From: Mobula birostris
Lineage: Eukaryota
NCBI RefSeq assembly: GCF_030028105.1
Contig: NC_092396.1
Coordinates: 31,437,474-31,501,473, forward strand
Direction of reading: 5' to 3'
Length of the DNA: 64,000 nt
The notes beneath the pieces are model-generated. The model saw only the letters and a list, made by a program, of their open reading frames with translations. It was not told the origin of the DNA and searched no databases. The position numbers were made by a program, and so were the translations under genes. Of the stretch, positions 1-64,000 are shown one piece after another; the stretch's first letter is position 1, and each line of letters starts with the position of its first letter.

Positions 1-3000
1 TGTCGTCAGCAAACTTAAATATGGTGTTTGAGCTGTGCTTAATCTCACAGTCATAGTGTAAATTGTCAATTATCTAATTAAACTAATCCTATGTTATTCC
101 TTTATTAAATTCACTCTGTAGTTGTCCTTAACACTGCAGTGCTGAAATTACTAACATCACTAAGTCCATAGAATCTGCTGTCAACCATCACACTAGGGTT
201 AATTTACAGGGATCGCTTAACCTTTCGACCTACACATCTTTGGATTGTGGGAGGGAAGCAGAGCACATGAGCATAACCCACACTACCTTATGAAGAATGT
301 GTAAACTCCATATAGACAACACCTGCAGTCAGGATTGAATCTGGATCTCTAGTGGTTACGAAGTAGTGGCTCTACTTGCTGTATTGCTGTACTGTCATTT
401 TTTTCTGGTAGTCTCTGTGGTCTCATCAGTCCCTTTCCTTTGTTCATCACCCTGTAATTCATTCTCTCTCAAGTGCCTGTCAATTTCTCCCAGTTCTGGG
501 TAGGTCTGTAGTCTAGTGTAGTTTTGTGTTGTTTTATGTAGTTCAGTGTAGTTTTTGTATTGTTCATGTAGCACCATGGTCCAGAAAAACCTTGTCTCAT
601 TTTTACTGTATACTGTACCAGCAGTTATGGTCGAAATGACAATAAAATGTGACATGACTTGACTTGACCGAGCTACACAAGTTCCGGTTTAAGATGGTGC
701 TGGTGATGCCCGGTGACTACTTATCGACGGCAAATTCCAAAACAAAGAAAACTACTGAATACGTTATTAATAACACTTTATTAATAACGATCACCACTAA
801 CAATGGAGAGGCAAGCGGAGGCGGGAGCAAGGAAAGTCCCGATGTCTGATCGATTTAAACAGCTGGCCGAATTGGAAAGGTCAGGTGCGAGCTGGATCAT
901 GGCGGCAGTGTCCGCGTCCCAGAGCTGTCCAAGGGCGAAGAACAACCCAGTGTTTGGACGATCTTCTTGGTTCTGCTCATTCTCCGCAACGTTGACTCCG
1001 CGCTGCACTGAGCTGAGTCTGTGGCCTGCTCAGGCTGCAGGGAGGCCCGGCTGATTGTCTGTGGTCCCGTGGCATTTACTTGGCTCTGCACTGAACTGAA
1101 GCTGTATCCAGCTCAGGCTGCAGTGATGCCCGGCTCCGTGTCCTTCGTAAAACCTCAGTCCTGAATGCTATTTGCTTACTTCTGTTGTTAGCACGATTTT
1201 CTTTTCTCTCTGCTCACTTGGTTTGATAGTCTTTATCTAATGGTTCTTTTGGAGTTTCTTTGTCTTGCAGCTCTCAGTAAGGAGACGAATCTCAAGGTTG
1301 TATAATGTATACATACTTTGATAATAAATGTACTTTGAAACCAGGGCACCCATGATAATTTGATTAAATTCAACAATATAGTGCTTTTTAAAATAATCCT
1401 TTTATATGACGCCTCCTTAGATCTCTGAAACACCTAAAGGACATATAACAAATTCCCTTTAAAAAGACACACACACACACAAACTATATATGAACACACA
1501 TTTGAGCAATTGATAAAATATTTTAGGTAATTGCTCCTATGATGGTCTCTTATACATTAAACAGTAATTGGTGGAATTAGACAGGCATCATCCAGCATCT
1601 GGAAAAAGAGGAGAAATCCCAGCAGTGTGGATAAGATCCTATGAACCAAAATTCATATCTCAATTACATGCAGCTTGAGGCATTAATGAATCAGAATCCT
1701 TTATTATCGCCAAGTATGTGGAGACATACAGGGAATTTGATGCCGGTTTCCCTGAGCTCTCGCTGTACAGAATCAAAAAGCAGACAGAATCGTGAACTAT
1801 ATACAATAAGGTATACCTGTGTGTGTACAGGTGGACTTGGTTTATCATAGACTAACATTCAAGTGTTCATAAGACCGATGGCATATGGAAAGAAACTGTT
1901 CTTGTACCTATTTGTCCTGGCATACAGTGATCTAAAGCGCCTACCAGAAGGAAGGAGTTGGAACAGGTGATGTCCAGTAATGAACATGTAATATTGGAGA
2001 TTACCCAATGTGAAACCAGAAGTAGCCTAACATGATGTCTGATGTCCCTCCTTGATCAATCACAGAGCCCACACTTGCTTGTTCCTGCAGCAGACCCTGT
2101 AAGCCAAATCGTTGAGTTATGGAAGCATACAGCATGGAAGTGGGCCATTCAGTCAAACTGGTCCTGCCGACCCGCAGGCAGCCCTCTGTATTTAATCTCC
2201 CAGTACTAGGCTTTCTCTGCCTTGGTGACTCAACTACTCATTCAGTTGCTTCTTAAATGTTGTTAATGACCCAGCTTCAACCATTGAGTCAGAAATGCAT
2301 TCCAGGTACTTTCCACTCTCTGGGGGAAGAAGATCCCCTCAGATCTCCACCAGATCTCTTCCCCTTTACATTGTAAATCTAATACCTTTTAGGTTCATCT
2401 GTCTCTGATACAGGGAAAGGTTTCCTGCAGTCTACCCTACTTATGCCCTCATAATTTTATTGACCTCAACCATGTCCTTTTTTCTGCTCGTAACGGAATT
2501 GCACCATCCCAGGGAACATCCTGGTCAATCTCTTCAGCACCTTCTCCACATTATCACATCCTCCTATAACATGGTGACCAAAAACTGCACACTGAGCTGC
2601 AGAGATCTGGGCAATGTTTTATGAAGTTAGAGCATAACCTCTCCCTGCTTCTTGTATTCATTGCCCTGACACATGAGGGCCAGTATCCCACATACATTCC
2701 AACCTTTGCATGCCTGTGTTGCCATCTTCAGGGATCAATGAATGTTGCCAAAACGAAACAGTGATCTGAAAACAAAACAAAAGAACTATAAATACAACAA
2801 ATTGGAAGTAAAAACAGAAAATGCTGTCAACATTCACTATCTGTGGAGAGAGACATAGAATTACTGTTTCTAGTCGTAGTACCTGCATCAGGATGGGATT
2901 GGCCTGATATACTAAAAACAGAAATTAGTCTTCAGAATGCACGTGGAAGTGGACAGTGCATTGGAGCAGCACGGTCGTGTAGTGGTTAGCACAACGGTTT

Positions 3001-4089
3001 ACAGTACCAGCGACCCAGGTTCAATTCCCACTGCTGCCGGTAAGGGATTTTGTATGTTCTCCCCATGACTGGCATTACACAGTCCAAAGATGTGCAGGTG
3101 GTAGGTCATTTTAAATTGTCCTCTGATTAGGCTTGAATTAAATGGGTTGTTGCAGGTCAGTGTGCCTCGACCTATTCCACGCTGTTTCTCAATAAAAGTA
3201 AATATTTGGAGCATAACAAATACAAATTCTTAGAGATAATTGCATTATCTGCTAAAACCACTTGTAATTGTCTCTGTTCGCTCAACGTAGTGTAATCTGT
3301 TGCCCAACCTATTACCGTAGTTCCTCAGAAGAATGATAAGGTGTTTCCAACAACAGATTGCTTGTCTGTGTAGCAGCAATTACATTGTGACCAAGCTATT
3401 TCCTTTGAATTGCGCTTTTTTTTAAACCCCGTTCTCACCACTTTAACATTGCATAATCAGATCCTGGCAGTCTGAAAATTCAATGCCTGTTTGTGTAGCT
3501 TTAATTATGTGTGCACGTGATAAGGGGCTGCTTTACTCCTTTGGAAAGCAAACTCTAAATTGGTGCTGTTGATCGTCACTTTGAATTGTGTGAAATCTGC
3601 AGGGATTATGTGTTTTCACTGTATTTGAGGACCCAAGGGAGAAGGGAACTTGTGTTCCACAAAGACAATACTTGAGTTTAGAAACATGAGAGGTGATTTC
3701 ATGCCTCACATGAAGCTCGGCAAGGTAGATGTGGAGTTAATGTTTCTGCTAGCTTGATTGCTTAGGCTTGGGGTCACAGATCAGACGTTTGAGACAGACA
3801 AGAACCAAGGGTGATTGTCTTTGGAATTTACTGCTCCATTGGGCTGTGGAGGGTCAGTCACTAGATCCTTAGTCACTGAAAGACGTACTGATGGAAAGTT
3901 CAGACATCACTTTGTTCAATGGGTGGAGTAGATGGGGTGGAGAGGCGACAGGCAATTTTTCCCCCACTGTTTCTTAAGTTCTTAAAACTTGGTTCCCCTT
4001 GGGTTATACCTGTATTGCAGACCCCCTGTGAATGTTATTCCACAATACTCAGCTGAGAATGAGTGATAGAATGTGTGAGAATAGTGATA

Positions 4090-4570
4090 GATGGCCCAGT
4101 ACACCACGAGTAAAGCCCTCCCAACCATTGAGCACATCTACATGGAGCACTGTCGCAGGAAAGCAGCATCCCTCATCAGAGACCCCCACCACCCGGGAAA
4201 TGCTCTCTTCTCGCTGCTGCCATCAGGAAAGAAGGTACAGGAGCCTCAGGATTTGCCCCACCAGGTCCAAGAACAGTTACTACCCCTCAATTATCAGGCT
4301 CTTGAAAAAAAGAGGATAATCACACTCACCTATTGAGTTGTTCGCACAACCAAGTTCTCACTTTAAGGACTCTTTATCTTGTTATTTCATGGTCTTGTTA
4401 TTTATTGCTATTTGCACTTACACTTTTTGTTATCTTCTGTGCTCTTGCTCTTTCTTGATCCTATTTACAGTTACAATTCAATAGATTTGCTGAGAATGTC
4501 CATAGGAGAAAGAATCTCAGGCTTGTATGCAGTGACATATATGTACGCTGGCAATAAATTTTTCTTTGAA
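4090..4570 (+). mobile_element. Rex1-like LINE 3' fragment
   Basis: LPTIEHIYMEHCRRKAASLIRDPHHPGNALFSLLPSG is a typical Rex1 ORF C-terminus. Confidence 0.75.
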
Positions 4571-4777
4571 CATAGTCATACCTTAGAATGGTCATATTAG
4601 GCACTTAAGTAGCCTGAGCACTTAAAGATTACTTAGCAAACTATTAAAATTACTACCCCCCCACCCTCTCTTTCCCTGGAGATAATTGCGCGGTATCGTG
4701 GGTGAGGACATCGAGGAGGAGGATTTCAAATGTGTTTGTCAGCTGTAACTTCCTCTCTGTTGTAGCTATTTGGTGCC

Positions 4778-4927
4778 ATGGCAGTGTCACCTCATTCCGA
4801 ATGGGCCCAGAAGGTCGCTGCATTCCGTGCCAGCCCAACACGTTTTCTTGCCAGTACAGCAGCTGAGAACTTTGTGCAAGATCTACTGAGAATCCTTACG
4901 GATGAGAAAATGGGTGAAAATATAAAG
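4778..4927 (+). CDS. AP5B1: AP-5 complex subunit beta-1, first coding exon (50 codons)
   Basis: gccATGg at 4778 translates MAVSPHSEWAQKVAAFRASPTRFLASTAAENFVQDLLRILTDEKMGENIK, resembling the human AP5B1 N-terminus (WAQRLGAFRASPSAF...SEQTK). It ends at AAG|gtacca (phase 0). An acceptor (tcctctctgttgtag, ending 4765) implies an upstream non-coding exon. Too short for the ORF track. Confidence 0.9.
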
Positions 4928-5214
4928 GTACCACATAATTCTGTCCTAAACTAGAAAGGCTCATATATCAAATGTATACAGACTAACAAATTACTGTATT
5001 TACTAATGCATTTATTTTATTCTTAAGATATTAATCATTATTGTAGTTTCACCATCATGGACTGACTTCTGAAACTTCACCCAAGTGGCTAATGGTAACT
5101 CCTCTGCAGATTCGGCAGGTTGAGATGTCATCTGATGTCCACACTTGTACAAACTGCAGCTGGACAAAATTTGGGATAAAGGGAAGTGAGGTTAACTTTC
5201 TGCCCTATTTAATA

Positions 5215-5785
5215 ATTAGTTAGTTACTGTTTGTTACACTGCTGGCATTCAGGACAGCAATGAAGGTCCTCCTGTTTGTCTGTCATTGGCCATCTTCTCT
5301 ATTGTGCCCCGGTGTGTGGTTCAGGGTCCTCATCTCTGCCTCTACGGTATGGTGCCGAGTTGTCTTTGGTCTCTCGCGTTTCCTCCACCCTTCGGGGTCG
5401 TACATTCCAAAAACCACTTTTGGCCTTGGTCTAGGTGGTGTTCGGGGCTTCCTTCATCGTGCCAGTAGCTTCCTCGCAGTTTTCACTATGATCAGTCATG
5501 CAGATCCCAGGAAGACCGTTGCACACAGATATGGCATTTTTCATTGCTGTATCTGTAACAGTTTTTTTGAACAGTCAGGGTTGTTAGCCCTGAGCTGAAC
5601 CCCTGAACCTGGAGGACCAGTGGACCACTCTTAGTCTGGCCCCTACCCTTTAATCTTTTTGGCATGGGTTACCCTACCAAGAGTCAAAGCACAAGGCCCC
5701 GACTCCAACCAACATAGCTCTCCAGTTCATTGAGACACGCAAGTCTCTAAACTCTACGACAAGGCTGTGGTCCTCTTGGAGAATC
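5215..5785 (-). mobile_element. RTE-like non-autonomous retroelement in the AP5B1 intron
   Basis: (AACT)n tail at about 5215-5228 and a decayed RTE-like ORF 3' end. Confidence 0.5.
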
Positions 5786-7473
5786 CCCTAATTAATAACT
5801 TCTGTTAATTTAGCAGTAGTCAAGGATTAATCCCAGAGCTTTATCAATTTGACTTCTTTGTTCATAACTTTTTAAGGAAAGACATTTGTTCATAAGTCCA
5901 CTCACCCCAGGAAACAGAATATAATATATTTTCACCAAGGTTAACACTTTGCAGTCAGTTCAAGTTCAGATTTTCTCAGAGTTGCAACCCACAGAAGATA
6001 TGAATCCTGAAAATAAAAAGCAGCAATGTAAAGTTAACCACATCATTATCTCTGCTGTCTTTCAATGTTGCCAACACGAGGAATGCAGAATCTAGAAATG
6101 GACGAACCATTGTCCTGCAGTTAACTTCCATCTGCCCTTTTGTAGTTTTTAAACCCAAGTTAATTGTGTTTTTTTCTGCACACCTTAATCTCCTGCCCTA
6201 AGTGTTGACCCCTCTCCCCACATCCTCAACATGTTGAAATCAAGATGCCTAGCAACATTTCACACTTGCTTATCCCCAGAACCTCTTAATGGTACCAACA
6301 GTCACTCCTTACTTTTACAGTATACAGCCTTTTGAAATACAAGTTTTTCACATCCAGTTGATGATTCCTGATTTACCTAATTTATGTCCTAGTAATATTA
6401 TATAAGATTGTTCCCTTTTTCCAAGGTCCAGAACTTTTAGTTATGCTCCTTGATGGTTCTGGATAAAAATGTTCAATGGACTTGTGAAAGAACAGTAGAA
6501 TTTTATGGAAGATGCAACATGGTTTCATGTAGCACCATGGTCCTGAAAAACGTTGTCTTGTTTTTATTGTGTACTGTACCAGCAGTTATGGTTGAAATGA
6601 CGATAAAAAGTGACTTGACTTGAACAGAACATATCAAAACAAGAAACGGGCAGAAATAAGCCTTTGAACATTTTTTTGTCAATTTAGTGGATTGATCCAA
6701 TCTTGGACTCAGCATCACCTCCCCATGCTCTCTCATACCTTCTACCTCCCTTATCTATCTGTCGTTTCCATCTTGAATTATTTGATGAATCCACCTTCAC
6801 AGTTCTGAAGTAGAGAATTCCAGAGATACACTACCTACTGAAAGAAAAAATCCTCCTCATCTCCCTTTGAGATCGACAGCCCTTTATTCTGAAGCTGTGC
6901 CTCCTAGTTCCAGTTAACTCCATAAGGAGAACAGCCTCTCCAACAGCCATCCTGCCCAACCCATTCAAATTTTTATGTTTCAATACGATCACCTCTCGCA
7001 CTGTGGTTAGCACAGTGCTTGACAGTACCAGCGGCCCTGGCTTAATCCCACCACTGCCTGTAAGGAGTTTGTACGTTCTCCCTGTGACCACATGGGTGTC
7101 CTGCCACAGGCAAAGACGTAGCAGTTTGTAGGTGATTGCAAATTGTCCCATGATTAGGCTTGGATTAAATTGGGGGTTTGCTGGGAGGCACGGCTCAAAG
7201 GCCTATTCAGTATTATCTCAATAAATAAATAAATAAATTTCTTTTGTACTCCACTGGCCCATCTCCCTTCATTGCAGCAATCAACATTGAAATCTCTCTG
7301 TGTGCTGCTTCCAATGCTTGTATATCCTTCCATGTGTATGGAGACCAAATGTGTACAGAGTATTGTAGGTGAGGTCTCATTAGCGCTCTGTAAGAGGTCA
7401 ACGTTCCAATAGCCTTCACAAGTACTTGTGTCTGCATTCAAACTTGTGATTTTTAAGATAACTGTGTATATTT

Positions 7474-7630
7474 ACAACACACGAAAAATGCTGGAGGAAC
7501 TCAGTAGGTCAGGCAGCCTCTATGGAGCGGAATAAGCAGTCGGTGTTTTGAGCTAAGGCCCTTCATCAGGACTCAGTATTTCGTGTGTGTTGCTCTGGAT
7601 TCATGCATCTGCAGAATTTCTTGTGTTGAC
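7474..7630. mobile_element. Penelope-like pseudo-LTR remnant with inverted ends and a degenerate hammerhead
   Basis: It begins acacacgaaaaatgctggaggaactcag and ends cagtatttcgtgtgtgttg...gcatctgcaga. The minus strand reads CTGATGA-AGGGCCTTAGCTC-AAAA at 7537-7574. Probable TSD gtgt(a/t)tattt at 7464-7473 and 7631-7640. Confidence 0.75.
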
Positions 7631-7649
7631 GTGTTTATTTCCATTTCAG

Positions 7650-10280
7650 GTGCAGATTCTGGGCATTCTTCAGGAGTTTCCAAATTCGTTGTTCACCAGC
7701 TCGCAGTCAGCAGAAAGGGCAGTGGAATCAATCTTCAACATCTATTTGCAGCTGCCGCTGGTACTTAAGTTACTTAGTCTGAAATGCCATCTACTGCTGT
7801 CTGTAACCACCGTGGTAATTTCCACCGACCATCTGATTAGTGATCAGAAGGTATTGAAGAACTTGATGAAGCAGCTGTTCAATGTGGTGTGCGACTCAAA
7901 CGATCACAAAAGCGGTGTGAACTTTAGGCCTCTCAGGGCCATGGCATGCAACTGCCTTCGAGAATTTGAAACTTGCTATCCAGGTCTCCTGTCGGGGAAA
8001 CTGGAGCTTCTGTCTACCCTGCGGAAAGAAGAGGTGACTCCTTTGCACCAAGCCTACACACTGCTGTACAGCCAGGCATTGAAAAATGCCATTCACACCG
8101 TCTCACAGGTGCATAATGCTTCTGAGGGGGCCATTCGTGAGATGCTGGTACGGAATGAGGAGATCAAGTGGAAGGTGATGGAGAAACAACGTGATTTGGC
8201 AGCTGTCACTATAACAACTAATTTCTCGTTGATGACTTCTGCTGATGAGACAAAGGAGTTGAAGTCTTGTATATCATTACTGCTGGAAGAATGCTTCCTC
8301 CTGACTCCAGTATCTCAAGCTGTCTTGCTTCGAGATTTGGCCCAGGTCGTAATTATGGTGCACTCACTTTCTCCAGCAATTTTCAGGTCACAGATATTGC
8401 GTCTGTTTGGGACAATGGATATATCCTTACTGCACACCATATTGTACATGAAAACAACCTTCACTGACAGCCTTTTCACAGGTGAGGACGAGAACCTCCT
8501 TTTGAAACGGCTAGTCGTAATGGCCCAACACCCACTGCTCAACGTTCCTCTCAAACTCTTCTACATGGACTGTCTGCTCCACTTTCCTGAAAACCGTCCC
8601 ATTAACTCTAACCTGGAGGAGAACCTTCCGGTTACATTCACCTCAAGGATGGCGAATTGCCTGTTCCCCACCCTCTTTAACGACAGCAGTACAATGCTGG
8701 CTCGTCTCAATCTGTTGAGTCTTGTGTGCCTTGAGAGTACAGATGAAGAAAGAGGGGTCACTGAGATCTTTGATTATCTGATGTCTTTGTACAAACTGGT
8801 GGACATTAGTGGAAATAGGGAGCGAATAGTAACATTTTTCCAAGCCATGTACATATTTGTGGGGCATTTCTATTCTAATGAAGAGTACATGTCACAGTGG
8901 ACTAACCATATGGTCCAGTTGTACAAAAAACATTGCAGCTTAGCTCCACATATGATAAACCTTTTAGATAGTACCCAGAACCTATTGGAAGATTGTAAGT
9001 GGTCTGTTTCACTGGCAGGGGCCCTGCAGAAGCTAGTAGTGGAACTCCCGTTTCAGCACTTGACCCCTTCTAATCTCATGTGGCACCTCAAAATCCTGGC
9101 TAGAGTGGCCAAAGAAAGCACAATAGCACAGAAGGCAACCATTCAGTTCCTGCTGAGAGTTGTTCAGGCGTCCGACTTGTGTGAGCGGGGGGACTGGCGA
9201 ATGGGGAATGCCATCCTGTCCGTGTGTAGGAACATCTTGCACTGTCAGAATCTGGAGCCCACCTTCAGGGACCTGGCAGACCTCTTGCAGCACATCCACC
9301 TCTGGTTCCAAGATATCGACATCCAGGACCACGCTCACTTATATTATGCGCTACTCACTTGTCTCTCTGGCGAGAAGCTGGCAGGGGTTGTGGCGGCGGG
9401 ACCAGGCAACTGTAGTCAGGCCAAAATGCGCTCACTTTCCCTGATGGCAGAAAGTGCAGGCTCCTCAATCTCCATTCTTCCAATTAAGCACCCAGTACTA
9501 CAGCTGACTCCTTTTCCAGAAGACAATTCTCCCACTGTCAGTCCTCCTGGAGAAACCAGTGACCAGGACCTCGAAATAGATTACTTTGAGCAATACTTGG
9601 ATCAGTTTCATGATCCTGGATTTGTTTCTACAATTGAACAGAAATTTTATTTGAGTTTTACAGAGGAAGTTGATCCTCATTTTCACAAGCTCTTTACCAT
9701 ACATGTACACTTTGACTTGCAGAACTCCCACTATGAATCATTGAGTGATCTTCATGTACCCTGTCTTCTCTTCAACAAAGAGCCTCATGTTTTCTCCCTG
9801 GTGTTCAAGCCTCGGTTACCCTTCCCTTTCACTTTACACACCAACGCCATCTTTACCACAGAGGACGGTGACACTTACTGCAGTCAGCTTGAGCCTGCTG
9901 ACATTGATTTCCCACGGCTCTTCCTGCCCTTTCCAGTGCCTCTCAGTTGGCCATCGGATGTCAAGGCTAGCCTTTTTAACAAGCTGTGGGCATCATTGAT
10001 CCAAACTGAATCCACCCAATCTGCTCTCAGTCGTTTCTGCTTTAAGACGGTCCAAAGATCTCTTTGTGAGCTTGTACAGTCACATTTTCAGAAGTACGTG
10101 GTCTCACAACGTACAGAACCAGAATCTTACAAAGTTTTTCTCTTCCTGCCCCCGCGCATCAATATTTTATTCCAACTAGAACAAATGGATGATATTGTGA
10201 AGGTTGATATAGTCACAAATGACTGGAAACTTTTACCATTCATTAATTCTTACCTTCTGGACGTGACGTCTGGAAATTAG
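7650..10280 (+). CDS. AP5B1: AP-5 complex subunit beta-1, large second coding exon (876 aa + stop)
   Basis: Acceptor tttccatttcag|GTG at 7649/7650 is in frame with the 897-aa ORF. The motif RPLRAMACNCLREFETCYPGLL matches AP5B1 (human RPLQATACECLRELESCKPGLL). The short-exon plus giant-exon layout with a K|V junction is as in human. Confidence 0.92.
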   Translation: MQILGILQEFPNSLFTSSQSAERAVESIFNIYLQLPLVLKLLSLKCHLLLSVTTVVISTDHLISDQKVLKNLMKQLFNVVCDSNDHKSGVNFRPLRAMACNCLREFETCYPGLLSGKLELLSTLRKEEVTPLHQAYTLLYSQALKNAIHTVSQVHNASEGAIREMLVRNEEIKWKVMEKQRDLAAVTITTNFSLMTSADETKELKSCISLLLEECFLLTPVSQAVLLRDLAQVVIMVHSLSPAIFRSQILRLFGTMDISLLHTILYMKTTFTDSLFTGEDENLLLKRLVVMAQHPLLNVPLKLFYMDCLLHFPENRPINSNLEENLPVTFTSRMANCLFPTLFNDSSTMLARLNLLSLVCLESTDEERGVTEIFDYLMSLYKLVDISGNRERIVTFFQAMYIFVGHFYSNEEYMSQWTNHMVQLYKKHCSLAPHMINLLDSTQNLLEDCKWSVSLAGALQKLVVELPFQHLTPSNLMWHLKILARVAKESTIAQKATIQFLLRVVQASDLCERGDWRMGNAILSVCRNILHCQNLEPTFRDLADLLQHIHLWFQDIDIQDHAHLYYALLTCLSGEKLAGVVAAGPGNCSQAKMRSLSLMAESAGSSISILPIKHPVLQLTPFPEDNSPTVSPPGETSDQDLEIDYFEQYLDQFHDPGFVSTIEQKFYLSFTEEVDPHFHKLFTIHVHFDLQNSHYESLSDLHVPCLLFNKEPHVFSLVFKPRLPFPFTLHTNAIFTTEDGDTYCSQLEPADIDFPRLFLPFPVPLSWPSDVKASLFNKLWASLIQTESTQSALSRFCFKTVQRSLCELVQSHFQKYVVSQRTEPESYKVFLFLPPRINILFQLEQMDDIVKVDIVTNDWKLLPFINSYLLDVTSGN

Positions 10281-10666
10281 CACACAGGCTTGCTGCAAAA
10301 CTGGTCATCTGAGTGAGACATTGCAGTAAACTAGTTTTAGTGCTATTCTGGGTGCAAACATTTTTATTCAAAGTATAAAAATAACTGTGAAATATTGCTG
10401 AGTGAAAGCTATCTGTTATAAGGCACTGCAGGCGAGACATTTTCAAATGCAAGATTCAACATTATTGCAATTCTGTTTTGGTTATTACAAAGGAACATGT
10501 ATAAAGGTCTAAGGATTTACTAAAAATGCTGGAAATTTTATTTTTCAGACCAGAACTATTGCTATTTTAGTGCTTTATCTGATTTATTAATCGTAACTCA
10601 GATAATGATAGACATGCTTTTTGCTGACAGATGCACTTTAAGTTTCAGTTCCTTATCCCTGTATAG

Positions 10667-10745
10667 CAGGGGTTCCCAGCCTTTTTTATGCCATGGACCC
10701 CTACAATTAACCGAGGGGTTTGTGGACCCTGGGTTGGGAACCCTG
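10667..10745. mobile_element. hAT (Charlie-like) MITE, 79 bp
   Basis: TIRs CAGGGGTTCCCA...TGGGAACCCTG; 8-bp TSD ctgtatag/ctgtacag. Confidence 0.82.
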
Positions 10746-10835
10746 CTGTACAGCAATTTCTTCTGAATGTTTCGAGATACCAGCAGGTTATTTAATCAGT
10801 CTTGGCGCTGATGCCCATGCAAATGGACTGTGGAG

Positions 10836-10982
10836 AATAAATTACTTTCAGGAAAGGAGGAAGGAAATGATGTGTGAAAAATAGTTAGCTCAAATTCATT
10901 ATGTTCTGGCAATAATACTGATCAATATATGTGGCTTTCTTTTTAACTTACTTGATTCAGCGTTGCATATAAAGAGAATAAA
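10836..10982 (+). terminator. Candidate AP5B1 polyadenylation signals
   Basis: AATAAA at 10836-10841 and 10977-10982, downstream of the TAG at 10280. Confidence 0.45.
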
Positions 10983-11177
10983 AATAACTTATTTTTATAC
11001 AGGGTTCAGTACTCTCCCAACATTGAAAAGGATTTAATGTTTTCATATGACATAAAGCAGGCCATTTGGCCCATCGCTGTCCCTCTAAACGTTCCCATCA
11101 GTGCCAATTCCCATAACCTTTTCACTCTCATATGCTCCATAAATCCGAACTGGATTTCCTTTGAAATTTCAGACTCT

Positions 11178-11679
11178 TACTTACTTTAGATTAGATTATG
11201 AGGACAGTCAGTCCTCGTTTATTGTCATTTAGAAATGCATGCATTAAGAAATGATACAATGTTCCTCCAGAGTGATATCACAAAAAAAAGGACAAACCAA
11301 AGACTAACACTGACAAGACCACATAATTATAACATATAGTTACAGCAGTGCAAAACAATACCATAATTTGATAAAGAGCAGACCATGGGACCGGTAAAAA
11401 AAAGTCTCAAAGTTCCGATCGACTCCCGATAGTCCTTGATAGCAGGCGGCAGAAGGGAGAAACTCTCTCTGCCATAAACCTCCAGGCACTGACAACTGTC
11501 GATGCATTGGAAGCACCCGACCACAGCCGACTCTGAGTCTGTCTGAAAGCTTCGAGCCTCCGACCAGCCCCTCTGATACAGCCTCCTGAGTCCCATCCTC
11601 TGCCGAGCGCTTCGACCCCACCCCGGCCGCCAAGCAACGAGCAAAGCCGAGGACTCAGGGCCTTCTCCTCCGGAGTTAA
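11178..11679 (-). mobile_element. CpG-rich non-autonomous retroposon fragment with 7-bp TSD
   Basis: AGACTCT at 11171-11177 and 11680-11686, with a short tandem-repeat tail at the left end. Confidence 0.65.
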
Positions 11680-11839
11680 AGACTCTGAATGGAAGAAAAG
11701 GCAAATCAGCAGTTTCTGAGGGGCTGCTACTAAATATGTTTAAGACTAAAATTCACAGTGCGGAACAAAATAAGAACAGACAGTTCAACATAAACTTGAC
11801 GCTCATGCCTTTCTGAAGGTGACAAACAAATGCTGATAG

Positions 11840-12622
11840 CACTGGACAACACATTTTTTCAAAAGTGTTGCTTCCTCAGAATTGTTTTTTCTTTATGATA
11901 GACCACTTGAAGCTGAACACAAATATAATTTCAGTCTACTTGTATCACGTAGGAATTGGGAGAAACAAGTAATTAACTTTTATTGAATATAATGTGTTTA
12001 ATTGTATAACAGTGCTGACACTTTCCAATAGTTCAACTAAGCTGAAAATGTTTTGTTGATGATTTTCATTTGTACTCAGTGTCTGAGGATTCTCACTTAA
12101 GTGTCCAACAAAAATAAGCCGGATTGATGGATTCCAGTTGCCCTGATAAACCGTTTCTCCATGACCATAATCTCCTGGTGAAACCTTTCACCATCCTCGT
12201 AACTCACTGTGCCAAGCTTTGCAGGAAAGAAGTCTAAATGGAAATGCAGAAAATGAGTCATTAGTGATATCTTGTACTTCATGGTTTTGTATGCTTGAAG
12301 GAGATTGTCGATCAGTTGCATGTAGCTTGGTGCTCTACAGTTGCCAAAAAAAATTTCAGCAACTTCCTTGAATGCCTTCCATGTGATTTTTTTTCCCCCG
12401 GTCCTGCTAGAAGTTCTTCACATTGCCCATCATTGATGAGCTGCTTGATTTGTGGACCAATAAAAATGCCTTCCTTAATCTTGCCCACAGATATTCTGAC
12501 TTGGATTGAAACTAGGTGATTTTTTTTTTTTAAAAATGCTGTGTGATAGGGAAATTTCGTGGTAGTTTTCCTGATTTTCAAAATCCATATGATATACCCA
12601 AAAGTGTTCAGGAAGCAAAATC
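11840..12622 (-). mobile_element. DNA transposon remnant, probably Chapaev3-like (CMC superfamily)
   Basis: Frameshifted transposase C-terminus KIKEGIFIGPQIKQL...LLQAYKTM...HFLHFHLDFFPAKLGTVSYEDGERFHQEI..MEKR. A putative terminus CACTGGACAAC lies at 11840. The family assignment is from recalled motifs. Confidence 0.6.
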
Positions 12623-14076
12623 CAAGAATGGTGAAGGAACAATAATGTACCTCAAAGGTAGAATAGTGTGCGGGTTGGAGGGCAACGTCCAAGTGACGGG
12701 ATTCCCGTCCTTTTGCCACCCTTGTCCTTCAGGCTACTGGAGGCCATGGGCTTGGAATGTGCTGTTTCGGAAGTCTTTGGGAGTTGCTGTAGTACATCCT
12801 GTAGAGGGTACCTACTGCTGCTACTGTAGAGGAGCCAGTGGCAAAGCAAGTGAACGGTTGTAGATGGGGTGCATCTCAAGTGGACTGCTGTGTCCTGCAT
12901 GGTGTTGAGCTTCCTAAGCATTAAAAACAAAGCCCAAGAAGAGTTTACGCATTCTTCTGCATTGTTGAAGTTGCACTCATTCAGATAAGTGGACAGTGTT
13001 CCAATACACTCCTTGAGTCTTGTAGATGGGGAGTACAAGCTTTGGGAAGTTAGAAAGTGAGATTCACGCCACACAGTTCCTAGCCTCTGGCCTATTCCCA
13101 TAGCCACATTGTGATTGTGGCTACTCCAGTTCAACTTCCTAACCCCCCTAACCCCCACCCCCCCCCCAGCTGTTTGATGATGGAGAAAACTTTTCTGTTT
13201 ACTATTCTGCTCAGATTTGACAGCAGCTTTGTTGAATGAAATTTGCAGATCATTTTAATCCTATATTTGCAATAGTATTAGATGGAGTGCAGAGTTTTAC
13301 ACACAAAGAAAAAGAAGTCTTGCATTTAGGTAACATCATCTTGGTCTGGGGATGTCTCAGTGCACAGAAAGTATCTTATGAACTGTGGTTACAGTCTTAA
13401 TATTTCTCAGCTGTTTCTTGGGATTGAGGATGATGTGCTTCCACTTCAGTTCTGTGTAAGATAATGAGACCAGCATGAGATGTGCAGGCTGCTTAATGGC
13501 TGGGCAGGAGATGGTAGCGGTGATGGGTAGTGTAGGAGGTGGTGTATTCCTACCCCTGCATCTTTCTGATCTTCTGAGTGTTCCCAGTGAAGATCCTTAG
13601 AATCATAGAAATCATTTATGAAATGGAAGGAGGTGGTTCAGACCTCTGCATACATGCTGATCAAAAATAAGCTCTTCAGCCTAATTCCACCTCCAAGCAC
13701 TGGATCTGTAGCTTTGTAGTTCCTGGTTTTCCAAGTACACATCCAATTACCATTAAGTGTGTACTTCTGTGTCTACCATTGCTTCCCACCCACCCCCTGG
13801 ATGAAATTTATTTTCAGTCACATAAATGCCTTTCAACTATTCTCCCTTTCATCCTTTTAAATTTGCCTCTCCAATTGTGGTGGTTGCCCCCATTTGGTTG
13901 TCATTTCAACCTATTTAGCCTCGTTTGATAAGAATCTCAGAGCATCCAGGGTTCATCATTCATTGGGATCAATCATGGTCCTGCTTTCCATAAATCAGGA
14001 AGGATGCTGCATTTTTCTTACTAAGAGTTGAGATCTTTGCAGAGACTTTGGGTAATCTGTTATTTCTGGTACTCCT

Positions 14077-14431
14077 TTTTCAATCTTTTTATTAGTATCG
14101 TAATGATAAAGATTAACAACATAAAAATCTTACAAAGTTATTGGGATTACATTGTTGTAATTGTCATATATAAATATAAACCCCATTAATACATGGATAT
14201 TAAACCTCCCAATCTTACAGGATACAAATATTATATATAGACAAATTAACATGAAAGGAGAAAAAAATATATATATCCCCCCCCAAAAAAAACTAATCTA
14301 ACAAGATAGACCAACTAAACTACAGAAAAAAAAGACATGGGCTGTTATGAAACATAAAAAAAAAAGAGCCATTAGTGTCATTGACTCTGTTCCCCTCAAC
14401 ATATACCAAAAAAGAAATAGAGTAGGTTTGG
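14077..14431 (-). mobile_element. 5'-truncated retroposon 3' end (L1/Tx1-like) with perfect 16-bp TSD
   Basis: TATTTCTGGTACTCCT at 14061-14076 and 14432-14447. The minus strand has AATAAA at 14088-14093 followed by a short A tail. Confidence 0.75.
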
Positions 14432-15847
14432 TATTTCTGGTACTCCTCTTGGAAATCTGTTGCCATGAGGGAGATCAGAGTACAGTACCTATTTTGAGCA
14501 TCTGGTGTTGCACAAGCCAGATGATAAAAACCTACTCATTCGAGCTGGCTGAGTGTAATCCAAGTCTCAAAGCTGGGAGAGGACAACTTGTTATTTCACT
14601 TATCCTGCTGGTGGATTTGGAGGATATTATTGGTGTGTCCAGTGCCAGCTCTTGATAGTACATGAGTCTGCAGATAAGAGGGAAGAGATCACTCCCCAGA
14701 AGATCATGAGTTTCAGCCTAGGCTGATAATCTTGATCTTTGAGCATTCTTTTCCTGGAACAGACGGTATCCCTGATGAAGTTCGAGAACTTGGCAGAGAA
14801 GTGCCTCTGACACAAATTTAGAAGGCCAAATACTGTGTAGGCACACTGGAGACAGAGGTAACTTTCATAATTAATGAAAACCTCTTACTGAGAGGTTGCT
14901 CCCAAGGTATGGAAGATAGTCCACGTTTGCTAGAGCTCTGGCTGGATCCTTATTGTAGAACAGGTGGTAGGGAAGCACCTTGCTTTGTGTATAGAGCATA
15001 GAACTGTATAGCATAGGAACAGGCCCTTCATCCCACAATGCTTAACTCCCCTCCACTACTACATGATCTTATCCATGTGTCTGTCTATATTCGTAAATGC
15101 TGTTATCATGTCTGCTTCCACCAATAGTTGTGGCATGCCATTTCAGGCACCCACTGCGCTCTCTTGTTTTAGAAGAATACTTGCTTTGCACGTCTCCTTT
15201 AAACCTTCCCCCTCTTGCCTTAAATGTATGCCCTCTAGTATTCAATATTTCTATCCAGGGAAAAATGATTCGTGTAACACCTATTGCTTTGTATGCTTCA
15301 ACTCTACTTGAAACATGGACTGAGAATACACATGTTCACGTGTATCATCTGCAGCTCACTGGCTGAAGCTGGAGTGATCTTAGTTCTGGAGTGGATGGAG
15401 GTAATGACGGTTGCGTGTTTATTTATTTAGAGATACCACGCAAAATAGGCCCCTCCGTCACCCAGCATTTAAGCTAACCATCGGACAATTTACAATTAAC
15501 CTACTAACCGGTAGGTCTTTAGACTGTGTGAGGAAACCAGAGCACCCGGAGAATGCACAACCTCCTTACAGAGGATGCCGGGATTCAACCTGAAATGTCG
15601 ACAATTGCCCTCTTCCCTCAGGTGCTGCTTGACCCGCTGAGATCTTGCACCACACCTGCTGTGCCTTTGACTCTAAACTGGTTTGGTGCATCACCATGTT
15701 CTAACATAATTTTCCAAAAAAGTACGGGCTGTGCAGGTGATGTTGATAAACATTAAAGAATGTCATGCATTATGTGTGATCCTACCTGTTCACTACTCAC
15801 TGAATGAACAGTAAGAATGAGCTCACCAGTGGCACGAGACTATCCAG

Positions 15848-18016
15848 GACCAGAAGACATAGGAGCAGAATTAGGCCATTTGGCCCATCAGGTCTGTTGC
15901 ACCATTCAATTATGGCTGATCATTTCTTTCCCCCTCCTCAGCCCCACTCCCTAGCCTTCTCCCTGTAACCTTTGATACCATGTCCAATCAAGAACCTATC
16001 AAGCTCTGCCTTAAATACACCCAATTATCTGGCCTCCACAGCTGCCTGTGGTAATAAATTCCACAATTTCACCACCCTCTGACTGAAGAAATTTCTCCAC
16101 ATTTTAAATGGATGTCCTTTCATACCGAGACTATGCCCTCTTGTCCTAGACTCTCCCACCATGGGAAGCATCCTTTCCACAACTATTCTGTCTCGGCCTT
16201 TCAACGTTCAAAAGGTTTCAATGAGATCCCATGGACTAAACTCCAACGAGTACAGAATCAGAGCTATCAAATGTTCCTCACATGATAACCCTTTCATTCC
16301 CAGAATCATTCTTGTGGCCTCTCCAATACCAGCACATCTTTTCTTAGATGAGGAGCCCAAAACTGTTCACAATACTCAAGGTGAGGCCTCACCAGTTCCT
16401 TATAAAGCCTCAGCATTACATCCCTGCTCTTGTATTCTAGACCTCTTGAAATGAATGCTAACATTGCATTTGCCTTCTTCATCACCAACTCTATCTGCAA
16501 GTTAACCTTTAGGGTGTTCTGCACATGGACTCCCAAGTCCCTTTGCATCTCAGATTTTTGGATTTTCTCCCCATTTAGAAAATAGTCTGCACATCTATTT
16601 CTACTACCAAAGTGCATGACCATGCATTTTCCAACTTGGTATTTCATTTGCCAATCTCCTAATCTGTCTAAGTCCTTCTGCAGCCTACCTGTTTCCTCAA
16701 TACTACCTGCCCCTCCACCAATCTTCGTATCATCTGCAAACTTGGCAACAAGGCCATCTATTGCATCATTGAAATCATTGATATACAGCATAAAAAGAAC
16801 CCCCACAGAACACCACTATAATCACTGGCAGCCAACCAGAAAAAGATCCTCTTATTCCCACTTGCTGCCTCCTACCAATCAGCCAATGCTCTAACAATGC
16901 CTGCAAATTACCTGTAATACCATGGGCTCTTAATGTGGCACCTCGTCAAAGGCCTTCTGAAAGTCCAAATATACAACATACACTGCATCCCCTTACTCTA
17001 TCCAACTTGTAATCACCTCAAAGAATTCCAACAGGTTCATCAGGCAAGATTTTCCCTTAAGGAAACCATGCTGATTTTGTCCTATCTTGTCCTGTGTCAC
17101 CAAGTACTCTATAACTTCATCATTAACAATTGACTGCAACATCTTCCCAACCACTGAGGTCAGGCGGACTGGTTTATAATTTCCTTTCTACTACTTTCCT
17201 CCTTTCTCAAAGAGTGGAGTGACATTTCCAAATATCCAGTCCTCTGTCACCATGCCAGAGTCCAAATGATTTATGAAAGAACACAATCTTTACCGTTACC
17301 TTTCAGAAATCTTGTGTGCAGTCTCCCTGGTCTAGGTGACTCATGTACCCTTAGGTCTTTCAGCTTTTTGAGCACCTTCTCCCTTGTAATAATAACTGCA
17401 CTCATTTCTCTTCCCTCATACCCTTCAACATCTGGCACACTGCTAGTGTCTTCCACAGATGCAGGCTATTCATTTAGTTTATCTGCCATCTCCTTGTTTC
17501 CGCCCCCCTCCCCCCACACTGATTATTTCTCTGGCCTCATTTTCTACTGGTCCTATATCCACCCTTAGCTCCCTTTTTTATTTTAACTTGAAAAAGCTTT
17601 TACCATCCACTCTGACATTGTGTGTCAGCTTGCTTTCATATTTTGTTTCCCTCCTAATGATTATTTTGGTTGCACTCTGTGAGGTTTTAAAAGCTTCCCA
17701 ATCCTCTGTCTTTTTACTAATTTTTGCTTTGTTGTATGCTCTTTCTTTTGCTTTTACATTAGCTTTGACTTTCCTTGCCATTTGAGTACTTCGTAATTTT
17801 TGGAATACATCTATCCTGCACCTTCCTCATTTTTCCCAGAAACTCACACCATTGCAGCTCTGCTGTCATCCCTGCCAGCATCTCCTTCCAATTTACTGGC
17901 CAACTCCCTTCCCATACCACTATAATTTCCTTTACTTCGCTGAAATACTGCTACATCAGACTGTACTTTCTCCCTATCAAATTTCAAGTTGAACCCAATC
18001 ATATTGTGATCACTGG
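15848..18016 (-). mobile_element. CR1-clade LINE, 5'-truncated and decayed ORF2 (copy 1)
   Basis: RT motifs LFMLYINDF, AKFADDTKIGG and LVRPHLEYCEQFWAPH in ORF 16306-16806; frameshifted. Confidence 0.9.
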
Positions 18017-19755
18017 ACGTGGGTGCACTGTTACCCTATAACTGACTGTGTGGATAAATATGTTGCTTTGACTACAACCAGATTTGAAGTATTGACAACA
18101 AATACTCAGCTGTGATCCACCAGGCTCCAAGCCCTAGATCTATGCTGATACATTGCTGAGCCTGGCAACTGTCACACCAAAGCTGAGTTGCTTAGGTCAG
18201 GGGACATCTGTTTTCAGAATGGTGGAAAGGCCTACACAGAACAGTTGATGTTACGGCAGTTATCCAGATAGGGTTTTTTGAAGATGTGCAAAATAGTAGA
18301 CGTAAGATGGGAAGGACAACATCTGGAAGGGAGTACAAAGGAAAGGATCACAGACATCTGGAAAGATTGCTGGGATGAAGGATATAGTAAGCCCTATTTT
18401 CTTCAGAATTAAACAAGTAATTAAAAGATATAAATGATATTAAAATGCTCCTTTTTAATATTAGAGCAAATGTTTGGTAAGTGCTCTGTCCTCATTGGGC
18501 TATAGGATGCTTGTACCAGGGGTTGGAACTTGCCATTTCACACCTCCATCATCAGCTTCAGACTTGCTCCGTAAGGCTGCAGAATAAAGTCTCTGCACCT
18601 CAGCTCTTTTTTTGTATTGTGTCACCTATGACCCTGGGGAAGCACTAAGCACCAGGATTTTTTTTTTCCCCAGGAAGAGCAGGAATGTTTTTGAAGATCT
18701 GCAGACCACTCTATATTTGGTAAATCACAGGCAGATTCTATGCCAGTGTTGACTGAGACCTGTCCTAAAATTTTACATTGAATGCGGATCTACCACCCTT
18801 TAGAGAATCACCCTCTGCTTCATAACTATTAGATCTATTGTCTCTGTCTTTTATTCACAAACATGAGTTCTCTTATTTATTGTCAATCTTTAACACAAAG
18901 TTTATTTTTACTGTCTTAAGGACTTCTGTAATCCAGTGGCTAGGTGAAACCCACACAGTGTGGCCATTATAAGCAACAACAGGGAAAGAGGGATAACTTT
19001 GATTTGAAAGAAAATAGGAAAACACTAGTCTGAAATACTAACGATTTAAGTGGAGAACACTTCCTTCAACAGAAATTTTATTTTCCAAATCAAAATTGAG
19101 GAAAAATCAATTTTTATTCATCAAAGATGTTAAAACCTGTGAAACAAAGACAGACTTGTCGAGCCAAATTGTATGTTAGCCATTGTAGAATGGGCTTGAA
19201 AGTGCAAATGGCCTGATACTGTCCCAGTAAGGGACTAAAGAAAGCAAATTATGAATCACTAAAGTCCATTTCCAATTGTAAATAATTCCAGTTACCACCT
19301 TACACATAAGAAATTCATGAATTCAGTCACAAATTGGAATATTGCCACTAAATATGGTATCTTGAGAATCACTTAATCTCATTCTTTGAGTCTATCCAGG
19401 AAGATGAGATTATATGCTGATTTCAAATATGAGTGCTGATAAGAGGCTACTGGTTAAGGAAATGTTTTATTTATGGCCTGATGTTAGCTGTTAATGATTA
19501 CTGAATTATGTTCTTTTGTTATTTTGTCTTGTGCTATTTTATGTGATCTATAATTAATTTAGAGAATGCTATTTGCACTAAAGAAATGACAGATGAACAA
19601 GTCACGGACAGCCATTTCTTGGCTCTAAGGTAGTGTGTGAAAACCAGAACATGAAAGAAACATTTCAAAAAAGTGGCGAGAAAGCATGGTATTTCTTAAC
19701 CAAAGGTCTTTGTCAGGACCCGTTGAATATTCAAGACTGTTCTTGATGGGAGGCA

Positions 19756-20058
<303 letters not shown>

Positions 20059-20704
20059 CTAAGATTCAAGATTGTTTAATGTCATTTCCAGTACACGACT
20101 GTAAAGGAGAATGAAATAATTGTTACGCTAGATCTGATGCAGCACAAAAAAACCAAGAAGATAAAGAACACAAGAAAAACAATCAATATAAATACATAAA
20201 TAGCTTACATGCATAGATTTGGGAGCTTTATGAAAAACTTGTGAATAACTTTGGAAACAGGGAGCCAATTGCATACAGCACATTCCATATAGCTGAGATA
20301 TTGATGGAATGTTAGTCATGGCAATGTTGGCTGAGGCACAAATATTGTCCAGAACTAAACAGAGCAGAACCTGCTCTTCACCATGTAATATTTTACCCCT
20401 AAATGTAAATCCATTCCATTTTACATGGAACATCTTATACCCACCAGAGAGGACAAGCTGAGATTCAGCTTAACAACTGAAAGACAGTGTTTCGATCCCT
20501 AAATCCAGCTCTAAATGGCAGGGTGGATTATTACTTATGGCTCTAGAGTGGGGTCTAATGCAGAGGTAACGGTGCTGCTGGCCGATTCATGATGAAACTT
20601 CTCAGAGTTTGCCCCTCGGTGGCCGAATTAAGTCCCTGACCTTTTTCTCAACCACATCACAATGGTAGCACCACTGTGAAGTAGTTAAATATAGCTGCCT
20701 TTCA

Positions 20705-21052
<348 letters not shown>

Positions 21053-21698
21053 CTACTTTAAATATTGACTGAATTGTAATTTGTGTAAAATTGAGTGTGC
21101 CAGTTTTCAAAGCTTTTAATTCTTATTATTCCCCTTCTGCCAGATGAATTCAACAGTCAAACACATACTGACACAAAGCAGATACAATTTTCAGAGATGC
21201 AAATTAAGTAACTTACTTGAGTTTTGAAGTCACTCATAACCCACTGAAGCAGGAGTTGAGCAAGCTGTGTAGATTTTGGCTTAAACCTCAGTGTTTTAAA
21301 TTCAATTCTCTCGAGTTGAAGGTAGTGGCTGCCATCATTGTCTATGAGCAGCTGGTGATAAGCTACTCCTTTGATCTGTTGTAGAGTCAGTGATACCCGG
21401 AGAATGCACAACCTCCTTACAGAGGATGCCGGGATTCAACCTGAAATGTCGACAATTGCCCTCTTCCCTCAGGTGCTGCTTGACCCGCTGAGATCTTGCA
21501 CCACACCTGCTGTGCCTTTGACTCTAAACTGGTTTGGTGCATCACCATGTTCTAACATAATTTTCCAAAAAAGTACGGGCTGTGCAGGTGATGTTGATAA
21601 ACATTAAAGAATGTCATGCATTATGTGTGATCCTACCTGTTCACTACTCACTGAATGAACAGTAAGAATGAGCTCACCAGTGGCATGAGACTATCCAG

Positions 21699-23867
21699 GA
21701 CCAGAAGACATAGGAGCAGAATTAGGCCATTTGGCCCATCAGGTCTGTTGCACCATTCAATTATGGCTGATCATTTCTTTCCCCCTCCTCAGCCCCACTC
21801 CCTAGCCTTCTCCCTGTAACCTTTGATACCATGTCCAATCAAGAACCTATCAAGCTCTGCCTTAAATACACCCAATTATCTGGCCTCCACAGCTGCCTGT
21901 GGTAATAAATTCCACAATTTCACCACCCTCTGACTGAAGAAATTTCTCCACATTTTAAATGGATGTCCTTTCATACCGAGACTATGCCCTCTTGTCCTAG
22001 ACTCTCCCACCATGGGAAGCATCCTTTCCACAACTATTCTGTCTCGGCCTTTCAACGTTCAAAAGGTTTCAATGAGATCCCATGGACTAAACTCCAACGA
22101 GTACAGAATCAGAGCTATCAAATGTTCCTCACATGATAACCCTTTCATTCCCAGAATCATTCTTGTGGCCTCTCCAATACCAGCACATCTTTTCTTAGAT
22201 GAGGAGCCCAAAACTGTTCACAATACTCAAGGTGAGGCCTCACCAGTTCCTTATAAAGCCTCAGCATTACATCCCTGCTCTTGTATTCTAGACCTCTTGA
22301 AATGAATGCTAACATTGCATTTGCCTTCTTCATCACCAACTCTATCTGCAAGTTAACCTTTAGGGTGTTCTGCACATGGACTCCCAAGTCCCTTTGCATC
22401 TCAGATTTTTGGATTTTCTCCCCATTTAGAAAATAGTCTGCACATCTATTTCTACTACCAAAGTGCATGACCATGCATTTTCCAACTTGGTATTTCATTT
22501 GCCAATCTCCTAATCTGTCTAAGTCCTTCTGCAGCCTACCTGTTTCCTCAATACTACCTGCCCCTCCACCAATCTTCGTATCATCTGCAAACTTGGCAAC
22601 AAGGCCATCTATTGCATCATTGAAATCATTGATATACAGCATAAAAAGAACCCCCACAGAACACCACTATAATCACTGGCAGCCAACCAGAAAAAGATCC
22701 TCTTATTCCCACTTGCTGCCTCCTACCAATCAGCCAATGCTCTAACAATGCCTGCAAATTACCTGTAATACCATGGGCTCTTAATGTGGCACCTCGTCAA
22801 AGGCCTTCTGAAAGTCCAAATATACAACATACACTGCATCCCCTTACTCTATCCAACTTGTAATCACCTCAAAGAATTCCAACAGGTTCATCAGGCAAGA
22901 TTTTCCCTTAAGGAAACCATGCTGATTTTGTCCTATCTTGTCCTGTGTCACCAAGTACTCTATAACTTCATCATTAACAATTGACTGCAACATCTTCCCA
23001 ACCACTGAGGTCAGGCGGACTGGTTTATAATTTCCTTTCTACTACTTTCCTCCTTTCTCAAAGAGTGGAGTGACATTTCCAAATATCCAGTCCTCTGTCA
23101 CCATGCCAGAGTCCAAATGATTTATGAAAGAACACAATCTTTACCGTTACCTTTCAGAAATCTTGTGTGCAGTCTCCCTGGTCTAGGTGACTCATGTACC
23201 CTTAGGTCTTTCAGCTTTTTGAGCACCTTCTCCCTTGTAATAATAACTGCACTCATTTCTCTTCCCTCATACCCTTCAACATCTGGCACACTGCTAGTGT
23301 CTTCCACAGATGCAGGCTATTCATTTAGTTTATCTGCCATCTCCTTGTTTCCGCCCCCCTCCCCCCACACTGATTATTTCTCTGGCCTCATTTTCTACTG
23401 GTCCTATATCCACCCTTAGCTCCCTTTTTTATTTTAACTTGAAAAAGCTTTTACCATCCACTCTGACATTGTGTGTCAGCTTGCTTTCATATTTTGTTTC
23501 CCTCCTAATGATTATTTTGGTTGCACTCTGTGAGGTTTTAAAAGCTTCCCAATCCTCTGTCTTTTTACTAATTTTTGCTTTGTTGTATGCTCTTTCTTTT
23601 GCTTTTACATTAGCTTTGACTTTCCTTGCCATTTGAGTACTTCGTAATTTTTGGAATACATCTATCCTGCACCTTCCTCATTTTTCCCAGAAACTCACAC
23701 CATTGCAGCTCTGCTGTCATCCCTGCCAGCATCTCCTTCCAATTTACTGGCCAACTCCCTTCCCATACCACTATAATTTCCTTTACTTCGCTGAAATACT
23801 GCTACATCAGACTGTACTTTCTCCCTATCAAATTTCAAGTTGAACCCAATCATATTGTGATCACTGG
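21699..23867 (-). mobile_element. CR1-clade LINE (copy 2, inside the tandem duplication)
   Basis: Same translated fragments as 15848-18016, offset +5851. Confidence 0.9.
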
Positions 23868-25606
23868 ACGTGGGTGCACTGTTACCCTATAACTGACTGT
23901 GTGGATAAATATGTTGCTTTGACTACAACCAGATTTGAAGTATTGACAACAAATACTCAGCTGTGATCCACCAGGCTCCAAGCCCTAGATCTATGCTGAT
24001 ACATTGCTGAGCCTGGCAACTGTCACACCAAAGCTGAGTTGCTTAGGTCAGGGGACATCTGTTTTCAGAATGGTGGAAAGGCCTACACAGAACAGTTGAT
24101 GTTACGGCAGTTATCCAGATAGGGTTTTTTGAAGATGTGCAAAATAGTAGACGTAAGATGGGAAGGACAACATCTGGAAGGGAGTACAAAGGAAAGGATC
24201 ACAGACATCTGGAAAGATTGCTGGGATGAAGGATATAGTAAGCCCTATTTTCTTCAGAATTAAACAAGTAATTAAAAGATATAAATGATATTAAAATGCT
24301 CCTTTTTAATATTAGAGCAAATGTTTGGTAAGTGCTCTGTCCTCATTGGGCTATAGGATGCTTGTACCAGGGGTTGGAACTTGCCATTTCACACCTCCAT
24401 CATCAGCTTCAGACTTGCTCCGTAAGGCTGCAGAATAAAGTCTCTGCACCTCAGCTCTTTTTTTGTATTGTGTCACCTATGACCCTGGGGAAGCACTAAG
24501 CACCAGGATTTTTTTTTCCCCCAGGAAGAGCAGGAATGTTTTTGAAGATCTGCAGACCACTCTATATTTGGTAAATCACAGGCAGATTCTATGCCAGTGT
24601 TGACTGAGACCTGTCCCAAAATTTTACATTGAATGCGGATCTACCACCCTTTAGAGAATCACCCTCTGCTTCATAACTATTAGATCTATTGTCTCTGTCT
24701 TTTATTCACAAGCATGAGTTCTCTTATTTATTGTCAATCTTTAACACAAAGTTTATTTTTACTGTCTTAAGGACTTCTGTAATCCAGTGGCTAGGTGAAA
24801 CCCACACAGTGTGGCCATTATAAGCAACAACAGGGAAAGAGGGATAACTTTGATTTGAAAGAAAATAGGAAAACACTAGTCTGAAATACTAACGATTTAA
24901 GTGGAGAACACTTCCTTCAACAGAAATTTTATTTTCCAAATCAAAATTGAGGAAAAATCAATTTTTATTCATCAAAGATGTTAAAACCTGTGAAACAAAG
25001 ACAGACTTGTCGAGCCAAATTGTATGTTAGCCATTGTAGAATGGGCTTGAAAGTGCAAATGGCCTGATACTGTCCCAGTAAGGGACTAAAGAAAGCAAAT
25101 TATGAATCACTAAAGTCCATTTCCAATTGTAAATAATTCCAGTTACCACCTTACACATAAGAAATTCATGAATTCAGTCACAAATTGGAATATTGCCACT
25201 AAATATGGTATCTTGAGAATCACTTAATCTCATTCTTTGAGTCTATCCAGGAAAATGAGATTATATGCTGATTTCAAATATGAGTGCTGATAAGAGGCTA
25301 CTGGTTAAGGAAATGTTTTATTTATGGCCTGATGTTAGCTGTTAATGATTACTGAATTATGTTCTTTTGTTATTTTGTCTTGTGCTATTTTATGTGATCT
25401 ATAATTAATTTAGAGAATGCTATTTGCACTAAAGAAATGACAGATGAACAAGTCACGGACAGCCATTTCTTGGCTCTAAGGTAGTGTGTGAAAACCAGAA
25501 CATGAAAGAAACATTTCAAAAAAGTGGCGAGAAAGCATGGTATTTCTTAACCAAAGGTCTTTGTCAGGACCCGTTGAATATTCAAGACTGTTCTTGATGG
25601 GAGGCA

Positions 25607-25909
<303 letters not shown>

Positions 25910-26555
25910 CTAAGATTCAAGATTGTTTAATGTCATTTCCAGTACACGACTGTAAAGGAGAATGAAATAATTGTTACGCTAGATCTGATGCAGCACAAAA
26001 AAACCAAGAAGATAAAGAACACAAGAAAAACAATCAATATAAATACATAAATAGCTTACATGCATAGATTTGGGAGCTTTATGAAAAACTTGTGAATAAC
26101 TTTGGAAACAGGGAGCCAATTGCATACAGCACATTCCATATAGCTGAGATATTGATGGAATGTTAGTCATGGCAATGTTGGCTGAGGCACAAATATTGTC
26201 CAGAACTAAACAGAGCAGAACCTGCTCTTCACCATGTAATATTTTACCCCTAAATGTAAATCCATTCCATTTTACATGGAACATCTTATACCCACCAGAG
26301 AGGACAAGCTGAGATTCAGCTTAACAACTGAAAGACAGTGTTTCGATCCCTAAATCCAGCTCTAAATGGCAGGGTGGATTATTACTTATGGCTCTAGAGT
26401 GGGGTCTAATGCAGAGGTAACGGTGCTGCTGGCCGATTCATGATGAAACTTCTCAGAGTTTGCCCCTCGGTGGCCGAATTAAGTCCCTGACCTTTTTCTC
26501 AACCACATCACAATGGTAGCACCACTGTGAAGTAGTTAAATATAGCTGCCTTTCA

Positions 26556-26903
<348 letters not shown>

Positions 26904-28125
26904 CTACTTTAAATATTGACTGAATTGTAATTTGTGTAAAATTGAGTGTGCCAGTTTTCAAAGCTTTTAATTCTTATTATTCCCCTTCTGCCAGATGAAT
27001 TCAACAGTCAAACACATACTGACACAAAGCAGATACAATTTTCAGAGATGCAAATTAAGTAACTTACTTGAGTTTTGAAGTCACTCATAACCCACTGAAG
27101 CAGGAGTTGAGCAAGCTGTGTAGATTTTGGCTTAAACCTCAGTGTTTTAAATTCAATTCTCTCGAGTTGAAGGTAGTGGCTGCCATCATTGTCTATGAGC
27201 AGCTGGTGATAAGCTACTCCTTTGATCTGTTGTAGAGTCAGTGATAAAGGTACTGCAAAGTTCCTTTAGAATGGGTCATTATCCAGTGAAAATGCAGCAA
27301 ATCAGGATAGCATCCACATTGAAAGGGGCTTTAAGATGGCCATGTTATGGTCAATGGACCAGACTTTCCCAAGTAATGAAAATTGCTGGGTGAATCTTTA
27401 TGTCACTGTTGCACTGTACATACACTGTAGCACAGATGGTGGAGGAAGTTAAACATTTAAGGTAAATTGATGTTTAACCCACTTTGACCACCAAACAGAA
27501 AGCATTTCACTCTTCAGATTTTAGGATCTGTTAAGAGCCGCAGGGTGCCTGACATCTCGACAATGATTGCAATCTAGAAAAGGATGCTCTTAAGTGGCCC
27601 ATTTCCTGTCATGTGATCAGAGCACAAGGCAACGACTGCAGGAAAAGCTAACAACCACACGAAAGTAGGTCTCTAAAACTGCCGCTGGAGATAAAGTTCA
27701 CAGCTTTTATGTAACCAGGGAGCAGGCTACATGCTCAATCAAATAATTCGGTTTGCAGCTACTTTTCAAAAGCAAGTAACAATGATGAATTTCAGATTCC
27801 AGGTGTCTAATACAACCACCATTGATGGAGAAGGAACACAAAATGCCTCTGACTCACATAGAAGACACTTAAGGAATGGAGGAAGCCGAGGGTGTGACCT
27901 GATAGAGGGATGTAAACTTACGAAAGGATGTTTTTCCCATATTAGGGGGTGGCTACGACAAGACAGAATGGGTTGAAGGTGCGAGATAGGAGGCTTTAAA
28001 GGGGATCTGAGGAGGAAATTTTTCACAAAGTCTAGAGCACACTGCCTGAAGAGGTGGTGGAGGCAGATACTCTCTGCATTTAACAAGCATCTATTTGAAT
28101 CACCAAGGCATAGAATACTATATTT

Positions 28126-28205
28126 CAGGGGTTCCCAACCTTTTTTATGCCATGGATCAATACCATTACGCAAGGGGTCTGTGGACCCTAGGCTGGGAAC
28201 TCCTG
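28126..28205. mobile_element. hAT MITE, same family as 10667-10745, inserted in a CR1 fragment
   Basis: CAGGGGTTCCCAACC...GGGAACTCCTG; flanks ctatattt/ctatagat. Confidence 0.78.
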
Positions 28206-29047
28206 CTATAGATGGATCTAATGTAGATAGGTACACAGGAAGCGTGGACACGATAGGCCTGTTTCTGTGCTCAATAACTCCCTGATATTTCTATATTTAT
28301 TTTGTTGTAGAAAGAGGCCATTCAAGCCATTGAATCTATGCTGGGTCACAGTGCAATCCCATTTGCCAACTATGTTTCTATGTAACCTATTCCCCCTGCA
28401 TTCCTGTACCTCATTTACACCCACCCCCTCCACCCCGAGATCAGTGGTATGCCTTTAGGATGTGGGGTGAAATTGGAATACTGGTGGGAAACTCACATGA
28501 TTACAGGGATAATACGCAAACTCCACACAAACAAAACCAGAGGTCAGGATTTAACCCAGGTCACTGGAGTTGTGAGGCAGTTCTACGATCTATACCACCG
28601 TGCCACTCCTATCCTGATTCTATTCTGGTCATAGACAGCCTGAGAACCCAACCTATTCTTTGCCCTGAACCCAGTATTTGTGGAACTTGCGCTGAAATCA
28701 GGAAGGTTCCTAGTTCGAAATTCAAAGCCATATTTAATCGCAATGATCTAAATTCCACTCTGCAAGGTACGCAGGCTGAATTTTCTTCACAGGTGGACAA
28801 AGGAATTGTAAGTAAACAGGAACTTCCAAAGCAGAAGCAGCTACGTTAGCAGATCTCAGTGACATTCTCTCAATTTGGAGGTTTGCAAAGCTGGAAAGGA
28901 GCTTTGACAACCACAAACTGTCAACCAGATCAGCTATCTGTGTTTTTCAGAGCAAATCTGTGGCCATGGAAAACTAGGGTGAGTCCAAAACAATGAGGAA
29001 GCAGTGCAAAGGTATTGCATAACTTTAAGGCTGCTTGTACCTTTCGA

Positions 29048-29913
<866 letters not shown>

Positions 29914-31323
29914 TCAGGGCTTCACAGAATTTAAACAGCATGGAAACCGACCTTGTGGCCTACCAAATTCAGGGTGGCTACTGAGATCCCAGGCTATGCC
30001 GATCCCAGTTTGTTATTCTCTCCATGTTCCCATCAACTCTCCATACATTCTACCACTTATCCACACACCAGATGCAATTTAAACCACCCAGTTAACTTAC
30101 CAGCCCTCATTTGTTTGTAATGTGGGATGGAACCCAGAGATCAGGAGAAGAAACAGAGATTAGGATTCGGCCCGTGACACTGCAGCTGTGGGTCAGTAGC
30201 TCTGTCAGTTGGCCCATGTTCACTACTGATCTGTCAGTCAGATCAGAAGACCGTACAACATGTGAATCCGAAACCCAACTTCACCTTACGTCTTCAGTCC
30301 CATATCCCCCATTCTCTCGCCTAAACTTTCAGTTGCCCTCAGGAATTTTATGGGAAGACATTTCCAGATTGTCCAAGGAAGCATTTCCATGTATCACCCC
30401 ATCCACCAGCTTCAGCTTTTATGTAATTTTAAAGCTTATGAAGTGAAAGATTTAGCTGTGCACTGGAAGTATCAGTAAATTCCCTTCTTGGTTTCAAACA
30501 TGTCTAACAGTAAACACATATAAAAAATACTGCTACCATTCCCCCGATGAGTCAATAGGGAAACTACTGCCAAGTGGGGAAGTTCATTTTAAATTTATTC
30601 ACTATTTTGAATGTAGGATCACTGGTCAGACAAGCACTGATGGCCCTTCAGAAGGGAGTGGGTGAACTATTCCTTTAACCACTGTGGTGCTTCTGGTGAA
30701 TTTACTATCACAAAGCGGTTGGTAGGAAGTTCCAGGAGTGCCAAATTGAACTAATCCCTTTTGCTTCCACATGGTCCATATCCTTCCATTCATTGCAGAT
30801 GTTCTTGGTGATAGATGTCACACATTTGGGAGATACCAATGGAGGAAGAACTGCAGTGCACTTTATGGACAGCACACAGTTACAGACAGTAACTGTGCAC
30901 GTGCAATGGATGTCTGAAGTGATGGAAGGGATGCCGGTGAAGTGGACTGCGTTCTCCTGGACAGTGTTGGGGTTCTTGAGTGTTGCTGGATCTCCATTCA
31001 TCCGGGCAAGTGGAGAGCATTTCAATTCACTTGTGTCTTGTAGATGATGGAAAAGCTTTGGTAAGTCAGGAGTAAGCAACTTGCCACAACGTACCAACCC
31101 TCTTATCTGCTTCTGTTCCCAATGTGTTTGTTTTTTATTTATTTATAGATACCATGCAGAATAGGTCCGGCTGGCCCTTTGAGATGAGCTGCCAGCAACC
31201 CACCAACTTAATAGCCAAACCACAGGACAATTTACAATTAACCTACTAACCGGTATATCTTTGGACTGTGGGAGGAAACCGGAGCACCCGGAGGAAACCC
31301 ACGCATTCGTTTGGAGGTCTTAC

Positions 31324-31865
31324 AGAATACAAGGTATTGTTCCTCCAACCCCAGTCTGGCCTCATCGTGACAGCCATAGCCACCCATTTTAATTCCACTT
31401 CCCATTCCCATTCAGATATGTTACACCTTATTTGGATAGCCTCCAACCTGATGGCATGAACATCGATTTCTCAAATTTCCAGTAATGCCCCCCACCCCTC
31501 TCCTTCACAATTTCCCATCCCCTTTCCCCTCTCTCACCTAATCTCCTTGCCCACCCATCTCCTCCCTCTGGTGCTCCTCACTCCTTTTACTTTCTTCCCT
31601 GGCCTTCTGTCTCTTTCACCAATCAACTTCCCAGCTCTTTATTTCATCCCTCCCCCTCCAAGTTTCACCTATCATCCTGTGTTTCTCTCTCCCCTCCCCA
31701 CCTTTTAAATCTACTCCTCGGCTTTTTGTCCCTCAGTCCTACCAAAGGGTCTCGGCCCAAAACGTCGACTGTACTCTTTTCCATAGATGCTGCCTGGCCT
31801 GCTGAGCTCCTCCAGCATTTTGTGTGTGTTGCTCGGATTTCCAGCATCTGCACATTTTCTCGTTT
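31324..31865 (+). mobile_element. Penelope-like element 3' fragment
   Basis: IATHFNSTSHSHSDM remnant, a polypyrimidine 3' region, and a pLTR with a degenerate hammerhead at 31734-31771. Confidence 0.8.
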
Positions 31866-32630
31866 GTAGCAGAATCATATTTGAAAGAAGTAGTAGTAAA
31901 AGAAGCAGTTTCATGAACTGTCTGAAGGACGTTGCCTTTGGTCACATTGTTTGCTGGTGCCATCTTCTTCCGTTCTTGGGCCTGGTTTACTCCTGCTGTT
32001 GTAATCCTGCTAGCACAACTCGCAGCTTGGCTAGAGGCATGGCCAATGCTAAGGTGGACATTTTTTGTGTTACAGACAGCATCTGCTTTCATGGACTGGA
32101 TGGTTAGATTAGCTCTCAGCTGCTTTTTTATAATGTGTGGAACTGAATGGACGGCAGCCATTCAAGTATCAGGTCCAACCAAACAATCCTAGTTTCAGTC
32201 CCTCAGTTGCCTTGAATTAATTTATTTGAATCAGTGCAAGAACTGAAATGTTACAAACTGGTGGTAGTTCAGCTGGTAAAGCTGCTGCCTCACAAAATGA
32301 CCTGAGGGATTCAATCCTGACCCTGGCTACTGTCTATATGGTGTTTACATGTATAGCCTGTGATTATTTGTGTTTTTCAAAAATATCAGAAACATTCAGA
32401 TGTGATGAGATTGATTTAGAGGGCCCTTGACTTAGTGATGTCAACACTCAGTGCTTTAAGAAGACAATCCACTACTGTATTCCCTGGCCAATAAATCCCC
32501 AGTCACGTTCACAAAATAAAAGATTCATCAGTTCCTCCAGTATTTTGTGTGTGTTCTTCAAGATTTCCAGCATCTGCTGAATCTCTTGTGTTAACTATCG
32601 ATCTTCTCCAAAAAAAAATGGGACTGATAG

Positions 32631-33707
32631 ATGTCCTCCTTTTTTAAAGGAAGGGGCTTCCCTTCCTCCACCATCAACTCTGCTCTCAAACGCATCTCCC
32701 CCATTTCATGCACATCTGCACTCACTCCATCCTCCCGCCATCCCACTAGGAATAGCAGACATCCCACCCTGCAAAAACTCATTTCAGGGAGGTAGCACCA
32801 TCAATTTGCAGGAGACTCCTGGAACTTGCGGGAGAGCTGGGATGTCTGCAATAGAGTAGCTCCTTAGCAGCTAGCCAGCTAGTTTAAATAACGTTAGCTA
32901 TGCTAATGAACGAATGACACCTGTTAAACTCACCTCAACATGTCTTTTACAGTCTAACCCACCATGGGCAATAGAAACCAGCAGGCCAGGCAGCATCTCT
33001 AGGAAGAGGTACAGTCGACGTTTCGGGCTGAGACCCTTCGTCAGGACAACTGAAGGAAGAGCTAGTAAGAGATTTGAAAGTGGGAGGGGGAGGAGGAGAT
33101 CCAGGGGGAGATCGTTTCGCTGAACACCTACGCTCTGTCCGCCAGAGAAAGCAGGATCTCCCAGTGGCCACACATTTTAATTCCACGTCCCATTCCCATT
33201 CTGATATGTCTATCCACGGCCTCCTCTACTGTAAAGATGAAGCCACACTCAGGTTGGAGGAACAACACTTTATATGCCGTCTGGGTAGCCTCCAACTTGA
33301 TGGCATGAACATTGACTTCTCAAACTTCTGCTAATGCCCCACCTCCTCCTTGTACCCCATCTGTTATTTATTTATATACACACATTCTTTTTCTCTCTCT
33401 CCTTTTTCTCCCTCTGTCCCCCTCACTATACCCCTTGCCCATCCTTTGGGTTTTCCTCCCCTCCCCCTTTTGTCCCATGATCCTCTCATATCCCTTTTGC
33501 CAATCACCTGTCCAGCTCTTGGCTCCATCCCTCCCCCTCCTGTCTTCTCCTATCATTTCAGATCTCCCCCTCTTCCTCCCACTTTCAAATCTCTTACTAG
33601 CTCTTCTTTCAGTTAGTCCTGACAAAGGGCCTCGGTCTGAAACATCGACCGTACCTCTTCCTTGAGATGCTGCCTGGCCTGCTGCGTTCACCAGCAACTT
33701 TTATGTG
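32631..33707. mobile_element. Composite Penelope-like insertion with 12-bp TSD
   Basis: TGGGACTGATAG at 32619-32630 and 33708-33719. It contains a PLE RT/linker remnant, a DNA-transposon-like piece, an inverted pLTR, the GIY-YIG endonuclease C-terminus (GDRFAEHLRSVR..PVATHFN..LEEQHFICRLGSLQLDGMNIDF) and a 3' pLTR. Confidence 0.85.
33012..33052 (-). ncRNA. Minimal type I hammerhead ribozyme motif (Penelope-like pLTR), catalytic core intact
   Basis: The minus strand reads CAGTT-GTC CTGACGA A GGGT-CTCA-GCCC GAAAC GTC GAC-TG. This gives stem I (GUC/GAC), CUGANGA, stem II, GAAA, palindromic ACGU in place of helix III, and a GUC cleavage triplet. Confidence 0.75.
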
Positions 33708-35002
33708 TGGGACTGATAGCTGTTCTCCAGGCCTTGAATCTCTGATCTAGTTTGAGGTTTGGGTTACAGAGAAAGAATATTTCCACTGGCACTCGACTGT
33801 AAGTGAGATGCTAACCATAACTTCCTTAAATGATCTTTGCAGCTTTAACATTCAGAATTCTGTCAAAGACTTGAACATGTTCCACAACAAATGTGGTCAA
33901 TTTAATGTGAAGTCCTTTGCAACATCATCCTGAGGTTACATAAATGGAAATCTTCATATCTAACTTGCTGGTATGGGACACAGATTGTCCGACGCATCTA
34001 CCAACTCACTTCATATGTAAAGTGTTGCACTTAGCAACATCCTGAACATAAGAAAGAAAATATTTTAATTCCGATTTTTTACCCAACTGTCAGACCTGAT
34101 TCACACATTGTAATTGTAAATAAAAAAGTTTCACTTCTCGTTAAGAGGACGTTTCAGTTCAGCATCCGCCCAGCCAGACAGATGCACTCTCCTCACTTCC
34201 AACGGAAATGTACTTAGACCTTTTTATTTAGAACTTAGATCTTGAAAACCACAAGAAACCAAGGGGCTGAGATAGTGTTTCTATTTTCATGGTCCATCAG
34301 TAGCTTGAGGGCAAATCGCAATTTCCCAATTGTTCTCTCAGCAGGTTTTTGGCCAAAGAGAACTTTTACTGCTTTTCCTGGCAAGATGCTTGGATTCCTC
34401 CCATTGGCAACCAGCTGTCTCCCCCGGTCCAGTTCGAAGAAACCAAGTGTCTGCCTCACTAAACAGAATCGTACTGAACAGGCTGCCTGCATCACTCCAA
34501 CTCACCCCAATCAACCATCTCCCCAGGACAGTTTCCACACCCAGGCCTGCTCCAAGATATGCCAAACAGCCATCTGCCCATCTCCACCCACAAAAATTTG
34601 CTCCCATTCTGCCTATGATACACATGAACCAAACTATTTACTTCAACTTGTACCACGTGGCCACCCACCACAACCCATTTATTATTCCAACTCTAACCAT
34701 TCAACAGTTTATCCCACTCCATCCCTCCCCAGTTGGTTTATCTATGTACTCTGTATCAACAAACCCTCCTGAATGCAACAAACATATGCTACTCCTTCTA
34801 AGCCTTCAGCAGCTTGTCAATGAGCAGATTCATTCTCAGCCAGCCAGTTTACTACACTACACACTCCATGCCAACAAGTTGTCTAGCTCACTTCATCTCT
34901 TATCAACCAGTTTCTGTCCTCCACCTCTGCCCCACCCAACCAAACTGGCAGCTGCTGCAGTTTACCCCATACTAAACCGCTATCTACCCCAGTTTATTTC
35001 CT

Positions 35003-35300
35003 ACCAACCAGCTCTCTGCCCCAATTCCCATCACACCAACCAGCACTCTGCCCCACTTCCCATCACACCAACCAGCACTCTGCCCCACTTCCCATCACAC
35101 CAACCAGCTCTCTGCCCCAATTCCCATCACACCAACCAGCACTCTGCCCCACTTCCCATCACACCAACCAGCTCTCTGCCCCAATTCCCATCACACCAAC
35201 CAGCACTCTGCCCCACTTCCCATCACACCAACCAGCTCTCTGCCCCACTTCCCATCACACCAACCAGCTCTCTGCCCCACTTCCCACCACACCAACCAGC
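35003..35300. repeat. 32-bp minisatellite, 9 full copies plus a partial
   Basis: Unit ACCAACCAGC(T/A)CTCTGCCCCA(A/C)TTCCCATCAC starts every 32 bp from 35003 to 35259. Confidence 0.95.
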
Positions 35301-36314
35301 CTTCCCCAATCACTGCCACTTCCCAGTCCAGCCACCACCGACAAGCCACTTCTCCCACAGCACCAGCTGTTTGCCCCACAGCACCTGTACCAACCAAGTG
35401 TTTATCCCACACAATCCCAACAAACCAAGTGAATGCCCCGCTCCAGGCTGGAATTGGGGTTGAGAGGAAAAATGGATCAGCCATGATGAAATGGCGGAGC
35501 AAACGCGACGGGCCAATAGCTCAATTCTGCTCTTGTGTCCTCTGGTATCAATCATCCACTTCTTACTTTTGTCCCAAACTAACCAGCTATGAGCTTTACC
35601 CCACTAGAGACCCACCTGTTATCTACCCCTTCCCACTTTAAATCTTTCAGCGGACTCCCCACTCTTCCCCAGCTGTCCCTTCCATTCTCTCCACTGCATC
35701 CATACTGACCAATCTGCCCATCTCTGTTAATCCCACTTGTCTGCTTTAGGCACTTACCCCTCCAACAAGTACCAATTCAATTGCCATTTAAACATCGTCA
35801 TTGCATCTGCCTCCACTGTCTCTTCAGTCAGCTTGCTCCAAATATTGTGTGAAAGACTTGCCCTTCGGATCTCCTTTAAATTTCTCCTCTCACGTTAAAC
35901 CTGTCCTCCTCGTCCTAAACTTCCCCTTCCTGGGATAAAAGATTCTGGTGACCTATCCCATGTATGCCTACATAAGCAAACTAAGTAATCTTTTCACTCC
36001 ACTACCCAGCTGTATCATCACATTCAGAAAACTATGGACATGGATCACAAGGTCTCTCTGTACATCAGCACTTTCTAAGGTCCCTGTGTTTACTTTATAC
36101 AGTACATCCCGTCAGAATTTGACCTCTCAAAGTGGATTACCTCACACCCATCTGGATTAAATTCCATCCAATATTTCAACTCACTAATGTGCAATGTTAT
36201 CCTTAAATTCTCTTGTTCATTACTACAGCTCCACTAATTATTGTGTATGTGCAGACTTACTAATCATATTCCATGCATTTTCAGGTTACTGGCCGTGTGA
36301 ATACCCGTTGTTTT

Positions 36315-37150
36315 CAAAGTTCAAGTAAACTTATTATCGAGGTACATATATGTCAAATACAACCCTGAGATTCATTTCCTGTGGGCATACTCAATAATTC
36401 CATAGAATAATAACCATAACAGAAACAATGTAAGTAAGTACGTGTTTGGGACAGCATTGTGGGCTGAAGGGCCTGTATTGTGCTGTAGGTTTTCTATGTT
36501 TCTTTCTTTGTAATGAAAGACCGCACCAACTTGGGCATTCAACCGCTGTGCAAAAGACAACAAACTGCGCAAATACAAAAAGAAAGAAATAGTAACAACA
36601 AATAAGTAAGCAATAAATAGCGAGAACGTGAAATAAAGAGGTCTTGAAAGTGAGCCGGAAGGTTGTGGGATTGGTTCAATGATGGACAAGTGAAGTTGAG
36701 TGAAATTATCCCCTTTGGTTAAGAGCCCGATGGTAGCAGCATGAACAGAGCACGTCCTGGGTGATGGAGGGTCCCTGATGATGGATGCTGCTTTCCTGCA
36801 ACAGCGTTTTGTGTAGGTATGCTCAATAGTGACTTTACCTGTGATGGTCTGGGTTATATCCAATACTCTTTGTAGGATTTTCTGTTCAAGGGAATTAGTG
36901 TTTCCATACCAGGCTATGATGTATCCAGTCAATATACTCTCCACTACACATCTATAGAAGTTTGTCAAAGTTTTAGATGTCATGCTAAATCTTTGCACAC
37001 TCCTAAGAAAGTAGAGGCACTGCTGTAATTGCACTCACATGCTGGGCACAGGTTGGGTCCTTGGAAATAATACTGAGGACTTTAACGTTGCTGACCCTCT
37101 TCACCTCTGATCCTCTGATGAGGACTCTGGTTTCCTATTCCTGAAGTTTA
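36315..37150 (-). mobile_element. Rex1-like LINE 3' fragment
   Basis: LYFLRSVQRF...LTNFYRCVVESILTG..AWYGN...RKAASIIRDP. Confidence 0.75.
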
Positions 37151-38202
37151 GGAGCATGCTAGAGGGAGAAAAACTTATGGGGCTCCAGGCAAAGAGCTGG
37201 TGGATAGGATTGACCAGATAGTCTTACAGGGAGCTGGCTTGATGCGCCAAATAAACTCTTTCCATATTGAAAAAAGATTGCCAAACTCTTAACTGCTCCC
37301 ATCTGATTGATGTTTGCAGAACATACCTGACTTCTGTCATTGAAACTGCTGGAGTCCTACACACAGGAGCCAGAGCACCCTTCAAAAATGCAGGCAAATT
37401 TGAATAAGGTGACTGGGAGGGGAGAATGGAAAGATAAAGGTGGAAATGCCAATGAGAGAGAACAGAGGAATACTGTGTGATAATGAAGACAGTAATACTT
37501 CAGTGGTCTACCACTGATTAATTATATACCCTGATGCTTTGGCCAATTCCATCAAATTATCCACACACACCAGCCTCTTGATCCATAAGTATAACCATCC
37601 AATATTTTCACTTGTGATTCCCCACAACACTCAGATTATAATAACCCTACTCTGTATTTTATTTTATTGAGGCATGGCAAAGAGTAGCTCCTTCTGGCCC
37701 TTCGAGCCAATTACCAATTAACCTACCAACTGGTACATCTTTGGACTGTGGGAGGAAACCGGGGCACTCGGGAAAACCACATGGTCATGGAGAGAACATA
37801 CAAGCTCCTTACAGGGCGCGGTATTAGTATTGGTTTACTATTGTTACCGTGATACAGCAAGAAAGCTTGTCTTACATACTATTTATAGAAATCAAATCAC
37901 AGTGCACTGAGGTAAATCAACAACACTGCAAAATAAAGTTTAACAGCTGCAGAGAAAATGCAGTGCAGGTAAAAACTAAGGTGGAAGATCAAGGAATCTC
38001 TCTGGTTGTACTTGACGCACATGGGTATTTTGAATCTGCTTGCATCAGCAACCACTGGTGCCCCAAGCTGTGAATTGGCACGTCTTAATGGGTGAGGGAC
38101 AGGAGAATGGTTACTTTAGAATCAGAGCCTCAGGGAATGGGTGGATTGAGCAGAAGGAAGGTGATCTCCAACAGCAGAGAAAGAATCTATAATTGAATTA
38201 CA

Positions 38203-39035
38203 GGGAGGTGGAGCGAAGTTAAGATGGCGGCAAACGGTGACTCCTTTACTTGCATCTTCGGAAACAGCTCTATTTTCATCTTTAATATCTTTATTTTTCC
38301 CTTTCAGGGTTCTTTTGAAGACCCAACCTGGAGTTACACGCTGACTACGGTTCTTTGCGGGAATGGGACCCGCTCTCGGGGCTTCAGGACTGGCCATTGT
38401 TTGGCATGGCAAGGGTTTGGCCTGACAGTCCAGCTTGAATTCGGAAGCCTAAGATCTCAGGACTCTGGGGACGGCTGGATCAAAGGTCGGTGTCACGGCA
38501 GGAGACGCATGTGTCGTTGGGGGAGTCGGAAAACCTACTGCTGTGGGCCTGAAGATCCGGGATCTTTGCGATTTTCAGGCACAGAGCTCGAAAAAAGTGA
38601 TGTAACGGATTTTTAACATCGGAAACCAGAGAGTTACTTGTTACATCTCCCCGCTCGCTGGGAAAATGGAGACACCTCTTTCTCCCTTATTAGGGAGAGA
38701 GAGAATCTGCGGTATGTCAAATGCCGAGTGAAACTCAAAGTCTTTGGGGTAAATGCAAGTCTGTGTCTTTGCTATTGTTTTGCTCACGCTTGAGTGCTTG
38801 GTGGTGGGTGCTGATGCTATTTTTTGCTGGTGGGGGGAAGGGGGGGGGATTATTGTTCCCTGCCGCTTACACACAGGAGGGAGGGGAGTTGGGGAAGGGG
38901 GGGACTTTGGGGTTCTTACATTTGACTGTCGTTTATTCTTTGGGGCACTTCTCTGTTCTCATGGATGTTTGCGAAGAAAAAGCATTTCAGGATGTATATT
39001 GTATACATTTCTCCGACAGTAAATGTACCTTTGAA
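38203..39035 (+). mobile_element. Non-autonomous retroposon with a CpG-rich 5' end and Rex1-like 3' tail (a similar element lies at about 684-1340)
   Basis: Both start near AAGATGG(C/T)G and end in gtatatt/gtataat...aaatgtac(c)tttgaa, a tail shared with Rex1 fragments in the window. Confidence 0.5.
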
Positions 39036-39704
39036 TGACAAGAAGAGGTGCACTCTGTGCACAAACATCGTAGAATCGGGCACTACAAAGTGTTGCATTA
39101 ACATCAGGTCCTTCAGCGCAGCACAGTGACGCAGCCAGTGGAGCTGCTTGCTTCCCAGCTCCAGAGACGCAGGATCAATCCTGACCCAGTGCTGTCTCTG
39201 TGGAGTGTGTACATTTTCTCTGTGATTGCACAGGTTTCACTTGGACGCTCTAGTTTCCAGTAGATTAACTTGCCACCGTAAATTGGCCCTTGTGCAGTTT
39301 AATAGGAGAATCCGGGAGAAGTTGGTGGAAATGTGAGGAGAATAAGTTACAGGAAAAATTAATGGGGGGCTGAGACTGCTCTTTGAGCTGGTATAGACTT
39401 GATGGAACAATTAGATGCCTATATAGGAAGGAAATATTGAAATAATATAGATCTGTCAGGTTTCAATAGCCATCTACTATCATTTCACTAACGGCTATAA
39501 GAGGGAATGCTATAGGTGTTCCTCAGCTTGGCTCCCATTCTTCATTTTGTTCCACAACATTGCCTAGAACTGTGCTTGTATGAAGGTTGGCTGAAGGTCC
39601 ATTGGGTTCATTTAGCAGGCAATAGGGTTCACCTGGGCAATGATGCCCTCTACAGTTGAGTGGGCCATTGCCACTAAGTGCCACAGTTCCTGCCTGAAAC
39701 TCTA

Positions 39705-40088
<384 letters not shown>

Positions 40089-42026
40089 CTACTAGTAGAC
40101 AGTGCATGGGTGTTTATCACCTGCTGGGAATTACTCAACGTATTTCTGAACATCCATGAACACCACCTCACTATACTGCAGATGCTGGAAATCCAAAGCA
40201 ACACACACACAAAATGCTGGAGAAATTCAGCAGGTCAGGCAGCATCTATGGAGGGAAATGAATAGTTGATATTTTGGGCCAAGACTCTTCATCACAATTG
40301 GTTAAAAAAAAGAGGAAATATAATGCAGAAAAATGAGAGATCATCCAAAATATAAAAGCAGAATATTTTTGAAATGGTGAGAAATTAAAAGGTATTTGTT
40401 TTTAAAGGGACTGGGTTATCCTTATGTAATTGTTTATTTGGGTGGCGGGGTGGAGGTACATCTCTACCAAAGGAGATGTAAGGTGCTCCTTCCCTCCACC
40501 AGCCTGCAGGTGCCCCTTGGGCAAAGTGTAGCACCTGCTTAGCCCTCGATCAGGGTCACATGAAGCCCTGGACGCAGGTGGTGGACGGTCGTATGAGCAG
40601 CCAGTGCATATCACGTCTTGGTTATGCGACCACCGCCAGACAATCTCTGACGAGTATTGATAATGGCTGGGGCCACTCGTCTTGTGAAGACACTGCCCAG
40701 AAGAAGGCAATAGCCAACAATCTCCGTAGGAAAATTTGCTAAGAACAATCAGAATCAGAATTATTATCACCGGCATGTGACGTGAAATTTGTTAACTTAG
40801 CAGCAGCAGTTCAATGCAATACATAATATAGAAGAAAAAAAGTAATAACTAAATCTTATTCAGTATACTTTATACAGTATACGTATATTGAATAGATTAA
40901 AAATCATGCAAAAAACAGCAACATTATATGTATTAAAAAGAAAGTGAGGTAATGTCCAAGGGTTCAATGTCCATTTAGGAATCGGATGGCAGAAGCTGTT
41001 CTTGACCATGATCACCTATGTCATACAACACAGCACATAACGATGACAATGATGAATGATTTACTAAAATTTTACAGGCAATTTAGAAGCCTAATGGGAC
41101 ATTGGCGCTTAGTCCAATGGAATTTAAATTGAAAAATAAAGATGTATAAATACAATTATTCAGAGCTCTGGTGAAGCTGCATATGGAATATTGTGTTTAG
41201 ATAGTCAACGTGGACTCAGATGGATGAAGGGTCCCTTTGGGTGCTTATCCTTCTGTATGGCCTCCTGATCCTAGTGAGGGATACATCTGTTGTACAGGGT
41301 GTACAGCGATAGTTCACCATTTGATTCCTGAGACCAGGGTTTTATATTATAAAAAGAGAATACCCAGACTCGCCTCATAGTCTCCAGCATTTTGAACAGC
41401 AAGATCTCACTAAACGGCACAAATTCTGACGGTGCCTGATGGAGCGTGTGCAAGGGTGAGGATTGAACTGACTGGCATGTCCAGAACCGGGGGTCACAGT
41501 CTCAAACTGTAGGGTTAGCCACTCTTTCTCAGATGAGAAGGAATGGGTCTTTGTAATTTTTAACCAAGAGGGCTGTGGAGGATTAGTCGCCGAGGTTGAT
41601 AAACTTTTGGATATTAAAAGGATCAAAGTATAAGGGGTCGGTGCAAGAAATTCATGCCCAGGTAGATAAGCAGCTATGATCTTACAGGACATGCAGAAGG
41701 GGCAGAATGGCCTGCTATGTTTACTTCTCATGTTTTAAATGTTGTCTATGCTTCCTTCTCACCTGCACCCTTGCCCTCCATACCCCTACCATCCATGTAC
41801 CTAACCAAACTTCCCTTAAACGTTGAAATCGAGCTTGCATACACCACTTGCGCTGGCCGCTCATTCCACACTCTCATGACCCCCCTAGTGAAGAGGTATC
41901 CCCTCATGTTCCGCTTAAACTTTTCACCTTTCACACTTAACCCATGACCTCTGGTTGTAGTTCCACCCAACCTCAGTAGAGAAAACCTGCTTGCATTTAC
42001 CTCATCTATACCCCTCAATTTTGTAT

Positions 42027-44208
42027 ATAACCATATAAACATATAACAATCACAGCACGAAAACAGGCCATCTCTACCCTTCTAGTCCGTGCCAAACTCT
42101 TACTCTCACCCAGTCCCACCGACCTGTACTCAGCCCATAACCCTTCATTCCTTTCCTGTCCATACATCTATCCAATTTAACCTTAAACGACAACATCGAA
42201 CCTGTCTCAACCACTTCTGCTGGAAGCTTGTTCCACACAGCTACCACTCTCTGAGTAAAGAAGTTCCCCCTCACGTTACCCCTAAACTTTAATAAGTGTC
42301 ATAAGATGAAGAAGGTCTTCAGCTATGACACAGATGAACAGAATTATGTGAATCAAGCACAGATGTGCAAGAGGGATGGAGCATCTAATAATCAAAGTGG
42401 TAAGTGATGTGATTCACATATGGCCATCAAACCTGACTGCCTCAGATCTTGCTGTATAATGAATTTACTTTTTGTGAAATACTTGGGCAAATTTGTTGAG
42501 GGATATTGGAAACTTGGTTCGGAAAAAGAGAGGGATCTTCAATAAATATAGGCAGCTTGGAGTTAATGAGGTGCTCGAGGAATATAAAGAATGTAAAAAG
42601 ATTCTTAAAAAAGAAATTAGAAAAGCAAAAAGAAGATACGTGGCTGCTTTGGCAAGTAAGGTGAAAATAAATCCAAAGGGTTTCTACAGTTATGTTAATA
42701 GCAAAAGGATAGTGAGGGATAAAATTGGTCCCTGAGAGAATCAGTGTGGACAGCTATGTGTGGAGCAAAAAGAGATGGGGGAAGATTTTGAACAATTTCT
42801 TTTCTTTGGTATTCACTGAGGAGAAGGATATTGGATTGTGTAAGGTAAAGGAAACAAGAAGGGTAGTTATGGAAAGTATGACGATTAAAGAAGAGGAAGT
42901 ACTGGCGTTTTTAAGGAATATAAAAGTGGATAAGTCTCCAGGTCCAGACAAGATATTCCCTGGGGCCTTGAGGAAAGTTAGTGTGGAAATAGCAGGGGCA
43001 CTGACAGAAATATTTCAAATGTCATTAGAAACGGGGGTGGTGCCGGAGGATTGGCGTATTGCTCATGTGGTTCCATTGTTTAAAAAGGATTCTAAGAGTA
43101 AACCTAGCGATTATCGGCCTGTGAGTTTGACGTCAGTGGTGGGTAAATTGATGGAAAGTATTCTTAGGGATGGTATATATAATAATCTGGATAGACAGGG
43201 TCTGTTTAGGAACAGTCAACATGGATTTGTGCGTGGAAGGTCATATTTGACAAATCTTACTGAATTTTTTGATGAGGTTACTTAGAAAGTTGACGAGGAT
43301 AAAGCGGTGGATGTTGTCTATGTGGACTTCAGTAAGGCCTTTGACAAGGTTCCACACGGAAGGTTAGTTAGGAAGGTTCAATCGTTAGGCATTAATATCG
43401 AAGTAGTAAAATGGATTCAGCAGTGGCTAGACGGGAGATGCCAGAGAGTAGTGGTGGATAACTGTGTGTCAGATTGGAGGAGGGTATGTAGCGGTGTGCC
43501 TCAGGGATCTGTACTGGGTCCAATGTTGTTTGTCGTAAATAGTAATGATCCGGATGATGGGGTGGTAAATTGGATTAGTAAGTATGCAAATGATACTAAA
43601 ATAGGTGGCGTTGTGGATAATGAAGTAGGTTTTCAAAGCTTGCAGACAGATTTAGGCCAGTTAGAAGAGTGGGCTGAAAGATGGCAGATGGAGTTTAATG
43701 CTGAAAAACGTGAGGTGCTACATTTTGGTAGGACTAATCAAAATAGGACTTACATGGTAAATGGTAGGGCATTGAAGAACGCTGTAGAACAGAGGGATCT
43801 AGGAATAATGGTGCATAGTTCCCTGAAGATGGAATCTCATGTGGATAGAGTGGTGAAGAAAGCTTTTGGTATGCTGGCCTTTATTAATCAGAGCATTGAG
43901 TATAGGAGTTGGGATGTAATGTTGAAATTGTATAAGGCATTGGTAAGGTCAGATTTGGAGTATTGTGTACAGTTCTGGTCACCGAATTATAGGAAAGATG
44001 TTAATAAAATTGAGAGAGTACAGAGGAGGTTTACTAAAATGTTGCCTGGGTTTCATCTCCTAAGTTACAGAGAAAGGTTGAACAAGTTAGGTCTTTATTC
44101 TTTGGAGCGTAGAAGGTTGAGGGGGGGACTTGATAGAGGTGTTTAAAATTATGAGGGGGATTGATAGAGTTGACGTGGATAGGCTTTTTCCATTGAGAAA
44201 GGGGAAGA
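42027..44208. mobile_element. Young CR1 (HER1-like) LINE with 5' inversion and a foreign insert, nested in an older CR1
   Basis: About 42498-44208 (+) encodes tether plus RT (DKSPGPD, YRPVSLTS, DFSKAFDKV, GVPQGSVLGP, YANDTK). 42027-42290 (-) is the 3' end and tail of the same family. Host CR1 halves are at about 41750-42026 and 44209-44330. Confidence 0.88.
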
Positions 44209-45195
44209 TCTCTATCAAATCTCCCCTCAATCTTCTACATTCCAAGGAATAAAGTCCTAACCTATTCATTTTTTTCCTTATAACTCAGGTCTTCTAGACC
44301 CAGCAACATCCTTGTAAATTTTCTCTGTAGTAGTCTGCAAGGTTGGATTGACGCAATCCAGCAAGAGGTCACTAAGTGGTTTGACAATAGGAAGAAGAGG
44401 ATGATGGTTGAAGGTTGCATTATGGACTGGAGGGCTGTGACTAGTGGTGTGCCACAGGGATCAGTGCTAAGCTCATTGTTGAGAATGCGCACAAAATGGC
44501 TACTTAGCAGATGACACCAAACTAGTCAGTAACGTAGACATTGAAAAAGGTTCTCAAAAAATGACAAGATCTTGATCTGCCAGGCAAATGGACTGAGGAG
44601 TGGCAAATAGCATTTGACTCAGATAAGTGCAAGGTAATGTACTTCAATCAGTCAAACCTTGGGAGGATTTTCACAGTGAACAGTGGGGTGCCAGGGAGTG
44701 CTGTACAAACAGAGGGACCCAGGAGTACAACGTATAATTCTCTAAGTTGGACAAAGGTCCTGGTCCCATACTCTGTAACTCTTCAGTGGACATCTGAGCT
44801 AGTTCCATATGACCACATGTCATCCACATCCCTCTAAACATTTCCTATTCATGCCCTTGTCCAGTTATCTTTTAGAAGTTATTTTTATACCTGTCTCACC
44901 CTCTCACCTTAAATCTTTGCCTCTAGTTTCTGATTTCCTTGCCCTGTGAAAGGACTGAATGTATGCCACTTATGATTTTGTACATCTCTATACGGTCACC
45001 CCTCCAAGAAGTCCTAGCGTGCCCAACCTCTCCCTATAACTCAGACCCTCTTCTGAGTGTATATACCTTATGTAACCACAAAGCAGGATAAATTCCTTAA
45101 AGATTAAGATACTTTACTGTTACCTGGTTACATTGCCTGCGCTTCAGGTCACTAGCAGTAACAACTAAATATCAATTAGTCAGTCTCCTTCTTAC

Positions 45196-45241
45196 CAGCA
45201 GCGCTAGGCGACTTGTCATTTCCAGGATCGCAGTCACTCAT
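45196..45241 (-). CDS. C1orf50: C1orf50 homolog (DUF2452), coding exon 1
   Basis: aacatcATG (A at -3) gives MSDCDPGNDKSPSAA plus 1 nt, then the donor G|gtaaga. Phase 1 matches the phase-1 start of exon 2. It lies next to a CpG island. Confidence 0.75.
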
Positions 45242-45289
45242 GATGTTAGTGGAGTCTCTAACCCACTCTGAATTCTCATGACACTGACT

Positions 45290-45860
45290 ACCTGCAAGCG
45301 TTTTTATCCCAGGGGCCTTCCTCGCTCCCCAGCGCGACTGTCCGCCGATCTTCCCGGACGAAGAGGCGTCCACAGGGCCCCCGCCGCCGAGCCGGGCCGT
45401 GCGCCCGGCTGTGGTTTCAAGCGTCAGTCGCGGAGACCGAGCTGAGAAATCTCGGGGGCTCGCCGAGGGGCCGAGACGCTGGCGGAGGGCGCACGTTGTG
45501 ATCGGGCAAGTGCGGTGGCAGCTCGCTGGCTTTGCCAGCTTGTGTAACAGCGCCTGTTTTGTCACAGCAGGAACTGCACCGTCGCCCAGAGCAAGCAATA
45601 CTTGTGTAACCCAGTGATGCAGTTCCAATCTCTTGCGACATTTAGTCCACCGCTATTTATTGTGCTCGAACGGCCACTGAAGATGGAGGGAAAGTGATAG
45701 GTCCCACATCCAGAGCAAATCTAACCCCCGTAATATTGAGGCGAGAGTGTTGGCTAAGACCGTGGGGAGAATTTGTCAGCTCTTTCATTGGTTTGACTGC
45801 TATACCCGCCAGAGACGGTGGTTGGTCTCTGCATTAACATTTCACCCACGCACTAAATGG
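45290..45860. promoter_or_regulatory. CpG island / promoter region of C1orf50 (possibly bidirectional)
   Basis: Strong CpG/GC enrichment at about 45300-45590, just upstream of the C1orf50 ATG. CCAAT boxes near 45626 (+) and 45788 (-, aaccaatga). Confidence 0.7.
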
Positions 45861-46031
45861 ATGGCTGAGTGGATATTAGGCTCAATGAACAATCCGCTGG
45901 AAGAGCTCAGTGGGTCGAGCAGCATCTGAGGAGGGAAAGCAATTGTTAACGTTTTGGCTCTGAGAGGGGAGATGATCAGTATAAAGACCATCCCTTCCCC
46001 CTCTTTATACTGGCCATCTTCCCACAGTCAC

Positions 46032-48330
46032 AATCAGAATCAGGTTTATTATCACCGGCATGTGTCATGAAATCTGTTAACATAGCAGCGCAGTTCAATG
46101 CAATATATAATATAGAAGAAAAAATAATCATAATAAATAAGTAAATCAATTACAGTATACGTATATTGAATAGATTAAAAATCATGCAAAAACAGAAATA
46201 CTATATATTAGAAGAAGTGAAGTAGTTCAATATCCTTTTAGGAACTGGATGGCAGAAGCAAAGAAGCTGTTCCTGAATGGCTGAGTGTGTGCCTTCAAGG
46301 CTTCTGTACTTCCTGCCTGATGGTAACAGTGAGAAAAGGGCATGCCCTGGATGCTGGAGGTCCTTAATAATGGACGCTGCCTTTCTGAGACACTGCTCCT
46401 TGAAGGTGTCCTGGGTACTTTGTAGGCTACTACCCAAGTTGGAGCCGACTAACTTTACAACCCTCTGCAGCTTCTTTCAATCCTGTGCAGTAGCCCCCCC
46501 GCCCCATACCAGACAGTGATGCAGCCTGTCAGAATGCTCTCTACAGTACCTGTACATCTATAGAAGTTTTTGAGTGTATTTCTTGACATACCAAATCTTT
46601 TAAAACTCCTAATGAAGAATAGCTGCTGTCTTGCCTTCTTTATAACTGCATCAATATATTGGGACCAGGTTAGACCCTCAGAGATCTCGACACCCAGGAA
46701 CCTGAAACTGCTCACTCTCTCCACTTCTGATCCCTCTATGAGGATTGGTATGTGTTCCTTCTTCTTAACCTTCCTGAAGTCCACAAACAGCTCTTTCGTC
46801 TTACTGATGCTGCGTGCCAGGTTGTTGCTGCAACACCACTCCACCAGTTGGCATATCTCGCTCCTGTATGCCCTCTCCTTACCAACTGAAATTCTACCAA
46901 TAATAGTTGTATCATCAGCAAATTTATAGATGGTATTTGTGCTATGCCTAACCACACAGTCATGGGTATAGAGAGAGTAGAGCAGTGGGCTAAGCACACA
47001 CCCCTGAGGTGCACAAGTGTTGATCATCAGCGAGGAGGATATGTTATCACCAATCCGCACAGATTGTGGTTTTCCAGTTAGGAAGTTGAGGATCCAATTG
47101 CAGAGGGAGGTACTGAGGCCCAGTTTCTGTAACTTCTCAATCAGGATTATGGGAACGATGGTATTAAATGCTGAGCTATAGTCGATGAACAGCATCCTGA
47201 CATAGGTATTTGTGTTGTCCAGGTGGTCTAAAGCCGCGTGGAGAGCCATTGAGATTGCATCTGCTGTTGACCTATTGTGGCAATAGGCAAATTGCAATGG
47301 TCCAGGTCCTTGCTGAGGCAGGAGTTCAGTCTAGTCATGACCAACCTCTCAAAGCATTTCATCACTGTAGATGTGAGTGCTACCGGTCAATTGTCATTAA
47401 GGCAGCTCACATTATTCTTCTTAGGCACTGGGTATAATTGTTGGCTTTTTGAAGCAAGTGGGAACTTCCACTCATAGCAGTAAGAGGTTGAAAATGTCCT
47501 TGAATACCCGCCAGTTGGCCTCTGAGACAGAGATCACAGGGTCATCAGGTGCAGCAGGGATCTTTATAGCTGTAGTTATATTCTCCCTTTCAAAGTGTGC
47601 ATAGAAGGCATTGAGTTCATCTGGTAGTGAAGCACCACTGCCATTCATGCTATTGGGTTTTGCTTTGTAGGAAGTAATGACTTGCAAACCCTGTTGTCAT
47701 GCCGCCGATGTCACCTCCAACCTCATTCAAAATTGTCTCTTCTCCCTTGAAACAGCCCTCTGCAAATCATACCTGGTTTTCTGGTATAGACCTAGGTCTC
47801 CAGATTTAAATGCCACAGATCTAGCCTTCAGCAGATGACGTACCCCTTGGTTCATCTATGGCTTTTGGTTTGGGAATGTACAGTAAGTCTTTGTAGGCTC
47901 ACACTCATCCACACAGGTTTTAATGAAGTTGGTAACAACTGCAGCATACTCATCCAGGTTTGAAGATGAATCCCTGAATACAGTCCAGTCCACCGATTCA
48001 AAGCAGTCCTGTGCTTCCCTTGTCCATACCTTCTTGATTGCTGCAGTCTTCAGTCTCTGCCTATACTCAGGGAGTAGAAGTACAGCCAGGTGATCAGACT
48101 TCCTGAAGTGAGGGTGTGGATTTGCACAGTAGACATTCTAGTTGGTGGTGTAACAATGGTCCAGTGTGTTGTTTCTTCTGGTATTGTAAGTGATCTGCTG
48201 GTGGTAATTGCTTAGTGATCTTTTTTTAGACTGGCCTGGTTAAAATCCCCCAAAACAATGGTGAAGGTGTTAGGGTGCGCTGTTTCGTGCATGTTGATCC
48301 CATTGTTCAGATCACCTAAAGCCTGATTGG
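46032..48330 (-). mobile_element. Rex1/Babar-clade LINE, decayed and internally deleted
   Basis: ORF 46455-47297 contains [46 protein letters not shown] and KFADDTT. There is a (TTCTGA)n-type 3' tail at about 46032-46042. Confidence 0.88.
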
Positions 48331-48923
48331 CACTGTCAGTTGTAAATTAGGTTTTCGAACTGAAACATCGACTATTCCTCTACCCGCAACAGATGCCACT
48401 TGACCGACTGAGTTCTTCCTAAAGATCATTTATCACTCCAGATTCCAGCAACAACAGTATGGGTATGAGGCTCTTATTTCTTCTGGGTTGTACTTGAACT
48501 CACAACCTTCCTGGTTCAGACTCAGGAGTATTGCCTACTCACCGTGACACTGCAGACCATTCAGCCCATCAAGTCTATGATGTCTCCTAGCAGTGTAATC
48601 CTGACAGTCTCATTACTCACGTAGTTTTCTGTAACCTGTCCTCCCTCACATGCTCGTTAACTTTCCTTTAATTCTTCTTGCCACTTAGCGACACTGAAGG
48701 CTAAGTCACCTACCAGCACATCGTTGAACTGTGGGAGGAAACTGGAACACCCAGCAGAAACTGATGCAGTTACAGAGGGAATATGCACAGTCCACACAAC
48801 ACCCAAAGTTTGAAGTACGTTTACTATCAGTGTATACGTTATACAACCTTAAGATCTGTCTCCTTACAGGCAGCCACAAAACAAAGAAACCTGTAAAAAA
48901 TGACCAACAAACACCCAATGTGC

Positions 48924-48955
<32 letters not shown>

Positions 48956-49141
48956 ACCATGCAAACAATAAAAGAAGCAAATAGCATTTAGGACAAAAGT
49001 GAGTCCTCAGCTACAAAGCCCAGAGCAACTGGAGCAGTCGACAGCCTCACCCTCATTTCAGTGCAGAAAGGAGTAAATGCCCCAGAGCCCACAGACATGA
49101 AGCCCGGAACCAGCCGGACCAGGCCACCTCAGCCTCATTTC

Positions 49142-49850
49142 TTGGGAGTCCTTGTGCAGGATACCCTTAAGGTTAACCTCCAGGTTGAATCGGTGGTGAA
49201 GAAGGTGAGTGCAATGTTGGCATTCATTTCTAGAGGAACAGAGTATAGGAGCAGGGATGTGATGTTGAGGCTCTGTAAGGCCTCACTTGCAGTACTGTGT
49301 GCAGTTTTGGGCTCCTTATTTAAGAAAGGATGTGCTGATGTTGGAGAGGGTTCAGAGAAGATTCACTAGAATGATTCTGGGAATGAGAGGGTTAACATAT
49401 GAGGAACGTTTGACCACTCTTGGACTGTACCCCTTGGAGTTTAGAAGAATGAGGGGAGACCTCATAGAAACATTTCAAATGTTAAAAGGCATGGACAGAG
49501 TGGATGTGGCAAAGTTGTTTCCCATGATGGGGGAGTCTAGTACGAGAGGGCATGACTTAAGGATTGAAGGGCGCCCATTCAGAACAGAGGTGTGAAGAAA
49601 TTTTTTTAGCCAGAGGGTGGTAAATCTGTGGAATTTGTTGCCACGGGCAGCAGTGGAGGTCAAGTCATTGGGTGTATTTAAGGCAGAGATTGATAGGTAT
49701 CTGAGTAGCCAGGGCATCAAAGATAATGGTGAGAAGGCGGGGGAATGGGACTAAATGGGAGATTGGATCAGCTCATGATAAAATGGCGGAGCAGACTCAA
49801 TGGGCCAAATGACGGACTTCTGCTCCTTTGTCTTATGGTCTTATGGTCTT
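49142..49850 (+). mobile_element. CR1 3' fragment with 5-bp TSD
   Basis: YCVQFWAPYLRKD and RRMRGDLIETF motifs, a (TTATGGTC)n tail, and ATTTC duplicated at 49137-49141 and 49851-49855. It is inserted between about 82-bp tandem units of another repeat. Confidence 0.85.
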
Positions 49851-52800
49851 ATTTCAGTGCAGAAAGGAGTAAATGCCCCAGAGCCCACAGACACGAAGCC
49901 CGGAGCAGCTGGACCAGGGCACCTCACCATCAGGGCAGCAAGCAGACCCAGCCCCATCCTTGCCTCTGGACCTGACACCCTGCGTCTGGGCCTGGACCTT
50001 GCCGCCACGCTGCGGCCCGTGCCCGACCTTCCCAAATCAGCCCGGCGCGCGGATCGATCTCACGTTGCCAAGGTCGACCACCATTGGTCACTGGAGATAG
50101 GAGACAGCAGCACTAACTGGTGTACCACCAAGCCACCTTCACTCAATTGATCCATTCCTGAGATTACAGTATTGGGTAACACTGGTACGCTCGTGGTACC
50201 TCTATACAAACCCTGACGTGTGAAATATAGAATCAGACAGGCTAAGGAGATCCCAGCTTTGTTCTCCAGTTACACTGGGGCAAATGTTGTGATGTTTGCT
50301 CAATCCCAGTGCTGTTAAATTAAGGAGAAAAGGGAATAGGACGGCTGAATTCAAATATCCCGACTAGGAAGGTACGTGCATAAAAGCAGCTTGGTTGTGA
50401 TTCTCCCATGGTGTAAAGTTAGATGGCTTGTTCGTCACTGGCACCTCCATACATTTGGACCCCTATAATTATCAAACAGGAGCCTGGCCTGCTGAGTTCC
50501 TCCAGCATTTTGTGTGTGTAACCTGGTGAATGGATGTTTACTGCAAAGCCATATATGTTGACATCATGGTAGGCTGATTCAGGATATTAAGATGTATGGA
50601 ATCCAAGGTGTGGACTTAGAATTGGCTTGCCCATAGAGATAGAGGGTAATGGTGGAAGAGTTATTCTGGTGGAGATCTGGACCAGTGGTGTTCCACAGGG
50701 ACCTGATGTTTGTGATATATATTAAGCAAGATCTCTCCTTTTGCACTATTTACTTAATTTAATTTTATATATATTTCTTAATGTAATTTACAGATTTTTA
50801 ATTATTATGCATTGCAATGTGCTGCTGCCACAAAACAACAAATTTCACGACATATGCCAGTGATATTTAACCTGATTCTGATGATTTGGAGGAAGATCTA
50901 GATCTAGAATTTTGCAGTCAACACAAAATTGTGGGCAGTGAAGAAGCTTGTCAAACAATACAGAAGAATATAGAGCAGTTACAGATATGAGTGGAGAAAT
51001 GGTGGATGGATTTTAATTTGAGGTATTACACCTTGGAGATCTATTGTTCGGGGAAAGTGTACAATTAATTGCAGGACACCTGACAATAATAACAGAGGGT
51101 TCTTGGAGTCCAAGTCCATAGAATCAGATTCTACATGATGTGAAATTTGTTGTTTTGTGGCAGCAGCAGAGTGTAAAGACATGAAATTATTATTAATTAC
51201 AAAATAAATTAGTATTGCTAAGAAAGAATAATGGGGTAACGTTCCTGAGTACATGGACCATTCAGAAATATGATCCTGGAGGGGAAGAAGCTGATTCCGA
51301 TTCAGATTCATTTATTTATCACAGGTATAAATAAAGTGAAATGTATCATTTGCGTTAACAACCAACACATCGTGAGAGTATGCTGGGGGCAGCCCGCAAG
51401 TCTCGCCACACATTCCGGTGCCCACAGTGCTCGACAGAACAACACGGAACACAACAAATCAAAATACAACGAGCAACTAAACAAAACCATCAAGTAAGAT
51501 CCTTTCCTCCCTCCCACCCACACAGTCAGACCCCCCAATCCCAGGACAGGGCTTAAGCCTCCAGTGGACTCGCAGACTCAAGGACAACCGGCCTCCGATT
51601 TCCCCAGTGGACTTTTCTCATTTACTGCAGATACATCTCAGAAGAAGACAAAGCTGTCTCTGAGTCATTGAGCGTGGGTCTTCAAGGCTCCTGTCCCTCC
51701 TCATTGATGGTAGTATCGAGAAGAGGGTGTGACCCGGATGGTGAGATTACTTAGTGAAGAGGTGCTGCCTTCTTGAGGCACTGTCTTTTGAAGAGGTCCT
51801 CGATGGTGGGGAAGGTTGTCCCTTTGATGGGGTTGCTTCAGCTGCAGCCTCTTGTGATCCTGTGCTTTGCTGCCTCCATTGCAGGCTTTGACGTACCCGG
51901 TCAGAATGCTCTCCACTGTACACCAATAACATTTGCAAGAGTCTTTGGTGACATAACAAATCTCCTCAAACTCCTAACAAGTAGAGGCACTGATCTTCCT
52001 TCTTCATGAAGACATCAATATGTATGGCTCACGTTAGAACTCCATAGCTCTCTCAATGTGGCCATGCAGGTTGACAGGGTGGTAAGCTTGCTTGGCTTTA
52101 TTGCTCGGCTCACTGAGTCCAACAGTACGGAGTCGTGTTCCAGCTATACAAAACTTTGCTTAGGCTGCAGTTGGAGTATTGTGTCCATTTGTGGTTGTCC
52201 CATCACAGGAAGGATGTGGAAGCTTTGGAAAGGGGCAGAAAATATTTACGTGGGTTAGCGGGTATGAGCTATAGGAGGGGCTGGACAAAATTGGGTCACT
52301 TTTTCTGGAACATCAGAGGCTGAAGGTAGACTGAATAGAAGGTTATAAAATTTTGAGAGGCATAGATAGACGGTCAATATCATTTTTCCCAGGGTATTGA
52401 TAGAAAATCCTAAGAGACACACACTTAATGTTAGGGGGTAAATTTTAAGCGAGATATGCAAAACATGTTTTTTCACACAGAGAGTGATAGATACCTTGAA
52501 CAGCCTGCCAGTGGAAGTAGATATGATTGAGATATTTAAGAGGCTTTTAGATAGACACGTGAATATGCTGGGAAAGAAAGAATATGAATAATGTACAAGC
52601 AGAAGAGATTTACTTTAATTTGACATCATGTTCAGCACAGTTAGTGGGCCAAGTGGCCTTTTCTATCTCCTGTGTAATATGTAATGGTTAATGTCATTCT
52701 GCTGAGATATTGTATTCATTGATTATTCATCAGATTTATCTACCTTATGTTCCAGGTCCAATTTTGCAGGACCCCTCTGTCCTTCTGAAGATTGGTAGTT

Positions 52801-53479
52801 GTGGTGCAGTGGGAAAGGTATGGTCACCTAGTGAACCAGTCACTAACCCCGTCATGACTCCATCTGTACCAGGGATCTAGGACTTTGTCCAAAACATTTG
52901 AACCCTACACCTTCATCTGCTACACAGCAGGTGTGGTAAAATGGTGTCCAGGTTTCAGTTCAGAGTTGGAGAGAGGACCACAGTCAGTCACAGACCTAGG
53001 AGAGGATGGGAGCTAACTAAATCTGTTGCTGGTTGAGTGTTTATTACTCGTTTACTACATCACAGAAAGAGACCTTTCATCCCATTTGGTCTATGCCAAC
53101 CCCCAGCAGAGCAATCCCATTAAGCCTTACATTAGCTACGGCTCTTCTAACTGTGTCACTTGCTTTACAATAGAAGATTGTTTCATTTATCCTAAACTTC
53201 TGATTCTTTCTTAGGCACGGCCATGACATGCTGGGTCTTTGCCAGACCCCACAATACACTGGCACTGCTGCATCAATTGTCAAAGGAATTTGAACCAAGA
53301 CTTCAGGGAAAGGCAATGCAGAAGATGTATGAGTTTGGTGAGAGGAATCTCAGCAGTAAGCCCCTCCCAATGCATCTTGGTGTCACCCAGGCACTGAAGC
53401 TGATAAACAGGTATGATGTCTCCAAATCTGGTATTAAGGCAGTTGGTATTGGTTTATCGTCATGTGTTTCAAGGTAGGG

Positions 53480-53750
53480 GGGCATGGTAGCACAGTGGTT
53501 AGCTCAACGCTCTACAGTACCAGGGACCCGGGTTCAATTCCCAATACTGCCTGTAAAGAGTTTGTACGTTCTCACAGTGACTGTGTGGGTTTCCTCCGGG
53601 TGCTCCGGTTTCCTCCCACAGTCCAAAGATTTACCAGTTGGTAGGTTAATTGGTCGTTGTAAATTGCCCCATGATTTAGCTAGGGGTAAATCAGGAGTTG
53701 CTGGGCAGTGGGGCTGAAAGGGCCCATTCTGCACTATATTGCAATAAAAT
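53480..53750 (+). mobile_element. tRNA-derived V-SINE (HE1-like)
   Basis: A box TAGCACAGTGG, B box GGTTCAATTCC (53531-53541), and a V-domain GTGGGTTTCCTCCGGGTGCTCCGGTTTCCTCCCACAGTCCAAAG. Relatives lie at about 2966-3200, 7000-7235, 15415-15590(-), 31135-31323(-), 37660-37820(-) and 56533-56830. Confidence 0.8.
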
Positions 53751-56140
53751 TTTTTAAAAACTGTGAAAAACTTTGCTTTTGTGCCATGTATTTATTTTAT
53801 TGTTAAAATAAAACAAAATGCAGAACATGGTCTTACAGTGACTACCAAAGCAGACAAATAAAATGCAAGGGGGAGGGAAAGGAGACTAGCTGGAAGGTGA
53901 TGGTGAAACCAGGTGGGTTGGAAAGATAAAGGGCTGGAGAAGAAGGAATCTCCTAGCAGAGGGGAGTGGACAATAGAAGAAAGGGAAGGAGGAGGGGACT
54001 TAGGGGGAAGTGATAGGCTGGTGAGAAGAGGTAAGAGGTCAGATATGAGAATCGAAGAAGAGGGGAGGAGGAGGGAAAACATTTTTCTGGAAGGAGAAAT
54101 TTATATGCATACCATCAGGTTGGAGGCTACCCAGATGGAGGCTCCTCCACCCTGAGGGTGGCCTCGTCTTTGCACGAGGAGGCCCTGGACTGACATGTCG
54201 GAACAGGAATGGGAATGGAAATTAAAATGTTTGGCCACTAGGAAGTTCTGCTTTTGGCGGTGGGAACAGAGATGCTCCATTCACTTCCATTGTGCCAAAC
54301 TCAAATCCATTTTATGACACATGATCTTCCCAAGGAGAGTGAATCAGAAAAAGAGCTGCAGACTTGGTCAACGTGAGTGGTTTGTGAACAAAATGTGATC
54401 AAACATCACTTCGCAACTTCTGTTTAAAGCTTTGTTTTGACAGCACTTGCAGCTGTATAAAACTTAGGTGAGGTCCCGTTTGGAGTATTGCATTCAGTTC
54501 TGGCCGACCATTACATGAATAATGGGAAGGCTTTGGAGAGGGTGAAGAGGAGGTTCACAAGGACACTGCCTGGATGAGCTATAAGGAGAGGCTGGATAGA
54601 CATGGGTTGTTTTCTCTGGCGTGTTTGAGGCTGACGGGAGACCTGATAGAAGTTTATAAAATGATGAGAAGCATAGAAAGAGTCTCTTTGCTAGGGTCAA
54701 AATATCAAATACTAGAGGATGTGTATGACCAGAGGTTAGAGGGGATAAACTTAAGGGAGATGTGAAAGTTAATTTTGTTCACATGGAGCGTGATAGGTGC
54801 TTGGAATGGGCTGACGGGGGTAGCAATGGAAGCAGAAAGTGGTGCTTAAGAACCTTCAACAGGGCCTCTGAATGTACATGAATAGGCAGGGAATGGAAGG
54901 ATATGGATCCTGTATAGGATTCAAAGATTCAAAATACATTTATTATTCGTGTATGTAGTATACAGCCCTGAAATTCGTCTTCCCCACGAAACAAAGAAGA
55001 ACCATGGAACCAACTCGTTCAAAGAAAAACATCAAACATCAAACCCCTCTCCCCCCGTGCACAAAAAAACACATAAACAGCAACAAAAAATTGAGCAAAA
55101 ACTCAAAATATAAAAGACAAAGTCAAAAGGTGTATTTCATTTCAATTCAGCTCAGTGTTCATTATCTGCAGGCTGCCTCAATTTAAAAATTGCCCAAAAG
55201 TAGTAACAAAAAAGAGTGACCAGAACTAGAATACATCATAGAGCTGATTTACGGTACACTCCAAATCTGAAATCCACATAAGTTAAAGGCAGAGGAGATT
55301 TAGTGTAACTTGGCATTCTGTTCCACACAGACACGGTGGGCCAAAGGGCTTATTACTGCACTCTACTGTTCTCTGTTGCCTTTTAAACCACAGATTATTA
55401 CCTCATTCCACAACAGAATATGCTGCTGCAGAAATGCTTTTGCATGGGAAGACCCAATTGCAACCTAGTGTTGCAATTTCCATCTTTGAATCTGGAAGGG
55501 AAGATACAAGCAAATTAATCAAAGTCAGACAAACATAACTCTTACCAAAAGAGGAAAAGGTTCAAATTACATGATATAGTTTCCATAGTATCACCACCAG
55601 GCAAAAAGGAGATGAAAATGGTCTTTGGAAAGATGGTGGAAGTTCAAGATTCAAGAAGTATCTTCAAAGAGTTGAGGAAAGATTCATGTGGTTCACTTAA
55701 TCTCAGTGCAAAGAGCCTAGCAGAATACTGTGAGTTATATCTTGCAATGAGTCCTACATTATTTAGGAGCCGGCACAAGACATGACTAAACAGAATCAAA
55801 AAATAATATCCTTAATGAGTTCAGAGATGGAAATTGCAACAACATTGGTAGTGTCTCCAGGATCAGCAACAGTACAGTAACAGAGTCAAAGAAAACTCAA
55901 AGCCCAGCCAATTGGTTAACTAATTCAACGCATTTCATTCTTTTCTTTCGAAAGAAAGCAGCGTAGTCTATGTAAAAAAGTATGAGGTTTTTGCATGACC
56001 CATTTAATCTTTTGTGTCGTGTGCAAGAATCTCAAGTAAACTAAGCCTGCCTCTTTGAGCACGCAATGTTTCCTGTTTATACTCTATGTGTTACTTCATA
56101 ATAGACCCGTAATATGCATCCTGTATCCATTCATGTAGAC

Positions 56141-56477
56141 TAGAGGTGGCAAACTTTTCTGAGAACGTATGCGTCGATTGGCAATAATCTTATAAATAAT
56201 TTTCTTACATGCCATAGTTGTCTCCAGTAGAGATTATTATTGATTAATGAATTAGTAACAATAATTATGGACTTTTTTATCATCCAACTCATCCATATGA
56301 ATTATGGATAAGTCATGGGGTAAAAAACTAATTTATTACTCACTTGGCAGTAAAAATAATCATTATGTAGTTTTTTTTAATTATGGGTGGGGGTTTAAAA
56401 AATCAAGGGGTGGCAATGTCAACAAAATTTTTGCACGTGTCATCTTGGGCATGCATGCCATAGGTTTGCTACCCCTG
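56141..56477. mobile_element. Older hAT-like non-autonomous element
   Basis: Degenerate TIRs tAGAGGTGGCAAAC...GTTTGCTACCCCTG. Confidence 0.55.
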
Positions 56478-57931
56478 AAGCAGAAACTTCTGGAACGTTG
56501 GAGACATTAATGGCACAGATCAAAATCCTAGAGGCAGCAGGGTAGCGCAGTAGTTTTCACAACGCTTTACAGTGGCAGCTGTAAGATCAGGATTCAATTC
56601 CTGCCACTGTCTGTAAGGAGTCTGTACATTCTCCCCCGTGACTGTGTGGGGTTTCCCCCATGTGCTCCGGTTTCTTCCCACAGTCCAAAGTTCAGGATTA
56701 ACGGTTAGGGTTTGTGAGTTTTGGGTGTGCTATGTGAGAACTGGAAGCCTGGCAACTCTTACAACGGCCCAGCAAAATTCTTGCTGATTTGATTTAATGC
56801 GAAATGATGCATTTCACTGTGCAAGTGACAAGCGTACTTGCTTTTATTATTCGCATGATTTTTTTTCTCTACACATTGGCTGTTTGACTGTCTTTTTTTA
56901 ATGGGTTCTTTTGAGTTTCTTTGTTATGTGGCTGCCTGGAAGATGAATCTCAAGGTTGTATAATGTATACTTTGAACTTTGAAATAAACCTAATCTTTTT
57001 AATCATTAGTGGTTTAGGCTGGTAATGAAAGGGTTACCTTACCAAGGCACTGCTACCCCTCCTCCACTGCCATTCAAGGTTTTATGAATCCCCATAAGAT
57101 AAACTACAAAAAAGAAAGAAAGCTAGTTAAATGTTTAAGTAAAAGATCCTCCCAATGCTTTCAGTGTGAAGGAATCCATGCAAACTTCCTGTGATGGGTG
57201 CGCATGAGACATTCATGCTCAGTCAGTATAATGGGATAAGAGGATTTAAATTCCTGGAGCAGCAAACAGTCTGTTGCATTTGGATAAATTCCCGGCCTGT
57301 GTGGATTGTGTGAATTCGTTTCCAGTGCAAATGTCAAGGCCGTTTTTCCCTGAGCTTTGAAAGGACAAGTAGTGAGTGTGAGTGCTCGCTCAAGAAAGGG
57401 CAGCCAAAAGAAGTTTTAAGGAAAGGACTTTCAGCGAGAGCTTTCACTTTTCTCCACCTCAACAACAGTGGAATGATCAGGGCATTCCATTCCAGTTAAG
57501 GTAGTGTAAAGTGACAGAGGGAACCAGACACCAATGAGCAGACTGGGAAGCAGATCAGGGAAGGTGGATTTTTAAGAAGTTTTCGAAAATGAAAAGCAGT
57601 GTGCTGAACACACCCACTCAGCCCCAGGGAACAGAAGGACTGCCTCCAAAACTTCTTACACTTTCCAGTAATCGTTACTCCTTGTTAATCCTGAGCTTTC
57701 TTTCGTTTCTTTGGTTTAAGATTTAACACATAATTACGAAGTAGCCCTGCATTTAAAGGGTTGCGAGCTTCATTTCCTGGCCTGCTCTCCACTAACGGGC
57801 CACAGGGAAGTGACAGGCTCCGGCTCCTCCCTCAGAGAGGAAGCACTCTCTCCTGTTCAGATTTCACCCTGACCCTGTCTCCTCACAAAGCAGTGGTGCC
57901 TCCTTTCCCTTGCTCTCTCCTCTCAGCCGGC

Positions 57932-58375
57932 ATGGCCCCTTGGCTCTGTTGGCCCGTCTTCCTCGCTCTTACCTCAGCCAGAGGGAGCAGGGCTGAACTG
58001 CCGGCGGACAGATTCCCACTGGAGCCCTATGACCGCCTGTTCAGTACAGCGGTGGAGGCCTATTACCGCAATGACTGGCAAGGGGTGATCATCAACATGG
58101 AGCGGGCTCTGCAGAACAAGGCAGCCCTGCGGCAGGCAAAGGTCCACTGTCAGATCCTCTGCAGCAAGAAGGCAGAATTCAGCATCTCCAACAGCAGCCG
58201 GGACTTCTTCTTTGATGCGAACTTCTTCGACACAGTGCTGAAGAAGGCCAACTGCCTGAAGGAGTGTGAGAAGGAAAAACTCGGACCATACTCCATGTAC
58301 CAAATCTCTGAGGAGCTACAGCTGGAGTTTCAGAAGAGGACCCCCTATAACTACTTGCAAGTGGCATACTTCAAG
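57932..58375 (+). CDS. P3H1: Prolyl 3-hydroxylase 1 (leprecan), first coding exon; the gene continues beyond the window
   Basis: Signal peptide MAPWLCWPVFLALTSARG, then YDRLFSTAVEAYYRNDWQGVIINMERAL, two CxxxC motifs, and SEELQLEFQKRTPYNYLQVAYFK|gtaaca. This matches human P3H1 exon 1, which ends SEEMELEFRKRSPYNYLQVAYFK. The divergent position next to C1orf50 favours P3H1 over P3H2/CRTAP. Confidence 0.88.
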
Positions 58376-59267
58376 GTAACATTATCAGTATCACTTGCAA
58401 CTTCATATGGATAAAACTCATCACCATTCAAACCTATTTTCATCTAGGCTGAGTATATTATTAGTTGTCATCAACAAAAACATTCTTTGTTAATTCAATC
58501 CAAGAAAACTACAAGTCTGCTTGATTAATGGGTTTAATAATATTTTATCTATAATGTGTCACTAAAACTGAATATTATCAGCTTTATCTCCTGCCTTGCA
58601 TTTTTCATACACTTTAAGCAAAAGGCAGTAATTTTATGTGCTTACTTTGTTTGGGGGAGATAGGGTGGAGTACCATTTAAGCAATCTCTTTCTGAGCTGC
58701 CCGCCTTCTTTATCAGCAGCAGATGTTGATGTTAAAAATGTTTGGGTAGAAATGGAGAAAGTCAGGATTACAATCAGCTCACCCTTTTAGCATGGCAAGC
58801 AAGCAAGCGAAAAGGACCTGCAGGCTACAGGTAAAGAAAATCTCGTAACAATTTGAGCCCAGTTGAAAGTACTTTAACAAAAATGCCAGTTTTAAGAATT
58901 CCTCCTGCTCTTCCTTTCTCTTTCAACAATGAGAACACCCCCACACCCACCCTACACTCCACGGAACACATAGCACTGATTTCTGCCATATTGCAAACTA
59001 TGTAGGAGTCAGATTTGAACATTGACTGTTACGTCTGGGTCCTTGCGGACATTTAGTCCCATTTGACTAATGTTTTCTTAAGTTAGACTCAAAAGGAACT
59101 TTCTACAATCCTCTACTGACAAGTTTACTCGATTTTGGTTTGCCTTGGGCTTTTACTGCTGGATTATGCTCACACAACCTGAAGAGACGGAGCTGGGCTA
59201 CAATCCCCCCCCTTCCCCAGCCAATCCCCCTGCCTCCTAAGTGCCACGTAGGAATCCAGTGTCAGCT

Positions 59268-59271
<4 letters not shown>

Positions 59272-59308
<37 letters not shown>
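59272..59308. repeat. (CT)n microsatellite (also (GA)n at about 48925-48950)
   Basis: Direct reading. Confidence 0.9.
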
Positions 59309-59312
<4 letters not shown>

Positions 59313-60328
59313 GCAGCCTTCATTGCACAGGCTACAGCAAGAAGGCTGAAAACTCCTGCAGCGATTTGGATAGTTGGGCTTTTGTGCCTTATAATCAAAT
59401 TTTAACAATCTGCCTATCCATCCCGCGGAAGGAATGCTCCAAGATAATATCTGACTTAAGTGATTTTTTTCATAGAAACTTGTGTCAGACAGTCGAGACA
59501 TCAATTGTTCTAACTTGTGTTAAACTGTGAATTTTTGTCAGTTCTCAATACTGTATGATATAGTTCCCTCCCATAATGTTTTAGAGTCTTTCAATAATTT
59601 TAAATCCCTTAATCTTTAACTCCTTTAATTGCCCCTGTAAGATTAGCAGCAACTACATATTACCTATTATACTCAATAAATCATATGTCTGTGCAGTCAC
59701 TTTCACAACCTCTGGCTGTCTGGAATGAGCAGCAAGCTAGTTTTGAAATGTAGCAAATGTTTTTATATAAAGAAAATCAAGGAGCTAACGAGCACTCAAT
59801 ATGAAGCAAGAGATAAACAAATCATCTCTATCAGTAAAGTCATCTGTCAGGGGCACAGGAGAGAAAGGATTGCCCTGGAGTTTAAACCTGTTGGCTTCCG
59901 ATGGGCAACTGTGCTCATACTTCGAGTTATACTGGGCAATGTACATGGGGCCCCTAATGAACTAGGTTCTCCTTTGGACAGTTAATTGCAGGACCAATAC
60001 TCCCGCAAGTCCCTTGCCTTGACCTGCTGGAGAGAGTTTATTCAAAGCAGACAGAGGGATATTGATTTAAAATCTCAGCCCAATCTCAGTCACTTCCAAC
60101 AGAGGAACCCACTCTCAGTACTCCATTCTGAACTGATTCAAAGATCTCTAAAGATATAGTTGCTGGGAAGTACTGTGGTGTCCATTTGGGAAGGTTAACT
60201 TCCCATCTTGTGGCGACCATGTCCAAACTATAGGACGTACATTGTTTCAGATGTGTGACCTACAGATTTGTGATGAAGCAGACATTGAGACTGTTTCTTG
60301 GGTCATTCACTATCCATCATAGAAATTA

Positions 60329-60598
60329 CAGGTCCTCCTTTGGTAACGGACGCCCAATTTAAACACAGCCTTCACATGCGAGCAAGCATTTGATGGATTG
60401 ATGGAATGGATTTGCCAGCTGGCGGGGTGGTGTGGGTGGTGCGGGGCTGTAAGCACATTCTGTGTGTGAACTTGTTTTGTGACAATATCTGAATGGTTGA
60501 GTTAAACACTGGGTTTTGACTACTGGTAACTCGTGGGTCTGTGCAGATTATGAGCAGTTCTCAGGAATAGAATCCTGTTTTATCCCAGGGAGGACCTG
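60329..60598. mobile_element. Tc1/mariner-pogo-type MITE
   Basis: TA|CAGGTCCTCC...GGAGGACCTG|TA terminal inverted repeats with TA duplication. Confidence 0.8.
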
Positions 60599-61246
60599 TA
60601 CTTAAATCCAACCCACCTTCTCACTTTTCAACTCATGTCCTGATGTCCATTACAGATTTTGTACAGGTGGCAGGTTCAGACAACCATCAGCAGAAGCCTT
60701 AGGGCTGGAACTAACAAGAACAGTTTTACAGAAGTTTGAAGTCTATTCACATGGAATTCCAGACTGCCGTACATTGCACTCTGTAATCAGTCTGGCATCT
60801 ATAAATAACAAGGTTCATGTAGCAACTTGACTAGCACAAATCTTAGCCTCCTTTTTTGTAATGAATTTTACAATGCAGAATTCTCAGTTGTAGGTGGCAA
60901 GCAAAAATTCACCTGAGATTATCTCAGTTCCCTCACTAAAAACTCCCTCCCTCCAAATATTCCTTTCCTTCCATATGTCCCCACCTTTAAGACCCTTCTC
61001 AAATTCCACTCCCTCATCCAAGCTTTCCCTTGTCCTACATCCACCATTCTGATAATTCCTTTGTCAATGCTATACTCTAAATGGAAATTAATAAAAACAG
61101 CTGCAGATGCTGGAAACCCGAAATAAAAAGAGAAAATGCTCAGCAGGTAAGGTAGCATCTGTAGAAGGAGAAACAGGGTCAGTGTTTCAGGCCAGACCTG
61201 AAATGGCTGACCCCTCAATCTAAACCATGGTCTCTGGATCTCAATA

Positions 61247-61969
61247 CAGTGAACTCTGGTTAATTTGGACACATCGGTACCAGTACATTTTAGCCCAATT
61301 AGTTGAAGTTTCATGGAAATGCTTAAGAAAGTATAAGAAAGACAAACTATTATTTAACTGAGTTACACATTAAATGAAATACAGAACAAATTTGAATACT
61401 ACCAAAACTACTGCGGTACTACAAAGTTGCATTATTTCGATGGAATAATACAATAATTGTTATCGGTGAAGGAAATCATCCAGTGTACACTGCCATGTTC
61501 TTTAGATTGACTGTAAATTAACAAAATTACTGCAGATATTGGACTGCCTTCACACAATGCTTTCAATGATTGCATCCTCCAAATCTTCATTTTTATTGTA
61601 ATATTCAAGATGATTGTCGATACCTTCAAATTCTTTGTAGTCCCTAAATTGTTGAAGTAGTGGAATCAGTTCCTTTTCACTCTTGGCTGTTTCTGGCATC
61701 TCCAAGCCTAAACGCTTGAAACCGCAGTGAGCAAAACATTTCTGAATTGTCTTACTGCTCATTACTTGTCAACTATCAGTGACAAAAATCCTTGCTTTTT
61801 GAACACAAAATGCGCAAGTGACACTATTTAAAACCTGTTCGCTCTAAGCACTGTGTAGTGTCTATCGGCCACATGATCTGCATACGACTGACACTAATTA
61901 GAAAATGTTTGGCACATGCTCCTGTCCCAATTAAATGGCATAGTGTCCGGAATAAATTTAGGGAATCCA
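61247..61969 (-). mobile_element. Tigger/pogo-like DNA transposon deletion derivative
   Basis: TA|CAGTGAACTCTGGTTAATT terminus and a transposase remnant TIQKCFAHCGF (61550-61762). The other end is cut by a PLE insertion. Confidence 0.7.
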
Positions 61970-64000
61970 GAACACAAGAGATCCTGCAAATTCTGGAAAT
62001 CCAGAGCAACACACACAAAATGTTGGAGGAATTCTATGGATTGAGTTAAGAAATCACAAGGGATGTGGATTACAAATTACAGCAGGAGATAGAAAAGGCG
62101 TATCAGAAGGGCAATGTCATGATAATTGTTGGGGATTTTAACATGAAAGTGGATTGGGAAAACCAGACCAGTGCTGGACCTCAAGAGAGAGAATTTGTAG
62201 AATGTCTAAGAGATGGCTTTTTAGAACAGCTTGTTGTTGAGCCCACTAGGGGATTGACTGTTCTGGACTGGATGTTGTGCAATAATCTGGAGGTGATAAG
62301 AGAGCTTAAGTTTAAGGAACCCTTAGGGAACAGTGATCACAATATGATCAAGTTCACTTTGAAATTTCAGAAGGAGAAACTAAATTCCAATTTGTCAGTA
62401 TTTCAGTGGAATAAAGGAAATTATAATATCATTAGAAGGGAACTGGCCAAGGTTGACTGGAAAGAGACACTACCAAGAAGGACAGCAGAGCAGCAACGGC
62501 TCGAGTTTCTGCGAAAAATGAGGGAGGTGCAAGACAGATATATTCCAAATAAGAAGAAATTTTCGAATAGAAGAAGGACACTACTGTGGCTGACAAGTGA
62601 AGTCAGAGCCAATGTGAAAGCAAAAGAGAGGGCATACAAGGAAGCCAAAACAAGTGGGAAGATAGAGGATTGGGAATCTTATAAAAACTTGCAGAAGGAA
62701 ACTAAGAAGATCATTAGGAAGAAAAAGATGAATTATGAAAGGAAGCTGGTGACTAATATCAAAAAAGATACTAGAAGAATTTTTAAGCATATAAAGGGTA
62801 AAAGAGAGTCGCGGGTAGATGTAGGACCAATAAGAAATGATGCTGGAGATATTGTAGTGAGAGACGCAGAGATAGCAGAGGAACTGAATGCGTATTTTCC
62901 ATCAGTCTTCACAGTGGAAGATATCTGCAGTATACTGGACATTCAAGAGTGTCAGGGAAGTGAAGTATGTGCAGTGAACATTACAACCGAGAAGTTGCTC
63001 AGGAAGCTTAATAGTCTGAGGGTGGATAAATCTCCTGGACCTGATAAAATGCACCCTTGGGTTCTGAAGGAAGTAGCTAGAGAGATTCTGGCATTGTACT
63101 GGATGACTGTACAATGTCTTTATTCTTTGGAGCTTAGAAGGTTGAGGGGGGCTTGATAGAGGTGTTTAAAATTATGAGGGGGGTTGATAGAGTTGACGTG
63201 GATAGGCTTTTTCCATTGAGAATGGGGGAAATTCAAACAAGAGGACATGAGTTGAGAGTTAAAGGGCAAAAGTTTAGGGGTAACATGAGGGGGAGCTTCT
63301 TTACTCAGAGAGTGGTAGCTGTGTGGAATGAGCTTCCAGCAGAAGTGGTTGAAGCAGGTTCGATGTTGTCATTTAAGGTTAAATTGGATAGATACATGGA
63401 CAGGAAAGGAATGGAGGGTTATGGGCTGAGTGCAGGTCAGTGGGACTAGGCGAGAGTAAGAGTTCAGCACGGACTAGAAGGGCCGAGATGGCCTGTTTCC
63501 GTGCTGTAATTGTTATATGGTTATAATTTAGCAGGTCAGGCAGCATCTATGGAAATGAATTATCAGTCAACATTTCAGACCAAGACTCTTCTTTGAGACT
63601 GAGAAGGAAAAGGGAAGACAGCAAAATAAAAAAGGTGAGGGGAGGGGAAGAAGAACTTGCTAGATGATGATAGGCGAAGCCAGGTGGGTGAGAAGGGTAA
63701 AGGGCTGGAGAAGAGGGAATCTGAGAGGGGAAGAGAGTGGACAGTGGGAGAAAGGGAAGAAGGAGGGGCACCCGGGGGAAGTGATAGGCAATTGAGGAGA
63801 AGAGACGAGGCCAGAGCGGGGATAAGAAGAAGAGGGAAGGGCGGAGTGAAAAAAATGACCAGAAGTTTAAATCAACGTTCATGTCACCAGGTAGAAGGCT
63901 ACCTGGACGGGATAAGGGGTTTTTCCCCTCTACCCAAGAGCGGCTTCAGTATGGCAAAAGAGAATGGGGATAGGAATCAAAATGGAAAGCTACCCCTCCA
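61970..64000 (-). mobile_element. Penelope-like element split by a CR1 insertion
   Basis: The pLTR start acacacacaaaatgttggaggaatt (to 62033) resumes as aatttagcaggtcaggcagcatctatgga at 63525. A degenerate hammerhead lies at about 63565-63602. Confidence 0.75.
62034..63524 (+). mobile_element. Chimeric CR1 insertion (two CR1 families joined)
   Basis: ORF 62065-63156 has endonuclease motifs (GDFN, SDHN) and DKSPGPD. It then jumps over the whole RT to the 3' end of the family seen at 44090-44200 and 42027-42290. Confidence 0.85.

Follow-up and report, generated by a model that had tools for sequence, protein, structure and literature searches.

For the minimal hammerhead ribozymes (min-HHRs) of Penelope-like elements (PLEs), PMC4209133 describes monomers as inactive and dimers as having low activity, and a review likewise calls PLE hammerhead multimers weak (PMC6765202, in the part concerned with these ribozymes). 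Dual min-HHRs are described 100-700 bp apart on opposite strands, and the legend of Fig S4A in the same source describes a truncated PLE that has an opposite-strand min-HHR at its 5' end (PMC4209133). An inverted, 5'-truncated copy that adjoins the insertion is given as typical of PLEs, and a CX2-5CxxC zinc-finger linker between RT and EN as a mark of Neptune and Nematis (PMC8557442). The hammerhead of an Anolis PLE required the PLE protein, and the relevant section of that source reports no RNA-seq ends at its site (PMC11167929). In Xenopus, one of nine retrozyme dimers cleaved and eight did not, and >40% of the retrozyme copies overlap introns (bioRxiv 10.64898/2026.07.22.740005).

We analysed a window of the Mobula birostris genome, by which we mean the whole 64,000-nucleotide stretch of DNA, for which a sequence-only reading had proposed a catalytically intact min-HHR, in sense orientation, within an intron of C1orf50. 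The motif in question is the following:

33012..33052, minus strand: minimal type I hammerhead motif with a complete core, 3-bp stem I, extra A, 4-bp stem II and ACGU palindrome

When re-read from 33052 to 33012 on the minus strand, every element of the proposed order GUC-CUGACGA-A-GGGU(CUCA)GCCC-GAAAC-GUC-GAC was recovered. Specifically, the 5' strand of stem I (GUC, 33047-33045) is followed by CUGACGA (33044-33038), the extra A (33037), the two strands of stem II (GGGU, 33036-33033, and GCCC, 33028-33025) around a CUCA loop, GAAA (33024-33021), C15.2-G16.2-U16.1-C17 (33020-33017) and the 3' strand of stem I (GAC, 33016-33014). The ACGU palindrome (33021-33018) stands where helix III would be and the predicted scissile bond is 33017/33016; these two features, the extra A before stem II and the short stem I are all as had been described. 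Stem I is 3 bp long and is followed by a U.U, while one more A in the sister copy extends it to 5 bp. The term 'catalytically intact' holds only for the sequence, where all core residues are present, and the motif is a putative ribozyme.

The published min-HHR descriptor (stem I of 3-7 bp, CUGANGA(+N), stem II of 3-7 bp, a loop of 3-10 and GAAANNUH; PMC4209133 Fig S7) has 33012..33052 as its sole match on both strands of the 64 kb. The same descriptor gave eight matches in 1000 dinucleotide shuffles of the window, or 0.008 per window, and a stricter descriptor of our own gave two matches in 200 shuffles. Further min-HHR features present in the motif are an extra base after A9 (A33037), a G10.1-C11.1 pair (G33036-C33025) and a palindromic 15.2-16.2 segment (ACGU, 33021-33018). 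A search with hammerhead models had been suggested by the sequence-only reading; an Rfam scan of the window returned no hammerhead up to E=5, only three weak unrelated matches. Folding of a 56-nt piece containing the motif does not stand out either (z=-0.36); both null results would be expected of a motif that has no helix III. Scans with the family motif pattern gave zero matches in viral contigs and zero in two scans of metagenome contigs.

Eight window copies, representing at least two subfamilies, have an alignable hammerhead region and were each scored against their own majority in a decay test. The pLTR (pseudo-LTR) remnants at 45.9 kb and 61.1 kb, which have no core region in alignment A1, and tail-only fragments at 32.5, 50.5 and 62.0 kb stand outside all eight-copy counts. 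Taken as a majority, the eight copies yield the complete core together with stems I and II, with 87.5% of the cells paired versus 12.5-41.7% in slid controls. The sequence-only reading had named a family consensus lacking stem I/II pairing as the finding that would undo it, and this objection falls away because the eight-copy majority pairs in both stems. Covariation in the stems amounts to one two-sided change among the eight copies, a value reached by 302 of 500 shuffles. A chance match to a short motif would sit well with this lack of covariation beyond shuffles, with the missing Rfam match and with the z of -0.36 for the 56-nt piece, but it is refuted by the rate of 0.008 descriptor matches per shuffled window, by the paired majority of the eight copies and by the motif lying just where a PLE pLTR would be expected to have it, and we give it a practically negligible probability. 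By the sequence features tested, 33012..33052 is a member of the PLE min-HHRs.

The motif is carried by a truncated insertion with an adjacent inverted piece, directly downstream of a separate fragment:

32631..32753, plus strand: a PLE piece of its own, from the part that follows the RT core, with 95% identity to residues 124-164 of the related protein P0001
32979..33101, minus strand: inverted, truncated pLTR fragment with the motif, 123 nt, matching the sister pLTR in 111 of 124 columns
33107..33334, plus strand: C-terminal remnant of a GIY-YIG endonuclease up to its stop codon, the element being 5'-truncated here
33335..33709, plus strand: 3' UTR, rich in CT, together with the main pLTR of this insertion, with loose ends at 33709
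33561..33684, plus strand: sister pLTR arm, the antisense of which is predicted to pair with the motif
33611..33651, plus strand: decayed hammerhead of the sister arm, with G8A, G16.2A and altered stems, antisense to C1orf50

Family sequence continues past 33709, and thus the tail of the insertion has been cut short. The separate fragment has an inverted pLTR tail and extends with it over 32530-32753, so that PLE pieces cluster at this point of the window. The pLTR that holds the motif is an inverted copy of the one lying 280 nt downstream of the GIY-YIG stop codon. This location, together with the descriptor match, supports the earlier assignment of the motif to the minimal type I hammerheads of Penelope-like pLTRs, a kind thought to act as dimers. 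The GIY-YIG remnant that had been reported beside the motif is upheld by homology, but it lies on the opposite (plus) strand because the motif sits in an inverted pLTR fragment. The remnant (33107..33334) is 74-91% identical to seven Mobula and Hypanus proteins and aligns to the C-terminus of P0001-P0003, which carry YIDD or YIDK; the Mobula protein that is 91% identical to it carries an RT with YIDD, a CX4CxxC linker and GIY-YIG. Pfam GIY-YIG is matched by five of the seven relatives, with E of 5e-4 to 2e-3 for P0001-P0003 and all matches below the curated cut-off (six lines scanned), and the remnant alone gives no Pfam GIY-YIG match. A search among protein representatives listed 407 relatives and nothing further.

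Features of EN+ PLEs found at this locus include a GIY-YIG domain C-terminal to the RT (through the relatives), a pLTR, 5' truncation and an adjacent inverted copy. The CX4CxxC linker occurs in P0001, P0002, P0003 and P0007; the window copy is without that part of the protein, and the linker is common to Nematis as well. We conclude that the insertion is a Penelope-like element, and likely one of Neptune type, a type assignment for which the linker is known from relatives only and is shared with Nematis. Across the inversion junction there is an 11-nt match between 33113-33103 on the minus strand and 33561-33571 on the plus strand, which is consistent with a template switch guided by microhomology. 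No target-site duplication was seen at the 33-kb insertion, the flanks having no shared word of at least 5 nt. The family is very abundant, with 19,313 to 230,364 contig records per run on 29000-33800 in four of the 15 listed sequencing runs, counts that give no copy number because this 4.8-kb stretch holds several repeats. Among the matches listed for the four runs, no piece bridges the motif and unique flank. We also considered a non-LTR retrozyme, the layout of which has head-to-tail tandem units, each with a type I hammerhead, and no coding remnant; it is ruled out for this motif, as the window copies are dispersed or inverted and are joined to EN remnants.

The host gene was mapped on the minus strand as five exons:

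45197..45241, minus strand: C1orf50 coding exon 1, 15 of 15 residues matching P0156, donor seen
39792..39907, minus strand: C1orf50 exon 2, from protein mapping
29770..29856, minus strand: C1orf50 exon 3, between the two sense motifs
26592..26723, minus strand: C1orf50 exon 4, 100% identical to a Mobula birostris protein
25607..25798, minus strand: C1orf50 exon 5, coding part, from protein mapping over 25798-25610

DUF2452 is matched by four minus-strand frames in profile order, the protein that is identical to exon 4 is named C1orf50 homolog and maps all five exons, and GT-AG ends are seen at exons 2-5 along with the donor of exon 1. Intron 2 thus runs from 39791 to 29857 on the minus strand, and the exon map confirms that 33012..33052 lies within it in the sense orientation, as had been proposed. 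Unique sequence of intron 2 has low-depth cover in three runs labelled 'RNA?', which may be DNA. The same intron holds a C-rich 32-nt minisatellite (34899-35364). Exons 4 and 5 are repeated by a 5851-bp tandem duplication (15544-21394 and 21395-27245) with only seven mismatches, which may be an assembly artefact or a very recent duplication. Head-to-head with C1orf50 (45197-45241, minus strand) lies the first exon of a Leprecan-family, P3H1-like gene (57734-58414, plus strand); the ~12.5 kb between them are full of LINE fragments, and this gene pair is adjacent in human also. Elsewhere in the window, AP5B1 occupies 7557-10280 on the plus strand, as a single open frame of about 900 codons. Just upstream of this frame is a pLTR copy at 7537-7577 (minus strand), a member of an inverted pair, in which CUGAUGA is intact and G12A and U16.1C are present. 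Dispersed repeats that resemble SINEs, having a tRNA-like head and a body in common, occur at 2969-3050, 6990-7071 and 53482-53563 and at 15476, 31218, 37698 and 48712 (families D3 and D8-D10); these are presumably known tRNA-derived SINEs of sharks and rays.

Among the eight copies, all 11 core positions are intact only in 33012..33052. Changes relative to the majority affect 15 of 88 core positions (17%) versus 41 of 216 non-core positions (19%; Fisher p=0.75), with rates of 0.375 versus 0.359 at CpG and 0.125 versus 0.118 at non-CpG positions, and p is 0.40-1.0 when either the shared A6C cells or the 33.0-kb copy is dropped. The pooled rates predict 1.06 intact copies in eight, and one was observed; the per-copy estimate of intactness (0.93) leans on one outlier copy, and the pooled figure (0.68) was used instead. 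These values fit a motif that was likely carried along as a passenger and kept its core by chance. The 33.0-kb copy could instead have been domesticated like the amniote intronic hammerheads of RECK and C10orf118 and kept by selection, such intronic domestication being known (PMC6155905). Its core is intact, all four core-region CpGs are retained, and its hammerhead region has two changes versus six in the same-age sister (one-sided p=0.14); for structure-breaking changes only, the comparison gives p=0.06 before allowing for its having been picked as the intact copy. The deficit of changes is not significant, yet it leans towards constraint. Domestication is opposed by the single intact copy in eight, which is the neutral expectation, by a predicted masking of the motif by its own arm (see below) and by the fact that the motif, with no helix III loop and a 3-bp stem I, has neither the canonical helix III nor the loop contacts between helices I and II that RECK-type ribozymes possess. 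Moreover, one of the two changes in the 33.0-kb copy is the loss of a stem I base, an A, that leaves this stem with 3 bp; other copies do have this base, in 15-21 contigs per run among the matches listed. We regard domestication as highly unlikely and chance survival of a passenger core as the preferred reading.

Within a minus-strand transcript, the motif follows the antisense of the sister pLTR at a distance of ~460 nt. Folding predictions, made with an equilibrium model that contains no proteins, helicases or editing, join arm and motif in a duplex of 124 bp and -221 kcal/mol in which 38 of the 41 motif bases are paired with the arm. The predicted probability of stem II is 0.0 in the presence of the arm, also for an RNA that ends just past the motif, and 0.90-1.0 when the arm is omitted; the inverted-arm region as a whole has a folding z of -15.8. 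The motif is therefore predicted, by this model, to be masked in the pre-mRNA by the antisense sister arm, and being zipped into a long duplex by its mirror copy it likely does not cut C1orf50 RNA. Transcription from an outward promoter within the inverted pLTR would yield an RNA that lacks the arm and might free the motif for cleavage in trans with intact copies among the many other family transcripts. PLE pLTRs contain promoters, according to the review cited above (PMC6765202), the family is very abundant in all four runs, and leaving out the arm brings the predicted probability of stem II to ~0.9-1.0. Yet this probability is only ~0.14 for an RNA starting at the inversion junction, stem I is shortened to 3 bp, dimers formed between molecules through 4 bp would need a high local concentration, and the active homodimer of the 33.0-kb motif lies ~14 kcal/mol above the best alternative dimer (nearest-neighbour energies, which here and for the heterodimer below leave out the tertiary energy of the core). 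Cleavage in trans from such a transcript is very unlikely in our judgement, and masking by the sister arm is the reading that we retain.

The sequence-only reading had also proposed that a second same-strand motif with an AACGUU palindrome could supply a dimer partner and that the pre-mRNA may be self-cleavable. The features concerned are these:

29047..29603, minus strand: 5'-truncated PLE with the second motif (GIY-YIG remnant at 29602-29439, UTR and pLTR)
29106..29146, minus strand: second sense motif, the proposed partner, with an A6C core, a G.U closing stem II and a GUU site, in intron 3
29620..29734, plus strand: inverted pLTR arm beside the second motif, also C6, predicted to mask it with -165 kcal/mol

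A second sense motif does exist, but it is located in intron 3 and not in intron 2. It reads CUGCUGA (A6C, a non-consensus core), has stem II closed by G.U instead of G-C and fails the published descriptor. In hammerhead geometry A14 and H17 are unpaired, and because of this only the ACGU of AACGUU can pair in an active dimer. In a heterodimer the strand that each core cleaves is that of its partner. The target of the intact core would thus be the GUU site of the second motif (29111/29110), whereas cleavage at the GUC site (33017/33016) would depend on the A6C core. For the 33.0-kb and 29.1-kb motifs to dimerise in C1orf50 pre-mRNA and cut it, with effects on splicing or output, they would have to find each other across 3.9 kb and exon 3, and both are predicted to be hidden in duplexes with their respective arms, at -221 and -165 kcal/mol. 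Both motifs are sense and are the only two such sense strands in 25500-45400, they have ACGU in common and a compatible GUC/GAC stem I, and a heterodimer of -10 to -12 kcal/mol can be drawn; the active form is, however, ~12 kcal/mol above the best alternative fold even in isolation (-11.8 versus -23.7). GUU sites are frequent among the published min-HHRs (PMC4209133), and A6C is not a null change, as cleavage occurs with Mn2+ (PMC7151607), but the A6C rates in Mg2+ given in that source are 0.004/min at 1 mM for one ribozyme and 3.6e-6/min at 0.3 mM for another (PMC7151607). With an A6C core, a place beyond exon 3 and both motifs predicted to be buried in antisense-arm duplexes, the 29.1-kb motif does not bear out the proposed cleavage, which we rate as extremely unlikely; self-cleavage of the C1orf50 pre-mRNA is not supported. 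As a separate observation, the inverted arm at 29620-29734 begins ~35 nt past the exon 3 donor (29769), and a long hairpin is predicted near this 5' splice site.

The A6C change is shared by three of the eight window copies, which have C at core position 6 at 29106-29146 (minus strand), 29668-29708 (plus strand) and 31731-31771 (plus strand). The last of these belongs to a further insertion:

31373..31870, plus strand: third truncated PLE, with a decayed C6-type hammerhead at 31731-31771

The 29.1-kb and 31.7-kb copies are separate insertions that are identical at 110 of 126 positions (87%), compared with 92/121 and 97/124, respectively, for their identity to the 33.0-kb copy. Shared ancestry would be likelier than repeated A-to-C transversions, and thus a subfamily may have spread with C6. 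On balance we consider C6 to be rather probably a subfamily trait, going by the sequences of these copies. According to the portions of PMC7151607 and PMC3088659 that treat this position, A6C strongly lowers cleavage in Mg2+ and keeps activity in Mn2+. The Bcep176 (C6) variant described there has the same core change as the proposed partner and the two other copies (PMC3088659, PMC7151607), with the difference that it is known from a phage ribozyme and an engineered type II ribozyme, both monomeric, while the ray C6 motifs are minimal PLE motifs, further decayed and putative. That C6 marks an active, Mn2+-selective and yet undescribed ribozyme is much less likely than its being a subfamily trait. 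It is an improbable proposition that a ray PLE subfamily spread with a C6 core (CUGCYGA) as the first vertebrate retroelement family on a Mn2+-preferring A6C hammerhead, one that would cleave as a dimer, would possibly be mixed with A6 copies and would be missed by CUGANGA searches. Our literature search found no C6 core variant in Penelope hammerheads, and Lunse et al. 2017 may already cover core variants. A search of the translated pLTR among proteins, made for a count of A6 versus C6, gave 24 candidates and none at E<=10. With its high copy number, the A6C core common to these copies could offer a natural variant that lends itself to testing.

Taken together, we hold with high confidence that 33012..33052 is a minimal type I PLE hammerhead on an inverted pLTR fragment, likely a passenger that survived by chance and predicted to be masked by the sister arm. 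In an active element, the literature suggests, two copies of such a motif on a tandem transcript would join by their ACGU segments, and the dimers would cut after GUC, slowly and probably with the protein of the element. The inversion at 33 kb may be the product of a template switch, guided by a short microhomology, while the element was being reverse-transcribed. A polymerase on the minus strand would then make the sister antisense first, and the motif would zip into the 124-bp duplex while emerging, after which neither stem II nor a dimer would form; with the motif masked in the pre-mRNA, intron 2 would therefore be spliced normally. The same masking would apply to read-through on the other strand, so that inverted insertions would neutralise their own ribozymes. 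The prediction that inverted pLTR insertions bury their own hammerheads in double-stranded RNA would explain why introns tolerate them, and masking by an arm could be a cheap filter for calls of an 'intact intronic ribozyme'. If the pre-mRNA were truly cut, a host gene of a cartilaginous fish would be under the action of a ribozyme from a retroelement, but the evidence is against it; as things stand, the motif adds a further copy to a known class of ribozymes, within a ray repeat that is very abundant.

Our literature searches returned nothing fitting on PLE hammerhead ribozymes in sharks or on Neptune PLEs in elasmobranchs and nothing on Penelope transposable elements in Mobula, and the searchable supplement text of PMC4209133 has no match for Callorhinchus, shark or Leucoraja. 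Compared with the intronic hammerheads of RECK and C10orf118, the ray motif is also of type I, intronic and on the sense strand; those ribozymes are conserved and of canonical form, having helix III as well as tertiary contacts, whereas the ray motif is minimal, young and repeat-borne (PMC6155905, as far as its description of these two goes). PAc Poseidon of Anolis is likewise a vertebrate PLE with a pLTR hammerhead, but it is intact and, when assayed, cleaves only with its own protein (PMC11167929), while the ray copy is a dead fragment without protein. With the Neptune EN+ PLEs, in the features listed in PMC8557442, the insertion shares the C-terminal GIY-YIG domain and the 5' truncation with an adjacent inverted copy, and the linker is found in relatives that are 86-91% identical; it differs in that the window copy has neither RT nor linker, and Nematis has the linker too. 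The nearest likeness is to the PLE min-HHRs of Cervera & de la Pena 2014 (PMC4209133, in the features set out there), with which the motif shares CUGANGA plus an extra base, G10.1-C11.1, the palindromic 15.2/16.2 segment, a 3-bp stem I with no helix III loop, a pyrimidine-rich upstream region and a second motif on the opposite strand, 570 bp off, at the 5' end of a truncated element. What sets it apart from those cases is the ray host and the masking by a sister arm, which was computed here and does not appear in the consulted parts of PMC4209133. The arrangement seen at 33 kb is already published, and the min-HHR of the Acropora digitifera Neptune element described in PMC4209133 has nearly the same layout, with a 3-bp stem I, CUGACGAA, a 4-bp stem II and CGUC.
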